64,000 bases of DNA from Phallusia mammillata. Lineage: Eukaryota. The stretch covers positions 15,066,001 through 15,130,000 of the forward strand of contig OZ281496.1 in NCBI GenBank assembly GCA_965637545.1, read 5' to 3'. Position 1 is the stretch's first letter; each line of letters begins with the position of its first letter. The position numbers and the translations under genes were made by a program. This document shows positions 1 through 64,000 of this stretch, piece after piece. The notes below the pieces were generated by a model. That model saw only the letters and a list, made by a program, of their open reading frames with translations, was not told where the DNA came from and did not search any database.

Positions 1-2499
1 TTTGTTCGATGCCTTTATTTCCGATATCACATCCCCTCAAGAGCAGTTCTTCTGTTTTGCGAATGCAGCGACCCAGTGAGTCAGCGCCCTGGTTTCCCAC
101 CTTGTTGTCAGAAAGATCAAGCCTTTTCATCTGTTTTTAATGCAACAAATATTATCCGGTTTAAATCGTCTTTCGTATTTAAATATGCTGTAAGTTTAAT
201 GTTTGTCTTTTTGTCCACATATGATGTTGCAAACATGTTTCTACCGGCAGAACCACCAACCAAGTGTTGTGTAATTTCAAGATTCCGGCATCAATTTAAT
301 ATAGCGAAAAATTTAAAAAAAAAATTAAAAACGCGAACGATATATACCACGTGCAAAATTATCCCAACCATGGCAAAAGGTTTTGGACAAACGCAGGGAT
401 AAAAAATAACGGAGTGAAATAAAAATGTCTCCCCTAATGTTTTTGCCATATTAGTGTTTTCACTAAAGAAAATAAAACACAAGTTTTTACCGGCATGTCA
501 AGCATTTCGACTCTATTGCTGAGAGTTTCGACACCATCACTTTCGATTTTACATCTTTCCAGTATCAGCATCTCAATGTTTTGAACGTGGAGAGCCAGTA
601 AATCTGCGCCTGCATTGCCTATCTCGCTGCGAGAGAGGTCAAGGCACTTTAGCTGAATTTAATGCACAAAATAGTATGAGATTTCACGTCACGACAAATA
701 CAGTTAAATGCGAACACAAAACATTTTCCAGCGTACCTTGTCACTTATATTTAAGAAGACAGTCATTTATATTTAGACACTACACAGCAACAACAACAAA
801 AAAATAATTAATTCAATATCGCCCAAGTAAAACCAAATTTATCTTTTTCTTGAATGAAAAGAGGAAATATAAACGACAAATGTACAATTATTTTGTCCTG
901 CTTACATATGAATTGAATTAAATAGTGTTGTTGGTTGTATTTTTGTTGAAGTAAAGTAATTTGCTAATAAAGAAATCTTTTATTTTCACTCAACATAGAT
1001 GTATACTGTTTTACCGGGGTCTTTAGCTGCTTCACTCCATTGCAGAGATTCTCTACGCCACCACTTTCTATTTTACATCCTTTTAACAGGAGGATTTCAG
1101 TGTTGTGCACACAACCAGCGAATAAAAGTGCGCCAGTATTGCCGATGTTGTTGCAAGAGAGGTCGAGCTTCTTTAACTAATTTTTTTTAAGAATAAGTAA
1201 ATCAAAAATGTAATTTCATTTTTCTGCATTTTTCAGTAAATGTTAATCGTCACACGTCACACAATCAGCTAACATACGTCGTCAATATCTATCACAACAT
1301 TTGTAAGTGTTAGATGTAGTAATACACCTGTTTATGTAGTCAGTCGATGTTGATGAAAAGTCTAACTCACCAATCAATATATCAGCAACAATACTTACGT
1401 GCTGAATTGTTTAAACAACCCGTTTATTTATAATCATTGGCGATGTTTTTTTCAAGGTCAAATTTTTTGCAAACTTATTATTACATAAACACATCATGTT
1501 GATATCTGCGGATGTGTTGTGTTTTTACCGTTTTGCTTCGAAACGTTACACATTGATTAGAATATTTTCAACTAAAGGAGCAAACGTAAGACAGCATGGC
1601 GCTGGTATAAAGGTAATTATAACAAACAAAATTGTCTGTACAAAATAAAAAAGGGTTTACCGGCTTTATTAAATTCCCGACATTGTCGCAGATTGTTTTG
1701 AGGCTTTCAATTCCGATCTTACATCCCTCCAGATCCAATTCTTCAATGTTTTGAACGCAACAAGCAAGTGAAGCTGAGCCCAAAACGTCGATTTTGTTGT
1801 ATGAGAGGTCTAGTCGCTAATATTGTGGTAACAAATTACATTTCAGGACAAATATTATATCACATGCAGTTCATGCAATAATAATTGATTTGTTTAATCG
1901 GAAAGAGTTGATTAAAATTGTTTTGCAAATCATTTTACGAAAACCAATATTCAAAAAAATTATGAAATTTACCGGATTTGTTAGATTTTTCACCGCATTG
2001 CAAAGATTTCTTATTTCTCTATTTTCCATTTTGCAGCATCTCATCAGCAGCGTTTCAATGTTGTGAATGCATTCAACCAGAATTCTGTTTCCAAGCTGCC
2101 AATCTTGATGTAGGAGAGGTTCAGTACCTTCATCTGTTTTTTTTTACAAAGTATAACTTTTATTTGTTTTGTGGCAACAAATGCAGACAAGTAAAAATAC
2201 GCACCATCAATTTGAGTTACGTCATGCTGTTGGAGGTGTTTTTAATATGAATTTAGCCTAAATTTCTGAGTCGAAATTAGATTTAAAAGGACTTAAATCA
2301 CAATATTTGTACATGGAAAGAAAACAAGCATTTACCGACTTTGTTAGCCTGTTCACACCGTCACAAAGTTTCTCGATGCCTCCGGTTTCGAACTTACATC
2401 CCACCAGCTTGAGCTATTTTAGGTTGTGAAGGCAACAAGCTAGTGAAGCTGCTTCTGATATGCCGATTTTCATACCAGTGAGGTCGAGAGACTCTTCAA
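1..2499 (-). repeat. Tandem array of phase-0 LRR exons (~162 nt, two LRRs each)
   Basis: AG/GT-bounded exons at 2336..2499, 1973..2133, 1661..1816, 1015..1176, 491..652 and <1..130, e.g. LKKLDLSCNNIGNTGALLFAGCVHNTEILLLKGCKIESGGVENLCNGVKQLKTP. All five complete exons end CG|GTAAA. Confidence 0.9.
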
Positions 2500-4159
2500 C
2501 TGATTTTAAAGCATATTTACAATTTTTTTATAGAATTTACAAATAAACCACGCCAAAGACCAAGATCACTCGGGTAAAATTTTCAAGTCAATGTAATGTG
2601 TACTATATACAAAACACAGTCGTACCTGTGTCGCCCTATGTTGAATCACGAAGGAAAGGTTCTGGACGTCCACTGGGAGAAGGGACCTTTTGCCAAAGTG
2701 GAGCTCATCAGGAAGTTGTGAAGCCACACACGAAGCAATTTCCGGATCATTACTTTCATAAGCCCATCTGCATATTTGCTTAATTTCTTCTTTGCTGATG
2801 GATCGCTTGGGCTGGATGAAATTTACAAGCAAAGATTTTTTTGGATCAAAGATTTTGTGCAACTGTCAGGAACAAACGACTTAAGTTGATTGAAAACTGA
2901 AGGATCGCAAAACCCAAAAACAAACTTTGAAATAACTTCCCATTTTTTGTCGGCAAGTCGTTTATGGACCTTCTCAAACTCGTCGAGGGGCATAATCATC
3001 ATCATGTAGAATGCCGCTAAAAATTCCTGCCAGTTGAGATGAAAGAAACATCGAACTTCGTCAATATCCAAAATCTTTATGTTTGAAATTCCATGTTTTG
3101 CGATGGTCGCGTTTTTTAATGCATCAGACGTCACTTTCCTGACACCTGCGTTTTCGAATGCTTGGACCATGAATACAAACTCCATGTTTTGAAACTGATC
3201 CCAAGCCATCTTTGCCAGTTTGTTTAATTCGCTTTCTTGCCCTTTCAAGTTGTTGGTCATTATACATTGGTAATAAGTTTCATCATTCATCAGATAGTTG
3301 AGTGACATTATAAAGTTGGAGGGAACATTGCAGAGGGAGAACACATTGGAGTTTTGCACCAGCTTTTGTTGTATAAAGTCGTATTTATCTTTACATATCT
3401 GTCGTCCCAGTTCATCTTTCGACTTTGAATTCAATCCAAGCACTTGCACAATGAACCTCGGTCGATATGAAACATGGAGCCTGTATAATTGAGCTGGTCG
3501 TGACGTGATTATCTTCCGAGCATATGGAAGCAAGTTTCCTCCCACTAAATGCTTTAGGTAGTTTTCTGGATTAGACTCCGAATGTAGTTTGGGTTCGGCC
3601 GTTTCTGTGCAAATTGATTGGAAAACTGCCTCGTTCCAACCGTCGATAATTAGCAGTACGCTTCGATCATTGCAAATGGCGTTTAGAATACTCTTTTCTT
3701 CTTTCATGGTGTAATTTTGTTCAATCGACATGGTGGAGAGAAGAAACTGTAGAAAGGTCATCTTTCTAGTAAGGTCGACGTGTTTGATCTTAATGTAGAA
3801 TAGAAAGGATACATTTCCCAAATGTCCCTTTAAAATCTGTTTAACCCAGTGCGTTGCTAAAGTAGACTTTCCTATTCCTGCTTCTCCAACAACACCGATT
3901 ACATTTCCATGTTTTTCCACGTACTCTTTTATTGACGTTTTTGTCACCTGTTTTATATCTTGCTGCGTTGCTTCTTTTGCACAAGCAAATATTTCGTTAC
4001 AGGTGATATTACATTGCTGTTCGTCAAAAACCCTTCTGTATGGAGATGATGTTGTAACTCGTTGTCGATTTGCTTTGGTTCTGTGACTATGGAAACTTTG
4101 GTTAAAGCTAGTGGCATTTCGTCACCGGCTAGGGCTTCCACCCTTTGTTTGAGCAACAT
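1..4159 (-). pseudogene. NLR-family gene (NACHT + HD2/WH + LRR exons), disrupted; runs off the window start
   Basis: ORF 2823..3947 has Walker A GEAGIGKST, Walker B LLIIDGWNE, sensor IITSRP and FFHLNWQEFLAA. It continues after a -1 shift at the T7 run (2836-2842) into 2626..2862 (QICRWAYE..LPVDVQNLSFVI). Six spliced LRR exons follow. Lesions: TAG at 2414-2416, 2-nt insertion in exon 2336..2499, frameshifts in exon 1973..2133, probable shift in the N-terminal part. Confidence 0.9.
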
Positions 4160-4567
4160 CTTTAGTGTTGTTTTTGTTCTTTCGTTTCGTCTGCAACGTC
4201 AATACCATAAGGTTAGTTTAGTAAATACACAAAAATAAATTGTGCAAAAGTAAAAAAGCACCTTCGCTTTTCCATACAACAAAGGCATCCTAAAAACATC
4301 GAAAAGGCAGATATGCGCAAGAATACATTAGTTCCGAATTTTTATACAACTGAATTGTATACAAAAGTTTACGACAATTAAGATACAATCACCGGCGCAA
4401 GTTTCTAAGGCTGCAAACGACACCACGAACCAGTGGCGGCTCGTGCCTAAAATTTCTGGGTGTGCTGCTTCAAATTTTAGCCTTTATTGAACATATATAT
4501 GTTGGCAATATATTGGAAAACCACATTTCTAGTTTTGTAGCCATTGTTTTGTGTAGAAAAACAAGTA

Positions 4568-5300
4568 CCGTAATTTTCCGTGTATAATGCGCAAAATTTA
4601 ATTAATTTATTGTCCTAAAATCTAGGGTGCGCATTATGCATGGGTACAACAGTTTTTGAAGAAAATCTGCCTCGAAATAAAACTTGAAATCAGACCTTTC
4701 TTCTTGTTTGTTGTCTATCGCGCATCACATTTAGCCATCCTGCCCAACACACTTGGTCAGTAAATTTCATAATCGACGACACATCGTTTGATGCGATGGT
4801 GCAATCTTTGATGGTGTGTTATTGTCAAATACTGCACACTGCCCATTTAGCGACAACGTGAATGGGATGATATCATTGGCGATATGCAACGGATGGAACT
4901 AAAATTTTGTGTATATGTTTCAATTTAATTATTCTGATTTTTAGGTATTTTAATCTAAAACATATTAAACTTCATTTGTGTTTTAAAAATAAAAATGTTC
5001 TCTGCAAGTATTAAGATCGGTTCCGCTTGAACGCGACCAGTAAGATCTCGTTTGCTGTCACGATGTACCCTGCACAAATCCTAAACATTTTTCGCTATCG
5101 AGTTTGCGAGCGCATGCGCAGTGATACTGACCGGCAGAATAACATCCGGTTGTTTCAAAAGATTATCTTTTTTCTGAAATAATTTTACGTAAAACTTTGG
5201 ATGCGTATTATACATGGGTACAAGCTTTTTTCCAGCATCGACATGCCATTTTTAGGGTGCGTATTATGCACGGGGGCGCACTATACTTGGAAAATTACGG
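4568..5300. mobile_element. Tc1/mariner-pogo-type MITE
   Basis: TIRs CCGTAATTTTCCGTGTATAATGCGC / GCGCACTATACTTGGAAAATTACGG. TA duplicated at 4566-67 and 5301-02. Empty site caagTAatac is present in the paralogous copy near 23195. Confidence 0.9.
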
Positions 5301-6193
5301 TAATACATATCTTATATAGCAACTCCATTGTGACGTAATTTTTGTTACGCAATAATGCACACGAGTGTAAACAGCAGACGGTATCATTTGTGTATTTTGT
5401 TTACTTGCACGGCGACGGACCAAAGTCAACATAAAAACACACGTGACACAGACTCGAAACGAAGCGGTTGTAAGTTCGGTACAACACAACAACAATATGT
5501 AGAAAAAAGTAAATTAAGCAAAACTGACAATGACCACTAACTAACACACTTTCTATTCGGTCATTAATATGGTCATGTTTCATTTAAGTAACTTATCGTC
5601 ACAGTCAGCGTTTTCAACATATTCTATTACACTTCACAGATTATTGCCACACTAAAAACTACCCATAAAGCTTTTTATTGGAATCATAACTGACAAATTT
5701 AACAACTACATTACAGTTGTGTCAGAACTTGTTTATTAAACATCTTTTTTTTTAATTCTGTGTACAGACTGTTAATTGTCTTCAGTTTCTTAACTGCTAT
5801 ACTTGCTGCTTTATTTTGTGGCAAATAGCTTATAATTCCTTTTTTAAGTGCAAAACTTCTCCAAGCTTTGAAATTCACAACACCCTCACTTACATTTAAA
5901 CCATATTATTAAACCTTGTGCTTCCTTTTTACAATCAAAATGAATCATAAAGTTATAGTTTGGGCAAAATAATGGATAGCTTCTTCTTTGATTTCCAAAT
6001 GACAACTAAGAAACCGTTTTTCTATGTAGTGCTAGCACTGCAAGTGCAAGTCTTTTGGAAATAATGGTGTTCCTTAGAAAAGTTTGCATCCTTTTCAATG
6101 TTGAAAAGAACTGTTTGCCTTTGAAGGACTCATTGAAAATGCAAAAAGGATTGTTCATCTTAATAATTTCACTTGCCAAAATATCATCTAGAT

Positions 6194-7000
6194 CAGGGGT
6201 GTCAAACTCGTGGGGCTCGGGGGCTACATTGCAGTTTAAAAATTATGCCGAGGGCCACATGTGATTTTTGATCTAATTTTATACACTTAAACAACCTTTT
6301 CGCTACGACAGCCGCATCGCAGATCCTTATTTTACCAACAGCTGCCAATTATCTGCTGGTTTTTGTTTTAAAATTACAGATGTAAAGAAAAAGGTATATA
6401 TCATATATATATATATATACCATATTTTAACGCCCCAAAAGCCCAGATTAATTTCCAACTTGATGCACAGATTGAGCTGCTCGTTGTGAAGATCAGTTTT
6501 GACTGTTTATTACGTCAAAATCTATATTGTGACGCATTTCGTACCTGTTTTTTCGCATTGTTTGCGCACAATAGGTCTACAAAAGTCTGACGCATATGCT
6601 GCTAGGCTGGTAATACTCTTTTCAGTAACACAAAATCTGTTTAGGGCAGTTTGAAAATCAGTTTTAGTTTGGGCAAAGGAGTTTCAATTACATCACGGCC
6701 GCCAGTACATATATATTAATGTGGCTGTTCGGCCGCAGGTTGTACACCCTTGACTGAAACTTTAAGGAACGGTTTAATTACTATCGTTTCTATTCTTAAT
6801 AATAACATATGAATTTGTATTTATCTATTAAATTTCGGTAAATGTCCGTTTAAATAATAGCTTTCACTTTGAAAAAGTAAGAAAAATTTAGCATAATTAG
6901 ATAAAAATCTGACAAAATACTACAATTGTTGTTGACTGTTCGTGGGCCGCATTGGGGGGCTTCGTGGGCCACATGGCGGGCCGCGAGTTTGACAGGCCTG
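6194..7000. mobile_element. hAT (Charlie-like) MITE
   Basis: TIRs CAGGGGTGTCAAACTCG / CGAGTTTGACAGGCCTG, 8-bp TSD ATCTAGAT. Empty site (atcgagat) is present in the paralogous copy near 24015. Confidence 0.9.
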
Positions 7001-8114
7001 ATCTAGATTACTTTCAAAGTAATCATAAGCACAAGATCTACAGAAACATTTTCATTTCAGTAACTAGCTTTTCTTTGTCAACAGAAGGATATGCTTGGTG
7101 GTCAGTAGTCACTTATACGACGAATGAATCATAATATCGTTGTTTCGAACAGCAATGCTCGCCTTTTGCCTGTACAATCTAGTAAACCTTGGTGACACTA
7201 TTGGTCAATTGTGACGTAATAAACACAGCTTTGATCCACACTGGCTAATGACTGATCGAAGTAACATGGCAATGCGTTTCTTTGAATCGCTTTTAAATGA
7301 AGTCTTTTATTTCGTGCTTGTTGTTTTAAGTTTAAATGCATGTTTTTTTATGTAGCCAACTTGTATTAACTTCGTTAAAATTATTTTATGGTGGAGTTCC
7401 GTAAAGTTTAACAAACACCTGCCACTAAAAAGGTTGAAGAGCACTGATTAGCTTAACGATTTAACAACAAAAACGCTAGACGCTGGTGAATTTATACCTC
7501 AACTATACAGCCTGGTTATGCCTAACACTATCTGCAATTACAAAAGATCCTTCGTAACAATTGGTATGTACAGATTAATTACATACGAACGGATGTAGCG
7601 TCGAACTTTTGATAGCTAGTACAGTCAAGCGGATATTACGTTCACAGTGGCAGGTACGTCATGGACTTTCTACGCATTAGTTAACACACCACTGTAGCTT
7701 TTGTATGCGTGTTCAGTGGGTGACTTTACATAACGGATCTTACTTGGGCACGTTTCTAACCACTGTTTCTAGAAAAATACACTAGATAATGACAATAAAA
7801 AATGAAACGTTGAAATAAACACAGTGGGTAATAATTCTACACTCCTATTTCTTTGTAAATCGATTTTAAATTGTAATCACATTATAACAGGAAATGTTGT
7901 GGAATCAAGCAGATGCTATGTTAGATGACGTCCTATTTCCTGCGACTTACTGGCGGTACACCCAAGGCGCTGCTTGTTTACTAAAGTATGACAATGAAAC
8001 AGCGAAAACAAGTCAAAACAGACTTTTATTATGCGTGTTTTTTCAAAAGTTGGAATGTTGCAAGTAAGTTGTTATCGATTGTATTGGTTTGTTTTGGAAT
8101 AGGCGAGACAGTTT

Positions 8115-8460
8115 TTAATGTGACAAACCCATATATAAGCTCAGCACTACAACGGGTGACACTAAAACGCTTCCACGTTGACTGAATGTTTTTTCACAAA
8201 CATCACATCGATGAGGTTTCTCATTGTTGTGTGTCAACATGTGTTGTTTCAAATGTTCACTAAGACCGAACCTTTTCTCGCAAATGAGACATTGATGGGA
8301 TTTCTCATTGGTATGTGTCAACATGTGTCTTTTCAAATTTCCACGTAGGCTAAATGTTTTCTCACAAACATCACATCGATGGTTTTTTTCATTGGTGTGC
8401 TTCATCATGTGTTATCAAAACTTCCACATTATTTTTTCGCATACCGATGGAATTTCTTTT
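8115..8460 (-). pseudogene. C2H2 zinc-finger gene fragment
   Basis: HTNEKNHRCDVCEKTFSLRGNLKRHMLTH repeats. Only about three fingers remain and the third breaks off. Confidence 0.8.
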
Positions 8461-9950
8461 TGGTGTGAGATATGTTCTACAGCCAAGAATGCTACGTTGA
8501 ACAAATAAGAACATCTCATGATTTGTAACGCTGATTAACATAATTACACAGTCCAAATTAAAACGAACACCTTTAGCCTTCAGGTAAAGCAGTCAGATTT
8601 GCAAAACTAAAGTTTGTGTGCGTTACAATGCTTATCACCTAAAATTGCATTAAAACGGAGAAACACAGCACATGCGTTTAACTATTTTATGTCTAACTCT
8701 CGGCTGCAGTAACATGCTAATTACCTGTATTAACTGGCTTCGCAATGTGGGAGCCAACTGTGCAACAATTTTCCTTCTAACATGTCCGATTACAAACGTC
8801 ATTTGTATTGGTCACAAACTGGGACAAACAGAAATATTCCACTGGCAAAATTACTAAACCGTTTTTGCAGCGTTAATTCCATGACATAAAACAAAGGTAA
8901 TGGAGCAGATATAAATTAATCTCCGCGTAAATATTAGTTCTTATTTGTGCGGTAAGTGGTCGACGTCAAGGCTATGACACATTTTATTCCATTAAAGAAA
9001 AGTTATTGCAACATGGTTATTAACTTTTATCAGGCCATGAAATTATAGTAGAATAGGTTAAAGTTAATGTAGTGCAATAATTCAAAGTGGTTTGGGACAA
9101 ACATTTTAATTGAAGGCAAAAATCTGAATCTGAATGTTGTTTTTTTCAAATTAAAACGAATCAGAACAATTTACAAGTACCCATATTTGATTTGTGCAAT
9201 AATAATTCTTGCGTCGCTTGCATCATTTGAAAACTTATTGTCTGCAACTATAAGCTAACTGGCTTCGCAATATGTCAGTCAGCTGTGCAACAATTTCCTT
9301 TTCATGCGTACCTGATATGCTCGCTCAAGTTCTTAAACGAACAAAATCAATAGCTCACTAACTTTACAATGCTACTGAAAATCCTTCAACTGGGCTACCA
9401 TGACATGTGGTCGCGCATACATGAAAAACTTTGAAGTAACGTCAGTTCGTAGTGTCTTCACAGTTACGCAGACACGAGCCATGTGAGAAAAAATGCTAAC
9501 ACACAGCGTTGGCCTGACAGGTCAAATGTTTCTGCTTTAGTTCAGCATTTCGCCGGAGGCCTTCCATAATAGCCTGGCTATATGTAAGCTTTGACATGAA
9601 CTGATGTTATCGCATTTATCTAATTTAGAGCGTTGATCTGGCGTCGGATTCTATACAAATGCAATACAAACAAATTTACTTTGTTCCTCCAATCATACTG
9701 TAACGCTCATATTTTTGCGTTTCACCTTACATAAGATGTGATAATGCTGTAAGGATAAAATCTTTTTTTCATTTTACCCTGCCGACATTGATTCTAATCT
9801 GGGCGATCCATAAACAACAATGGAATAAAATTCACTGAACACTGATGCATAGCAGCAAGTTTGACAAATGCTCGCCACTTTTAAACGCATGACCAATTAA
9901 CCGGCCATTCGGCAATTGTCCAAACAATGCAACTTTAAGATGCGATAGTC

Positions 9951-10286
9951 CAGTGGTTCCCAACCTTTCGTGGACCGTGGTCCCCTAAAAGTAACTTTTT
10001 GGCCTCGTGGCCCCCTTCAAGTAACCCTGTAGTACCTGTGGCCCCCTTAAAAATGTAAATGGCAATCTCGTGTTGGAATTCGGTACTAATTTCGGCTTTA
10101 AACAGGTCGAATAGAGTAAACAAGAACACATAATAGTGATAAGCCTTAATATAGACAAATAGTATATAAAATAGTCGACCAAATTAGGGAATAAAGTTGA
10201 AAAGAAAATGGCTTTTAATGGGCGTTTCTGGTGAATCTGCACCCGTGGCCCCCCTGGGGGCCATGGGCCCTCGTTGGGAACCACTG
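9951..10286. mobile_element. hAT MITE
   Basis: TIRs CAGTGGTTCCCAAC / GTTGGGAACCACTG. TSD CGATAGTC/CGATAGGC (1 mismatch). Confidence 0.85.
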
Positions 10287-10508
10287 CGATAGGCCGATGC
10301 AAACTTTAAATAGGTCGCAGTTTTCCATCGGTATATGTTGCTTATGTATATTTTTAAGCATCAATAAAACATTTCAACAACACATGTAGGCTCCAAATAA
10401 CATTGTTACGCTTAAATTAGTTGTTGTTATGTCACAGAAGTTGTTATAATGCCTGATGAATAGACTCGGCGGCTATTCTCGGTTCACACGAGTAAAAATG
10501 CTGTAGCA

Positions 10509-11356
10509 CAGTGGTTCTTAACCGGGTCGATCGAACCCCAAGGGGTTTGGCAACTCCGAATCAGGGGTTTAACGAAATATTCGTTTTTGTCAAACTTGGG
10601 TCTATAGTCGCTAAAAACAGCAATTTGTATTTGCTCAATATCAAAACACTGGGAGGTTAAACTTAGGCAGGTGTGTTTTAAACTGCACTAAACAGTTTTT
10701 GTGGTACTAAAAAGAGTATTACCAGCCTAGTATCCATATGCTTCAGACTTATTGTACGCCAATTGTGTGAAGTCAATCCGAACAAAACAGGTACCACAAG
10801 CATCACAATATAGATTATGACATCATAGACACTTAAGACTGATCTCCTCGCTGTGCAGCTCAATCTGTGCACCAAGCTAGAAATTAATCTGGGCTTTTTG
10901 GGCGCTATTAAGATGGTAAATACATGATATAAACGTATTTTAAAACCAAAATAAGCAGGTAAATGGCGGCCGTTGGTGAAATAACAATCTGCGATGCGGC
11001 TGTCCTAGCACCCCTGCACTAATTTTTTTTTATGTAACAAAGAGCATTGTTCGCGTTGTGCGTAAGCAGAAAAACAACGACATTTTGTGGGCAGCAAAAA
11101 CTTATACCTCATGTTTTTCATGTTTGTGTACAGATGCTAAAAATAGAATGCTTTAATTTGGTAAAAATTGCCGGAATCAAAGCAATCGTGAAACAAGTTG
11201 CTTGTATTATTATGTAAGAATTTAATAAAATGACAAACAGTAACTGTTTTCACTACGTTTGAACAAAAACTAATTATGACCCACCAAACAAAATGGGTTA
11301 AAAACCTAGGATGTAACTTTGGGGTTCGACCGTTATAAAAAGGTTAAGAACCACCG
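10509..11356. mobile_element. hAT MITE
   Basis: TIRs CAGTGGTTCTTAACC / GGTTAAGAACCACCG, perfect 8-bp TSD CTGTAGCA. Confidence 0.9.
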
Positions 11357-12394
11357 CTGTAGCAGATGATTCTTACATTCTTAGCAATTAACGAATGGAA
11401 TAGAATGTTCGCTTCGAAAGCTTCCACTAAAATTTCAGTAATTGTGAAAATCGCTTTCAAACGCCCAACGCACAAATCAATGATATTTAACTGTTTTTGT
11501 AGATGCAAACTGGACAACCACAAAAGTAACTGGACAAACCACAAAAGTAGCATCGAACCGGATGGAGAAAGATAAAAGGGAATACATAGAACCAAACAGC
11601 TATTAGCGAGAACAATCGGCCTTGAAAAAAAATTATTATCAACACAAATTACTTAGTCCTTCCTATACTGCTATTTGTTTAACGTCAAGCTCGAATGTTC
11701 TAATGTGCCCATCCTGAACATATAAACAAGTATCAATCAATTACATAAAGTTTTCTCTAACGTTTTGGTTTATAATCTTATATGCGAAGACTGTTTTGGT
11801 ATCTAATCGTTTACATGCGAATACTGTATTTAGCCACTTCTGGATCAAGTATATTTTATTGTTAGTTTTAAGTAGTGCAATACAATTTTTACACATTGTC
11901 TGCTATTTGTATAATGTAAAAGTTATTTGTCAGTCATCAAAAAAACGTTGAGTCTCCTTGTTGTCGTTTATCAATAAAATTTTAGCTGTTCGGGCAGTTT
12001 TTATTTTAATATGCCAACGTTTCGATGTCATGAGTGACATAAATTGCAAACACAAGTTATCATAAAGCGAAAAGGGCGGCGAAACACACAGACACACAAA
12101 AGGGGGCGCTGGTAAAAAGCGCAGTGGAGTGATAACACCTAGCTCAATGGTGCAAAAGCGACCGATAGGTTATCGGCATTAGAACGGAAGGCAGCAGGAA
12201 GGTTTGTTTGGGTTTTGTTTGTACAGATCACTTAAACAAGGAAATCGGTTTTAGTTTTTTTCGGTTCTTTGGAACAGCATAACAACAACTGTTTTTAAAA
12301 TTAATTGAAAATCCCTAGTTTATCTAGTTTTTTTTTTTTACAGCGAAACAAAAAAGGCAATTTAATTTGCAAACACAGCATCAAAATTATCATA

Positions 12395-14792
12395 AATTGA
12401 CTACATAAACGTAATAATGTTTATTAGATTTAACCAACAGAGATCGACACTATAAGTCCTGTAATGTAAAATAGAAGTAAACACAAAATGTCAAGTAAAC
12501 GCGAAAACTACAACCGAGGAAAGCAACACGAAAACGAGAGACTTTAAGCGGAACTAAGGAATGTAATTAAACTGCGCAGAAATACAAATAACCCTTTGGG
12601 CAAAGAGTGAACAAAATACAGAGCGGAGCCCACGAGCGTAAATTGCTTAGTAGCTCGCTGCATTCACCCTCGGTAAAAATAATGTTCACAAAACATCACC
12701 ACAATACTACACAGTCCACTCGCCATAACGAGCAGGTGACTTTTGTTCATGGGTAGAACGACGAAGATTAGGTGGTGAGTCAGCCGATTCAAGGGGCGCG
12801 GCACTGTCCACTTCAACAGCGACGTCATCTTCAGATGAAGATATCTCATCTTCTGCTGAGCTCGAAGAGTTCGGACAAGGAGCCAGGTCAGAAGTTGAGA
12901 CTGTGCTTTCCCGTCCGTTGGAATGCCGCACATGGGCGTACGATGGATTTGCATCCAGCAAGGTCACAGGATCACACAACGGGTCTCCTTTCGAGCGGAC
13001 AAACCTACGAAGAAGTACAGTGCCACGGTTCAGCAGCTATGAGGGCATCGAGGTACCAGACAGGACTCGGCGGGAAAAACTAAAAAAGCGTTCGTGAGGC
13101 GTTTGGTTAGTGGCGGTGCACAGTAGGGTCCGCATGGCATGTGGAGCATCAGATAACACTTCCTCCCAACGGCTATCGGGTAAATTGCGGTTGCGAAGCA
13201 GAAGTTTTACCGTCTTCCAGACAGTTTGGTTTGTCTTTTCACATTTGCTGTTCCCTTCAGGATGATATGGCGTGGATTGACTAGTAGCGATGCCACGCGA
13301 GAGTAAATATTGACGCGTTTCCTCGCTGAGAAAAGAAGTTCCTCCGTCGCTGTGAATATAGTCAGGAAAACCAAAAAGGCAAAATAGGTTGGAGAGGCAA
13401 CCGATAACGGTGGACGAAGTCATTCTCTTGCAATGAGAAACAAAAGGATACCGACTGTACTCATCTACAACGATTAGAAGATAAGGATTCTGACCAGGTA
13501 CTGGGCCTTTGAAGTCCATACTGATCCTTTCCCACAGTTTGGTAGCTTTTATCAGTTCTCTTGCCTGAGGCTTGTAGAAACGTGGCTTGAGTTCGGCACA
13601 CACGCGACATCTGTTGCCAGCCGATTTAGTTTCATCACTAGTATAAGGCAAATTGTGAGATTTAACAAAATGATACACATACGGGCGTATCCAGGGTGTT
13701 CAAGTGATGCATGCAGTGCAGAAAGATCTTGAAGAGACCTTAAGAAATGCGACCACTTTCTTTAAGCTTCAATAATAGCAGAGGCTTCCTTTTTAATAGC
13801 GGGGTAATTGCGTTCGCAACGGTTAAGTGTACGAGACATGAAAGCCACGGGTCGTCCCTTTTGCGACAAGACGGCAGCTACAGCAAAATCAGAGGCGTCT
13901 GTTTCCACTTAAAAAGGTCTTTTGCATTTCAAGAGAGGGGCTACACGTCGTGAAAAATTCTTAATCCACTTAGCGTAGTAAGACAACATTCCTGGTACTC
14001 TTTTCAGTTCCTTTGGTGAAGCTGGAGGTGACAACTCAAATAAAGGCTGCAAACGATTTGGGTCAGGTCGAATTTCATTGAAGGAAATACAATGTCCAAG
14101 AAAGTCCAAAGTAGTTGTTCTAATTCTGGACTTTTCTTGATTTATAGTAATGTTATTTTGCGAGCATCTTCAAGAAGACGACGAAGGCTGAGATCGTGTT
14201 CCTCTAACGTAGCACCGGTAACGGTGATGTCATCAAGGTACGCGTATACCTTATGCAACTTATTGTCTTGAATAAAATCATCAATGGCGCGTTGGAAGGC
14301 AGCCACGCCATTCGTCACGCCAAATTTCGTCACGCGTCACGCTTCAAATGCGGTATACGGGCGTTCGTTATCCAGCAATGGAACTTGATGGTAAGCAGAA
14401 CGGAGATCAAGACGGCTGTAGAACCGATCTTGAGCAATTAAACTTACAATTTCCTCAATCTTAGGTAGAGGATAGGCATCTAACTGAGTATATCTATTGA
14501 CCGTGACAGAATAGTCAACGACGAGTCGTTTCTTGTGACCTCGTGAAACGACTAACACCGGCGCTCTCCAGGGAGAACGGGCAGGTTCAATAATATCAGA
14601 TTTCAGAAGCCGTTTTACTTCAGCATTGACAAAGCGTAAGTCTTCTTTGCTATATCGGCGAGACCGAGCGGCAACAGGTGTACAACCAGGCAAAAGAAAT
14701 TCGAAAAGTCGAGAAGGCTTGAGTGTTGCAGCGGGTAATTCCAACAAAGAAACGCCCAAAGAAGCGATACGAAGCGGGGGGTTCAGCGCCTC
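12395..14792 (-). mobile_element. Ty3/Gypsy LTR retrotransposon, pol half (RT-RH-IN) plus 3' LTR, degenerate
   Basis: RT motifs DLRSAYHQVP and AYLDDITV. Integrase ISMDFKGP, HSDGGTSF, YHPEGNSKCEK (13037..13678). LTR ~12395..12711 begins TGTAGT on the minus strand. Confidence 0.9.
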
Positions 14793-16592
14793 TTCTTCTT
14801 CGATTATGCAGCGTCTTTTAGAAATTGAAGATTTAAACCTACTTAAAGCAGCCGAAATCGCTGAAAATCTTGCCAAATCACAACAACAATCTCTCTTGAT
14901 GGGTAAAAATTCATTAGTTGCTTCGGCACCCTCGAAAATCGCCGCCGGCAGTACTGAAAGCGCCGCTAGTTCACTTGCTCCGTTGTACCACGATGTGCCT
15001 ATGGCCACTGCTCGACGTACAAATCGACCCCGGGCAAAGTCTTGTTATTTCTGCGGCGGTGCAATGCATCGCAGCCGATCTGCTTGCCCGTCTCTTGAAG
15101 CTGTGTGTTGTAACTGCGGGAAAAGAGGACATTTCTCCCAGTTTTTTTGAAGCAGCCCCTCTTCTAATCAAAGCAGCTCTCGTTTGCGTCCCACCTCAGC
15201 TGTGTGTTTCTCTGCACGATGCTATATTTCAAACGCTTTCAAATCCCACTCTCTCGCTGGAGCTCCCCTAAGTCTGGGACTCGCTCTCGCAGACGGCTCG
15301 TTGGAATCTAGACCAGTGAAAGTCTTGATTGATTCTGGTGCCTCCGGTAACTTTATCAGCAAACAGGTAGCTCAGTCACTTTACTTACAGACATCCGGCC
15401 CTCATACGCCCATTACCATGGCTTCTTCTTGTTATCTATGGCAACCTCTGGCTCTACATCGGCTACAATCTCTTTACTTGGCCGTTCGTATTCGCTGACT
15501 TTCGGTATTTTAAAGCATGGGTCGGCAACCTTTTTTCTACTGCGGACCGCATTTGAAACTAAAATTTTATCGCGGACCGGCCTTCAAAAACCTACAAATA
15601 TTTAGCAATGAAAACGCCTAAATTAGATAATATCATCGGGATACATGAGCAAAGTGTTTTGAAGCATTTACCCTGAAAAAGTATACAGCCCGGTAACGAA
15701 CTCGTCGCGGACCGGCGGGTGCCGACCACTGTTTTAAAGGACCTTTGAGCCGATGTCATTCTTGGGCAAGATTTTCTCGAGAGACATCAAGAAGTGACTT
15801 GTTGTATGGGAGGCACTGAACCCCCGCTTCGCATCGCGTCTCTGGGCGTTTCTTTGATTGACTTACCCGCCGCAACACTCAAGCCTCCTCGACTTTTCGA
15901 ATTTCTTTTGCCTGGTTGCACACCTATTGCCGCTCGGTCTCGCCGATATAGCAAAGAAGACTTGCGCTTTATCAATGCTGGAGTAAAACGGCTTCTGAAA
16001 TCTTATATCATTGAACCTGCCCGTTCTCCGATGTGAGTCGTTTCACGAGGTCACAAGAAACGACTCGTCGTTGACGATTCTGTCACGGTTAATAGACATA
16101 GTCAGTTAGATGCCTATCCTCTACCTAAGTTTGAGGAAATTGTAAATTTAATTGCTCAAGATCGGTTCTACAGCCGTCTTGATCTCCGATCTGCTTACCA
16201 CCAAGTTCCTTTGCTGGATAACGAACGCCCGTATTCTGCATTTGAAGCGCGTGGTAGATTTCATCCAAAACATTACATCCCCAAAGCACCTGACCCAAAC
16301 ATTATTTTTACCGAGGGAGAATGCAGCGAGCTATACTAAGCAATTTACTCTCGTGGGCTCCTCTCTGTACTTTACTCACTCTTTGCCTTAAGTGTTATTT
16401 GTATTCCTGCGTAGTTTAATTACATTCCTTAGTTCCACTTAAAGTCTCTCTTTTTCTTGTTGCTTTCGTCATTGGCAGTTTTCGCGTTTATTTGACATTT
16501 CGTGTTAACTTCCATTTTACATTACAGGACTTTTGTGTCGATCTCTGTTGTTTAAAGGTAATAAACATTATTACGTTTATGTAGTCAATTAC
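14793..16592 (+). mobile_element. Second copy of the same Gypsy family: gag C-terminus, protease, RT start, internal deletion, 3' LTR
   Basis: QRLLEIEDLNLLKAAEIAENL, knuckles CYFCGGAMH..C and CCNCGKRGH, protease LIDSGAS. RT start 15812..16260 is homologous to 14340..14792 (inverted). 16298..16592 is an inverted homolog of LTR 12395..12690. Confidence 0.85.
15516..15731. mobile_element. hAT MITE inserted in the Gypsy protease-RT linker
   Basis: TIRs CATGGGTCGGCAACC / GGGTGCCGACCACTG, 8-bp TSD TTTTAAAG. Confidence 0.9.
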
Positions 16593-18419
16593 TGCAGTTA
16601 CAAACCCAATTACAAGAGAAAAACGCTTCTTTATTCCTAAGTGTTCAAACCAACAAAGGTCCTTTTGAAAAAAAAACGCAAGATTAGCAAGAAATCTTTC
16701 CAGAAGAGTTGAAGACGTCTCTTGTTTGCTCACATTGCAGATATATGCCATTCCTTACGATAACGCTCGAGCCAAGATGAAGGGACTTTGACCGCCACCA
16801 CGCACAGTGTTGCTGAACAAAAGCGTCGCACCAGACGGGCATTTGCCTTTTAACATAGTTGACCCAGAAACCCTGTTCCGAATATTTCTCAAAGCGATGA
16901 CTTGACCAGCTCTTATCGAATATTCTTTGGTGGATTTTTTATGATATGTATTATTTTGATTCACTCTAACATTCAGCAATGACATGTTTCTAGTAACAAT
17001 GGTATAGTATGACTGTCTGTAAAACTAAAAAAATGATACAACGTACATGTTTGAATGCGGGATTTGTATACTGTGTCCGATTCGCATGAGCATCAAGCAC
17101 CGATTTATTTTAAAGATATACAATGAGGGTCTGGGTACCACATAGGTCAAATTCATTTTTGTAAACGAATATTTTGGGGTCTCGATTGGTTGATGCTTAT
17201 GATATTTGGGTTCTATTTTTACATTCAAAAATACTTCATTTAAACATGAAGGACACCAATATAATGCAACATTTAGCTATGAGATGTTTTAAAGCTTTTT
17301 AGACAAAGTAAGTAAAGCAGGTAACATTTTGACTGAAGTTGCGACTGTTGTGCACTCACCCGTAACTAAAAGAAAAACAGATGCACAGTCCACAAGATTG
17401 CAAGTACGAGTGCTGGACACCCATCTCATTCGTGTGGGCAACAGTGTAGTAATGCATATAGTCATTTGATTGTCATCCATGCAAGCAGAAAACATATTTC
17501 ATGACACAGAGGTTTGTCTTTGCTTCAGAGCGGGGTAGTAATAATTCATTGAAGAATTCAGGGTGTTATATAGATTTTTTAGGTTTATATCAAGACAATA
17601 ATGCCGCGGTGTATGTAAATTTGGTACTTCACGTTAAACTCAGTAAATTTGTGTAACATATGAGGAAAAAGAAAAACCAATGGGACGATTCCTGCAGGTC
17701 TCATTTATTGTTCGTCTGTTTCTATTAAATGTAGTCTTAAATTTTTTTACAACGAGCAAAAAAATATGATTAAATAAAAACTACTCTTTGTATATGTTAA
17801 GAAGAGGTGATATTGCTTCGGCTTGTTGTTTGTTTGTTTGAAACAACAATTTTAGTGAAAACATAATTTTAGTAATAATTGATTTCGTAATTCCTGTTCA
17901 GCAATTTAACAAAGACGTCAATGATCATGTGATTTTAATTTTAGGCGAGAAGTGTTTAATGTACAAGTTTCATGAACGCACAAGTTTTTGAAACCTGTGA
18001 TGGCTCTTTGCGTTTTTTGAAGCGCTGACCACAGAAAAGTATTGGGAGTTTGTAAAACCACTCTTCGCATTATGTCTTTTGCTTTCAAAAGTGATTACAT
18101 GTTTAAGAAAAATATTGTTACGTATTGCATTGAACTTTTTGTTTTCCTTCAAAAATATTTTGCTAAGTCACGTGCCATACAGGCCGAATGTCAAAATCCC
18201 GACAGACAAAAATTAAAATAACGATAGGTAAATATTAAATTCCGATAATCACTGGAATCCAATCGACGATGATTGATATTCCGATATCAGCGAGTTAAAC
18301 ACCACCCACCAACGAACGAGTTAGTTTACTAGCTAAATGAATCTTGTCAGTTCCCAATCTTTTAAAATCACACTGGTTTTATAGACTTTTCTTTGTACAT
18401 CCGGCAAATTTGTGCAAAT

Positions 18420-18620
18420 CATCTCGCTACAATCGAGACAGGGCCTCAGAGTATGTATCGTCGGAGAGACGGACAGGTTTCACTACGCGCCTGAAGGAAC
18501 AGCAAAGATACGTAACAAAGGGATGTCTGGAAATCGGCCATGTTGCTGTAATTGCCAAGGGACAGGGTACAGAAAACGCTGGTTTTTAGAATCTGAAACT
18601 CACGCGCCAAACGATAAACA
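18420..18620 (+). pseudogene. Degenerate GIY-YIG endonuclease remnant, probably from an old Penelope-like element
   Basis: Two overlapping frames give IVGETDR and FTTRLKEQQRYVTKG, resembling the PLE motif YxGETGRxFxTRLKEH. Confidence 0.45.
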
Positions 18621-18806
18621 TAAAAACAAATGTTCTAATGCCGATAAGCTGTCGGTCGCTTTTACACCCCATAAACACGGAATTTATCTACGTTATCGCC
18701 GTTTTTTTCCTTGTTTTTCACCCTCTTGGTGTTATAACAACGACTGTGTTGGGTAGCTGACATTAACCTCTTGTAGGACGTCAACACGTCTGATGACTTG
18801 TACTTA

Positions 18807-21800
18807 GAATAAGTAAGGTAATTTGATTGAAAATGAATATGAGTGAAATTTTGTTACCTGGAAGTACTGAGAGTTTACAAACTTCCTCACATCAGATGTT
18901 TTCTACCACACAAAAGTCTGAAGAAAGTATTCACAGTGGGGTTGAAAACAGTCATCTACCTATTCCAATTCTCAAAGAAGAAACAAAATTAAATAAACTG
19001 AAGAACTTTGGGTCAAAAGTCAGCTTGGGAAGAAACAAGGTGGAACCTTTGTTTGATGAAAATCGGCCAACATCAGCACCAGTTTCCTCATCAGTTGGTG
19101 GATTTACTCTGCAAAATAGCCCGAAAACGGCTATAGATGAACTTCGTCATCAGCAATTTTATCACAAACTAAAAAAAACCTCCCTTGTTCAATCCACCAA
19201 CAAGCCTAAGGAGCAATCAGCACTGATTAAAGAAAAAGAGCCTGACTTGACACAAACTGATGTGTTTCATGAAACAGCATATATTCCATATGAGTATGCT
19301 CATGCCATGATTAGTAGAATTGTTGATGATATGAAAAGTATGAAACTGAATCATCTCTCAATTGTTGCTAAAATTGAAAATCAGTACCAATCGATTGAAA
19401 ATGAAACTCAGACCAAGTTTGAGACATTTCTTCATACATTACAAGCAAAGCATCAGTCAAAAATTGATTCTTTTCACCATGTGATTAGTATTTTAAAGTC
19501 ACGATTAGCTTCCTCAAGTCAAAGTTTGGACACCATTGATAGCCTGAAGTTGAAAAATAAACAGCTATTACAAGAAAAAACATCATCTTTGAAAGCTAAA
19601 AAAGAAGCAGCCCAAGAAATTTTTTTCATGCCACTTGTAAATGATAAAAAAGAGGTACCTGGGGTTGTGGAAGAAACTGATGAACAAGGGGAAAAGATTG
19701 CTGATGACTTACAACAAACAGAAAAGTTATTACAACCAATCGCAGAGCAAAATGATGAAGCTGATGCAATCGTCAAACCTTTGAAAACAAATGCCACTGG
19801 AAAAATATTACAAGTGGATATTGTTGAGGACACAATAGATGTTGATTCTATACTTAAATCTGATGATGTAACACAGTTCCTAGATGAAACAGAAGATGAC
19901 ATCATGACACCATCATCAGAAGATTCAAATTATGATTCAGAGAAAACTTCAGAGGGTTTTATATCTATGAAAGCAGAGGTTGCTGCTGTTGCACTAATGA
20001 TTGACGGAGATTACAAATCTGCACCAGCGGCTAACTTATCAGAAAAAGATGTCTCGAATGTTAAAATGAAAAGACCCAAATCAGCAAAAAAACGTGGGGT
20101 AGACCAGCAACTGCAAAAAAGTCGCAAAATGCTGGTCGAGTTAAAGAAACAGAACGATGCATATTCCAAACAAATACAGTCTCTCGAACGGCAAATTAAA
20201 TCTGTTGGTCCAACAACAGGAAGTTCGGCTGGTGGTGTTGACAAAGACAAAAAGAGAATGGAAAAGCAAGTTAAAGATTTGGAAAAAAAGCTTGAGTTCG
20301 AAATCAAAAAGCTGGAAAAAATGAAAATGTCCAACACTGATTTACAAGGCAACTTACAAGCATCCTCTAAGGAATTGGCTGACCTGAAAAAAAAACTTAC
20401 AGCCCAAGAGCAGGAATGTGCACATCTTCGCGAATATGCTGGTGCTGGAGTGGTGGCACTACAGCAGGTGTCCGTATTACAAAGCGAAGTCAAAGATTTG
20501 ACAAATATGAACAAAGTCCTGACAGAAAACTATAACTCCGAAAGAATCTTAAGAAAAAAGTACTACAACATGGTTGAAGAAATGAAAGGAAAAATTCGCG
20601 TGTATTGCCGTGTACGTCCGTTGAGTTCCACTGAAAAGCAAAACAAAAACAAAAGCGCTGTGTTTTCCCCTGATGATTACACGGTAAAAGTCGAGCAAGC
20701 CCGGGGAGATCTGAAAGAGTTTCAATTTGATCAAATATTTACAGAGTCGAATAGTCAAGAAGACATTTTCGAGGATACAAACAGTCTGGTCCAGTCAGCG
20801 GTCGACGGATACAACGTGTGTATATTTGCATACGGGCAAACGGGCTCTGGAAAAACGTACACCATGATTGGCGACAAGGAACAAAAAAATCCTGGTATTG
20901 CTCCTCGAGCATTCAGAAGAATTTTTGATCTGATAAAAGCGAACCAACAGAAGTTTAATTTTCAGATTTCCTGCTACATGCTTGAATTGTACAACGAAAA
21001 ACTGATAGATCTCTTGGGTAAAAGTCAAAAGTCCGACGTACGACTGGACATAAAAAAAGACAACAAGGGGATGGTATTTGTCCAAGGATGCACAGTTGAA
21101 ACAGCTGAATCTGCCGATGGTTTATACGAAATTTTTTCGAAAGGATCTGAAAGTCGTCATATTGCTTCGACAAACATGAACAGTGCAAGCTCTAGATCCC
21201 ATCTTGTCATCGGAGTTGTAATCGAAAGTACAAACTTGGCAACTGGAGCTGTAACACGTGGAAAGTTGAGCTTGGTTGATTTGGCCGGGAGCGAACGTGT
21301 AGGCAAAACCGGAGCCACTGACACTCAGCTTAAAGAGGCAAATTCTATCAACAAATCTCTCTCAGCTTTGGGAGACGTGATTTCTGCCTTGTCGAGTGAA
21401 CAAGGGTTTATTCCCTACAGAAACAACAAACTTACCATGCTGATGCAGGATTCCCTCGGTGGAAACGCAAAGACACTTATGTTTGTGAACGTTTCACCTG
21501 CTGACTACAATTGTGCGGAGAGCGCAATTTCCCTGACTTACGCATCGCGAGTAAAACTAATTACCAATGATGCCAGCAAAAATGCCGAAACGCGTGAGGT
21601 TGTCAGACTGAAACAAATTATTGCCAAACTGAAAGCTGGAGAGTCGGTTGATGTCGACAGTTAAATCTGTGCCAATGCATCATTTTTAAAGTTTTTATCT
21701 GTGTACAGCCATATATAACACTGCAGTTGTGTTTTTAGGTTTTTTGCTCTCTCACTTGCAGTCACACCGCGTAGTTATTACTGTGCTTATGTACGATTTA

Positions 21801-22106
21801 GGCCATTCTAAAGCTAGACTCAAGGAAGATTTCTACGCTGTTCTATTTGTCAACGCACAAACGTGTCATTCATTTCATTCTTGTGTTGAATCAAAATGTG
21901 TTGAACTTTTTGAAAACAATATATTTGAAAAGAGGTTACACCATATCACTGAATTACTCAATTTTTCAAAAAGTTGTTGTATTTAATATTTGAGTTGTTT
22001 TACAAATCCCCTATTCCTTGCAAGGTCTGGTCCATGTCTTCACAAATTGCTTTGATCTTGCACTTTTCCGAATAAAGACAATCTGCGATTTTAGACAAAA
22101 AAAAAA
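18807..22106 (+). other. Processed retrocopy unit containing the kinesin ORF
   Basis: TSD CTTGTACTTA at 18797-18806 and 22107-22116. The unit starts with GAATAAG (last 7 nt of SL), has no introns, and ends with AATAAA 22071-22076 and A10 22097-22106. Confidence 0.88.
18833..21664 (+). CDS. Kinesin-14, C-terminal motor, KCBP/kinesin-C-like (calmodulin-binding type); intronless intact ORF of 943 aa
   Basis: Coiled coil, then neck ERILRKKYYNMVEEMKGKIRVYCRVRP, P-loop FAYGQTGSGKT, switch I NSASSRSH, switch II DLAGSE, and C-terminal helix REVVRLKQIIAKLK as in KCBP-type motors. Confidence 0.93.
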   Translation: MNMSEILLPGSTESLQTSSHQMFSTTQKSEESIHSGVENSHLPIPILKEETKLNKLKNFGSKVSLGRNKVEPLFDENRPTSAPVSSSVGGFTLQNSPKTAIDELRHQQFYHKLKKTSLVQSTNKPKEQSALIKEKEPDLTQTDVFHETAYIPYEYAHAMISRIVDDMKSMKLNHLSIVAKIENQYQSIENETQTKFETFLHTLQAKHQSKIDSFHHVISILKSRLASSSQSLDTIDSLKLKNKQLLQEKTSSLKAKKEAAQEIFFMPLVNDKKEVPGVVEETDEQGEKIADDLQQTEKLLQPIAEQNDEADAIVKPLKTNATGKILQVDIVEDTIDVDSILKSDDVTQFLDETEDDIMTPSSEDSNYDSEKTSEGFISMKAEVAAVALMIDGDYKSAPAANLSEKDVSNVKMKRPKSAKKRGVDQQLQKSRKMLVELKKQNDAYSKQIQSLERQIKSVGPTTGSSAGGVDKDKKRMEKQVKDLEKKLEFEIKKLEKMKMSNTDLQGNLQASSKELADLKKKLTAQEQECAHLREYAGAGVVALQQVSVLQSEVKDLTNMNKVLTENYNSERILRKKYYNMVEEMKGKIRVYCRVRPLSSTEKQNKNKSAVFSPDDYTVKVEQARGDLKEFQFDQIFTESNSQEDIFEDTNSLVQSAVDGYNVCIFAYGQTGSGKTYTMIGDKEQKNPGIAPRAFRRIFDLIKANQQKFNFQISCYMLELYNEKLIDLLGKSQKSDVRLDIKKDNKGMVFVQGCTVETAESADGLYEIFSKGSESRHIASTNMNSASSRSHLVIGVVIESTNLATGAVTRGKLSLVDLAGSERVGKTGATDTQLKEANSINKSLSALGDVISALSSEQGFIPYRNNKLTMLMQDSLGGNAKTLMFVNVSPADYNCAESAISLTYASRVKLITNDASKNAETREVVRLKQIIAKLKAGESVDVDS

Positions 22107-22124
22107 CTTGTACTTATTTGCCGG

Positions 22125-22264
22125 ATTCTATTTGAATAAGAAAATATGTATTTTTGCTTAATAACAGTTATGTTTTGTGGCATCAAGGTTATGTGAACTG
22201 ATTGTTACCTCAAAGAAAATATTATGGAAAAGTACGAAAAAGTGAAGGTCGTTGGAAAGGGTGC
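22125..22264 (+). pseudogene. NEK8: SL-headed 5' retro-fragment of a NEK8-like kinase mRNA
   Basis: Exact SL at 22125-22140 with no GT after it, an 83-nt UTR, then ATG 22224 MEKYEKVKVVGKG(A), similar to the NEK8 N-terminus MEKYERIRVVGRGA. Truncated by a hAT end. Gene identity rests on only 13-14 residues. Confidence 0.65.
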
Positions 22265-22318
22265 AAAACATCTAGGGGGTGCTGCAATTCCGCAGACCCC
22301 TCGCACGAGCCGCCCCTG
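22265..22318. mobile_element. Isolated right end of the hAT-like family seen at 23061..25079
   Basis: TAGGGGGTGCTGCA..GCACGAGCCGCCCCTG matches 25033..25079. Confidence 0.7.
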
Positions 22319-22752
22319 GTAGAGCTACTGACACAGGACCTCACAACACACCGGTTTGGGAATTTTTGAATCAGCAATTATTGTCACCGTAAACGCCTGT
22401 GGAAATTCTAAAACCGGCGTGTTGTGAGTTCGGAAGAGCTACTTACACCATAACTCACTTTCGATAGGTGGCGCAGGAGCTGAATTATTTATTTAGCGGC
22501 TAAATGGGGGCAGGGTGGGGAAGTAAGGTTTTAAAATTTTACATTAATAGGTAAATGTTTGGGTTAGTTTCATTGAATTTTTGATGACAATACCTAACCC
22601 CAACAGCCCTAACCGTAGGCATGTTTTGAGATATACCATTTTCAATCGGATTGTGCTCTTTGCGCCACCTATCGAAAATTTGGTGAATGTGCGGCTGAAG
22701 TGAGTTATGGTTTTAGTAGATTTTGCTGTGAGTTTTTGTTAGTAGCTCTACC
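22318..22752. mobile_element. Foldback MITE, same family as 44423..44805
   Basis: Ends GGTAGAGCTACTGAC / GTTAGTAGCTCTACC, internal inverted TTCGATAGGTGGCGCA. No intact TSD here. Confidence 0.75.
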
Positions 22753-23060
22753 ATCAAATTATACGTTGATATTTAAACTGTCACGAGAAACTACATTAAC
22801 GGTGCGACTTAAAGTCCAGAAGCATGACAATAAATTGTGGACCTAGCATCAAGGCAAACAACACACAGACATACATCTGAAACCTGTCCTACAAATGAGA
22901 CTATGGGCGCTAATGGGTTTAACTAATTACTTGGATTGACATTGCAACCCTTTTTTGTGTGTTCGTAAGAGTGAGGAGATTTTGGCTACTTGTCGTGTGT
23001 GGTCTCGTAATTCACAGGCATGTTGCTTTACCATTGCGACAAGCTTGATTGATTCGTTAC

Positions 23061-25079
23061 CAGTGGCGGCTCGTGCCTAAAATTTCTGGGGGTGCTGCTC
23101 CAAATTTTAGTCTTTATTTAACATATATAAGTTGGCAATATATAGAAAAGCCACATTTCTAGATTTCCAGCCATTGTTTTGTGTAAAAAAACAAGTAATA
23201 CAAATCTTAATTAGTAACTCCATTGTGACGTAATTTTCGTTACGCATATAATGTATACGAGTGTAAACAGCAGACAGTGTATCATTGGGGAGTTTTGTTT
23301 ACTTGCATGGCAACGGGCCAAACTCAACAACATGCGGTAATAATGTGGCACAAAAACACACGTGACACAGATTTAAAATGAAGCGAATGTTAATACGGCA
23401 AAACACTCACAACAATATATTGAACAAAGTAGTAATAATTGGACGAAAAGTATTTCAGTTAGACAACATTGAAGAATAACTGGTTATAACAATGACCACT
23501 AAGTAACACACTTGCTATTCTTTCATTAATATGGTCATGTTTCATTTGAGTAACTTATAGTCACAGTCATTGTTTCAACATATCTCATGACACTTCACAG
23601 ATTATTGCCACACAAAAAAACTAGCCACAAAGCTTTTTATTGGTATCATAACTGACAAATTTAACAACCACATTACATTTGTGTCAGAACTTGGTTATTT
23701 AAACATATTTTCTTTAAATTTTGTGTACAGACTAACAATTGTCTTTCAGTTTGCTTATAATTCCCTTTTTTGAAGTGCAATACTCCTCCAAGCTTTGAAA
23801 TTTACAACAATCTCATATAAATTTAATCCATATGATGAAACCTGTTTGTTTCTATTTAGCGCTAGCACTGCAAATGCAAGTCTTTTGGAAATAATGGTGT
23901 CCCTTAGAAAAGTTTGCATCCTTTTCAGTGTTGAAAAGAACCGTTTTGCCTTAAGGACTCATGGAAATTGCAAAAAGGATTTTTCATCTTAGTAATTTAA
24001 CTTGTCAAAACATCATCGAGATTATTTTCAAAGTAATCATGAACATCAGATCTACAGAAACATTTTTATTTCAGTAACTAGCTTTTCTTTGTCAACAATA
24101 GGATATGCTTGGTGGCCACTACTATCTCCTCTGTAGAATGTTCGTTCTTAAGAAACACTTCATGTGAAGCAATTTTTCAGCTACTGTTTAGAGAAACAGT
24201 ACATGTCCAGTATATCAATACACATGATTGCACTTGGTTGCAAATACTGTCCACATGGTGTGTTAAGAAGCCAAAACTTTAAATGGTCATCACTCAGTTA
24301 TTTCAAAATTCCTGTTGGTTCTGCATTTGATATTGCCTGAATTTCAGTGAGGCATTTAACTTCACAGTCACAGAGCTATTTTTCTTTGGTAGCATTCAGA
24401 ACTAAAACTGAGTATTTCTTGTTGTTGCCTATTCCTGCATGACATATTTGGAATAGCAGATGTTTTATCCCATTCTGTCTTAAAACTTTTTAATTCAGTT
24501 ATTTATTATCAATGTTTATAATAATGTATTTATCATAAAGGTTAATCGTGATAACTGCAAAAACTGAAGCCCACTAACAGTCATCTTAAAAAGTCATGAC
24601 TAACCTTCAAACAAATAAATTGATAGATGGCAAAATCGTTATTTAACTATACTCACTGCCGAACTTAAGAATATAGTACACGGGTTTTGCTTTGGCACAC
24701 AATAGACCCGGAACAGACGAATACATGCTGGATTGCCGGTTCACACGCTACGTGATTGATGGAGCTGCGCCAACCGCAGCACCCTGTCGCCTATTTCGCC
24801 CGGCATGTAGCTTTTCCAAGTGCACACAGCTACAAAACGTCACGAAACTGGAACTGCAGCTCCAGCAAAGATAACTTATTAATTTCGTATTTTTTGAAAA
24901 GGTGATCAAGGGGCAAATTATGCTTATATATTGCCAACGAATCAAAAAAGTTGTATGTAATATTATAGTAGGAGGTAAAAGTAGGTAAAGATAAAAATTA
25001 AAATTAAAAAAAAAAAAAATTAGGTAAAAATATTAGGGGGTGCTGCAGCTCCGCAGCACCCTAGCACGAGCCGTCCCTG
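23061..25079. mobile_element. Non-autonomous hAT-like element, copy B (both TIRs)
   Basis: TIRs CAGTGGCGGCTCGTGC / GCACGAGCCGTCCCTG. Homologous to 4431..7110 without the two nested MITEs. TSD not recognisable. Confidence 0.7.
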
Positions 25080-25722
25080 CAAGAATGAAACACTCATCAA
25101 GAGTATTTTCACTACCTTAAAAGCATTCATTGTACAGTACTCTCAATCGTTTCAAGAATTAATTTACACGATGTATACAATAAAAAAAGTAAACAATTTA
25201 TTTTTAGACTCCTTTTTTAAAAGGACCAATCAGTAGAAAGCATCAACTCAAACATTAAAAGGTTTACACATTGTATCGTCACATATATATAAAAGTAGTA
25301 AAAAAGAACATAAACAATACTCCCAATCTGTTTACATTTCAGCACACAAGGGCTTGAATTTATTACCTAACACTGGAAAAGCTAAATCAATTTTTTTAGA
25401 GTTTAAGGGGTAAAAATGGGTGAATCCAATTCAAAGTTACAAAATTCTTTAGAATACCTTACATTGCACAAACCAACAAAGCATGAAACTCCTAGATCAT
25501 ATACTTTAGTCAGAATAGCCATTTTAATACAAATGTTTTGGGGGTCTTGTAGGTGAACTGCTGGGTCATTTGGTGTCAAACTTTAAAGAGGATCAAGCTT
25601 GGATCATTACCTTGCATCTGTGTAAATTGGAAGCACTTTTTCTCAACCAAATGCATTAACAAACCAGCATTAGACAGAAGAAAGAAAACAATACAAACAA
25701 AAACAATAAACTATCCATATAA

Positions 25723-25986
25723 TTAACAACAGCCAAAACCAACTCCACAGGCAATTGCTTCTATCATTGAGTTGGACATTTTTTCAGGGTATTAATATGC
25801 ACAGGAAACGTTATTGTCAATGAACATGTGCTCGCAGTGGCAAACAGTTGCATTTGGTACCATTCTGTTATGTCATGCACCCATGTTTAAACTCAACGGT
25901 AACATCATGTGGAAGCCCAAGTGAAGGTTTTCTGGCAAATCCAGTGAAGAACTTGATGAATTCCTTAAATGACACTGGTGACTTTT
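25723..25986 (-). pseudogene. HECT-domain (G2E3-like) C-terminal exon, disrupted
   Basis: FKEFIKFFTGFARKPSLGLPHDVTVEFKHGCMT*QNGTKCNCLP/TASTCSLTITFPVH..MIEAIACGVGFG. The ASTC catalytic-Cys context and terminal GFG are present, with one stop and frameshifts. Confidence 0.65.
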
Positions 25987-26089
25987 CTGTGATTAAAAAA
26001 ACACAAATTAATCGGTTTTGTGGTGCACTATTGTGATGTATGTAATAACATACAATTTCAATCATCTTTCAGCATACCGTCATAATAGC

Positions 26090-26400
26090 ATGATTTCATA
26101 AGGTCCAAAAAACACTTTGTTGCATAACATTAGCAAACGTTTTAGAATCCTTGGGTATATCTTTGTGTTTGTTAAGAATATGACTTTTTAACCCCAAAAC
26201 AACCACCTTACATATACAACACTGACTCCCCGTAAAAGTCTTATAATTTGCTAACTTATGTCTTTTTGCAAAACTATCATAGAAAAAGTCTTCTTTAGAA
26301 TACCTGGATGCTTCTTTCTACGACGTGTTGCATTGGTAAACATGTCACTACAAAATGGACATCGACTGACTTTCCTCCCAGAGTTTTGGACCCTAAATTG
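26090..26400 (-). pseudogene. Degenerate zinc-finger-like coding fragment
   Basis: RCPFCSDMF..H and, after a shift, CCICKVVVLGLKSHILNKH. Confidence 0.4.
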
Positions 26401-26837
26401 CGTACATCCTATTTAGCCCATCTGCTTGTGTGACAATTTACAAAAATTTTCTGATGAATTTATGTGACAGGAACAACAATATAACCAGTTTACCTTATTA
26501 AATTAGACTGTGCGAAGTGATCCGTAATAATAAGAATAATAAGAAACACATTTGAAATTCTGAAATACATTTAAAGATATATAGCAGCTCAATATCCACA
26601 GTTTACCTTCCATGAGGCTGTGAAGCACTACCACTGCTGGAAAACCTTGCGGGTTTGTGTCCAATATGATGTGATCTGTATGATTTATAGCAAACACAAT
26701 TAACATTACAAAATTCTGTGATAAAAACATAGAACTGTGGCGACAACTGGGTGTTTTCCCCAACTGCGTTAACCAGTCACGCGTAAACGAACCGCACAAT
26801 ACGTCACGTGCCTTTTTCTATTTGCAACGTGTTTTGT

Positions 26838-28303
26838 TTAATAAATTATTTCGTTCAACTGGTGTAATTCTAAACAAAATACTAGTTGTTGTATTCAAGA
26901 ACTTGTATTTTTGCTGACGTTTCGTCCACCAGAACGGTAGGACTTCTTCAGAGCAATGAAACGAATAATCCAGCGGGCGCAGAGACGACAATGTATGGAA
27001 ACAGCGGGATACGATGCACAATAATTACATTAGGACAAAGGCTTTCCGTGAAGAGTTGCGTGTGCTACAAAATGGCAGAGCGTAACTAATGCACGATATT
27101 TGATGGGGAAGTCGGACGCAAAATGTCGCGGAAAACTGCGCTGAGGTTTTTGCCATCGTTACGATTTAAAACATTTGAATTAGAATTTATGAGGCAACTT
27201 TCGAAGACCAATCTTTTCGACCAATTCGGTTCTTGTTTCAAAATTTGGGCATCGTTCCAATTAATGCGGTGGTCGCATTCCAAAATGTGTTCGCATAAGG
27301 CAGACTTACTAACATCCATGTTTTTGACAGCCGCTTTATGTTCTTTGAGGCGTGAATTTAGATTTCGCTTAGTTTGGCCAATGTATACCATACTACAATC
27401 ACGACATGGTAAACAATTCCTGTACGATGTTGTGGTATAGTGGCATCTTTGGGTTTGGGTAGCAACTGTCCAATTGTTTTAAGAGGTTTCATCGCCACTT
27501 TTACCCCAGCGTCCTTCAGGATTCGTTTCAGGCGTTCAGTTACACCCTGGACGTATATGGTAAGCAAGTGAACGATTTGAACTGTCTGTTTTGTGCGGTG
27601 GTTGTGTTGCGTGTCAAGTTGTGTAAGTTTCGCGGGAAGCCGTTATTCCCTAACACGCGTGCAATGTTCTTGCATTCGTGTTTGCGAACAGCCGTATCCC
27701 TGATGTGTGTCTTGGATCTGTTGTAAAGTGTTTTGGCGACCGTAAGCTTTTGGTGCCGAGGATGGTGCGATGTGTAATTTAGGTATCGATCAGTGTTCGT
27801 GGGTTTCTTGTAAATGTTTGTGGTGAGTTTTTGGTCTGGCTGCCTGGTGACAGCCACATCCCAAAACGCAATGGTACCGTGTTGTTCGGTTTCCATGGTG
27901 AAAGCTATTGTTGGTGATATGGTGTTCAGGTGTGCGTGAAACGTGTTTAACATGTTACTGTCGATAATGACGTATGTGTCATCCACGTACCTAAGCCACA
28001 GACGTGGCGGTGTGTGGAAAGTTGTAAGTGCCTTATGCTCGATGTGTTCCATGGTGAGATTAGCGAGAATTTCTAAAATAGGCGAGCCCATAGGTGTACC
28101 AAAGATTTGTTTGTATATTGTGTCTTTGTAAGTGAAAACAGTTGCGTTAAGGCAAATCTGTAATGCTGTGCCTATCTAGTCCGGTGCGTTCGTGTAGTGT
28201 TGTGTCGTGTTTGAGTTTGTCCAGGGTGATCGAGAGCGCCAAATCAGTAGGAACGGATGTAAACAAACTGACAACATCAAAGGAAACTTGACATTCGTCC
28301 GGT
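26838..28303 (-). mobile_element. Penelope-like element (RT + GIY-YIG), 5'-truncated
   Basis: [48 protein letters not shown] (27086..27391). Frameshifted. Hammerhead in the 3' region. Confidence 0.9.
26911..26956 (-). ncRNA. Minimal type-I hammerhead ribozyme in the PLE terminal region
   Basis: UUGCU-CUGAAGA-A-GUCC-U-ACC-GUUCU-GGU-GGAC-GAAA-CGUC-AGCAA: stem I UUGCU/AGCAA, stem II GUCC/GGAC plus ACC/GGU, palindromic ACGU at stem III, GUC cleavage triplet. Confidence 0.8.
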
Positions 28304-31300
28304 TGCTTTATTAGGCGAACACAAGCCGTGTTTCCATTTTGAGCATCTATTTTTACAACAAATGCCAGAAGACATCAGAATTATTTTGGCAAAAGAGAAC
28401 ATCGACGACCTTCGAAGTTTCGCCAAGAGAGCATATGTTTTATGGCAAGCAAGGCGCGACCCAAATTTTATTGTTTCAAAAGTGCAGGCAGAGTCAAAGC
28501 AACAAGTCTGCTTTTGATCGGCGTGGAGACGGCCTTTGTTTTTTTTCATCAGCGCTTTGGGCCCAAGGCACGTCGTTGCCGCCGACCATGTGTTTGTCAG
28601 GGAAACGAGCCAGCCGCCCAGATTGGCTGCGACGGCCGGCAGGCAAAACCGACTCTTTTTCGTGTCAGACCGCAACACAGGAGCCAACTTCTTAATCGAC
28701 AGTGGTGCTGAAGTAAGTGTGTTACCTGCAACTGGACGGGATTGTCGCTCAAACAGACCTGGTGTTTCACTTAAAGCAGCTAATGGAACTATTATACGTA
28801 CGTACGGCTTCAAAGTTTTAACTTTGCATCTTTCCATTGGTAGATTTGCTTGGAAATTTGTAATAGCCGACGTATCTCGGCCCCTGCTGGGCATTTACTT
28901 TTTGCATGCAAATGGGTTGCGTGTCGACTTCAAGCGCCATCGACTGTGGCATGCGAATTCTGCAGATAATGTGAATTCTTCTAAGACAGCGAATTCACCG
29001 CGTGACATAATGTCTTTTGCAGCACAACCAGCTTACACCAAACTACTTACAGAATTCCCCAATCTGACCAAAAGTTGCTTTTCTGACTCACAACCCAAGC
29101 ATCAGGTAGAGCACTTTATTATCACACATGGGCCGCAAGTCCATGCTAGGGCAAGGCGTCTGCCCCCTGAAAAATTGAAGATTGCCAAACAGGAATTTCA
29201 ACATTTGCTTGACCTAGGAATCGTGCGACGTTCTTCGAGTCCCTGGTTATCGCCTTTACACATGGTGCCCAAAGCATCCGGCGGTTGGAGGCCCTGTGGT
29301 GACTACGTTTGAACGCGATCACTGAAGCGGATCGATATTCTATTCCCCACATCCAGGACTTTTCTGCGCATTTAACAGGTGCCACAATTTGTTCAAAAAT
29401 GGACTTGGTTCGTGGTTATCATCAAGTGCCTGTTGCGCCAGTTGATGTACCAAAGACTGCTGTAATTACCCCATTCGGTTTGTTCGAATTCTTGCGTATG
29501 CCATTTGGATTAAAAAACGCAGCACAAGCTTTCCAGCGTTTAATGGATTCCGTCTGCCAAAATTTACCTTTTGCATTTGTTTATCTTGACGATATTCTTG
29601 TGGCCAGCAAAACTTCAAGTGAGCATATTGACCATCTACGAAAACTGTTCAAAAGATTAGACAGCCATGGTCTTATTATTAACACTGCGAAGTGCAGGTT
29701 CGGGCATACACAAATTGATTTTCTTGGACATCAAGTCAATGTCCATGGGGCCAAGCCCTTGCCGGAAAAAGTGGAGGCAATACAAAGATTCAAACGCCCA
29801 ACAACAGTTGCAGGTTTACAGCAATTTAGTGGTATGATAAATTTTTATCATCGATTCATACCATCAGCTGCTACCATAATGTTACCCATATACAAAGCTC
29901 TGTCTAGTTAGCCAAAGGATTTGACGTGGACAGAGAGCCTTCAAACCGCTTTTGATGAAGCTAAAGACGCACTTGCAAATGCTACGCTACTCAACCACCC
30001 AGGGCTCGAGGCAAAAACCGCTTTAACCGTGGACGCTTCCCAGTTTGCTGTTGGCGCAGTTTTGGAGCAGCAAATCGGCGTTTTTTAGCAAATGCCTACG
30101 ACCAGCTGAGCTTAAGTACAGCACCTTTGAGCGCGAGCTGTTGGCATTGTATTTGGCTGTCCGCCATTTCAAATAGTTTTTTGAAGGAAGATCTTTCACC
30201 GCGTACACAAACCATAAACCACTCACATTTGCCATTAATAAAGCTACAGATCCGTGGTCAGCACGTCAGCAACGACAACTTTCATACGTTTCAGAGTTTA
30301 CAACTGATATTAAACATATCGATGGTAAAAACAACCATGTTGCTGATACACTCTCCAGGTCCTTGCTCGCAAGTGTTTCTGACTGTGTTAATTTTGATTA
30401 CAAGTTATTGACTGCAGCCCAGCAAGAAGCTCATGACGAGATGCAAGCTTACCGCACCTCTATTACTAAGCTGAAGTTCAAAGATATTGCTTACGACCAC
30501 GGAGGAATTATTATTCTCTGTGATATTTCTGGCAGGAATCCTCGACCATTAGTTCCTCAAGCTTGGCGAAAACGCGTTTTTCATGGAATCCATGGACTGT
30601 CACACACCTCCATACGGGCCACAAGCAACTTAGTTGCATCAAAGTTTGTGTGGCATGGAATGCGAAGAAATGTTAGTACATGGGCGAAGCAATGCTTGTC
30701 GTGTCAAAGGGCGAAAATTCAGCAACACATTCGAGCTTCATTGGCTGAATTTCCACCCACAGCGACACGTTTCATTCACTTGAATATAGACATAGTAGGA
30801 CCGCTGCCGCAATCACAAGGATATACCTATCTCCTTACAATTGTCGACCGTGTTACTCGATGGCCAGAAGCCATACCGATGAAGGATCAAACAACAATGA
30901 CATGTGCTAGAGCCTTAGCAACTGGATTGCCCGATTTGGCATTCCAGCAGATATTTCTTCAGATCGTGGGGCGCAATTCACTTCAGAAGTGTGGTCAATG
31001 ATGAATCAGCTTTTAGGCATTAAGCTTCATAAAACCACGGCTTTCCACCCGCAAGCAAACGGCCTCGTGGAACGATTTCATAGACACTTAAAAAGTGCTC
31101 TCATGGCCCGTATGAGAAGTTCAAATTGGCTTGATGAATTACCGTGGGTACTTCTAGGAATTAGAACCATACCTAAAGAAGATTTACAAACATCGTCCGC
31201 TCAGCTTGTATATGGTGCGCCGATACGGATACCGGGAGACTTCGTTCCACTGAAGAATCCTTAGTCGGATTTAGCAACACTTCTCCCTACTCCAGAAGAC

Positions 31301-33144
31301 ACCATTTTAAAGCAGGCTCCGATCCGTATGTCCCACCATGGTCTAAAAAAGTCAGCTATTCCAGCTAATTTGTCAACAACAAAGTTTGTGTTTATTAGGA
31401 AAGATTCCTATCGACCGCCATTAACGCCGCCATATGAGGGTCCCTACAAAGTCATTGAGACCGGCGCGAAGTCTTTCATAGTGGATTTGGGTGGGCGACC
31501 ACAAACCGTTTCGGTTGACAGACTCAAACCAGTGCAGATCGATTTAACTATGCCTGTTCAAGTTGCACAACCTCCAAGAAGAGGACGGCCCCCGAAGAAA
31601 AACGCATGCAATGCCTTCGCGAGAATGCGACCAGACGTCAACCATTGCAATCATTATTGTCGCGCATTGTACGATTCTGGAGGGGGGCTGTGTGGCGACA
31701 ACTGGGTGTTTTTCCCAACTGCGTTAACCAGTCACGCGTAACCGAACCGCACAATACGTCACGTGCCTTTTTCTGTTTGCAACGTGTTTTGTCTCGCCCT
31801 TCCTGTCTTGTGTCATTCGATATTTGAATTTGCGCAAATAAACAGTGCTACAGAACTACAGTTTACCTTATACGCGACAGATAAGCACTACTACTTCTAA
31901 AACACCTTGACTGTTTGTGTCCATAACGAAGTGATTTTCATGATTACAGGAGACACATTTAACATTCTAAGTTGCAAAGTATCCACAGTTTACCTTCTTA
32001 AAACATGAAGAACTGGCGCTAAAAAATCTTTATAATAAAACTTTGGACTGTATCTGCTATTGACATAAAGTTATAACTAACTCTATCGCAACCATTTTAC
32101 CTGTGTGCAAATGAAGAGGCACTGCCTGCTGCTTCAAGAAATATTTAGGCCATTATAATTATCATATCTTTATGATACAAACCCGTTAATCTGGATAGCT
32201 TGTTTTCTGCATTACCTCTTTGTTAATTGGTATATATCCAAACCTTCACATGTTATTACAGGTACAAATATCATAAAAATAAAGTCATGTTATAACTTCA
32301 CTAAACAAACTACCTCAACGTGGTTTCTCAAATTTGCCACCCTGGCTTATCCCGGGATTCCGGCACGAAAACAAATTTAGGGATCGCGGAATTTTATTTT
32401 TTGTTAATTTTATAACGTTTGTTTGTGTTTATTTTTAATCTTAAAATTACGGAAACCCTGTGGGTGTCGCATGTCTGGTTGAAAAGTGCAACTAAAAAGC
32501 AACCATTTTTTTGATAGAAACTCTAATTGGAACGTTGTGGGCATCCGAGGGACGGGGTTCCCTTCGTTGTTTTGGTCTGTGTATTCTGAGGTTTTGACTG
32601 ACAACTCTATTCTACCATTCGATTTGGCTTTTTTAAATTGTATTACTGTCGGTGTCTGCTAAACAAACAAAACTAACCCAGGTCGGTCTATTGCTAGCAA
32701 GATAGGAAGCGCATTTCGTTGAACAAACGTAAATTCTACAGGTGTAACTGCACTTGTCACGATCCCCAATTATGCCCTTCACTTAAACGTTTTAATGTTG
32801 TGCAGCTATTCCCGGCTTTGGAATTGTTTCAGTGTTTTTTGTAGCGCTATGTTTTATTTTACCTTCATTTAATTTCGAATGAAATCTAATAAGTGCACTC
32901 CTTAGCAAATTGAATTACTGTGTTCACAATTAATGACTTAGATTTTGATTTTCTTTAATTTACATTTTTCTACTCAATAAACTGTGAAAAATAAATTGTG
33001 CAAATGTTGGACAAAATATATTTGTTTGTACACTCTTTTCAAAGCAAAATGCATTTAAATGTCATACTAATCTTTTTATAATCCAATGGACCGTGCAACA
33101 TTTTTTTTCATAAACGATGAGATTTCTTAATAATGTGCGTCGTT

Positions 33145-34255
33145 TTAAAACTCTTCTTTAACTGTGTGAATCAAGGTGTGTCTTTTCAGTACTCCACTTC
33201 GGGTAAAGCTTGTTGCACAAACATCGCATCGATGAGGTTTCTCTCTGGTGGGTGCGTGTGTCAACATGTGTGTTTTCAGATTTCCACGTTGTACAAAGCT
33301 TTTTTCACAAACTTCACATCGATGAGGTTTCTCATTGGTACGTATCAACATGTGTATTTTCAAATGTCCACCTTGTGCAAAGCTTTTTTCACAAACTTCA
33401 CATCTATGAGGTTACTCATTGATGTGTACCATCAACATGTGTCTTTTCAAACCTCCACCTTGGGCAAATCGTTTTTTTGCAAATAAGACAAAGATGACGT
33501 TTCTCTTCAGTGTGTCTCAACATATGTCTTTTCAAATTTCCACTTTGGGTAAATCTTTTTTCACAAACAGCGCATCGATGAGGTTTTTCATTCGTGTGTA
33601 CCGACATGTGTTTTTTCAAAGTTTCTCGATGGCGAAATCTTTTTTCACAAACATCACAGCGATGAGGTTTTTCGTTGCTGTGTGTCTTCATGTGCCTTTT
33701 CAAAATTCTTCCTTCGCGAAAAACTTTTTCACAAACTGTACAACGATGAGGTTTTTCGGTAGTGTGTGTCAACATATGTATCTTTAAATTACTACCTTGA
33801 CCAAATCTTTTTTCACAAACATCACATCGATAAGGTTTTTCGTTGGTATGTGTCATCATGTGTCTTTTTAAATGTGAACCCAAAGCAAATCGTTTTTCAC
33901 AAGTATGACATTGATGGGGCTTCTCCTTAGTATGTGTCAACATGTGTCTTTTCAAATGTCCACTTTGGCCAAATGTTCTCTCACAAACATTACATCGATG
34001 AGTTTTCTTTCCACTATTAAGATTTGACTTCTGTGATTCCAAATGTTCATCTTTATTATTCTTCTTTTCACAAACATCCCAAGTGTGGGCGCTAAGGTGA
34101 TTTTTGAAAGCATTTTTGGATGCAAAGCATCCTTTACGAATTTTGCATTGGTAATCACTTACTTTTTTGCTAGTTTGTTGTTGGTTGGAAGATAGTTGAA
34201 ACGCATTTTCCTTTTGCGAAGATGGTTGCTCAGATTCCGAATCCAGGGTTTTCAT
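33145..34255 (-). pseudogene. Intronless C2H2 zinc-finger array gene, disrupted
   Basis: ORF 33416..34255 with repeated HTxEKPHRCxVCEK. Frameshift at a T7 run near 33472 and an in-frame TAA, then more fingers to 33145. Confidence 0.85.
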
Positions 34256-34809
34256 CTTTTCATATTAGTTATACGACTAAAAATTAAAAATCTATGTTTA
34301 AAACTAGTCACTTAATTTTTTTGTCATTTAAAATAACTTAGCCAACGTTTCGACGTCCCACTTATCATATTAATGCCCCACTATCCAACACAAAGAGAGC
34401 TGTTCTAAAAACATTTAAAGATCAGGCTCGCCGTTGGTTGAACGGCTTTCCTATTGGATGCTAGGCACCTAAGCAGTTCCAGATGGCAATGAGCTGCTGT
34501 TGCACAGAAAATGTCTACTACATGCTACACTTCTCGGTGATTGTAACGAATTCACACTAGCGGAACGATTCGATCTGCAGCGGCAACCAGCCAAATACCC
34601 GCAATAGTGCGTGGCCTTTTCTAAAACAAAAGCACAGCCGCGTATAGCAGGTTAGAAACATAGCTTCCGATAATACATAAATTTATCCTGACTAATCAAT
34701 ATGCCCTTGACCGTTTTTGTGAAACATTACCTATACCTTCAAATATTCAAATGAAGTTTTTGATTCTCATGTACGTTTGCGTTAATATCTAATTACCGTT
34801 TGCCCCTAC

Positions 34810-34825
34810 ATTCTATTTGAATAAA
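34810..34825 (+). other. Orphan SL-like sequence (15/16)
   Basis: ATTCTATTTGAATAAA. No GT donor and no recognisable ORF follows. Confidence 0.55.
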
Positions 34826-35696
34826 ACTTAATTATTATTATTCGTATTTCTTTGCTAACAACGAAATAAAATAACAATGTAATCAACCGTCCCGTTAGTG
34901 TATACATCGTCGCACTCACCGAATAATGTAGTAGGCCTTATCACGCACTTTTAAAGTCCTGATATTATCAAACGTCTGTTCTAACTAACCTATATCTTGC
35001 TGTCATGCGAGTGGAAATACCAGGACTTTAGGAAACCTCGCTTGTGATTCTAAGCTTCTTTCGCCAACACTGTAGCAGCAGAAAACCCTAGTGTTCTGCT
35101 ATGTTATATTCACATCAGCCTATGCACTATGAACTGCAATCGACTGCTTATTTGATTTCCCGCGATGTTTAACTGCCATTGCTGAAAAATGTTGCTAATA
35201 CTTCAGCATCTGTCACATTATTCTGTTATTTTAGCTTGTAATAGAAAGTCATTCGCAGAAACAGCTGGTGCCAAACCAAAAACATCACTTTTGCTTTAGA
35301 GTTTTTTTTTTCATTTTCTTCTAGATAAGGGTGTTAAAATGATACATTATCTGTTTGTCGCAAAGCAAAAAGATTTACAATAGGTATCAACTAATTAGTG
35401 AAAAGGTAGATCAAACACAACGCTGCAAGCCAACATCCTCTGTACGTTCTATTTCTCCACATGATTGTCGCACCTTTTTTCTCGCTTGTTTTATTTTACC
35501 TTTGAGGTTTGCGTGGGTAAATGGTTTGTTACTTGATACTGATGTTTCAAAGCGTTCTGAAACAATAGAACTTACACAACTTATATACAATCTTGCTGAC
35601 GGTAAGGTATTGTTTCAATGAAATACTGTGCGCTCTTACAGAAAGTTTTAGTTAAATGTCAGGGTTCAAAACTACAGATTAAAACACACATTAGGG

Positions 35697-35956
35697 CAGT
35701 GGTCCTCAACACGTTTCAGGCCACAGCCCCAGCCATAATAATATCGTGGACCATTTTTTTTAGCAAGATCGAAGTATGCATATAAAACTACTATTTGGAC
35801 TTGAAACATAATTGTTTAAAACCGATCCTCAAGAAGTAAGATACAATAACATTTTGATACGCTTTCAACATGTAATCATCTCTAGTATATCACCAAATTT
35901 AGTGGACGTCCTGTAGACGATCCAAACACTCATGCACCACCAGTTGAGAACCACTG
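35697..35956. mobile_element. hAT MITE
   Basis: TIRs CAGTGGTCCTCAAC / GTTGAGAACCACTG, TSD CATTAGGG. Confidence 0.9.
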
Positions 35957-36873
35957 CATTAGGGGATTGTTAGAGACTGTATTCAACCAGAACTTTTTCC
36001 CAAAAGTTACGGACTATTGGTTAGACAAGACTTGAAAATTGTCTCCCGTGCGATGTGTAATAAGTGCTGTTAGTGATCACACACATTACGAATGCCAGTG
36101 TTGTTGTGACTAAGTTGATACGACTGTTCTATTAACCATCATTCTTGCACAGTTGTAAACCACATTATTTTTCTGTAGAAGCACAGCCCTCGCATATTTG
36201 GCTATATACAAACTTATCAGATCGGCCACATGACAACTAACAATGCCACGTCGCTTTCAGGTGTATCGCTCGCTTCAGAACAGGATGTAGCTAGTAATGT
36301 CGTAAAACTAAATCGTCCAAATGTTTGTAATGTTGACTGGTACTGTGTATGAAAATATCGAAGTTTTAACCTGGAGGAAGACAGGCACAGTCAAACTATT
36401 TTCAATTGGTGGAGGCCATTTTTTTCCTTGCGATAAAACAGACGCAAAACATTTTTTAACACCTTATCAGTTTTCTTGCACCCCTGTCTTTAAACACAGA
36501 AGATAGCAATGGAAAAAGAAACTCGGAGGCTAAAAGGGTGTCTGTTGTTTTCGCACCACCTGTTTCTGCACCCGATTTTTTTACAAATCACACTTATTCA
36601 ACATAAGATGTAGTGAATGTTAGCAAACATGCAGAGTCAAAAACTATTGTTCAGGCTGTAAACATTGGGACCGTAGCAGAATAATATTTACATTTTTTTT
36701 ACTTTTTGAGGTATAAGCAGCTATATGGAGACCTAAAAGATTGATTGTTCAAAAAGTTTGCAGGATCATAATGGCAAACTTGGAAGGTTTCTCTTCTTTG
36801 AAATATAAACGTCATTCTGACAATAAAAACTCAACGCGACGCTTTAAATCTCAACTGATCTTAAAAGAACATA

Positions 36874-37623
36874 TTGGAGAAGCTGATCAGTTCGATTCAC
36901 ACAGTAAAGAAACCTCATAGATGTGATGTTTGTGAGAAAGTATTTGGGAGCTACGGAAACTTGAAGAGGCACATGTTAACTCACACCAAAGAGAAACCCT
37001 ATAGATGTGATGTTTGTGAGAAAGTATTTGGACTCTATGGAAATTTGAAGAGACATATGTTGACTCACACCAAAGAGAAATCTCAGCAATGTGTAGTTTG
37101 TGAGAAAAGATTTAGTTCGGCAGGTTATTTGAAGACACATTTATTGATCCACAGTAACGAAAGACGGCATGAATGCAACATTTGTAAAAAACGATTTAAT
37201 CGCCGCGAAAATTTAAAAACGCACATATTGACTCACACGCATGAGAAACGCCACCCATGTGATATATGTGAAAAGGCATTTATCACGGGCGGGTTGTTAA
37301 AAAAACACATGTTGACCCACACCAATGTCAAAGAGCATCATTGCGACCTTTGTAAGAATAGATTCAGGCGCAGTGGGGATTTGAAAAAACACATGGTGAC
37401 TCACACCAACGAAAAACACTATCGATGTAATGTCTGCGAGAAAAGATTTGGCTTGAGCGGAAATTTGAAAAGGCACATGTTGACACACACGAAAGAGAAA
37501 CTCCACCATTGTGAGGTTTGTGAGAATCGATTCTGTCGTAGAGATGCTTTAAAACGTCACATGCTGACTCACACCAAAGAAAACAACGGTAATGTGGTCA
37601 ATGTGGAAAAGGACAATAAGTAA
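36874..37623 (+). CDS. Intronless C2H2 zinc-finger array (8 fingers); 5' part probably frameshifted from an ATG near 36770
   Basis: Eight CxxC..HxxxH units with THTKEKP-type linkers. Confidence 0.8.
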   Translation: MEKLISSIHTVKKPHRCDVCEKVFGSYGNLKRHMLTHTKEKPYRCDVCEKVFGLYGNLKRHMLTHTKEKSQQCVVCEKRFSSAGYLKTHLLIHSNERRHECNICKKRFNRRENLKTHILTHTHEKRHPCDICEKAFITGGLLKKHMLTHTNVKEHHCDLCKNRFRRSGDLKKHMVTHTNEKHYRCNVCEKRFGLSGNLKRHMLTHTKEKLHHCEVCENRFCRRDALKRHMLTHTKENNGNVVNVEKDNK

Positions 37624-38199
37624 AAAAACATACTTTCATCCACTTATATGTTATAGTTAGTAATAAACTACTTGTGTTTTTTGCGGTATTATAATTTGAA
37701 GCATTACGTTCAATTAATTTTGGAGCCTTATTTGTATTGTTTTGTTTAATAGTAGTCCCTGCAATGAAAATATGTTGGTGGAGAGTGTCAAATTAGAACA
37801 TGTCCGGGCACATTTGCGAACAATCCAATGCGGCACAGTTGTGTTTTGTATTTCTCCTTGTTTACCGACTGTTGTTGCTGTTTTTCGTTTGGTTGTTAAA
37901 GTTAATGATGTTCTTGTTCATGTTTACTCGTCACCTGTTCATGTGGTTTTCTCCTTTTATGGTTAAATTTTGTGGAAAATTTCAAGAACCAAATTGCACA
38001 TCTAAATCTATTTTCCAAAAGGATACATTACAGTCAGAACATACGAAAACACCCGTGTAAAATAAAATAGACTATTGTGAAAATTGTACCTTTTCATTTA
38101 GATGATTACGTTAGGTTTGTAGGCTTATTGTGACGTTATTAACGATTAAGATAAAGTTGTTTGAATCTGTCAGTCAGTCAAATTTTATTTGCATAGTCA

Positions 38200-38630
38200 C
38201 TTCATCATCATCACAGTTCCATTGTTGAACGGATACGTAAACAGCAAGGACACCGAAAAAACCGTAGGTTATCGAGTCAAGTGTCCTGTTATTTGAATTG
38301 TGGTTGAATTCCGTTGTGGGTATGTTCTGCCGTGGGATCGCAACCGACCGCACGAGCCTGGCGGGGTACGTCCGGTTGAATAAGACGATAGTTGAACCCG
38401 CAGGTTCTGCTGGCCAAATGAAACCCGCCTAAACGGAAACACCAGCTCGGTTCCTCGGAACGTTTCCTGTGATCCTGTAGGCAGACCCGGGTGTCCCGAG
38501 GACAGTTCGTTGCGACGATGAGAATGTTGCCGTCGAGCATCTCCTCCTCTGCTTTTGTAAGATCGATGACGAGATCTCAGATGTTGTTCGCTGGGAAGGT
38601 GCTGCACTGTCTTCGACCCGGATGACCGAT
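38200..38630 (-). mobile_element. GC-rich fragment ending in a short (GAT)n tract; possible 3' end of a non-LTR element
   Basis: Sharp compositional contrast with the flanks and a catcatcatca tract at about 38203-38213. No diagnostic domain recognised. Confidence 0.3.
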
Positions 38631-38679
38631 CTGAAAAAAACTAAATCCTACGGCAGTATTTTGTTCTTTTGTATGTGAC

Positions 38680-41600
38680 TAAGTTAAGTTTTCCAGTTTA
38701 ATAATATAATAGTATAGAATAAAAATAAAATAAAAAGTAAAATCACACTAAGATAAAACTGAAACACACGCACACAAAAAAAACGGCATACGGCATATTG
38801 CAGATAGGGGTACGCAAAAGCGACGGCATATCGCCGCGACGGCATATTGCAGATAGGGGTACGCAAAAGAGTAGTAGATAATACGGAGAAACTGTTGTCC
38901 AAAGTAGTCACGCAGCTTGAACATAATACCGCAGGCTTGTGCTAGTTTTCGTTCCACATGGGCTATGTGTTTCTCCCATTTTAACTGATCGTCGATATAA
39001 ACTCCAAGGTATTTTGTTTCTGTTGATCGCTGTATTTGCTGCAATCCTATGGAAATCGAAAACTTCTGCGTGTTTGAGCGCTTGGATGGACAAAACAGTA
39101 AATACGTTGTTTTACTCGTATTAAGCGATAGTTTGTTGTGGCGCATCCAATTGTCAACATAAAAGAGTTCCTTGTTTACGTTTGCCTGTAGATCAGTCAG
39201 CGACTCTGATGACATGCTTAAACACGTGTCATCCGCAAAGAGTTTCGTTGTGAATTTAGATGCCGTTGGTAAATCGTTTATGTAAAGCGAGAAGAGTAAA
39301 GGAGCCAGTGACGAACCTTGAGGGCAGCCACGCGTAACGTTTAGCAGTTGTGATGTTACGTTTGATATGCGTGTGCATTGTTTACGGTGACTTAAGTAGC
39401 TACGGAACAGTTCTAAGGGGCTTCCCGTATTCAATACTGATGCTCTAACTTCCACAACAAAATCATGTGATCGACTGTGTCAAACGCTTTTGACAGGTCC
39501 AAGAAAATGGCACATGTGTATTGTTTTTGATCAAGCGCAGCTAACACTTTTTCATGGATGTCGTAAATTGCCAGGGAGGTGGACCGGTTGCATCGAAAAC
39601 CATACTGGTGAGTTGTTAACATTCCATTTTTTTTTCAACGTAGTCGTACAAACGTTGATACATAATTTTTTCAAATACCTTAGCAAAAGGGGTTAGCAAT
39701 GAAATTGGTCTGTAGTTAGTGCATTCAACTCATGAGCCTGATTTATGAATTGGTATTACTTCCGCAATTTTAAGTTCAGTGGGGTATTCCCCATGTTGTA
39801 TACACCCGTTGAAAGTCTCTGAGAGCATAGGTGAAATAATGCTTTTAACCATTTTGATGTATTTAATAGGAATTTCATAACTGGGCACAGATTTTTGACT
39901 ATCAAGAGTGGATATATACATTTCCACCTCATCTGGGGTAGTGTCATAGAAGAAGAAGGATGATGGCTTTATGATGGAGGAACTATCAGGTGGTGGCATA
40001 ACTGGCTGTGGAATGGATGATGCCATATTTGCTCCTATGTTAGCAAAGAACTGATTGAAATTGCTAGCAATTGAAACTGGGTCTTTAGTGCATTGTGATA
40101 TTCCATCTAGTTTGAGTTCTGCAGGAGCTTTGAGTAAAGTTTGTTTTCGTGACAACAAACTATTAATAATTTTCCACATTCCACCAATATCATTTCTGTG
40201 ATTTGTTAGTTCTTTTTCAATGTATTTATGTTTAGCTTCTCGCAGAATGTGGTTTAGCTTATTACGATACTGTTTATATTGATTATGTTTACTTGTACTT
40301 GAAAACCCTGACCTACATAAAGCATGATACATTTTATTTTTTACTTTGATTAATTTATAAATACTCTTGCTTATCCAAGGTTTCTTGGCCAATTTTCTTC
40401 TTCTTCTACTCACTGTGGTCAGTGGTGCATGGTGTTGCAGTATTTTGTTAAATACATGCTTAAATGAAGAAAATTGATGTAATATAGTTTCAGATAACAG
40501 TGGTATTTTCATAACAGCATCTTTTATATCAGAAATAAAATCTTCACTAATAAATTGGGTCTCATTTCTTCTCAGGAATTTTTCTGTTTTATCACAGCAA
40601 GTTGAATGCAATAACACAAAAGTTGGCAGGTGGTCAGAAATGTCTGCAGTCAGTATTCCTGATTTGCAGGTAATATTTACATTGTTGGTGTAAAAATGGT
40701 CAATAAGAGTTTGGCTGTGGTTTGTTAAACGTGTGGGTTGACATATTAAGGGTGATAGACCATAAATTTGCATAGAATCTAAAAAAATTTGAATGCTTTT
40801 AACTTCCTTGTATTGCATGAGATCTATGTTAAAGTCACCACATATATATACAGGATGGTTGGTATCACTGAGTTTATGCAATACTGATGATAGTGCATCC
40901 TGGAACACTTCAAATGAATGTTTGGGATGTCTGTATATTACTCCCAATATTACATTTTTTTGTTTCAGTTTAAGTTGCAACCAAAGACTTTCAGTATCTG
41001 GAGCAGTAAATTTAATATCAGATCTTATGCTATATAAAATGTGTGATTTTATATATACTCCTACTCCTCCTGCACTATGTGAAGTATCGATATGATGGAA
41101 ATTATATCCCATTAAATCAGTAGCAGTGATTATGCCATTCAGGGTTATTCTAGTCTCAGATATCATAACAATATCAGGGGATCTGACCATATCAGACAGG
41201 AATTGTTCTAAAGCAGGTTTGTTTTTTCTCAAACTTCGAATGTTTGTGTGCAATATATACATATCTTTGTTGCTAAGTTTCTTTAGGGCATGGTTCAAGG
41301 ATGCACAATCACAGTAACCTGAATGGGTGCGATCAATGCTGGCCAGTAAACAGGGTGAAAATGGTGATTTTACTGGTGAAATAGCATTTACTAGCTCTGA
41401 GTTACTGACATTGCTGAATGGTAAATAGGACAATAGGCATCGGGTACAAAAGTATGGGGTGTTATTGTGAAGATTACTTGCACATTTGTTGCATTTCATG
41501 TGGAAGAAAAGTGGTAAAAGTTTGTGGGTTTAAATACTACAAGTATTAACAAATCTTATGCCTCACCAAGTCTTTGTCACTGTGGATGGCAATGATGTTG

Positions 41601-42412
41601 CTGTTGTCATCCTTCTTCAGAAAAGTCGCTCCGTTCCTAGTCCAGATGTGATGGTACTGGTGCTCCCTCTTAAACCGGAGACAGTTGTTAAATCGCTCAC
41701 GGTTCTTCTTTGTCAGGCTCTCGTTGATGAAAATTTGGTTCCCAGGGGCTACGCCTTTGTTGGATTGTTTCAGCTTATACCTGTTGGAGTAAATGGAATC
41801 TCTCACTTTACGGCTCATAAATTTAGCAATGATTGCCGAACGGGGATGATCTTTAGAGACTCTCCTAAGTCGGTGAGAGATGCTAATGTCAGGCTTGGTG
41901 ATGGTGATCCCTAGCCTCTTCACAGCCGAGATTACTAATTCATCTGTGCACTCCGTTTCCGAATAGGGCAGGCCTTTGAACTCCAGGCATGGTCTTCGAC
42001 CATATTGCTCGAGATCATTTAAGTTCTCGGCATTGGAGATGGTTTGTGCTTGGAGGTCTTTAACAGCCTTTTTGAGTTCCTTATTTTCAGTTTTTAGAAG
42101 TTTCATCTCAGCCTCGTTGTTTACCAGCTGAGTCTGCTAGTTATCATATTGTTCCTGCAAGAAAGTTTGGCTCTTGCGGATCTCCCTGAGCTCATTGATT
42201 AGTTCTTTTAGGGTTGAGTCGGTGGAGATTTTACTCTCCCGAACCTCATCCCTCAGGGATTCTATCCTTTCAAGAACCACAGATTGTTCATCTTTCTTTT
42301 TCCTCAATTGAGACATTTTTCCAATAATCCTCAAGTTTTCACGAAATTTCACAGCAAATCAGATTTTTTATATTTAAATAATGTTACCTAAGCAACCTTA
42401 TTCAAATAGAAT
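38680..42412 (-). mobile_element. L2/CR1-type LINE with a complete 5' end that begins with the SL; degenerate
   Basis: ORF1 42316..41546 (coiled coil, LEQYGRRPCLEFKG, W-x-R-x-G; one in-frame TAG at 42137). ORF2 from 41499 with APE (HTNIRSL, ISET, GDFN, IDH, SDH) and RT (FLDLSKAFD, PQGS, FADDT). Stop, frameshifts and a C-terminal deletion with a ~40-bp duplication at 38785-38868. Confidence 0.9.
42397..42412 (-). other. Exact 16-nt spliced leader at the LINE 5' end
   Basis: Plus strand CTTATTCAAATAGAAT is the reverse complement of ATTCTATTTGAATAAG, 80 nt upstream of the ORF1 ATG. Confidence 0.92.
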
Positions 42413-43053
42413 CTTTTCAGGCACATAATCAATCTCAATTCTTATCAAGTGTTAAAACAACAGCATTCCTGTGCCCGCCAAGTCGTCATGGTTGTACTGC
42501 CCTGTGCTATAGTTTATGTCAAATGGGGCTGTCGAAAAACATTAAGGTGTGACACGCTACACATAATATACTATAAAATATATGGCAAGTTAACGAATGT
42601 ATTCTTTAGCAAGAACTTTCTGCAACGTGCAGTGAGGTTTAGGTAGTAAACGAACGTGTTGTCAAACAGCACACCTGACGTGTTGTCTACGCCTGCAGTT
42701 TCACGACACACCTGGTAGGTTGTTTGAACACGCGTGTTGTCTAGAGTTACACAGCACAATACGCCAAACACAGTGTTGTTTTCATTGCATAGTGCAAAAC
42801 GGAACAGTGCATAATAAATAGGAAAGAAAAGTTTGAACGAACAAAAAGAAAGGAACACTGAATATAAAAAAAAAATTTGCCACACAGTGAATTTTTGCAC
42901 ATTAGTTTTAAGTATTTGAAAAAAATCTTCATTGAGAACAATGTATGGATAGTTAGGCATGTTTCCAGGTTGGTCCTTTCAAGAAAATAGCCAATATTAC
43001 AACATGTTTAAACAAACATACAAATTGTAACAACTTTTTTGCTGTAAGTATCA

Positions 43054-43138
43054 CAAAATTTTAGGGTGGGGGGGCGTGAGCCAAAAGTTAAATAACCAAA
43101 TTTATTTAACTTTGGACTCACCTCCCCCTAAAATTTTG
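43054..43138. repeat. Imperfect palindrome with ~40-bp arms
   Basis: CAAAATTTTAGGGTGGGGGGCGTGAGCCAAAAGTTAAATAA versus the reverse complement of the right arm, CAAAATTTTAGGGGGAGGTGAGTCCAAAGTTAAATAA. Confidence 0.75.
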
Positions 43139-43279
43139 CAATTGTAGTGTATTGTTTGCGAGCACCACGTTTTCAAAAAAGGAACGAATATTATGATGCG
43201 ATACCTTATGGCGTAACACAAACTTTAAATAATGACATACAAGGCAAAGTTTTTGGTTTGTTAGTTTAGAACAGGGTTC

Positions 43280-46030
43280 ACCAAAATGGATTAAATACGT
43301 GAAGCATGGTCCCATATACGAAACTGCCAAACGTTTGGATGGAAAAACTGTCTTAATTACAGGTGTGTTATATTTTTTACACTTTTGTGTCAATATACAA
43401 GGTTTTTTCACCTTCCCCTTCGTTGTTTTCCCTTGTTTTTGCTGCTGCCAAAGCAGTAAATGCACAAAAATTAAGTAAATCGAAAGTTATTTGATTGGTT
43501 TATCCACAAAAGGGTATACAAATGTCAAGATTTGAAGGCTATTTAATGCTTGTCGTTTAGAATTAGAAATTAGGTAAGCATTCGATTTAATCGGTTACCT
43601 GGTTAATTTAGTATTTTTACAGAAACAAGAAATTCTAACTTTTTTCGTTTAAAATTACATATTGCAATCGATGTACTTGCATGTTTATAAGAGCGTCCTT
43701 GACAATTTTTTAATATGTTACCTGAACGTTGCAAAAGTATCAAAGCTCGAACTTTAGAGACCACTAAGCACGTTAATTGGTTACGTGTTACAGATAATAT
43801 GCATTTGCTTTTAAAGGTGGCAATTCTGGTGTAGGACTGCAATCGAATTTGCAAAACTTGGCGCAACAGTTGTCATAGCTTCCAGAGATGTTCTGAAATC
43901 AGAAAAAGCGAAAGATGAAATATGAAACAATCTGAAAATAAAAATGTCTGGTTAAAATACTTAAATTTAATGACATTTTTAAAAATACATGTATATGAAT
44001 TCTCAGATTTATGCAATGCAATTGGATCTTGAAAGTTTCAAATCAATACAGTCCTTTGTGCACGAGTTTGATAAGCAACATGAGCATCTTCATTATCTGA
44101 TTAACAATGCTGTTTTGTTAAGTTTTCTGCTTGTATAGTTTTTTGAAAATATTTGGTGCGCAAAAATACACATAAACTAGTTTTGTGACAAACCAGGTGC
44201 ATTTCCTGCTTAATGGTTGTAATGTTTTGTAGGAGCAATTGGCATCAAGGGTTTAACGGAAAGCGGTTATCACCGGGTCTTTGTTATCAATCACTTTGGC
44301 CCTTTTCTGCTGACTCATTTACTCATGAAGAAAATGAAAATGTCAGCCCTTGCATTACCAGTACGGATTGTAACCGGTTCTTCTTTCACGTACATGTAAG
44401 ATTTACGCACCTTTATTAGCATGGTAGAGCTACTAACACCGTAACGCAAATGACAACGAAAAGTCAATAGGTTATATCTCCAAAAATACTGACGGTTAGG
44501 GCTATTAGGGTCGGTGTAAGGTATTAGCATTTAAAATTCAATAAAACTAACGCAAAAAAATTAGATAGGCTACTTATGTGTTGGATTGGGAAATAAGTTT
44601 TTAAATGTTTTACATTAGTAACTAATTTTTTGGGTTAGTTTTATTGAATTTTAAATGCTAATACCTTACCCGGACCCTAATAGCCCTAACCGTGAGCATT
44701 TTTGGAGATATAACGTTTTAAATGTAAAAAAGTGCTCTTTGCGCCACCTATCGAAAATTAGGCACTTTTGGTTGTCATTTGAGTTACGGTGTTAGTAGCT
44801 CTACCTATTAGCATCCTCAAATGTCAATGATTTCATTTCGTTTCAAGTCGCATGGGATCGTATAAGTATTATCTTAAAAAATGATATCGGTGATTTAGGT
44901 TTAAATCAATTTGCAACGATAAATAATTTGTAGTAAGTTAAATAAAATGTTTTACCCCAGTTAAACTAAAAGCATCTTATTTATGTGCAGGTTTGGAAGT
45001 TTTGATTTTGATGGTATACGTGCTGAAGTTAATGAAAGTCTTGGTAAACTTCAACTTTACGCCAAAACGAAACTTGCTAATATTTACTTCACAAGGGAAC
45101 TAAACAAAAGACTACAAGGTTCAAATATCACTGCATACTCCGTGCATCCAGGTAATTGTCCAAGGTTGTGGAATCTTTGTCTTTAATCTTATTACCTCCA
45201 ACGAGCAAAACAACACTGGACAGTCCGTTTTCCTTTGTTGTTAGCTTTTCATAGCCCCGCAGATTTAGTTTGGCAAAACACCCTGCAACCGTCACAAATT
45301 TATCTGCAACATAGGCTTTGATCAACATATTTGTTTAATAAAAATTGTATGGGTCACTTTTTTTTCGTCTGTTGACAAAATAATTCCTGACGTGGGACTG
45401 AACGTCAATGGGACAAATTATTTTTTATTCACAGGCACTATCACAACGGACATATGGACTGCTGTCGCCTTACCACATGTTTTGAGAATACCTGGAAACT
45501 TTTTGATCGACTTCCTATTTTTACGGTATGTTTGTTTGATTGTATGTAATTGAAGCACAGGTCAGCATCCTTTCGCAAGTAGAGAACTAACCCATTTTCA
45601 CAGTTAACACCTAACCATAGAGGGTGCAATTATTGTGAAACCAATAGCGCTTAGAACACTTACCTTGTATGTGAGGCGAGGATTAACGATTGTGATGAAG
45701 CTAAAACATTATTAGCATTATGGAAATTATAACTTGGTTTCCTCAGAGTATATTCGTCACAATCGAGAGAAAGAGTTTGGACCGTAACTGATTTCAAAAG
45801 CACTCGTTTCATTCAAAACAATGTTTTAACGCAGAAATCCGATATATGCTCCCCAAACTATTCTATACTGCTCATTGGACGATGAAGTTACTCAAATGAG
45901 CGGAGAGTACTTTAAAGACTGTGCTCGCGAGGAACTGTGGGAGCTTGCGAAGGATGATGTTTTTTTTTAAAGATTATGGAACGAAAGTGTCGCGGTTACA
46001 AAAAAGTATCTGCTTGGAACTCAAGTGTAA
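43280..46030 (+). pseudogene. Unprocessed short-chain dehydrogenase (RDH11/12/13-like) pseudogene
   Basis: Exons near 43280-43361, 43817-43945, 44008-44110, 44232-44395, 44991-45151 and 45747-46030 encode LDGKTVLITG|GNSGVG, LINNA, INHFGPFLLT, YAKTK, YSVHPG and SGEYFKDC. Frameshifts, stops and a broken donor. Confidence 0.88.
44423..44805. mobile_element. Foldback MITE with a 9-bp TSD (MULE-type)
   Basis: TIRs GGTAGAGCTACTAACACCGTAAC / GTTACGGTGTTAGTAGCTCTACC, TSD TATTAGCAT. Lies in an intron of the SDR pseudogene. Confidence 0.88.
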
Positions 46031-47317
46031 TTGAAATGTCATTGACCACTTTGTTTGTCCAACGTATTCTTTGTAGCAAACTGGGTGTTGTTTCTTTGCG
46101 ATTTTAATTCTGTGTGTAATTTTTGTCTACCGTGCCCATTCTGCCTGATCTCGCTTGGAAACATTTGTTATTGTAATACAATAAACCCTATTGATTGTCG
46201 ATGGGCTTTTATATCAAAGTTACTTTGCAGTTGCAGTTTAAACAAAACTACAAACATTAACCTATCTCTTACAAGTCTGTGCCATTACCAATCATGCACT
46301 CGGTAAATATGGTTAAAACATGCGGTTTTACGACGCTGCTCAAGTTAATTGTTATTTTTATTATTTCTAGTCTGACCGAGCCAAACAAAGTGCTACATAG
46401 TATTGAGAATAAATTTACCTATATTGGTACAAAGCACTGAGGCACGTGATAATGCTTGAGGGTAGTCGGTTCACTGCTTATGTACGCGTAACAACCGTTC
46501 ATTCCGAATATATGAAAGTTTATTGTTTAATAAACAAACACAAAATCACATAGCACAGACTTTTGACTTAGTCACACTATTGCATCCCTTTCTTTGTCTG
46601 GTTAGGACGTTTGCTCCTCTTTTTCTAGTGCAAAATCAGTAAAAACTTGACGTCCACTTCGTTTCTTTCCAAGGTCTTTGTTATTCTGGGGAAAATGCGT
46701 TCAATTGGAAGCAAAAAATCATGTCAAATATAGCCCAATCCGCAATATCAAGCTATTGCACATTAACAGTGGTCACTTTGAATCACGTTTAGGCGGGGTT
46801 ACATTGGACACTAAACGCTGCTGTATAATGGATGCAAACCCGCATAATACGCCAGTTGAACGACAAATTTGTTAAACCTATAAGTTGATGACCAACGATA
46901 ACCCTATGTTGTGCGGTGGCCAAGCTAACAATAACTGTTTATTGAGCACTTAACAAGATTTTAAAAACTTGTTGCTTATCTTTTAACCTTTATGTTCATT
47001 TAATGTTTTGCCAGACTTATACAAAACCTAATTATCACTTACTAAGTTTATAACTCCACAAAACAATACTGCGTGAAACCCTAATAAATGGACACCGTAA
47101 ACACAAAACCAAAAATGAACATTGATTTTTAGTCACCAAAAAGACTGCCTAGTGAAATGAGTAAAGCATTTTGGGTGCCTGTTGGTGAATCACAGAGTCA
47201 TCTGTAGTCAAATTTTGGCAAGAAGAACTTCAGATAACGAATTAAAAGGGATTTCGTAACATATTTATACATCCAACACTTATTTTATAATTGGTCCAAT
47301 ATCACTATCTTTTATAG

Positions 47318-47800
47318 CAGGGTTTCCCAACTTTTTTGGCTGCTCATACCCCTTTGTCAGGTCAGAGCATTCTTCACACCCCCAAAAAAATTCTGATATA
47401 ATTTTTTTAGATATATATTGCGAAATTAAATTGATTTCATGGCTTAATTAAACAACAAACTGATATTTAAGACAAAAATCACAAAAAGATGTTACAGCAA
47501 GACTACATTTAATGTCTTCTTTATCTGTGTGTTTTCTTCCAAACTTTGTGCTTTGTTGTTTATTGCTGGCAGCAAGTAAAAAAGCATTGTTATGAGACAA
47601 TGAGGCTTCTTACCAAATCACAACAATTATTTGTAGATAATTGTTTTTTTTAAGCAAAGACTGTAATGGCATTATATCATTTACAATTCCAAAATAATAC
47701 TGTGCTGTGAAATCTACCGGTATTTGAAAAGCTGCTCTGTGGCACAAGGATCTTCGTACCCCTTGATATTCAATCTCGTACCCCCAGTTGGGAACCCCTG
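47318..47800. mobile_element. hAT MITE
   Basis: TIRs CAGGGTTTCCCAAC / GTTGGGAACCCCTG. TTTATAG duplicated on both sides. Confidence 0.85.
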
Positions 47801-47989
47801 TTTATAGCCTTGCAGAAACTCATGGGTCCCTCACACATGCAAACTTGTAAACAATGCATTTCATGAAATAAAAATTTACCGATTTTAGAGGTTACTGTAA
47901 AACTTAACAATAAACACATCAAAATGACTTGCAAACTGTCCAAATTTCACAAAATGCAATATGTAAAACGTTTACCCTTTTTAGCGTGC

Positions 47990-48706
47990 AAATGGGCTAA
48001 TTTTAGTACTTACATATCCTTCACTTCGAGGTACTTTGCTCTTTAATGCTGGAAATGATTTTATTATTGATTGTGCAAGATCTATTTTTAGATGTGTTGA
48101 AGGATATCTGCAACCAGACATGTATTAATGCTTGCAGATTACACAAACCAACAATGTCAATCATATATTGTCCCCAAAACATCATAAACAAGCTAATTAA
48201 TTGTTCCAAAAATAAAATGCACAAGATTACCCTCTAACAGTTGCTCATATTTAATACTGTTATCTTCAACTTGATTGTGATTGGTAGTACTGCTTTCCAT
48301 ACTATCCACAGTTACATCTGGAATGTCAGTTCGAATCAATTTGTGATATTTTTTTAGATGTGAGATATAATTGTCAAACCTTGTGAAACTTGAACAACAG
48401 CCCTGTTGGCAACATTTTATGCTGTGAAGTTTGTCATGGTGTCGGTTTCTTATATGCCTTGATAACCCCTTTACATCATGGGTATTAAATACACATTTAA
48501 AAGGACACACATACTGATATACGTCCATTATGAGTGCACACAGAACACTAGTGCCACTTAGCAGTTTTCTAGAAAATCCTATACAGAAAAACTAAATTTA
48601 TCTTACTTCTCATCACTTCCTCAATTGCAGTGTTGATTAAGTCTTTTTCCTTCAATAAATTCAACAGCCCCTCAATATCCATTGAAGAAACTTTCGACGC
48701 TTGCAT
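47990..48706 (-). mobile_element. Probable CACTA/EnSpm-like transposon 5' fragment
   Basis: Short exon MQASKVSSMDIEGLLNLLKEKDL.. ending in GTAAG (~48606-48706), followed by ORF 48193..48528 with two atypical C2H2 fingers (CPFKC..HIRNRH, CCQQGC..HLKKYH) like the N-termini of animal CACTA transposases. No TIR or catalytic domain seen. Confidence 0.4.
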
Positions 48707-49616
48707 TATTTGTTTAGTGCAACCAATTCAACAAAAACTTATTGATAATAATTATCACCTGTAACACTCACAAAATAAAGTGCTTCTTAACTTACACATT
48801 AAGTAGTATAATGGCGGCCAGATAAGAACGCATGCTGGGCAATGTGAAGCGAGGGGAGTCCGAGAGGTTGGAATGCATTGTTAGCCATAATTCAATTATG
48901 ATCTCACCAACTTTTTGGCCAATCCCAGCGTCATCCAATTTCTCTTTGACTCGCGCGCAAATTCAAAGTGGGGAAAAAGTTGATAGGCCATTTGTGTGCA
49001 TTTATTATTAATGGGTTGGGGATACTTTTCTACAAAACGGAGAAAAGTACCCGTCAGGCAGACATCGGTTGTTCAGTTTAAAATGAATTAGGCAACCCTT
49101 GTGCAGTGGTCCGGTGCAGAAATTACGGCCGATACTCTAGGCATTTGAGATATGTAGCACAAAGTGCAAACACGCCACTCTCGAAAATAATCTATCAGTT
49201 TCGCACCAGCCGGAGTCAAATCAAGTAAACCTGATAAGAAAGAGAGATAGTAAAATGTAATGCTGTGTTAGGCTCTGAAGTCATTTTGAAGTAACCTTTT
49301 TTCCTTTTCTGTATACATGGATAAAAGAAGATGTACGTTCATGAGTTGAGTGTCGTCGCAAACATGCTAAAATAATGATGGTGTTCTCGGTTTAAGTTGA
49401 ATTGAACAAATCTAAGTATATATTTCATTTACCTAACTGCTTTCGAGCAAATGCAGTTGCGATTTATATATATCTCTTTCTTAAACAAGTATAATGTATT
49501 TTTTACTCCTGTGTTCTACAGCATAGTATCAATACACGAAACGAATTTGTTGTAAATACACCTGATACAAGTCACGCTAAAAACTTTTACATACAAAGCA
49601 TGCAAACAGCGGTTCC

Positions 49617-50390
49617 TTGAAGATTAGACGAGAATCAAACGACTGTACAGAGAGGACAGAACCTAGAAACCCAGAAAAAATGTTTCCTGTCAAATTTCAA
49701 ACTCAATGTGAAACTGACGGAAAATGTTTCCAATGTGAAGTTTGTAAAATGGTTTTTGCCAAACAATACCTACGTGAAAGGCGCATGATGGCACATTCGG
49801 AAGAAAGACCTTTTCAGTGTAAAATAAGCGAGGTCCAATTTGAAAGGAACATCGACATGAAAGCACACTTGTTGACACACTCAGATGAAAGGTCATATAA
49901 ATGCGATGTTTGCGAAAAAGGATTTAAAAGAAAGGAAAATCTTCTCTCCTATTTGTTAGGGCATAAAGAAGAACTGTTCAAATGTGACATTTGTAAAAAG
50001 GGATTTAAGAAAAGGAGCAACCTAAAAAAACACTTGGAAATTCATTCTGGTATTAGACGACACAGGTGTGAAAACTGTGACAAACTTTTTGGTCAAAAAC
50101 GAGATTTAGAAATGCGCAAACTGATTCATACTGGTGAGAAACCTTTCCAGTGCTGTTATTGTGACAAAAGATTTAATTCAACTTCCAGCAGAGGAAGGCA
50201 TTTGAAGATTCACACTGAAGAGAGAAACTTCAAATGCGACATTTGTGAGAAAACATTTACTCAATCAGTAGGGCTCACAAAGCACATGATGACTCACACA
50301 GGTAAAAAAACCATACAACTGTGATTACTGTGAAAAATCCTTTCGATTTAAATGTTATTTGAAAAATCACGTAAGCATCCAAAAATTTTT
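49617..50390 (+). pseudogene. Intronless C2H2 zinc-finger array, partly degenerate
   Basis: About 7-8 fingers (HTGEKPFQC), two degenerate. Frameshift in an A7 run near 50303, after which one more finger is readable. Confidence 0.8.
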
Positions 50391-50868
50391 GTTAAAATGT
50401 TTTGAATTCTCAAACTTAACTAAACTTCAAAATCTCAAAGAGATACATGTGCATAAATGTATTTAAGACCTCACGCCCAAATGAAATGCCTTTTTGTGTA
50501 CTATTTTAGTCAGAATCATGAGATATTGTTTTATTATGGGTCCCCTTCCCAGAAGGGAACACATCTTGATTTCACTCTGTTTTTTTCTTTTTTCAGCCGA
50601 AGCGTTTCCATGCACTTTTGGCATGAAATCGTTGGTGGATTTGGATGAAAATTTCACAGATGGTAGATATAGTTATGTAGATGTGCCATCCGCTTCGTTT
50701 GAGTTAATAACCCCAATATTTACCCCACTAGCCCCCAAAATGTAAAACGTTTTTGCATGTTGCTGCGCACCACAAATGAAAAAATTCTGTGGAGTAACAG
50801 TATAGTAAAGGTCCCAGAGAACATGCTACTTGTGTTTGTGCATTACTTGGAGGGCCGAATGGCCTGGC

Positions 50869-53800
50869 TTCATTCTATTTGAATAAGGTAAGCATCATAC
50901 GCTGACCTTGGCACATTCAATAGAATCAAAACCCCCCCTGCATGTTTGGTGTGCTATTTTTTTGCTTGCTTTTTGTTTACTTTATTGCTTTAACGCACTA
51001 ACCCTAGGCAGCTTGCTAGTTTATCTTTGATATTTGTTCAGTTAGTGGGCGCAAAGGCGCATTGCAGGGCTTTTTGTTTCCTTCTTTTACTTTCTAGATT
51101 TACCACAAACTCTAGTGTAGGCCGCTTGGTAACCCCTTTTTTTGGTAACTTTTTTTCTCTTGTAAGTTCTTTGTAGTTTGTAGTAATTTAACTTGCCCTT
51201 AAGGCCCCCTAACCGGTAATCCCCTTCTTCGTGCTAAATACCCCGTGGTTTTTTGGTAGTAGATAGTTGATAGTGACTTAAACTTTTGTGTGTGTCCTCT
51301 GCCCCTAAGGCTTGTCGCGCCACCTAGTGCTCTATATCCCCCGGTCTCTTCCGCCCTCTTACTTTTTCACGCTTCTGCCTCCGCTCTTTAGCGGCGCCGG
51401 AAGAGGAAAACGTAAGAGCGCTCTTTTACTGCCACGGCGAGTCTCCCTGGCCTCCGCTCCCCGGCTTGTGCCTGCGAGCGGCTCCTCGGCTCTTCCCCGT
51501 GTTTTTTCCTTATCTACGTTTTTGCCAATTAAGTCTGCCGACTTAATTGTTTTTGCTCGTCCTTTGCTATCTTTCCGCCGCCTAAAGTCACAAAGCACCT
51601 CCACGCCAGTTTAAACCAAATTTTCGTCACACTAATCAAAACAGGCCACACCCCTGCCACGCCCTAAATTCTAAATCTGCCCAAAACTTAAATCAAAAAA
51701 CAAAAAGATATCCGATTAATTGTTTCTGTTATACAATTTAATATTTAAATCGCATAACCCCCTTCCGCATTTTTAATATTTAAAAAGAACTCTCCCACTT
51801 TCCCCCTTTTTTTCTGATAATTTTTCAATTTGCTGTAAACGTGCGCCCCCCCCACCTTTCAACTACAACCTACCTTATCGTTTAACAACCTTCAAAACCA
51901 CTACAAAAATGGTCCTCAACATTGAACGACACCTCTTAGAAGACAGAACGCTGCATATTACCGTAAAATCACACGAATATTATGATCTGGCTAAATTCAT
52001 CGCGCTGTTCACCCGCAACGGGATTCTTCCCTTTTATGAAGATACGCTTGAGGGAGTGCGATGTCTTAATCGAAAAAAATCGATCTTTAAAATCACTTTT
52101 AGGAACGACGTGAGAAATTGTGAGAAACATACTGAACTTTACACAAGAATCTACAGAGGCCTAACCTTTGGGAATAATGGAGACGACAAAATTACTCTTC
52201 TTGCCGAAAAACCCCCCCGGCCCAACACTAAAATAACCCTTTTTCCAGTCCCACTTGAGTTTAATGAGCGACATCTTATGCATATATGCGAAACAACACA
52301 AATCTCAGAAGAACAAACAATCCACCCCCCTTGGATTCCAATTTAGCAATAAAGGTCCAGAAAATCTTGCCCACTTTCTTGCAGGTCTTGATCAGAAAAA
52401 GACACAAATCTTAAACCAACCAATAAACCCTGACTCGGAAAAACAAAAAGAAGCTCTTCCAGATGTCTCAAATTCTTCTCCTCCTTTCAGTACCCCTCAG
52501 CCAATCAAGAACACCCCACCTGTAGAAGAGTTACTAAATTCTGCACCACCAGTGTTGCAGACTGCACCTGAAAAACCCCCTTTACCATCCAACCTGGCAC
52601 CAAAATCCGACCAAAACCTAGCTGGCAATCATCCAACTCCAAGTCCTACTCTTAGAAACCTCTTTGCAGTTGGCGCCGCCAAACAATTACAATTCGGTTC
52701 ACACTCCAGCTCCTCTAATGATGAAATTCCTCAGACGCCGTTACATACCCCCCTTCAGCCAAACAAAGATGCCCTCAAAAACGCCCAAGTTATTCCCAAC
52801 GCAACCATTAGCAGTGTAGAACATGCCTCTCCCATTGAATCTTCCCCAGACGGTAATGGAGCTTTAGTAATCAATACAGATGAATCGACAGAACAAAGCA
52901 AAGAAGAAGACAAAGACCAGGAACAAGAAGAAGACAAAGATGAAGGAACAAAACGGAAGTACAGTAGCAATAGCAGTGGAAACAACAGCTGTACCAAAAA
53001 AGAAACTAAAAAAACAAAAACTAGTACACACCCCCTCTCCCCCTTCTAATTTCCCATGGCGCACAACAATCTAAAAATTGTAACTCTGAACACAAACGGT
53101 TTCGAACGCAATTACAATCACATTGAAAATTTCATACGCAAATCGAATTCGGATATCTTTTTGTTTCAAGAAGTACACAAATTAAACAAAACTCTTTTCG
53201 AAAACTGGTCTCAAAAAAACAATTTAATTTATTTCTTTAATTCTCATTGGTCTAATCCATTCCAAAAAGAACATAAATTTGACGGCACCCTAATTTTAAT
53301 AAAACAAAGTTTTGGGCATGACATAAAATTCCATCACGAAATAATAACTGATCATCGTATCCAAAAATTAATTTTAAATTACTACAAACTACAATTTAAT
53401 AGTATGCCAATAAATCTATTTAACATTTATTTCCCTTCCGGCAACACCGCAATCAAAAAAAGAATAGAACATATCCTTAAATTAAACGATGTCTTAGAAA
53501 AACATCAAAACCAACCTCAAATCCTCGGCGGCGACTTTAATCTACTCGACGATAAAATAGACTCATTGACTTCCGCATACCAAATCAAAAGCGACACTTT
53601 AATTTGGCGTGAAACAATAAAAAGATTTAAACTTACCGACTACTTTCGCTTCTTTTATCCTCATAAAAAATTCTACACCCGAATAGGAAACAAATCTTCG
53701 ACCCGTTTAGATCGTATTTACTGCAACACATACCTCCTAAGTAAAGTATTTAAATTCGAACACCACCAAATTATCTTTTCCGATCATTGTTACGCGCCTA

Positions 53801-56800
53801 CCACGACATTTAATTTTAATCTCAACAAACAATGGGGTAAATCCACCTGGAAACTAAGCCTGGACCTATTAAATGACAAAAACTATATCGAATTAATTAA
53901 TAACCTTATTTTAGATTTCGAAAATAAAAAAGACGAAATAGATAACGCTATAACTTGGTGGGAAAAGCTAAAACGCAAAATTAAAAAGAAATCGATCACT
54001 TTCGCGATTGAGAAAAGGAAAAACGACAAAAAAGCCCTCGAAGTAAACCAAAACGAACTCGACGACCTCGTAGAAAAAATGGATCCAAATAACCTAGAAG
54101 CTAATATAAAGTTCGTTGCGCTTAAAAAGAAACTAAAATCCCAACAAGAAAAAGAAATGAAAGGTGCGCAAATAAGAGCCCGTGTTAAACAAGTTACAAA
54201 CGAAGAACGACCTGACAAAATATTCTTTAGAGTCGAAAATATCAAATAAGAAGCAACCAGTATAAGAACGCTAAATATTAACAATAGAATAGAAACGGAC
54301 CACGACCAAATCATAAATGAGGTTCATAAATTTTACGCAAACTTATGGCAAAATAAAAGTAAAACGACCGCAAACGCACAAAACTATTTCCTTCGTAATA
54401 TTAAATTTGACGCAAATGACGACCTAAGCCAAATTTCCCCCTTCACTTTGAGCGAAATCGAAATGTCACTAAACGCAATCAATCTAAATTCGTCACCCGG
54501 TCAAGACGGCATCCCAGCCGAATTTTATAAAAAATTCTGGCCCCTTTAAAAACACAATTTTTACGAATTGACACACAACATATACCTTCAAAAAGAACTC
54601 CCCAACTCTTGCAAAAATGCGATCGTTAAATTAATTCCAAAAAAACATGACAAAACCCTTATCAAAAATTGGCGACCAATATCCCTGTTGAATTCGGACT
54701 ACAAAATAATAAGCAAAACTATAGCAAACCGCTTACAAAACGAACTCAGCAATAAAATCGCAATTGAACAAAAATGCGGCCTCCCAAAAAGATATATACA
54801 GCATATTCATTATAACATTAAAGCTATCATCGAATACGCAAAACAAAAATCGTCCCCTTTGGCCCTCGTTTTAATAGATATAGAAAAAGCGTTTGACACC
54901 CTTAACCACGAATTTATTTTCAAAGTCCTGGAAAAACTACGAACTAACGAATACACCCTGAATTGGATTAAAATACTATACAAAAATATCACAAGCCAAG
55001 TTAATGGCAAACTGACGGAAGAAATCAAAATTCTACGCGGCGTAAGGCAGGGTTGTGGCCTGTCAATGCTCTTATATGTAGCCATGACTGAAGCCTTAAT
55101 TCAAACAACAAACAACAATTCGAAAATAAATGGAATAAAAATTGGCCCGATTGAAACAAAAATACAACAATATGCGTATGACTCAACCTTTGTAATTTCA
55201 AACCAACCCTCTCTGAACGAAATTTTTGAACTAATGAAACTTTACGAATTGGCGTCTGGACAAAAAATTAACAAAAGCAAAACTGAAATTATCGCTTTTT
55301 CCCAAAACCTAAGATCTGATATTACGCGAATTTATCCAAATTTTATAAAAAAACAATGTTAAAATTTTAGGCATTCAATGCTCAATCCACAATTGGCAAA
55401 CAAACAAGAACTGGAAAGAATTTATTAATCACAGTCGAAACATTGTATCCAAATTTATAAATAGAAACCTTTCCCTTTTCGGCAAAATATCTGTAATAAA
55501 TACCTTGATAATTCCCCGAATTTTATTCTTAGCTAGGGCTTTCCCACCGCAACAAAAACACTTAAAAGACCTAAATTATATTATCTATCAATTCCTTTGG
55601 CATCCCAACAAAATTGAACAATTATCTAGGAAAAAACTTATCGCGCAAATTAACAACGGAGGAATTAAAATGTCAGATTTAAAAACTAAAATCGACGCAA
55701 CGCAATTAGAAAAATTACGTGACCTCATTGTACCCGAAAAACACCCTGAAATTTGGCAGCAATGGGCTCTCTATAATTTAGGCTTCAAACTGCGACAAAT
55801 TAAACCTACCATTTTCGATCACAGTAGACCTACAGCATGGAAAACAAACCCCGAATGGCAAAACATTTTCGAGTTATATAAAACTTTAATCGACTTAAAT
55901 AACGAATTTAATTGGACCAAAGCAAAATTAAGACACTTCTACTACGAACTGATAAAGAAAAAAGAAATTATAACCAGCCCAACTCCCAACCCCGACTTTA
56001 AATGGCAAAACGCCCTTTTATAACAAAAAGGAATAAAACGATATTTTAATAATTACGACCGCCAATACGCTTACCTCACCATCCATAACGCATTTAAATG
56101 GGGCGACTTCTTTAAAGAAAAGAAAATTTTTACGCTTAAATCCGGCAGATCCCGACTTCTTTACTGCAAATTTTGTAGGAAAAATACCGACAATATTTCT
56201 CACCTTTTAACGGAATGCATAATATCTCAAAAAATATTAAACGACATAAAATATATTCTTTCCAGTCAGTTCCAAATTTCATTCGACATTAATCCAAATT
56301 TAACTCTTTTGAACTTATTTGATAAAAACATCCCCTTAGTTGTTTTAAAAATGATTGCAATTTGGCGAACGCAAATTATTAAACAAAAAATCAAATTCGA
56401 TATCAAAAACGAATATTTAGAATTCCCCGAACCCTTTGTAAAAAGAACGGCAGCAAAAATTTTGGACATATTATTTGAACAACTAAAACACTTTACAAAC
56501 TCCCTTGACGATACAAACTTTGAACTAATCTTTAATATCAACCCTAAAAACCTTACTATAAATACTTCGGTTATGGCAACATAACCTGTTAAAAAAAAAA
56601 TGTACGTTCTAATGCGCAAGCATAGAAATCATATATTTATAACCCATTTAATCCCTTTAACTACAACCTTGCGACTTTCAAATCGCAATTTTGTAAACGC
56701 TCTTTCTCTCATCTCTGTTTCTTCGTTTCGCTACGCGCTATTTTTGCGCTTGCCCTCTTTCATGTATTTTGTAATATGTTTTTTTGTGTATTATTTCCTT

Positions 56801-56953
56801 ATCTTGTTTTTCATTAATTTTATTGACAATTATTTTTTGCTCCCTGTGAGTTAAGAGCAGCTCCCATAGGAAGGAGACGACACTAACAAGACCGGTTGGT
56901 CGTCACTTGTTGAGGCGAGGTGGGGCCTCTACATAGCAAAAAAAAAAAAAAAA
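50869..56953 (+). mobile_element. L1-clade Tx1-type LINE 1, full length, degenerate
   Basis: TSD ATGGCCTGGC (50859-68 and 56953-62), A16 tail. ORF1 51909..53049 (shifted). ORF2 53056..56584 with APE (TLNTNG, LFQE, GGDFN, RLDR, SDH), RT (KAFD, GVRQGCGLS, YAYD in place of YADD) and a C-terminal CKFC..HLLTEC. Stops and frameshifts. Confidence 0.93.
50872..50926 (+). ncRNA. SL RNA gene-like cassette (SL exon + GTAAG donor + intron-like segment)
   Basis: Exact SL 50872-50887, then GTAAG and CATCATACGCTGACCTTGGCAC. Folds as AAGGT/ACCTT plus AGC/GCT, and the SL exon pairs with ATTCAATAGAAT 50915-50926. Confidence 0.8.
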
Positions 56954-57035
56954 TGGCCTGGCGCGCCTGACCCTTATACAGACATAAAAACCTTGATCGG
57001 GTTCGTCCCCGGGAGTGTCCTGGGTTCGAACCCCG
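56953..57035 (+). pseudogene. tRNA-like sequence (Leu/Ser-type body), 3' part; the 5' part lies at ~50846..50868
   Basis: Removing LINE 1 rejoins GGAGGGCCGAATGGCCTGGC (A-box/D-arm-like) to GCGCCTGA..TCGGG (anticodon-stem-like pair around a ~27-nt insert), a long variable arm and B-box GGTTCGAACC (57023-57032). Acceptor stem and anticodon loop are degenerate. Confidence 0.55.
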
Positions 57036-57056
57036 TGAAAAAAAAAATTTGCACAT

Positions 57057-60000
57057 TGCATGGTGTGTTTTCTATCTTGCATGTTACTGATGTACAACCT
57101 TAGAGCTTTGTGGCTAGGCAGGCAGTTTATTGAGTTTGTTTAGTTCTTTTTGTCAGTTAGTGCGTATAGGCGCACCCTAGCTTTGTTCTGTTTGTTTGTT
57201 TGTTTTATTACTTTTCGCTCTTTCTATCCTGACCGAGTAACCCACAAACAGTAGTTGACCGCTATTCTGCCCCTTTAGTTCTTGGTCTTGACTAAGTGCC
57301 TCCTAAAGGCCACCTAGTGTAACCTATAACTTGTAACTTCTTTTTTTTTGTAACTTATCAGGTTTTTTGCCCTTAAGGCTTTTCGAATCTTAACGGTTTG
57401 TCTGGTAAACGCCACCTAGCGAGCCTTTAAGGCATTTACTGTAACTCCCTCTAGTGTACTTTATCTTTATTACGTCATAAAACTTTGTTGCACCTTTAAC
57501 TCCCCCCGGTACCTCCCCTCTCTACCGATACCCCGCCGCCTCCGCCTTTATTGTCGGAGTACTTGCGTATCGCGGCTGCGTATCGTTAGAGTGCCTTTTT
57601 CCTTGTTTGTTTATTTACTTTACGGCAAGTTCCACTGACCACCCCAGGCGTGTGCCTCCGGGTGCTTATTGGGACTTCCCCTTGTAGCAATTAACGCCTT
57701 GTGGTCTTAATTGCCTTTTGCTGCCGCAAACGCCGAAGTCCCGTTTCAATTTTTTTTCTGAAGGGACTCCCCCTTTGATTCGGGGTTTTCCCTATTTAGT
57801 TACTTCTTTTTTGATTTTTTTGTGCTTGTTTGGGGAATCCCCGCTCAAAGATCCACAGCAAGTTAGGTACACACCCGCATTTGCCGCAAATTAGGTACAC
57901 TCACACATTAGCAAAATTTAAATACATATAGAAATCAAACTTACTTACACATAAGCCGCACCCTTGTAGAGCTTACTCCTTTTTTCCACTATCGGAGTCA
58001 TCTTTTTCTTATACGATGGGTCTTGACAAGTACTTTGATGAGTTTCGCACTCTGCATATCCAGGTGATGACGCAGGAATATTTCCACTTCGATGGCTTTA
58101 TGACAATGTTCGATGATGGTTTCCCTTTAGATAAGTATGCAGACATGGTCGTAGCCATACGAAATGTAAACAGGAAGAACTCTATTTTCAAGATGACTTT
58201 TGCGGAGAAATATACTCACGAACTTTCGTCCTCCAAAGCCTACCACCCGGCTTACGTTGTTTCCAGTGCCAGCAGAATTCGCAGCAAAACAATTCTCCAT
58301 TGCAGCTTCTAAACTGGACTGGGGAATATATAACAAACACATTTCTCACGCACAGGCGAATGGATAATATCCCATATGTAGCTACACTAATCAGACACGA
58401 GATACAAATCGCGAAACCTGGGGAATCCTTTGGCCCCACTTGCAGAAATTGCATGCAGCGGGGCCACTGGACGAACCAGTGTCATCGCCAAAAGAAGTGT
58501 AAGTTATGTGGGGATAGGAACCACAAGGCGAGAGATTGTCCATTCGAGTCTAGCATTGCAACCACAGATGAGGAACCAGATGATCGAGACAGAGCACAAT
58601 ATAAGAGAGATTACCCGAAATTGCCACAAAACCAAAAGAAATCAACACCTAAAGGTTCCATGCCAGATAAATCTACCCCAGATGATCTTTCCCAAGAAAT
58701 ACATCAGATAGAGGTACAACAAGAGAAGCAAATCCAGGATTTGAACAAAAACATTGAAGTTGAAGAACCCACTCCTCTTGAATTAAACTCTTCCATCTTG
58801 GCTCCAACCTCTCCACGTACGTCCAACAAATCTTTCGAGGCAGCAAACAAATCACCACAAGCTGCTAGTAAGTCTCTATCAGAATCTACACAAACCATGG
58901 ATGTAGATTCTTCAAACAAAAATCCAAACTCTCTGTCAGCCTCCTCATCTTATGCCACTCCTCTCACTCAACGACGACGACTTCCATCTATTCCAACTGA
59001 TCGTCCGACATCTCACAGAAATGCCCCATCCACTCCACACCCAAACAAACAAGCCCTCCCGGTGTCCAGAGTTGTTAGCTTCCACTCTGGTGATTCTTTA
59101 CCTCCGCTTGAAGAGTCTTCTATTACATCTACATCTGACTCGGAAGACGGCTTTGATTCAGACTCTCTCCAAAAAGAGGAAGAAGAAAAAGAAGAAGATG
59201 GAAAAGAAGAAGACGAAAAAGAAGAAGATCAGGGAGAACCCTTGTTAGTAGAGAAAGAGAATTCAGGCTTAGACTTAGCCAATCTCTTCAAACCAAACAG
59301 TACAAAAACTAATACCAAGAGAAGCAACAGTAGCTCGGGCGAGAAACCCAGAAAGAAAAAGAAACCAACCCAACACAAGTAAAGACAGTTTCTTCTCGAA
59401 CAGCTACAAAACACTTTAGTAAACTTTTACAAACCTCCATCCTTTTGCAAAGATGGCGAATATTACCTCAATTAACATAAACGGACTTAACCGTAAATTA
59501 AATAACTTGCAAACTTTCGCAGAAAAAGATGACTCTGATATTTGACCTATTCAGGAAATTCATGTGATCTCAAAACCTAACCTTTTGAATTGGACGAACA
59601 AAAACAATTTTGACCTTTTTTTCAATTCAATTTGGGAAAATGACTCAAACAGTAACCAAAAAAACAAATTCGACGGTACTCTGATTTAAATTGGGAAAAA
59701 CTTTACCTAAAATAAAACTATTTTTCATGAAATCCTGATCGACTCGAAAATCCAAAAAATATATTTTGAGTTAAACTACCAAACCTACCATATCTTTAAC
59801 ATATATCTACCATCCGGACCAAAAAATAGAAACGAAAGAAAAACTCTAATTGATACCTTGTCTAAATCAATCACCAAAAATCCCAATGTGTTCACAATCA
59901 TTGCTGGCGACTTTAACTTTATCGAAAATGAAATTGACTCGCTACATAGAAATTTAAGAAACGGATGCGATCTTAAAGCCTGGAAGCGCCTGACTGCTGA

Positions 60001-63000
60001 ACATAGCATAGTAGACACTTTCCGCCTTTTTCAGCCTAGAAAAAAATGCTTTACGCGTATTACCAAAAATTCATCAACGAGAATAGACCGCTTTTACTCG
60101 ACATAAAATTAAACTTTTTTCGAATAAATCTTAATCTAAATAAAAGATGGGGAAAAACCTCCTGGAAACTAAACCTAACTTTATTACAAGACCGAAGTAC
60201 AATACGTTAATTAAAAGCCTGATCCAGGAACTAGAAAACGAGAAAGAATCCTACCACTCGATTTTCGAGTGGTGGGATTCCCTCAAACAAAAAATTAGAA
60301 AGAAATCAATCTCGTTTTCAATTGAGCGAAAAAACGCCGAAAAACTTGAGAAAGCAAAAATGCAAAAAGAATTCGAAGCCCTTATGGCCACGATGTCACC
60401 CAACAATCCCGGACCTACCTTAAAACTTCTAGATCTCCAAAAAAAGATAAAGCTAAGCAACGAGCAAAATTTGAACGGCGCTAAAATAAGAGCAAGAATC
60501 AAAGACTTTTGCGACAACGAGAAACCGTACAAGCCTTTCTTTAAAACTGAACAAACAAAACAGGAAAGTACTAGCATCAGAGGTTTAAACATTAATGGCC
60601 ATTTTGAAACAAACCCTGATAAAATAATACACGAAGTTCATCGTTTTTATCAAAACCTTTGGCAAGTGAATAATAGTACGGACACAAACGTCCAAAAATT
60701 CTTCATCTCGCAAGTTGAACCCTACCCGCCGCAATCAACAGACGCATCTTTTACGCTAAAAGAACTCGAAGTAGCAAAGAATTTAATGAACAAAAACTCA
60801 TCCCCTGGCGACGACGGTCCCCCGGTAGAATTTTACAATCACTTTTGGCCCTTAAAAATGCGCAAGTTAAACTTATTCCAAAGAAGCAGGATAAGACGTA
60901 TCTAAAGAATTGGCGCCCAATTTCCCTTTTGAACGCCGATTACAAAATTATAAGAAAAACAGTTTCAATGCGACTTCAAAAAGAACTTAACGAAAAAATA
61001 GCTATAGAACAAAACTGCGGTCTAAACCAGTGGTTCTCAAACTTTTTTGTGTTGCGACGCCTCTGGAAAAGTTTTCTGGACTTGCGACTCACCAGCACAT
61101 AAAAGTTAATGAGGGAACTTATCAATAAACAGTTAACTAACTGTTTTTCCACAAATTATAAAACTGCACTCAACAGTCAACACTTTCAGTGCATCCGGCA
61201 ATCACGTGCGGGCTTTTGTTAATTGTTTCAATTATTGCGCACAATTACATTGTCTTGTCTGCTGCATGGCCTCAACAGCATCAATAACGAATTACAATAA
61301 AAGTAATGTTTCAACTTACGCACAATATAAACTGCTGCACAAAAATTTACTGCTGCAACTCATGCACAGCAACTACTTCAAACTTTGCTAACAATTATAC
61401 GTTATAACTACCTCAAGCCTTTGTTACATTGTTATGAAGCAAGACTCCGTTCATATAATCAAGTTTAATGCCCGCCAAGCGTCGCCCCAGACACGTGCCT
61501 ATCACGCACTTGCTGCTTGTACTGTTTGGTCGCGACGTACATTGACGGACAGCCACATTTTTGATGAAAAACTTTTGAGGTAAATTTACGCCAATCCGCA
61601 CTGTACGCAAAAAGCAGTTGGACGCAGATATACGTCAACCGCACTGAAACCTCATTTAATATGAGATAAACTGAGTTTAAACACGAAATGGAAATATTCT
61701 GCGACGCCCTTGGAAAATTGAAACGACGCACCAGGGCGTCGCGACGCACAGTTTGAGAACCACTGGTCTAAACAACCGTTTTATTCAACATATCCATTAC
61801 AACCTCCAATCAGCAATGGAGTCTAGTCATACAAAACATACTCCTTTGGCTTTCATGATGGTCGATATAGAAAAGGCCTTTGACACTGTCGATCACGACT
61901 TTGTGCATCAAATCCTACAAGCCTTAAATATTAATAAATACACTAGAAAATGGGTAAAAATTTTATACAAAAACATAACTAGCAAAATTAACGTCAATGG
62001 TACCACAACAGAAATAATACAGATAAAAAGAGGAGTTCGACAAGGGTGCGGCTTATCCATGTTGCTTTACGTGGCTGTGAGTCAAGCCCTCATCAAAGCA
62101 GTAAATAACAATAAAAACATATACGGTTTTAAATTTGGAAAACTCGAAACAAAAATACAGCAGTATGCTGATGATTCGACTTTCATAATTGCGGACAAAC
62201 AATCAATTCCAGAAATTTTCAAACTCATGGATTTATACAAAAAAGCAACAGGACAAAAAATTAATACAACAAAAACTGAACTACTCCCAATTTCGAAAAA
62301 CCTCGTTAGCGAATTAAATTTTATCTACCCCGATTTTGTAAAACAAACGTCAAAATATTAGGAATCAAATGTAAATCAAGTTGTTTCGGTGTGCGAGACA
62401 ACTGGGCACCGATATTACGGCATGCGAAACACATAACCAATACTTTCGCATCTCGGAAACTTTCTTTTACCGGTAAAATCTCAATAATAAACACGCTAAT
62501 CTTTCCCAAAATTTTATTTACCGCAAGAGTAGTCCAACCATCCCACATCTATATAAAAGAACTAAATTATACGATTTATCAATTTTTCTGGCACCCCAAA
62601 AAAATAGAACAAATGAAACGCGTTAAATTAACATCCTCCAAAGAAAAAGGTGGCCTAAAACTCCCTGATTTGGAAACCAAAATAAAAGCGCTATACTTAG
62701 AAAAACTGCGGGACCTAATTACCGTGGAAAATATCGTAGAAATCTGGCAACGATGGGCCATTTACAATTTAGCCACTAAAATAAAACAAATTAAACCCCA
62801 CATTATTTGATAATACCAAACCAAATGCGTGGAAACCCAACCAGAATTGGAAAAAAAATTACGAAACTTACCTAAATTTAATAGAAATTAATAATGAATT
62901 AAATTGGCAAAAATCCAAATTACGACATTTTTATTACGAATTAATCAAACAAATAGAAGTAGATAGTACTCCAAGCAACCTAACCGATTTTAAATGGAAA

Positions 63001-63855
63001 AAGGCCTTGTTCCTCCAAACAGGAATAAGGCTTTTTTTCAACAATAGAGAACGGCGAGTTGCTTAACGGCAAGTTGCTTACCTTACCTCGCACAAAGCCT
63101 TCAAATGGGGCGATTTTGACCGCTCCAGAAACGCTTTTCATCTAAAAAATAAACAAAACAGAATCATGCGCTGTAAGCTATGCAAAAATAAAAACGACAA
63201 TATAGAACATCTGTTCTTAAATTGTCCAATAAATAACAAAATTGCTAATTACCTCGACCAAATTTTATTTGATAAAGTACAAACGCATCTCCCAAAAAAC
63301 CCAAACCTGATTTTATATAACTACTACGACTTGGAAACCCCAATGTGGTTAGTAAAGTTAGTTTCAATTTGGCGCGTCAAAGTCATTAAAGAAAAAGAAA
63401 ACTTAGACTATAATAACGATTACGTAAAAAACTCGGAATCCTTCGCAAGACGTGTCTCCCAAAAAATCTTTGCGACTTTCAAATCTCAATTGGAAGTATT
63501 TACACAAAAATTTGGAAACCAATACGTTGAAATGAAATTTGGCCTCGGCATGGACCAATTTACAATAAACGCTGCCACGTAGAGCCAAACAAAATCTTGT
63601 AATATACTTATTATTGTGTGTGTATCTTACTTCCATTGCAAAATGTTTTTCGCAATATGTTACACTTTAGTTCATTATTATCTTCGTTTACAACGTCTCT
63701 CATTTAACATGTTACGTTGTTACATTAACTTAGTTTACTGCCTAGCCTATTTTTAAGTTGTTCCTATTTTTAACTGGAGACGACATGATAATTTTATTAT
63801 CGGTCGGTCGTCACATGTTGAGGCGGGGAGGGGCCTCTACAAAAATAGAAAAAAA
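57057..63855 (+). mobile_element. L1-clade Tx1-type LINE 2, full length, degenerate, a diverged relative of LINE 1
   Basis: Flanked by A(n)TTT(T)GCACAT on both sides (57038-57056 and 63849-63866). ORF1 58016..59382 with two CCHC knuckles. ORF2 ~59453..63582 with APE, RT (QYADDST) and CKLC..EHLFLNC. Many shifts. Confidence 0.92.
61028..61765. mobile_element. hAT MITE inserted in the LINE 2 RT
   Basis: TIRs CAGTGGTTCTCAAACT / AGTTTGAGAACCACTG, TSD GTCTAAAC. The RT frame resumes after it. Confidence 0.93.
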
Positions 63856-64000
63856 TTTTTGCACATGGCAGAAAAAAGCAAGAGAAAAAAAAATTTTGCA
63901 CATGGGTGTTAACAGCCTTATGACGTCAGATGTGTTAACAAATGTTGCTAAAAACACCTCTAGTGGCTAGAAATTTAAACATTGGCCGATTTTGAAAAAA

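Follow-up and report, generated by a model that had tools for sequence, protein, structure and literature searches.

A transcribed, probably relocated kinesin-C retrogene with a spliced-leader-bearing allele in the ascidian Phallusia mammillata

Why does a full-length, intron-free gene lie between two copies of one and the same 10-mer in the genome of Phallusia mammillata? Is it a reverse-transcribed copy on its way to decay, or could it be the gene itself, carried to a new place? We examined a 64-kb stretch of the genome (the window) together with the contig sets of four sequencing runs. The reading that we consider probable is that of a recently relocated, functional kinesin-C retrogene: an expressed gene, present as the only detectable copy, that was moved by retroposition.

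The longest open reading frame of the window by far (943 amino acids; the runner-up has 589) runs on the plus strand from an ATG at 18833 to a TAA at 21664. It contains neither an intron nor an internal stop, as an earlier note on this DNA had claimed. The borders given there, a repeat on either side, GAATAAG at the start and AATAAA with ten A residues at the end, were all found in place. Within the 64-kb window, CTTGTACTTA occurs only at 18797-18806 and 22107-22116, exactly at both borders of the mRNA-derived part. The chance count is 0.12, and two or more copies were obtained in 0 of 100 shuffles. GAATAAG (18807-18813) lies directly 3' of the first copy; at the other end AATAAA (22071-22076) is followed by 20 nt and by A10 (22097-22106), which directly adjoins the second copy. 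A repeat search in 18300-23300 (minimum length 14 nt) found no flanking repeat longer than this 10-bp target-site duplication (TSD). The features are as follows.

18765..18806, plus strand: upstream flank, present in RNA-run contigs (contig matches)
18775-18776/18777, plus strand: candidate 3' splice or trans-splice acceptor, cttgtAG/GAC, of putative use
18797..18806, plus strand: 5' TSD CTTGTACTTA; its final A may instead belong to the spliced leader, as base 1 (X4 allele)
18807..18813, plus strand: GAATAAG, 3'-terminal 7 nt of the 16-nt spliced leader (SL), by comparison with the X4 contig
18814..18832, plus strand: rest of the 5' UTR of the copied mRNA
18833..21664, plus strand: intron-free coding sequence (CDS), 943 aa, kinesin-C / KCBP-type kinesin-14 (by ORF, Pfam and homology)
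19137..19207, plus strand: 71-bp segment missing from a common allele (runs X1, X4 and X12; contig bubble 19108-19237)
20609..21562, plus strand: kinesin motor domain, aa 593-910 (PF00225, E 4.9e-111)
21563..21661, plus strand: C-terminal neck mimic, regulatory helix and acidic tail (aligned to sea urchin and KCBP)
21665..22096, plus strand: 3' UTR with poly(A) signal AATAAA at 22071-22076
22097..22106, plus strand: templated poly(A) tail, A10 (A9 in one X12 contig)
22107..22116, plus strand: 3' TSD CTTGTACTTA

Does GAATAAG derive from a spliced leader? The full 16-nt leader, ATTCTATTTGAATAAG, matches the published Ciona SL exactly (PMC1488885) and is present in the window in three further exact copies and one copy with 1 mismatch, with 0.11 expected. 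A contig of one RNA-type run, X4, begins with 30 nt of the upstream flank seen in the window, followed by (A)TTCTATTTGAATAAG, ATGACATAACTAAG and TAAGG..., that is, a complete 16-nt SL and 14 extra bases of 5' UTR directly after the flank. The 7-nt remnant in the window is therefore the derivative of a 22-nt deletion, and the X4 allele rules out 5' truncation as its origin. Full-SL and 22-nt-deleted alleles are still segregating. The hallmarks, together with a full SL at the predicted place, support the proposal of the earlier note that the element is a retrocopy of a trans-spliced mRNA. Its proposed direct junction between leader and TAAGGTAATTTG was not borne out; in the X4 allele the original junction reads ATGACATAACTAAG-TAAGGTAATTTG.

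Another genomic SL lies at 22125, 8 bp downstream of the 3' end of the insertion, and a kinase-like retrocopy neighbours the kinesin copy. Neither a 30-mer taken from the mRNA contig nor the ORF lists revealed the remainder of this kinase-like retrocopy after 22266. No Rfam family reached the gathering score in the window.

Which kinesin is encoded? Kinesin and Microtub_bd are the only Pfam families found, and PF00225 covers the C-terminal part of the protein. The motor motifs GQTGSGKT (P-loop), SSRSH and DLAGSE are intact in the translation. Among solved structures KCBP matches best (E 4e-128), followed by KIFC3 (1.7e-86) and Ncd (E-72), and the best named protein matches include the calmodulin-binding C-terminal kinesin of S. 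purpuratus. A homologue word search with the N-terminal 500 aa as source gave one close match and a search with region 1-440 nothing; the informative search was that with region 545-943. In the tree, the tunicate sequences form a clade within the animal kinesin-C group, and the C-terminal regulatory extension aligns with sea-urchin, amphioxus and holothurian proteins and with KCBP. Judged by its sequence, the protein is a member of the animal calmodulin-binding C-terminal kinesins (kinesin-C / KCBP-type kinesin-14). The KCBP/kinesin-C assignment made earlier was thus right, by structure matches, named homologues and tail alignment.

Sea-urchin kinesin-C (S. purpuratus; P0030) likewise carries its motor at the C-terminus and shows 70% identity over neck, motor and tail; its tail, NDASKN..RLK..IAKLK.GE with an acidic end, is nearly the same in the window protein. 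The window protein has 943 aa, compared with about 1600 aa in the sea urchin, whose long N-terminal coiled-coil has a far shorter counterpart in the Clavelina/Ciona/window group. Unlike the sea-urchin gene, the window gene is intron-free, and calmodulin binding and minus-end-directed motility of its product are predictions. The alignment to plant KCBP (PDB 3h4s, 1sdm) extends across the neck mimic into the beginning of the regulatory helix; in this helix the window protein has AKLK in place of AYWK and lacks the Trp of KCBP; its tail ends about 10 residues later. In contrast to plant KCBP with its N-terminal tandem, the window protein has no MyTH4 or FERM domain by Pfam.

Were the introns lost by this insertion? 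The orthologue of Clavelina is multi-exon (a 23.8-kb gene, of which 12 or more exon blocks were resolved), as is that of Styela (26 kb). Both share intron positions at about residues 586, 652, 712, 780, 833, 872 and 902 of the window protein, so that the window ORF is continuous across at least 7 introns common to the two orthologues. The CDS is also intron-free in Ciona intestinalis (LOC100187504, P0014; 954 aa) and in the nearest relative, P0001 (metagenome contigs; 1005 aa), which are 76-81% identical to the window protein over the C-terminal 400 aa. Since Ciona and the nearest relative already lack introns, their absence probably predates this insertion, and the source gene was probably intron-free before it. 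The event would then have relocated the gene rather than created its intron-free state.

Neither the Ciona nor the P0001 locus shows a spliced leader, an A-run or a TSD. Upstream of each lies an ordinary pyrimidine-AG acceptor, and neither shares its flanks with the window. Intron-free syntenic orthologues had been named in the earlier note as evidence against a retrocopy; the orthologues are indeed intron-free, and synteny is undetectable: tblastn with the flank ORFs of Ciona, Clavelina, Styela and P0001 against the window and each other gave no matches outside the kinesin and is uninformative. Between the window gene and those of Ciona and the P0001 species pS is 0.89-0.91, a saturation that makes between-species dN/dS unusable for dating. 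Saturated synonymous sites beside a perfect TSD and A10 imply that the insertion is far younger than the splits from these species. A metagenome scan gave no own-species contigs; the best match (75% identity) came from the P0001 species.

Could the gene instead be an ancient intron-free one, inherited in place from an ancestor shared with Ciona, with repeat, A-run and GAATAAG arising by coincidence? That Ciona and the sister species have orthologues of comparable length, likewise intron-free, would suit this idea, but it is already contradicted and we find it hardly credible: the exact 10-mer pair lies precisely at both ends, the X4 allele has a complete SL, A10 follows AATAAA by 20 nt, the Ciona and P0001 loci are devoid of any such features, and neutral sites between the species are saturated.

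If a retrogene was moved, where is its parent? In the DNA run X8, depth is 34-54 over the CDS and 31-35 over the flank, flat and single-copy at a likeness of at least 80%. No second copy at or above 80% was present in the X8 DNA contigs or in the RNA-run contigs, no second transcript at 90-99% identity in the contigs of X1 and X4, and no empty-site joint in those of X8. Thus, neither the intron-bearing parent postulated earlier (sought within the same species, in the contig sets of the four runs) nor an empty allele with a single CTTGTACTTA (none seen in X8) came to light. A second DNA run, X12, contains extra, frameshifted pieces of lower identity that cover 20042-20443 and 20846-21247 and may be what is left of the parent or of another copy. 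Within one 64-kb window and the contig sets of four runs, the insertion seems to be the sole copy of the gene in the animal, the parent having presumably been lost.

These data also bear on the possibility of a classical duplicate retrogene, whose parent kinesin-C, intron-bearing or intron-free, still resides elsewhere in the genome. The hallmarks imply that the source mRNA was produced fairly recently, the diverged X12 pieces cover parts of the CDS, and only the window and the four contig sets were sampled. We nevertheless regard a surviving parent as quite improbable, given the flat, single-copy X8 depth across the whole CDS, the lack of a second transcript at 90-99% identity in X1 and X4, and protein searches that returned no other close protein from the same species.

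Is the copy expressed? X1 and X4 are RNA-type runs from different studies; their RNA nature is a guess, and their contigs are blind to strand, ends and level. On a neighbouring mRNA contig, adapter-like letters stand ahead of the SL, which argues that these two runs are cDNA. The X1 and X4 contigs, 99.8% and 99.4% identical to the window, span 18765/18777 to 21930/21992. That of X1 is exact from 18765 and that of X4 begins exactly at 18777, both upstream of the TSD; the unique flank 18300-18567 has zero depth in both runs. Expression, which the earlier note had proposed to test, is thus supported by contigs of two cDNA-like runs over nearly the whole copy. The retrogene is transcribed from or through its upstream flank; how its new 5' end arises we infer.

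Does selection maintain it? The X4 contig differs from the window at 2 sites in 1056 nt of the motor region and at 11 in the 1127 nt outside it (Fisher p 0.023), and the motor domain is 4-6-fold less diverse than stalk and 3' UTR. Indels in the main contigs measure 6, 3 and 21 nt in the CDS, and 5 and 1 nt in the 3' UTR. A deletion allele of 71 bp was found in three of the four runs (X1, X4, X12), at about half depth in the DNA run X12; its frameshift leads to a stop after about 113 aa. A 71-nt skip as a small intron was ruled out, its ends being AT..CT and the joined form being present in the DNA run. The listed polymorphisms, mostly in the N-terminal part, comprise 17 nonsynonymous and 4 synonymous changes, a near-neutral ratio. 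The window allele has private replacements, for example E583 (D in other alleles and in orthologues) and D830 (A in these). An open frame would be expected in a young copy even without selection. The 71-bp allele, the 17:4 ratio, this expectation and the X12 pieces were counted against a relocated, functional gene.

Taken at face value, the common frameshift allele, seen in DNA and RNA alike, the neutral ratio and the private replacements would fit a young retropseudogene in the making, transcribed by accident at its landing site in a species that is losing kinesin-C, the parent already gone. We hold this to be unlikely, though it deserves more weight than a surviving parent. The reduced motor diversity speaks against it, as do the in-frame length of all other CDS indels, the intact motor motifs and regulatory tail, and the retention of the gene in every other tunicate sampled. 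Even the 71-bp allele, read from its sequence, would still yield a protein with conserved block and motor if translation started at Met159.

How, then, would a functional gene have been relocated? We propose that the reverse transcriptase of a LINE made a DNA copy of a mature kinesin-C mRNA that was capped with the 16-nt SL and bore a poly(A) tail beginning 20 nt after AATAAA. Copying would have been primed at a staggered chromosomal nick, giving a TSD of 9-10 bp, and the window allele would afterwards have lost 22 nt of leader and 5' UTR. The insertion is young, present in every sampled animal and transcribed. A Tx1-type LINE within the window ends in A15 with a 10-bp TSD, ATGGCCTGGC, and APE endonuclease ORFs are present as well; either may represent the kind of element involved. 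More speculatively, and in our view rather improbably, the transcripts of this copy may be re-trans-spliced at cttgtAG/GAC (18776/18777) and the copy recycled in the manner of dinoflagellates, its insertion being SL-directed by Tx1-type LINEs. With recycling, a fresh SL would be joined 29 nt upstream of the relict leader, and the full-SL allele would yield mRNAs with two leaders. With SL-directed landing, SL-gene-associated, poly(A)-tailed Tx1-type LINEs would steer integration beside leaders, and leader-headed retrocopies would seed further insertions.

On the relocation reading, a chordate gene would have been caught shortly after retroposition, with TSD and A-tail intact, the SL preserved in one allele, transcription established and the parent undetected. 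Ascidian LINE machinery would copy trans-spliced host mRNAs, and such copies could become a working gene. Set beside the intron-free genes of Ciona and the sister species and the intron-rich ones of Clavelina and Styela, this would offer a concrete mechanism for the heavy loss of introns and the shuffling of genes in tunicate genomes. A literature search found no report of SL-tagged retrogenes in tunicates.

In mammals, orphan retrogenes are retrocopies that have replaced their parent. Like them, the window copy is expressed and the only detectable copy of its gene; it differs in that its hallmarks are still perfect and its source was probably intron-free. Perfect hallmarks and the segregation of leader-bearing and leader-deleted alleles indicate that the replacement is very recent. 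A closer parallel in structure is provided by dinoflagellates, whose retrogenes carry a relict DinoSL at their genomic start (PMC6050394, PMC5585692, PMC12014239). There, as here, the genomic start is an SL, which only RNA processing can add, and hence proves passage through a mature mRNA. The window copy is distinguished by its chordate host, its 16-nt leader and the classic LINE hallmarks of TSD and A-tail; tandem relict leaders of the kind that repeated recycling leaves did not come to light here. Like DinoSL in dinoflagellates, a genomic SL could serve as a simple genome-wide tag for retroposition events.

Rereading the window bore out the earlier note's description of the sequence: a 943-aa open reading frame lies between paired 10-bp repeats, CTTGTACTTA, headed by GAATAAG and followed by AATAAA and A10. 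The kinesin region contains no N runs.

Features of the kinesin copy (window coordinates)
18797-18806, + strand: 5' copy of CTTGTACTTA, target-site duplication (TSD), exact match
18833-21664, + strand: coding sequence of 943 codons, ATG 18833 to TAA 21664, by ORF reading
22071-22076, + strand: poly(A) signal AATAAA, 20 nt before A10
22097-22106, + strand: A10, adjoining the 3' CTTGTACTTA
22107-22116, + strand: 3' copy of CTTGTACTTA (TSD), exact match, directly after A10

The kinesin frame is by far the longest in the ORF listing for the 64-kb window, the runner-up (589 aa) being part of a LINE. CTTGTACTTA occurs twice in the whole 64 kb against 0.12 expected, and no shuffle gave two copies. 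Directly 3' of its first copy, GAATAAG equals the final 7 nt of the 16-nt spliced leader (SL) ATTCTATTTGAATAAG, published for Ciona (PMC1488885). Elsewhere in the window the full SL is present in three exact copies and one with a single mismatch, against 0.11 expected; the SL is therefore used by this genome and present in its DNA many times over. The 16-mer at 34810-34825, ATTCTATTTGAATAAA, differs from the SL at one position and stands ahead of AT-rich sequence; it may mark another decayed SL-headed copy.

The strongest evidence for a retrocopy is the comparison with a 383-nt contig of the cDNA-like run X4. It matches 18777-18806 (upstream flank and repeat) exactly and then carries 22 extra letters, reading CTTGTACTT-ATTCTATTTGAATAAG-ATGACATAACTAAG-TAAGGTAATTTG. 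The complete SL thus persists at the TSD junction in one allele of the population, so the kinesin copy was full length to begin with. The window allele, also found in X1 (cDNA-like) and in the DNA runs X8 and X12, is without these 22 nt, a loss best described as deletions of 8 nt and 14 nt, with TAAG direct repeats at the borders of the 14-nt one. The SL that the earlier note placed at the TSD junction is thus there, but joined 14 nt further upstream than supposed.

To which kinesins does the protein belong? Pfam places the motor domain at residues 593-910 of 943, hence C-terminally; its P-loop and both switch motifs (I and II) are intact. Plant KCBP gives the best solved-structure matches (E 4e-128 and 2e-125), with KIFC3 (2e-86), Kar3 and Ncd far behind, and the KCBP alignment takes in the neck mimic and reaches into the regulatory helix. 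Orthologues were retrieved by a word search limited to residues 545-943.

Tunicate orthologues (length; identity over region 545-943)
P0001, metagenome contigs, nearest relative: 1005 aa; 81%
P0013, Clavelina lepadiformis: 996 aa; 79%
P0014, Ciona intestinalis: 954 aa; 76%
P0016, Styela clava: 1562 aa; 72%

After the tunicates come proteins of ~1600 aa from echinoderms, amphioxus, hemichordates, molluscs, cnidarians and sponges. Among these matches the S. purpuratus 'calmodulin-binding carboxy-terminal kinesin' shows 70% identity, and its tail is near-identical to the C-terminal tail of the window protein, NDASKNAETREVVRLKQIIAKLKAGE plus an acidic end. Unlike plant KCBP proper, the window protein has no MyTH4-FERM domain detectable by Pfam. 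Of the proposed KCBP/kinesin-C family, the animal kinesin-C group is correct on sequence grounds and plant KCBP is not; calmodulin binding is a prediction.

The orthologous genes span 23.8 kb in Clavelina and 26 kb in Styela, and their splits coincide at window residues ~586, 652, 712, 780, 833, 872 and 902. The window ORF crosses all seven uninterrupted. With these introns absent and the SL complete in the X4 allele, the window gene is a retrocopy, as had been claimed.

Was its source split as well? The Ciona coding sequence is intron-free (6001-8865 of locus L007 translates directly), and so is that of P0001 (six metagenome contigs). Neither locus has a leader, A-run or flanking repeats; an ordinary pyrimidine-AG acceptor lies upstream in both. 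A tree built on the last 480 residues puts the tunicates in one clade (99/96), Styela branching outside the others; Clavelina, Ciona, the window gene with P0001 (83/94) and two ocean-metagenome sequences branch without resolution. At synonymous sites the window gene has diverged from P0001 and from Ciona to saturation (pS 0.89-0.91; motor-domain dN 0.15-0.19). Neutral 10-mers and A10 could not have outlasted such divergence, so the insertion is much younger than these splits. Most economically, this lineage already had an intron-free gene, which was recently re-copied through its mRNA; 'recent' holds, but the source probably had no introns to lose. An independent, first-time retroposition from an intron-bearing parent is a possible alternative. 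No synteny was detectable among the loci compared, so location adds nothing on the source. The two ocean-metagenome sequences (L055 2093-4864 and P0076) are long-branch members of the tunicate clade; one of them is a 923-aa kinesin-C ORF without introns across 2.8 kb, then a separate 69-aa kinesin piece. Intron-poor kinesin-C forms may have more than one origin in tunicates.

X8 depth is 34-54 along the whole CDS versus 31-35 on the flank, and the kinesin copy is single-copy in X8 at a likeness of at least 80%. The filtered X1 and X4 contigs yielded no second transcript at 90-99% identity, and none of the X8 or X12 contigs was reported to skip 18807-22116 as an empty site would, negatives that cannot prove absence. 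The separate parent gene expected by the earlier note was accordingly not seen in these contig sets, as DNA or as transcript. X12 alone shows roughly doubled depth over 20042-20443 and 20846-21247, with partial-depth contigs carrying gaps of 7, 1, 3 and 2 nt, frameshifts among them, and a 1.5-kb contig matching the window solely at 19186-19343 (93%). These pieces may be left over from a parent gene or from another retrocopy, or come from a related strain in the sample.

X1 and X4 come from separate studies (15-19 Mb of contigs each; all runs were examined as contigs). We read both as cDNA because neither has any depth on the unique flank at 18300-18567, a stretch covered in the DNA runs, and because a 2.4-kb X1 contig starts with AGAGTACG and GG, presumably the end of a template-switch oligo, followed by a spliced leader. 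Coverage extends over 18765-21930 in X1 and 18777-21992 in X4.

Main cDNA-like contigs compared with the window
X1, 2115 nt: 4 substitutions, one 6-nt indel; 99.8% identity
X4, 2180 nt: 13 substitutions, 9 gap letters; 99.4% identity

At such identity the locus, or identical sequence, is transcribed. The transcripts take in 30-40 nt of flank upstream of the TSD; the new 5' end therefore arises outside the copied mRNA. In X4 the first contig base is the one directly 3' of cttgtAG (18776), a candidate splice or trans-splice acceptor, though only suggestively so. Just upstream of the insertion lies a high-copy repeat (18568-18769; DNA-run depth 15-20x that of the flank, present also in RNA runs, no Rfam match), where many contigs depart from the window (18611-18668 and 18769). 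It may be the source of the retrogene's promoter or 5' end.

Is the copy under constraint? In so young a copy, an open frame taken by itself is weak evidence. The coding differences on the list number 21 (17 nonsynonymous, 4 synonymous), close to the 3.7:1 ratio of sites, and 19 precede the motor. In the complete X4 list, 2 differences fall in the 1056 nt of motor and tail and 11 in the 1127 nt of stalk and 3' UTR (Fisher p 0.023). Selection on the motor domain is suggested, not proven. The main contigs carry CDS indels of 6, 3 (an extra Asp near the end) and 21 nt, and 3' UTR indels of 5 and 1 nt. Against constraint stands a clean two-arm bubble at 19108-19237, which reveals an allele lacking 19137-19207 (71 bp), at roughly half depth in X1, X4 (RNA) and X12 (DNA) and absent from the DNA run X8. 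The deletion shifts the frame to a stop after ~113 residues; a restart in the main frame would be possible at Met159, within the first block conserved with P0001.

The window holds many repeats and few genes.

Neighbouring features
2823-3947, - strand: NACHT-domain fragment
13037-15008, - strand: LTR-retrotransposon integrase and RT pieces
22303-22321 and 23058-23076: arms of an inverted-repeat element
33416-34255, - strand: C2H2 zinc-finger ORF, 279 aa

An exact full SL stands 8 bp beyond the 3' TSD (22125), followed by an 84-nt UTR and the ORF start MEKYEKVKVVGKGAKHL, which we take to be NEK-kinase-like. RNA-run contigs of 2.3-2.4 kb start with the SL, match this head (22125-22265) at ~92% and differ beyond 22265. 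This resembles the start of an older, second SL-tagged retrocopy that the inverted-repeat element interrupts at 22266; the rest of that copy was not found.

Two LINEs in the window have apurinic-type endonuclease ORFs. The Tx1-type LINE (50859-56962) is headed by the SL and GTAAGC..., like an unspliced SL gene, and ends in A15 with the 10-bp duplication ATGGCCTGGC on either side, the same A-tail and TSD architecture as the kinesin copy. By this likeness it is a candidate source of reverse transcriptase: target-primed reverse transcription by a poly(A)-recognising LINE of Tx1-like kind, acting in trans on the kinesin mRNA, would have made the copy. L2/CR1-type LINEs normally recognise their own 3' ends, which makes the window's element of that type a less likely source.

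Retrogenes as a class are well known. That a genomic SL proves passage through an mRNA is likewise well known, from work on dinoflagellates (PMC6050394, PMC5585692, PMC12014239). The literature searched gave no report of leader-tagged retrogenes in tunicates, which does not prove that none exist. What is new here is a live SL-tagged retrogene, seemingly the sole copy, with leader-bearing and leader-deleted alleles segregating.

What the first reader, a model, noticed from the sequence alone, without database searches (positions are those of the whole stretch)
38680..42412. L2/CR1 LINE whose 5' end is an exact SL joined to an 80-nt UTR (trans-spliced form)
Seen: a perfect SL at 42412-42397 followed by GTTGCTTAG.. 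(not the GTAAG of the cassette at 50888) and the ORF1 ATG at 42316. The base before the SL is G. Inference: the LINE RNA was trans-spliced and then copied to its very 5' end, which would discard any promoter upstream of the acceptor. Such a copy could depend on read-through transcription or on the SL itself. The extra G could reflect cap copying, but one base is weak evidence.
Basis: partly seen in the sequence, partly recalled or inferred. Interest (0 to 1): 0.8.

Follow-up and report, generated by a model that had tools for sequence, protein, structure and literature searches.

The report
LINE insertion headed by spliced leader
A broken jumping gene (LINE) in this sea-squirt genome begins with the 16-base leader that the host adds to messenger RNAs only by trans-splicing, and a population allele without the insertion shows the leader is its true front end, so leader-tagged LINE RNA was copied back into DNA.

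Summary
An exact ascidian spliced leader (SL) lies at 42412-42397 (-), followed by an 80-nt UTR and the ORF1 ATG at 42316.

Contigs from three independent DNA runs carry the empty site, joining 38162 to 42409. The insertion is therefore about 38163-42412, and the SL is its 5' terminus. It is flanked by a 6-bp target duplication, AGATTC, and ends in (TGAC)3.

The G before the SL belongs to that duplication, so it is not a copied cap. The first four SL bases coincide with the duplication, which suggests microhomology at the junction.

The 3' limit is 38163, not 38680. The copy is defective: ORF1 has one stop, ORF2 has one stop and two frameshifts, and there is an internal deletion.

In related LINEs from other ascidians:
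- 21 of 50 distinct loci with enough upstream sequence carry an SL-like head.
- The SL joins at four different UTR positions, each preceded by AG in longer copies.
- Stacked SLs and a transduced flank are present.

Trans-splicing of LINE RNA is therefore recurrent. Whether the family depends on it instead of a promoter is inferred, not shown.

This scan reported the same phenomenon on other DNA of this genome (s1-375379, s1-405475, s1-368968, s1-347112). Flatworm papers suggest it in passing. I found no ascidian report.

The parts
42409..42414 (-). 5' copy of the target-site duplication AGATTC. Its last four bases (ATTC) are also SL bases 1-4.
   Evidence: The identical hexamer occurs at both ends. 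The empty-site joint 38162->42409 has 6 letters that fit either side, in runs X1, X2 and X5.
42397..42412 (-). Host spliced leader, 16/16 match, forming the 5' head of the insertion.
   Evidence: Identity with the Ciona SL: PMC1488885, PMC7986045. In X1, 4 contigs show loose ends at 42413 with unlike flanks, so other copies also end at the SL.
42317..42396 (-). 80-nt 5' UTR starting GTTGCTTAGG.
   Evidence: No similarity to the SL-gene intron: 26% of shuffles score as well. It aligns from its first bases with the UTR start of relatives L067 and L069, with 0.3-1% of shuffles scoring as well.
41546..42316 (-). ORF1, with a coiled-coil N-terminal part and a Baculo_FP_2nd-type C-terminal domain. 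It is broken by one in-frame TAG at 42139-42137.
   Evidence: Pfam PF25298, E = 1.7e-9. Up to 56% identity to ORF1 proteins of ascidian-associated contigs. Frame analysis.
38832..41499 (-). ORF2 remnant. AP-endonuclease at about 41244-40630 and reverse transcriptase at about 39729-38994. It has a stop at 39732-39730 and two frameshifts (near 39640 and 39480), and it is cut off at 38832 inside the RT thumb.
   Evidence: Pfam Exo_endo_phos 2.9e-12 and RVT_1 7e-14. tblastn of the frame pieces against relatives. At 38832, other copies continue with an ORF2-like sequence, shown by loose ends with 0.94-0.96 agreement.
38687..38831 (-). Filler of about 145 nt private to this copy. It is AT-rich and includes a local 31-nt duplication, and it replaces the deleted 3' part of ORF2.
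   Evidence: Depth is lowest in the bin 38668-38834, and loose ends lie at 38832 and at 38681-38686. Sequence.
38181..38686 (-). Non-coding 3' module that is much more abundant in the genome than the LINE body. It is probably the family's 3' region, over-represented through 5'-truncated copies or shared with a short element.
   Evidence: Summed contig depth (the tool warns it is no copy number) is about 5-10 times that of the body bins at 38167-38500, falling to about 1.5-3 times at 38501-38667, in X1, X2 and X5. No Pfam, tRNA or Rfam match.
38169..38180 (-). 3' tail (TGAC)3.
   Evidence: At 38176, 14-15 contigs in X1 and X5 diverge into unlike flanks after similar short repeats.
38163..38168 (-). 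3' copy of the target-site duplication AGATTC.

Best explanation
This is a polymorphic retrotransposon insertion of about 4.25 kb (38163-42412, minus strand). It is an APE+RT LINE with ORF1 and a short-repeat 3' tail. Its RNA template carried the host spliced leader as its first bases. The leader reached LINE RNA by SL trans-splicing at an AG acceptor at the start of the 5' UTR, either in the generation that made this copy or in an ancestor. Target-primed reverse transcription then copied the RNA up to the leader. The 5' junction was sealed using a 4-nt overlap (ATTC) between the leader's start and the target, which left the duplication AGATTC. An SL-headed copy has no upstream promoter of its own. 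It can re-enter the cycle when transcription reads in from the flank and a new leader is spliced on. The splice can use the AG that ends the resident leader, which leaves no trace. It can use an AG further upstream, which gives stacked leaders or a transduced flank. It can use an AG further downstream, which gives a shortened UTR. Shown: the leader is the terminus of the insertion, and relatives carry leaders at several AG-defined junctions and in stacks. Inferred: dependence on read-through transcription and re-splicing, and any benefit from the cap or for translation.
For: - The SL is an exact 16/16 match at the stated place.
- Empty-site contigs in three DNA runs from different studies join 38162 to 42409 with 6 shared letters. 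A second empty haplotype joins 38150 to 42414.
- AGATTC lies at both ends and (TGAC)3 lies at the 3' end.
- Four X1 contigs match up to 42413 and then run into unlike flanks.
- The UTR is not the SL-gene intron.
- Among relatives found by ORF1, 21 of 50 distinct loci with enough upstream sequence have an SL-like head on the ORF1 strand. That is 25 hits against 0.46 in shuffles, at 23 times the density found elsewhere.
- The SL joins four different UTR positions: before TTCACCAAAG, GTTTGTAGGC, GCTGTGT and TGATTAGT. Each is preceded by AG in longer copies. The flanks upstream of the SL are unrelated.
- Stacked SLs occur in L078 (SL-TG-SL), L014 (three), L011/L016, L055 and L020, which has about 61 nt of foreign flank between two SLs.
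- Two copies of the closest ORF2 relative, from a further assembly (L088, L089), are identical from the SL onward and have different flanks.
- The window's UTR aligns from its first bases with the GTTTGTAGGC-type UTR start.
Against: - Only one copy of this family could be read base by base in this genome. The same-genome support is four loose-end contigs.
- The first 4 SL bases cannot be assigned to the RNA rather than the target.
- It is unknown whether the leader was spliced on in this generation or inherited as DNA from an SL-headed parent.
- About as many relatives start with a non-SL head (ATCCAG-TTCACCAAAG), so the leader is not obligatory in the clade.
- There is no usable RNA evidence: the one RNA-labelled run is only a guessed label, and its contigs do not resolve the 5' end.
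- The copy itself is dead.
Confidence: 0.85

Rival explanations
1. The leader is now only inherited DNA. It was captured once, long ago, and SL-headed elements are transcribed from an internal promoter that starts at SL base 1. The SL start ATTCT fits an initiator-like A-N-W-Y-Y pattern. No trans-splicing is needed in each cycle.
For: The same SL-to-UTR junction type occurs in the window, L067, L072, L001, L020 and L088, which come from several hosts. Many LINEs have internal promoters (general knowledge; L1Tc Pr77 in PMC1874656). No RNA data argue against it.
Against: Four different junction positions, and at least five stacked or transduced heads in one host's relatives, need repeated splicing onto transcripts that began upstream of the element. 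This rival explains persistence but not these features. It can coexist with the best explanation.
Confidence: 0.25
2. The head is a piece of an SL RNA gene (exon plus start of intron), carried along by 5' transduction or by insertion next to an SL gene. This is what the neighbouring Tx1 element at 50859-56962 shows.
For: The base pair after the SL is GT in the window and in several relatives. In L088 it reads GTAA, like the SL gene. A LINE with an unspliced SL-gene cassette lies 8 kb away (note s1-395742).
Against: There is no similarity between the 80-nt UTR and the SL-gene intron beyond GT. The empty site is not an SL gene. In longer relatives the same UTR start is preceded by a different 10-mer that ends in AG. 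The SL also joins three other positions that do not begin with GT.
Confidence: 0.04
3. The head is a reverse-transcriptase template switch from the 5' end of LINE RNA onto an SL RNA or onto another SL-bearing mRNA during integration, as in U6/L1 chimeras.
For: LINE reverse transcriptases do switch templates (general knowledge). SL-bearing RNAs are abundant.
Against: A switch onto SL RNA would bring in intron sequence. A switch onto an mRNA would bring in part of that mRNA's UTR. Here the leader exon ends exactly at a position that is an AG acceptor in relatives, and the same junction recurs in independent copies and hosts.
Confidence: 0.04
4. The SL is a chance match or an assembly artefact.
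For: None specific. The leader is AT-rich, like the genome.
Against: A 16/16 match at the exact insertion boundary. 0.11 matches expected per window at up to 2 mismatches. Public contigs independently end at the same base.
Confidence: 0.01

Closest known systems
SL-relic retrogenes of dinoflagellates (PMC6050394, PMC12014239, PMC5585692)
   Same: Genome-encoded leader at the 5' end of retroposed copies. Stacked relic leaders arise from repeated rounds of trans-splicing and retroposition.
   Different: Those are host mRNAs copied in trans. Here the tagged RNA is the retrotransposon itself. The ascidian leader has its only AG at its 3' end, so re-splicing at that AG leaves no relic. Stacks arise only when an AG in the flank is used.
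[quoted passage not shown]
   Same: The same idea is proposed there: retrotransposon transcripts received the leader and were then integrated.
   Different: It is stated only as a possibility, with assembly artefact as the alternative and no insertion boundaries. Here there is an empty-site allele, a target duplication, several AG-defined junctions and stacks, and the host is a chordate.
LINEs that live in SL RNA genes (SLACS/CZAR/CRE of trypanosomatids, NeSL-1 of C. elegans; from general knowledge) and the Tx1-type element with an SL-gene cassette at 50859-56962 (note s1-395742)
   Same: The LINE RNA ends up carrying leader sequence at its 5' end.
   Different: Those elements gain it by inserting into the SL gene and being co-transcribed, and they keep gene or intron sequence. 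This element is inserted at a non-SL site, carries the exon only, and has an AP endonuclease.
5' processing of read-through LINE transcripts by HDV-like ribozymes (R2, RTE, L1Tc; from general knowledge)
   Same: The proposed function is the same: free a promoter-less element's RNA from upstream host sequence at a precise 5' end.
   Different: The mechanism here is spliceosomal and would also supply a cap. No ribozyme-like match was found in 38000-43000.
Microhomology at LINE 5' junctions (human L1, zebrafish L2; from general knowledge)
   Same: There is a 4-nt overlap (ATTC) between the element's 5' end and the target.
   Different: Here the overlapping bases belong to the host leader.

Membership tests
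Retroposed copy of an SL trans-spliced RNA | Leader exon present in DNA without the SL RNA intron | tested here: met
   The SL is followed by GTTGCTTAGG. The UTR compared with the SL-gene intron scores like shuffles (26% score as well).
Retroposed copy of an SL trans-spliced RNA | Leader lies at the exact 5' boundary of an insertion (empty site, target duplication) | tested here: met
   Empty-site joints in X1, X2 and X5, and the AGATTC duplication. SL bases 1-4 are ambiguous because they overlap the duplication.
Retroposed copy of an SL trans-spliced RNA | Junction corresponds to an AG acceptor in unspliced or longer versions | tested here: met
   Met in relatives at four junction positions. 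For the window's own family it rests on a co-linear but weak UTR alignment.
Retroposed copy of an SL trans-spliced RNA | RNA with this leader-UTR junction exists in the animal | not testable with these tools
   The single read-laying run gave only contigs, and the RNA label of run X15 is a guess.
   Pfam Exo_endo_phos and RVT_1 in ORF2. ORF1 has a Baculo_FP_2nd-type domain.
   (TGAC)3 abuts the 3' target duplication. The relative L088 has a TCTTG-type repeat downstream of ORF2.
   No reference LINE set was available. The protein hits carry no clade names.
SL-gene-specific LINEs (SLACS/CZAR/NeSL, Tx1 in SL genes) | Inserted within or next to an SL RNA gene | tested here: not met
   The empty site reads ...ctgaaaAGATTCaaacaac..., which contains no SL gene.
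SL RNA gene or pseudogene | Leader followed by the GTAAG donor and the rest of the SL RNA | tested here: not met
   Compare the cassette at 50872 with 42396 onward.
LINEs with an HDV-like 5' ribozyme | Ribozyme fold at the 5' end | tested here: not met
   An Rfam scan of 38000-43000 at E <= 1 gave only one chance-level, unrelated hit.

The most novel reading that the evidence does not exclude
These ascidian LINEs may need no promoter of their own. Any transcript that reads into a copy would be trimmed and capped by SL trans-splicing. The AG that ends the resident leader would serve as the acceptor, so the head renews itself in every cycle. This would be a spliceosomal counterpart of the HDV-like ribozymes of R2 and RTE elements. 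It would also explain why SL-tagged retrocopies are so common in this genome, with at least three in this 64-kb window.
Probability: 0.35. Interest if true: 0.8.

Novelty: new variant of a known kind. Interest (0 to 1): 0.65.

Why it matters
How LINEs without a transferable promoter get a defined, translatable 5' end is a long-standing question. The known answers are internal promoters, ribozymes, and residence in transcribed genes.

A chordate LINE clade that repeatedly takes the host's spliced leader would add a fourth answer. It would do so in an organism where reporters can be electroporated and trans-splicing assayed.

There is also a practical consequence. Genome-encoded leaders at LINE heads will be mistaken for SL RNA pseudogenes or for trans-splice sites in SL-based annotation of ascidian genomes.

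The empty-site allele makes this particular copy a clean, datable example.

Tried and rejected
- **Cap-copied G.** Rejected. The G is in the target duplication and is present in the empty allele.
- **UTR equals the intron of an SL gene.** No similarity.
- **Conserved hairpin between the leader and the UTR.** The window folds into an 11+5 bp stem (z = -1.9). Ten relatives do not (one, L072, has a partial stem), so it is not a family feature.
- **Nature of the 3' module 38169-38686.** It is not a tRNA-derived SINE, has no Pfam domain and has no Rfam family. It remains undefined beyond 'high-copy 3' region'.
- **Other copies in the window.** None found.
- **Same-species copies through protein searches.** The best hits were 56% identity for ORF1 and 41% for ORF2, so the family of this genome is not in that collection. 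L006 is 5'-truncated, and L007, a distant relative, has no leader.
- **Findings index by sequence.** Blank.
- **Literature.** Seven searches found no report of SL-headed LINEs in tunicates. Yeats et al. 2010 on Ciona SL genes and pseudogenes is not held and may mention such loci.
- **Host gene context.** Only C2H2 zinc-finger arrays and anonymous ORFs lie nearby, and no gene was identified that could drive read-through.
Full report
**What is there**

On the minus strand the window reads ...cctgaaaAG | ATTCTATTTGAATAAG | GTTGCTTAGG..., with the 16-mer at 42412-42397. This is the published 16-nt spliced leader (SL) of Ciona (PMC1488885 Table 1; PMC7986045).

At up to 2 mismatches the window holds four matches, against 0.11 expected from shuffles:
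- This one.
- An SL-RNA-gene-like cassette at 50872 (+), followed by GTAAG.
- An exact copy at 22125 (+).
- A 15/16 copy at 34810 (+).

Downstream of the leader come:
- An 80-nt UTR.
- ORF1, with its ATG at 42316, one in-frame TAG at 42139-42137, and a Pfam Baculo_FP_2nd-type domain.
- ORF2, with its ATG at 41499. It has AP endonuclease and reverse transcriptase domains, one stop at 39732-39730 and two frameshifts.

**Where the element really begins and ends**

I laid the contigs of four public runs on 38000-43000. Three DNA runs from three different studies (X1, X2, X5) each contain a contig that joins 38162 directly to 42409, with six letters that fit either side. X1 and X5 also contain a second, slightly different empty haplotype that joins 38150 to 42414.

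The sequence explains the six letters. AGATTC stands at 42414-42409 and again at 38168-38163. The predicted empty site ...ctgaaaAGATTCaaacaac... carries it once.

Immediately before the 3' copy is (TGAC)3 (38180-38169). At that point 14-15 contigs per run diverge into unlike flanks, so it is the family's 3' terminus.

The insertion is therefore about 38163-42412 (about 4.25 kb), not 38680-42412. Its 5' terminus is the leader.

In X1, four contigs match up to 42413 and then continue with mutually unlike sequence (agreement 0.57). Other copies in the same species therefore also end at the leader.

- The G before the leader is part of the target duplication and is present in the empty allele. It is not a copied cap.
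- The first four leader bases (ATTC) are also part of the duplication. Strictly, only leader bases 5-16 are proven to have come in with the insertion. The simplest reading is that the cDNA reached the leader's 5' end and was joined to the target through a 4-nt overlap, as is known for L1 and L2 junctions (general knowledge). A cDNA that stopped 4 nt short would need a 1-in-256 coincidence to rebuild the leader.

**State of this copy**

Frame analysis against relatives shows ORF1 in one frame with one stop. ORF2 continues through one stop and two frameshifts as far as the RT thumb.

At 38832 other copies continue with a consistent sequence (agreement 0.94-0.96) that reads on as ORF2 (...YAVAAWGSGYAAS...). 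The window instead has about 145 nt of private, AT-rich filler with a local 31-nt duplication (38831-38687).

Next comes a 3' module (38686-38181). Its summed contig depth (which the tool warns is not a copy number) is about 5-10 times that of the LINE body at 38167-38500 and about 1.5-3 times at 38501-38667. It has no Pfam, tRNA or Rfam match.

Depth rises from the 5' end to the 3' end, as expected for a family with many 5'-truncated copies.

At many positions every public contig differs from the window, including a 2-base surplus in an A-run at 39627. The exact filled allele therefore seems absent from those runs. The insertion is polymorphic and possibly rare, but its age is unresolved.

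**Is the sequence after the leader an SL-gene intron?**

No. The 80-nt UTR and the 80 nt after the leader in the cassette at 50888 share nothing beyond GT; 26% of shuffles score as well. The empty site is not an SL gene.

**Relatives**

The window has no second copy. Protein searches found no same-species copies: the best identity was 56% for ORF1 and 41% for ORF2. They did find many relatives on ascidian-associated metagenome contigs and on two long-read assemblies.

A scan with an ORF1 alignment returned 80 loci, which reduce to 56 distinct ones. Of the 50 with enough upstream sequence:
- 21 have an SL-like 14-mer (up to 2 mismatches) 100-1100 nt upstream of ORF1 on the same strand.
- That is 25 hits, against 0.46 in shuffles, at 23 times the density found elsewhere in the loci.

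The anchored comparison is the key result. The leader is joined to these UTRs at four different positions:
- before TTCACCAAAG;
- before GTTTGTAGGC (the window's type);
- before GCTGTGT;
- before TGATTAGT.

In longer copies each of these positions is preceded by AG (ccAG, caaAG, tttAG/caaAG, taaAG). Upstream of the outermost leader the loci are unrelated. This is the signature of splice acceptors, not of a gene-derived head.

Several copies carry stacked leaders:
- L078: SL-TG-SL.
- L014: three in a row.
- L011/L016: 13 nt between two leaders.
- L055/58/60.
- L020: about 61 nt of foreign flank between two leaders.

These require an SL-headed parent that was transcribed from upstream and spliced again at an AG in its flank.

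Two copies of the closest ORF2 relative, from another assembly (L088, L089), are identical from the leader onward and differ completely before it.

The window's UTR aligns co-linearly from its first bases with the GTTTGTAGGC-type UTR start (L067 and L069; 0.3-1% of shuffles score as well). This is weak, but it places the window's junction at the homologous acceptor.

**Mechanism**

Shown:
- The RNA template of this insertion had the leader at its 5' end.
- In this LINE clade, leaders have been spliced on repeatedly and at several acceptors.
- Some SL-headed parents were transcribed from their flank.

Inferred:
- SL-headed copies lack a promoter and depend on read-through transcription.
- The AG that ends the resident leader, or that ended the older 10-mer TTCACCAAAG, is itself the usual acceptor. 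Re-splicing there would restore the same head without a trace. The swap between TTCACCAAAG|GTTTGTAGGC and SL|GTTTGTAGGC at the same base fits this idea.

Not known:
- Whether the leader of this copy was added in its own generation or inherited as DNA.
- Whether the leader's cap helps translation.

About as many relatives begin with a non-SL head (ATCCAG-TTCACCAAAG), so the leader is frequent but not obligatory.

**Rivals**

- An internal promoter that starts at leader base 1 could coexist with the best explanation, but it does not explain the stacks or the alternative junctions.
- An SL-gene-derived head and a template switch onto SL RNA are both disfavoured by the lack of intron sequence and by the AG rule.
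- Chance is excluded.

**Comparison with the literature**

- Leader-tagged retrogenes with stacked relics are well known in dinoflagellates (PMC6050394, PMC12014239).
- A 2025 flatworm survey discarded 597 partial-leader loci in LTR and LINE elements with the same suggestion (PMC12582326).
- For Ciona, SL 'pseudogenes' are said to be rife (PMC7986045, citing Yeats et al. 2010, which I could not read).
- Seven full-text searches found no description of SL-headed LINEs in tunicates.

The kind is therefore known. What is new is the chordate LINE case with a proven boundary, several acceptors and stacks.

**Earlier notes of this scan**

Four notes on other DNA of this genome describe LINEs headed by the leader (s1-375379, s1-405475, s1-368968, s1-347112). 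Two notes on this window describe an SL-tagged kinesin retrogene and a Tx1 element with an SL-gene cassette. I used them as leads only. What is specific to this locus is the empty-site allele, the target duplication that explains the G, the corrected 3' end and the AG-rule table.

**Limits**

- There is one readable copy in this genome.
- Contigs, not reads, were laid, so allele frequencies and RNA 5' ends are not available.
- The CR1/L2 label rests on architecture and the 3' repeat, not on a phylogeny.

Noticed in passing
window 22125-22260 (+): An exact SL is followed by about 85 nt of UTR and an ORF beginning MEKYEKVKVVGKGA, which looks like the N-terminus of a protein kinase. The ORF is cut after about 14 codons by a repeat that also occurs at 25034. 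This is probably another SL-tagged retrocopy. It lies back to back with the kinesin retrogene of note s1-395764.
   Followed up: no
window 34810-34825 (+): A 15/16 SL (last base A) is followed by AT-rich sequence with no obvious ORF. Its origin is unknown.
   Followed up: no
window 50872-50935 (+): An SL-gene-like cassette (SL + GTAAGCATCATACGCTGACCTTGG...) lacks the exact AGCTTTGG Sm motif reported for the C. intestinalis SL RNA (PMC7986045). About 35 nt downstream it has a stretch complementary to the leader (ATTCAATAGAAT).
   Followed up: partly
L057:2700-2757, L037:2290-2363, L051:2300-2331, L010:2440-2470, L047:2570-2600: SL-less relatives start with ATCCAG/ACAG + TTCACCAAAG. The 10-mer is repeated head to tail 2-4 times, as relic leaders would be if a 16-nt leader ...CAG|TTCACCAAAG were re-spliced at its internal AG. 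This could be a second leader of that host, or the LINE head acting as its own mini-exon. It is unexplained. The motif is absent from the window.
   Followed up: partly
L024:2370-2384, L055:2838-2852, L080:2721-2735, L021:2733-2747, L061:2718-2731: A degenerate internal leader relic (GGCTATTTGAATAAG and variants) sits inside the UTR of one subfamily, with newer heads stacked in front of it. This points to an old round of leader capture.
   Followed up: partly
L050 minus strand, about 556-640 from the reversed start: Three SL copies in tandem are each followed by GACTGAGG. Similar SL + GACTGA/AGCTGA... units occur in L052, L057, L013, L029 and L031. This may be another SL-headed repeat family or an SL gene type of that host.
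   Followed up: no
L088:205-240 (+) and L088 minus strand 8635-8685: The leader and its reverse complement stand next to each other (cttattcaaatagaat..ATTTGATTTGAATAAG), each followed by ACTTAATAGAATCG. This is a palindromic SL arrangement of unknown nature.
   Followed up: no
window 42388-42382 (-), L088:1887-1893, L004:921-927: A 5'-splice-site-like GGTAA(C/G/T) lies 4-9 nt after the leader in the window and in two distant relatives. It could be chance in AT-rich UTRs, or it could be a signal that helps use of the acceptor.
   Followed up: no
window 39620-39640: All public contigs lack 2 bases that the window has in an A-run at 39627. This frameshift is private to the copy or is an assembly error in a homopolymer.
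   Followed up: no
window 36897-37484 (+), 49617-50324 (+), 48193-48528 (-): C2H2 zinc-finger arrays flank the LINE, so the region is a zinc-finger gene cluster rich in retro-insertions.
   Followed up: partly

What the first reader, a model, noticed from the sequence alone, without database searches (positions are those of the whole stretch)
50859..56962. Tx1 LINE with an unspliced SL-RNA-gene cassette at its head, inside the target-site duplication
Seen: TSD ATGGCCTGGC lies 3 nt upstream of the SL and again directly after the A16 tail, so SL exon + GTAAG donor + intron-like segment were inserted together with the LINE. The LINE-like 5' UTR starts at about 50939 (TGCATG..GTGTG), homologous to the start of LINE 2, which lacks the cassette. 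Known: U6/L1 chimeras form in mammals, and Ciona SL genes are thought to carry cis-elements within the transcribed region. Inference: either a one-off SL-RNA/LINE chimera, or a LINE family that has captured an SL gene as promoter, cap source or splice donor for its own ORFs.
Basis: partly seen in the sequence, partly recalled or inferred. Interest (0 to 1): 0.88.

Follow-up and report, generated by a model that had tools for sequence, protein, structure and literature searches.

The report
LINE with transduced spliced-leader gene head
A decayed jumping gene (LINE) in this sea-squirt genome carries an unspliced copy of the host's spliced-leader RNA gene at its front, and because related LINEs in other tunicates sit inside spliced-leader genes, this head is most likely a piece of the family's home gene carried along rather than a one-off accident.

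Summary
ATGGCCTGGC (50859-50868 and 56953-56962) brackets TTC, the exact 16-nt ascidian spliced leader (SL), a GTAAGC donor, 30 nt of SL-RNA-like intron with an Sm-like GACCTTGG, a 21-nt linker, a roughly 6-kb APE+RT LINE and a 16-A run. Independent runs contain the same junctions. The cassette sequence is about 100-600 times deeper than the LINE body, so it matches the multi-copy SL RNA genes.

The cassette is probably not a one-off. In marine-metagenome and assembly contigs from other tunicates, relatives of this LINE lie inside SL RNA genes. L013 has both halves of the gene as flanks, and L010 sits in an SL gene array. Five of eight relatives found by protein alone start with their host's own SL plus an unspliced donor, including the other tunicate SL type.

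My best reading (0.6) is that the family lives in or just behind SL RNA genes and is transcribed from the SL promoter. This copy would then be an off-target insertion of such a co-transcript, a 5' transduction. A U6/L1-like template switch (0.2) is not excluded for this copy. Tx1 membership, expression and any promoter role were not tested. The scan had already noted SL-gene-lodged LINEs elsewhere in this genome (s1-382227, s1-382231, s1-382245).

The parts
50534..50868 (.). Host high-copy dispersed repeat (SINE/MITE-like) into which LINE 1 inserted. It continues after the insertion at 56963-57047 with a tRNA-like GGTTCGAACCCC box and an A10 run.
   Evidence: Contig depth is 1e3-1e6 against about 7/70/700 for single-copy sequence in X4/X6/X8. 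Sequence.
50859..50868 (+). Left target-site duplication ATGGCCTGGC
   Evidence: identical 10-mer at 56953-56962.
50869..50871 (+). Three extra bases (TTC) between the duplication and SL position 1; origin unknown (untemplated, or the SL gene's -3..-1).
50872..50887 (+). Exact 16-nt ascidian spliced-leader exon
   Evidence: the SL sequence is as given for Ciona in PMC7986045.
50888..50917 (+). Unspliced donor GTAAGC plus an SL-RNA intron-like segment up to RNA position 46. Sm-like GACCTTGG lies at 50904-50911, the same place as Ciona's AGCUUUGG and the CCTTGG of other tunicate SL genes.
   Evidence: The bin 50869-50935 is about 100-600 times deeper than the LINE body.
50918..50938 (+). 21-nt linker CAATAGAATCAAAACCCCCCC. 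TTCAATAGAAT (50916-50926) is complementary to SL nt 1-12 apart from one missing base. It could be SL-gene 3' flank or a LINE-specific head.
   Evidence: The X4 contig start at 50891 implies identity with other copies through about 50920. The pairing is not better than shuffles.
50939..51908 (+). LINE 1 5' UTR; its start TGCATGTTTGGTGTG resembles the LINE 2 start
51909..53049 (+). ORF1, in two overlapping frames (51909-52346 and 52255-53049), so frameshifted. It has no Pfam hit; ORF1 of LINE 2 and of relatives has a CCHC knuckle.
53056..56416 (+). ORF2 with APE endonuclease and reverse transcriptase. It is broken by an in-frame stop at 54247-54249, further in-frame stops between there and 54568, and one frameshift near 55345-55409.
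   Evidence: Pfam Exo_endo_phos 2e-14 and RVT_1 4.5e-29; tblastn against P0012 and P0015.
56417..56937 (+). 3' UTR; the last ~45 nt (…GGTCGTCACTTGTTGAGGCGAGGTGGGGCCTCTACATAGC) is conserved with LINE 2
   Evidence: 83% over 59 nt with 63801-63855.
56938..56953 (+). Poly(A) tail (16 A, the last one shared with the duplication)
56953..56962 (+). Right target-site duplication ATGGCCTGGC
57058..63855 (+). LINE 2, a sister family without the SL cassette. It is more decayed and is flanked by (A)nTTTGCACAT.

Best explanation
LINE 1 is a dead copy of an L1/Tx1-group (APE+RT) LINE. It belongs to a tunicate clade whose members live in or directly behind spliced-leader RNA genes. A master copy in such a gene is transcribed from the SL gene's own upstream promoter. 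The RNA therefore starts at SL position 1 and runs, unspliced, through the donor and the SL-RNA body into the LINE. Normally this RNA goes back into another SL gene. Here it was reverse-transcribed at an unrelated site inside a SINE-like repeat, so the SL-gene segment became visible inside the 10-bp target-site duplication. This is a 5' transduction of the home gene.

Shown:
- The single-event structure of this copy.
- That the cassette equals a multi-copy sequence in this genome.
- That relatives are inserted in SL genes and carry host-matched SL heads.

Inferred:
- That this copy's own master sat behind an SL gene.
- That transcription started at the SL promoter.
- Any benefit of the head (promoter, cap or leader for translation, or homology for 5' joining).
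For: 1. One event: a 10-bp duplication brackets the cassette, the LINE and the A-run. The junctions are present in independent runs.
2. The cassette is the host SL gene. Bin 50869-50935 has depth 3040/43989/126870 against 6.6/~110/~1200 in the next bin for X4/X6/X8, and no well-supported variant letters are listed in it. Its layout matches tunicate SL genes: SL16, GTAAG, an Sm-like CCTTGG, then about 6 nt.
3. Relatives are true SL-gene residents. L013 reads SL promoter flank, SL, GTAAGTATCGGCTCC, an intact 7-kb LINE, then GAGCGTCTTTTTTACACAAAC…, which is the exact 3' part and flank of the intact gene in L009 and L020. L010 holds an SL gene array whose third gene is broken after GTAAGTTGACG by an intact LINE. 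That LINE's RT is 42% identical to LINE 1's.
4. In those relatives the SL part is 3'-truncated, keeping only the 5' 27-31 nt. Template switching onto a mature SL RNA cannot produce that.
5. The head travels with the element outside the promoter context. L005 has it behind another LINE's 3' end. L023 has it in a different repeated target.
6. Among relatives found by protein only, 5 of 8 with a readable 5' region start with SL plus a donor. L023 and L025 carry the Ciona-type SL. L026, L029 and L030 carry the other tunicate SL, GATTGGAGTATTTGGTTGTATTAAG.
7. All of these fall in one RT clade together with LINE 1 and LINE 2 (100/98, with a sister group at 91/91).
8. Unchecked notes from this scan report an intact LINE fused to an SL gene promoter, and a LINE family inserting just behind SL genes, in this same genome.
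Against: - No on-target copy of LINE 1's own family was seen by me. At 85% identity or more the LINE body is about single-copy, and this genome is absent from the protein collections.
- Unlike its relatives, this cassette holds the whole ~46-nt SL RNA, which is exactly what a template switch would give.
- The closest relative, LINE 2, has no cassette.
- The SL gene's own flanks in this species were not obtained. It is therefore unknown whether TTC and the 21-nt linker are gene flank.
- No RNA evidence exists; all holders are contigs, and their RNA label is a guess.
Confidence: 0.6

Rival explanations
1. This is a one-off template-switch chimera of the U6/L1 type. On reaching the 5' end of a LINE 1 RNA, the reverse transcriptase jumped onto the 3' end of a mature SL RNA, copied it to its cap, and the product was joined to the target.
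For: The cassette spans the full ~46-nt SL RNA by analogy with Ciona. SL RNA is abundant and its genes are multi-copy. LINE 2, the sister family, lacks the cassette. snRNA/L1 chimeras made by template switching are documented (cited in PMC4494074).
Against: It leaves the 21 nt between RNA position 46 and the LINE start unexplained, including an 11-nt stretch complementary to the SL. SL heads recur across the clade in forms that template switching cannot make, namely 3'-truncated SL parts and genuine gene insertions. Earlier notes, which I did not check, report on-target copies in this genome.
Confidence: 0.2
2. The SL gene segment is a heritable, self-sufficient part of the element, acting as an internal promoter, cap or leader module. 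Under this reading the family does not depend on sitting in SL genes, and the cassette is kept at every insertion.
For: The head is found away from SL promoter flanks in L005, L023 and this copy. In the L013/L012/L017 group the head differs from the native gene: the loop TT is replaced by ATATGCTGCC and the stem is extended with one compensatory change, pairing at p 0.002-0.006. This suggests inheritance through the RNA. I recall that Yeats et al. 2010 argued for cis-elements inside the Ciona SL transcribed region; I could not read that paper.
Against: L013 and L010 sit precisely in SL genes with native promoter flanks. LINE 2 and L022 do without a head. snRNA-type genes use upstream promoters (PMC4494074). 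No promoter test exists.
Confidence: 0.12
3. The structure arose in two steps or is an artefact. Either an SL RNA retropseudogene was already at the site and attracted the LINE, or the assembly joined the sequences wrongly.
For: The family may prefer SL-gene-like 3' ends. LINE 2 sits at TTTGCACAT, which resembles TTGGCACAT.
Against: One duplication brackets the cassette and the LINE together. Contigs from three other runs cross the junctions.
Confidence: 0.03

Closest known systems
SL-gene-specific non-LTR retrotransposons: SLACS/CZAR/CRE of trypanosomatids and NeSL-1 of nematodes
   Same: These are LINEs whose home is the multi-copy spliced-leader RNA gene, in sense orientation behind the SL promoter. 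PMC4640811 lists spliced-leader exons among LINE targets and describes NeSL as SL-specific. From my own knowledge, SLACS transcription starts at SL +1.
   Different: Those elements carry a restriction-like endonuclease and belong to early-branching clades. They cut inside the SL exon. The elements here have an APE endonuclease of the L1/Tx1 group. They insert in the intron-like part (relatives) or behind the RNA (this family, inferred), and their hosts are chordates.
Target-specific Tx1-clade LINEs, e.g. Keno in U2 snRNA genes
   Same: APE-type LINEs of the L1 group that home to small nuclear RNA genes. Co-transcription with the target has been proposed to supply the promoter and to sharpen targeting (PMC4494074).
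   Different: The target here is the SL RNA gene. Placement inside the Tx1 clade was not tested, because no reference sequences were available.
snRNA/L1 template-switch chimeras (U6/L1 and similar)
   Same: A small nuclear RNA sequence lies at the 5' end of a LINE sequence, inside a single target-site duplication.
   Different: Those chimeras are sporadic and always include the small RNA's 3' end. In this clade the heads recur, are often 3'-truncated, and on-target copies are real gene insertions.
5' transduction by LINEs and co-transcribed elements (L1 5' transduction, SVA-MAST2, R2 with 28S rRNA)
   Same: Upstream flank of the source copy is transcribed from an outside promoter and carried to the new site (SVA and R2 examples are cited in PMC4494074).
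   Different: The transduced piece here is a functional-looking trans-splicing donor RNA gene with an unspliced 5' splice site.

Membership tests
Non-LTR retrotransposon, L1/Tx1 group | APE-type endonuclease followed by a reverse transcriptase in ORF2 | tested here: met
   Exo_endo_phos 2.1e-14 and RVT_1 4.5e-29 on LINE 1 pieces; colinear with 1124-1151-aa ORF2s.
Non-LTR retrotransposon, L1/Tx1 group | Poly(A) tail and target-site duplication from target-primed reverse transcription | tested here: met
   16-A run and a 10-bp duplication.
Non-LTR retrotransposon, L1/Tx1 group | ORF2 closest to L1-group ORF2p rather than to R2, CR1 or others | tested here: met
   The clade member P0015 matches human LINE-1 ORF2p over residues 4-853 at E 2e-70, against R2 at 4e-22. 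LINE 1 falls in the same 100/98 clade. This was tested on the relative, not on the broken LINE 1 ORF2 itself.
Tx1 clade proper | RT phylogeny groups it with Xenopus Tx1L, Keno and other reference Tx1 families, apart from L1 | not tested
   No named Tx1 reference could be obtained. Database hits carry no such names.
SL-RNA-gene-specific LINEs (function-defined class: SLACS/CZAR/NeSL-like) | Copies lie at one fixed site of SL RNA genes, with both flanks being SL gene | tested here: not met
   This copy lies in a SINE-like repeat. The feature is met for relatives L013 and L010. For LINE 1's own family in this genome there are only unchecked notes.
SL-RNA-gene-specific LINEs (function-defined class: SLACS/CZAR/NeSL-like) | Restriction-like endonuclease (CRE/NeSL clades) | tested here: not met
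   An APE domain is present instead. It is an analogue of those clades, not a member.
snRNA/LINE template-switch chimera | The small RNA part ends at the RNA's mature 3' end, directly joined to the LINE part | tested here: inconclusive
   The cassette covers RNA positions 1-46 by analogy with Ciona, but 21 more nt precede the LINE start. The species' SL RNA 3' end is unknown.
snRNA/LINE template-switch chimera | Sporadic: other copies and related families lack it | tested here: not met
   SL-plus-donor heads occur in 5 of 8 protein-ascertained relatives and in the L010 and L013 groups. The census within this family was not possible.
SL RNA gene (is the cassette a bona fide copy?) | SL exon, GT donor, Sm-like site and short RNA length, matching the genome's multi-copy genes | tested here: met
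   Exact SL, GTAAGC, and GACCTTGG at RNA positions 33-40. Depth about 100-600 times the LINE body, with no strongly supported variant letters. No Rfam family reaches threshold.

The most novel reading that the evidence does not exclude
A tunicate-wide clade of APE-type L1/Tx1-group LINEs is tied to spliced-leader RNA genes. Its members insert into or just behind these genes and are transcribed from the SL promoter. They pass on, through their RNA, a 5' head made of the host's own SL exon plus an unspliced donor, and the head tracks the host's SL type (Ciona-type or GATTGGAG…-type). The LINE mRNA would thus look like a trans-spliced host message without being spliced. This would be a chordate, APE-endonuclease counterpart of SLACS/CZAR/NeSL. 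I found no description of it in the searchable literature.
Probability: 0.45. Interest if true: 0.75.

Novelty: new variant of a known kind. Interest (0 to 1): 0.6.

Why it matters
SL RNA genes are known homes for LINEs only in trypanosomatids and nematodes, and there only for elements with a restriction-like endonuclease. A chordate clade of L1/Tx1-type elements doing the same would be a clear case of convergence on a single niche: a strong promoter in a multi-copy, expendable gene. It would also explain how LINEs get expressed in genomes where most mRNAs receive a leader, because the element is born with the leader and its cap. It gives a concrete source for dispersed SL-plus-donor sequences ('orphan SL genes') in ascidian genomes. 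[quoted passage not shown] Practically, SL-plus-GT matches in tunicate genomes should not be counted as SL RNA genes without checking for a LINE behind them.

Tried and rejected
- **Same-genome copies by protein:** the endonuclease piece found only 30-34% identical proteins. The window's own ORFs are not in the collection, so no census of this family was possible. L001 and L002 had no SL.
- **Read laying (single call, 42):** it gave depth and junction contigs, but the loose ends and pieces at the cassette were cut from the output. The SL gene's own flanks and any empty allele therefore stayed unseen.
- **Ciona SL RNA full sequence:** Vandenberghe 2001 and Yeats 2010 are not held. The SLIDR supplements give only the Sm motif.
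- **Rfam:** no family reaches threshold in the window.
- **The search of earlier findings by sequence:** blank.
- **Anti-SL hairpin as a functional feature of this copy:** the whole 67-nt cassette folds better than dinucleotide-preserving shuffles (-14.7 kcal/mol, z -3.5, mononucleotide shuffles of the 75-nt head: z -2.6). However, pairing between the SL-gene part and the following 40 nt is no better than shuffles (p 0.63). I rejected it as evidence. Only the L013/L012/L017 heads pass (p 0.002-0.006).
- **Paralogous empty site in the window:** none.
- **Names or taxa for clade assignment from the protein atlas:** none.
- **Bacterial promoter/terminator scan:** irrelevant for this genome.
- **Expression:** all holders are contigs whose RNA label is a guess.
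- **Literature searches** for a tunicate SL-gene LINE found nothing.
Full report
**What is there**

The window contains no N. At 50859-50868 lies ATGGCCTGGC, followed by TTC and the exact 16-nt ascidian spliced leader ATTCTATTTGAATAAG (50872-50887). Next come GTAAGC and 24 further nt of an SL-RNA-like body, which includes GACCTTGG at RNA positions 33-40. A 21-nt linker (CAATAGAATCAAAACCCCCCC) follows. From 50939 the sequence is a LINE 5' UTR beginning TGCATGTTTGGTGTG.

The element ends in a 16-A run at 56938-56953, followed directly by ATGGCCTGGC again. ORF1 runs 51909-53049 and is frameshifted. ORF2 runs 53056-56416 and has an APE endonuclease and a reverse transcriptase. It is broken by in-frame stops and one frameshift. 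This is a dead copy.

LINE 2 starts about 95 bp downstream (57058) with TGCATGGTGTG. It has no SL and carries its own duplication around TTTGCACAT. It shares the last ~59 nt of the 3' UTR with LINE 1 at 83% identity. It is LINE 1's sister in the RT tree at 59% identity, so it is a different family.

**Is it real, and is the cassette the host's SL gene?**

Contigs from four public runs of the same organism were laid on 50400-52400.
- An X1 contig spans flank, duplication, SL and UTR (50661-51102) with two differences.
- X4 and X8 contigs cross the cassette-to-LINE junction.
- The upstream flank is a very high-copy repeat.
- The LINE body is about single-copy at 85% identity or more.
- The bin holding the cassette (50869-50935) is about 100-600 times deeper than the next bin. 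No strongly supported variant letters are listed in it.

So the cassette equals a sequence present in hundreds of copies. That is the order reported for Ciona SL RNA genes, about 670 (PMC7986045; PMC6836712). The Ciona SL RNA is 46 nt with the Sm-like motif AGCUUUGG. The cassette places GACCTTGG at the equivalent position, six nt before RNA position 46. The X4 contig starts at 50891. With 31-letter words, this implies identity with other copies through about 50920, which is RNA position 49. This is an inference from how contigs break, not a direct reading.

**Relatives**

The window's genome is not in the protein collections; the best hits to the endonuclease piece are only 30-34% identical. 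A scan of metagenome contigs for SL+GTAAG gave 19 loci from other tunicates.

Several are plain SL RNA genes. They consist of the SL, GTAAGT, a short hairpin with a CCTTGG-like site and a T-run (L009, L020, L015, L010, L014, L016, L018).

Seven loci have the SL-gene 5' part joined to LINE sequence on the same strand; in five of them an APE+RT LINE could be read.
- **L013** is decisive. Its first 67 nt are identical to the upstream flank of the intact genes in L009 and L020. Then come the SL, GTAAGTATCGGCTCC, and an intact LINE (ORF1 398 aa, ORF2 1148 aa). After the LINE's end comes GAGCGTCTTTTTTACACAAACAATCATAAATAGGGAAATG, the exact 3' part and flank of the same gene. This is an insertion inside an SL RNA gene.
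- **L010** holds an SL gene array. Its third gene is broken after GTAAGTTGACG by an intact LINE. That LINE's RT is 42% identical to LINE 1's.
- **L005** shows the same head behind another LINE's 3' end plus 18 nt. The head can therefore travel with the element.

**Protein-ascertained relatives give an unbiased sample**

I searched with L010's ORF2 and fetched contigs for clade members. This yielded eight elements with a readable 5' region.

| Locus | Head |
|---|---|
| L023 | SL + GTAAGTT, 280 nt before ORF1 |
| L025 | 15 of 16 SL bases + GTAAGTTGACGTC |
| L026, L029, L030 | (GA)TTGGAGTATTTGGTTG(T/A)TATTAAG + GTAT |
| L022, L027, L002 | no SL |

The head on L026, L029 and L030 is the 25-nt 'Chordata 1' spliced leader listed in PMC3795323. 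The head therefore follows the host's own leader type. The L030 contig runs exactly from that leader to a poly(A) tail.

All these elements, together with LINE 1 and LINE 2, form one RT clade (100/98). The L013/L012/L017 group is its sister (91/91). P0015 matches human L1 ORF2p over 850 residues (E 2e-70). This places the clade in the L1/Tx1 group. Membership of Tx1 proper was not tested.

**Mechanism**

The simplest account covering all of this is as follows. The clade resides in SL RNA genes. Resident copies are transcribed from the SL gene promoter. The transcript carries the SL exon, the unspliced donor and whatever part of the gene precedes the insertion site.

When such an RNA integrates elsewhere, the gene segment appears inside the duplication as a 5' transduction. 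In relatives the segment is the 5' 27-31 nt of the SL RNA. Template switching onto a mature SL RNA, which starts at the RNA's 3' end, cannot produce that.

In LINE 1 the segment covers the whole ~46-nt RNA. This fits a family that inserts just behind the RNA-coding part, as unchecked notes of this scan say for this genome (s1-382245, s1-382227, s1-382231). It equally fits a template switch. For this one copy I therefore put 0.6 on transduction and 0.2 on a template-switch chimera. A further 0.12 goes to a self-sufficient captured head, and a small remainder to two-step or artefact scenarios.

**What is not shown**

None of the following has been demonstrated:
- expression of this or any family member; all runs are contigs with a guessed RNA label;
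- the transcription start;
- the cap type;
- any splicing from the retained donor;
- any promoter activity of the head;
- an empty allele;
- on-target copies of LINE 1's own family.

The 'anti-SL' complementarity (TTCAATAGAAT against SL nt 1-12) exists, and the cassette folds better than shuffles. However, pairing of the gene part with the following 40 nt is not better than shuffled sequence (p 0.63). Only the L013/L012/L017 heads have a significant, partly compensated hairpin.

**Novelty**

LINEs specific for SL genes are known from trypanosomatids and nematodes. Tx1-clade LINEs specific for U2 and other small RNA genes are also known (PMC4640811; PMC4494074). Four literature searches found no tunicate SL-gene LINE. 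The key paper on Ciona SL genes (Yeats 2010) could not be read, and Repbase is not searchable here. I therefore rate this a new variant of a known kind.

The scan had already noted SL-gene-lodged LINEs on other pieces of this genome. The additions here are the off-target copy as a record of the transcript's 5' end, and evidence from other tunicates that the link is clade-wide and tracks the host's leader.

Noticed in passing
window 57039-57056 and 63850-63906: LINE 2 sits at (A)nTTTGCACAT. Right after its 3' copy of that motif lies a 25-nt A-rich fragment (63869-63893), again flanked by TTTTGCACATGG. That makes two retroposition events at one motif. The motif resembles the SL gene's 3' end TTGGCACAT (50908-50916), so it may be a near-cognate target.
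   Followed up: partly
window 22125-22140 (+) and 42397-42412 (-): Two more exact SL copies, each joined directly to downstream sequence without the SL RNA intron part. One heads a retrocopy with an ATG about 90 nt downstream. The other heads a minus-strand LINE whose ORF1 begins about 90 nt downstream. Both are the trans-spliced form, unlike the unspliced cassette of LINE 1.
   Followed up: partly
window 34810-34825 (+): SL with one mismatch (…AATAAA) followed by AT-rich sequence; its nature was not examined.
   Followed up: no
L026:2-25, L029:403-428, L030:1-22: LINE relatives from other samples start with the second tunicate spliced leader (GATTGGAGTATTTGGTTGTATTAAG, 'Chordata 1' in PMC3795323) followed by a GTAT donor. 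The host species are unknown (Logan runs SRR25569779 and SRR25569769; ENA ERZ6863655).
   Followed up: partly
L022:1940-2037 and 8121-8176; L023:1742-1838 and 8119-8178: Two related LINEs share the same upstream (94%) and downstream (84%) flanks, so they hit one repeated target. Read across the insertion, the target looks like a hammerhead-ribozyme core (CTGTAGTGTCCTAAC | TAAGGACGAAAC), with the LINE in the stem II loop. This was judged by eye only. Earlier notes report SL-hammerhead repeats in the window's genome.
   Followed up: no
L009:149-195, L010:1126-1175, L014, L016, L018, L015: Intact tunicate SL RNA genes in marine metagenomes end in a run of 6-8 T right after a ~41-nt RNA body. This looks like an RNA polymerase III terminator or a U-rich Sm/3' end signal.
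   Followed up: no
L005:2440-2516 (oriented with the SL on +): A LINE 3' end (…GAATAAACAAAAATC), then 18 nt, then the SL cassette and a LINE 5' end. This is a head-to-tail pair in which the second element keeps the SL head without the SL promoter flank.
   Followed up: partly
window 49617-50324 (+): An ORF with repeated C2H2 zinc-finger-like motifs lies just upstream of the repeat that hosts LINE 1.
   Followed up: no
runs X1, X2, X25, X26 (study P1) versus X21-X24, X27, X28: Small contig sets guessed to be RNA hold 77-86% of the words of 50869-51400 in one study and none in two others. If they are RNA, the locus is expressed in some samples only. If they are DNA, this says nothing about expression.
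   Followed up: no
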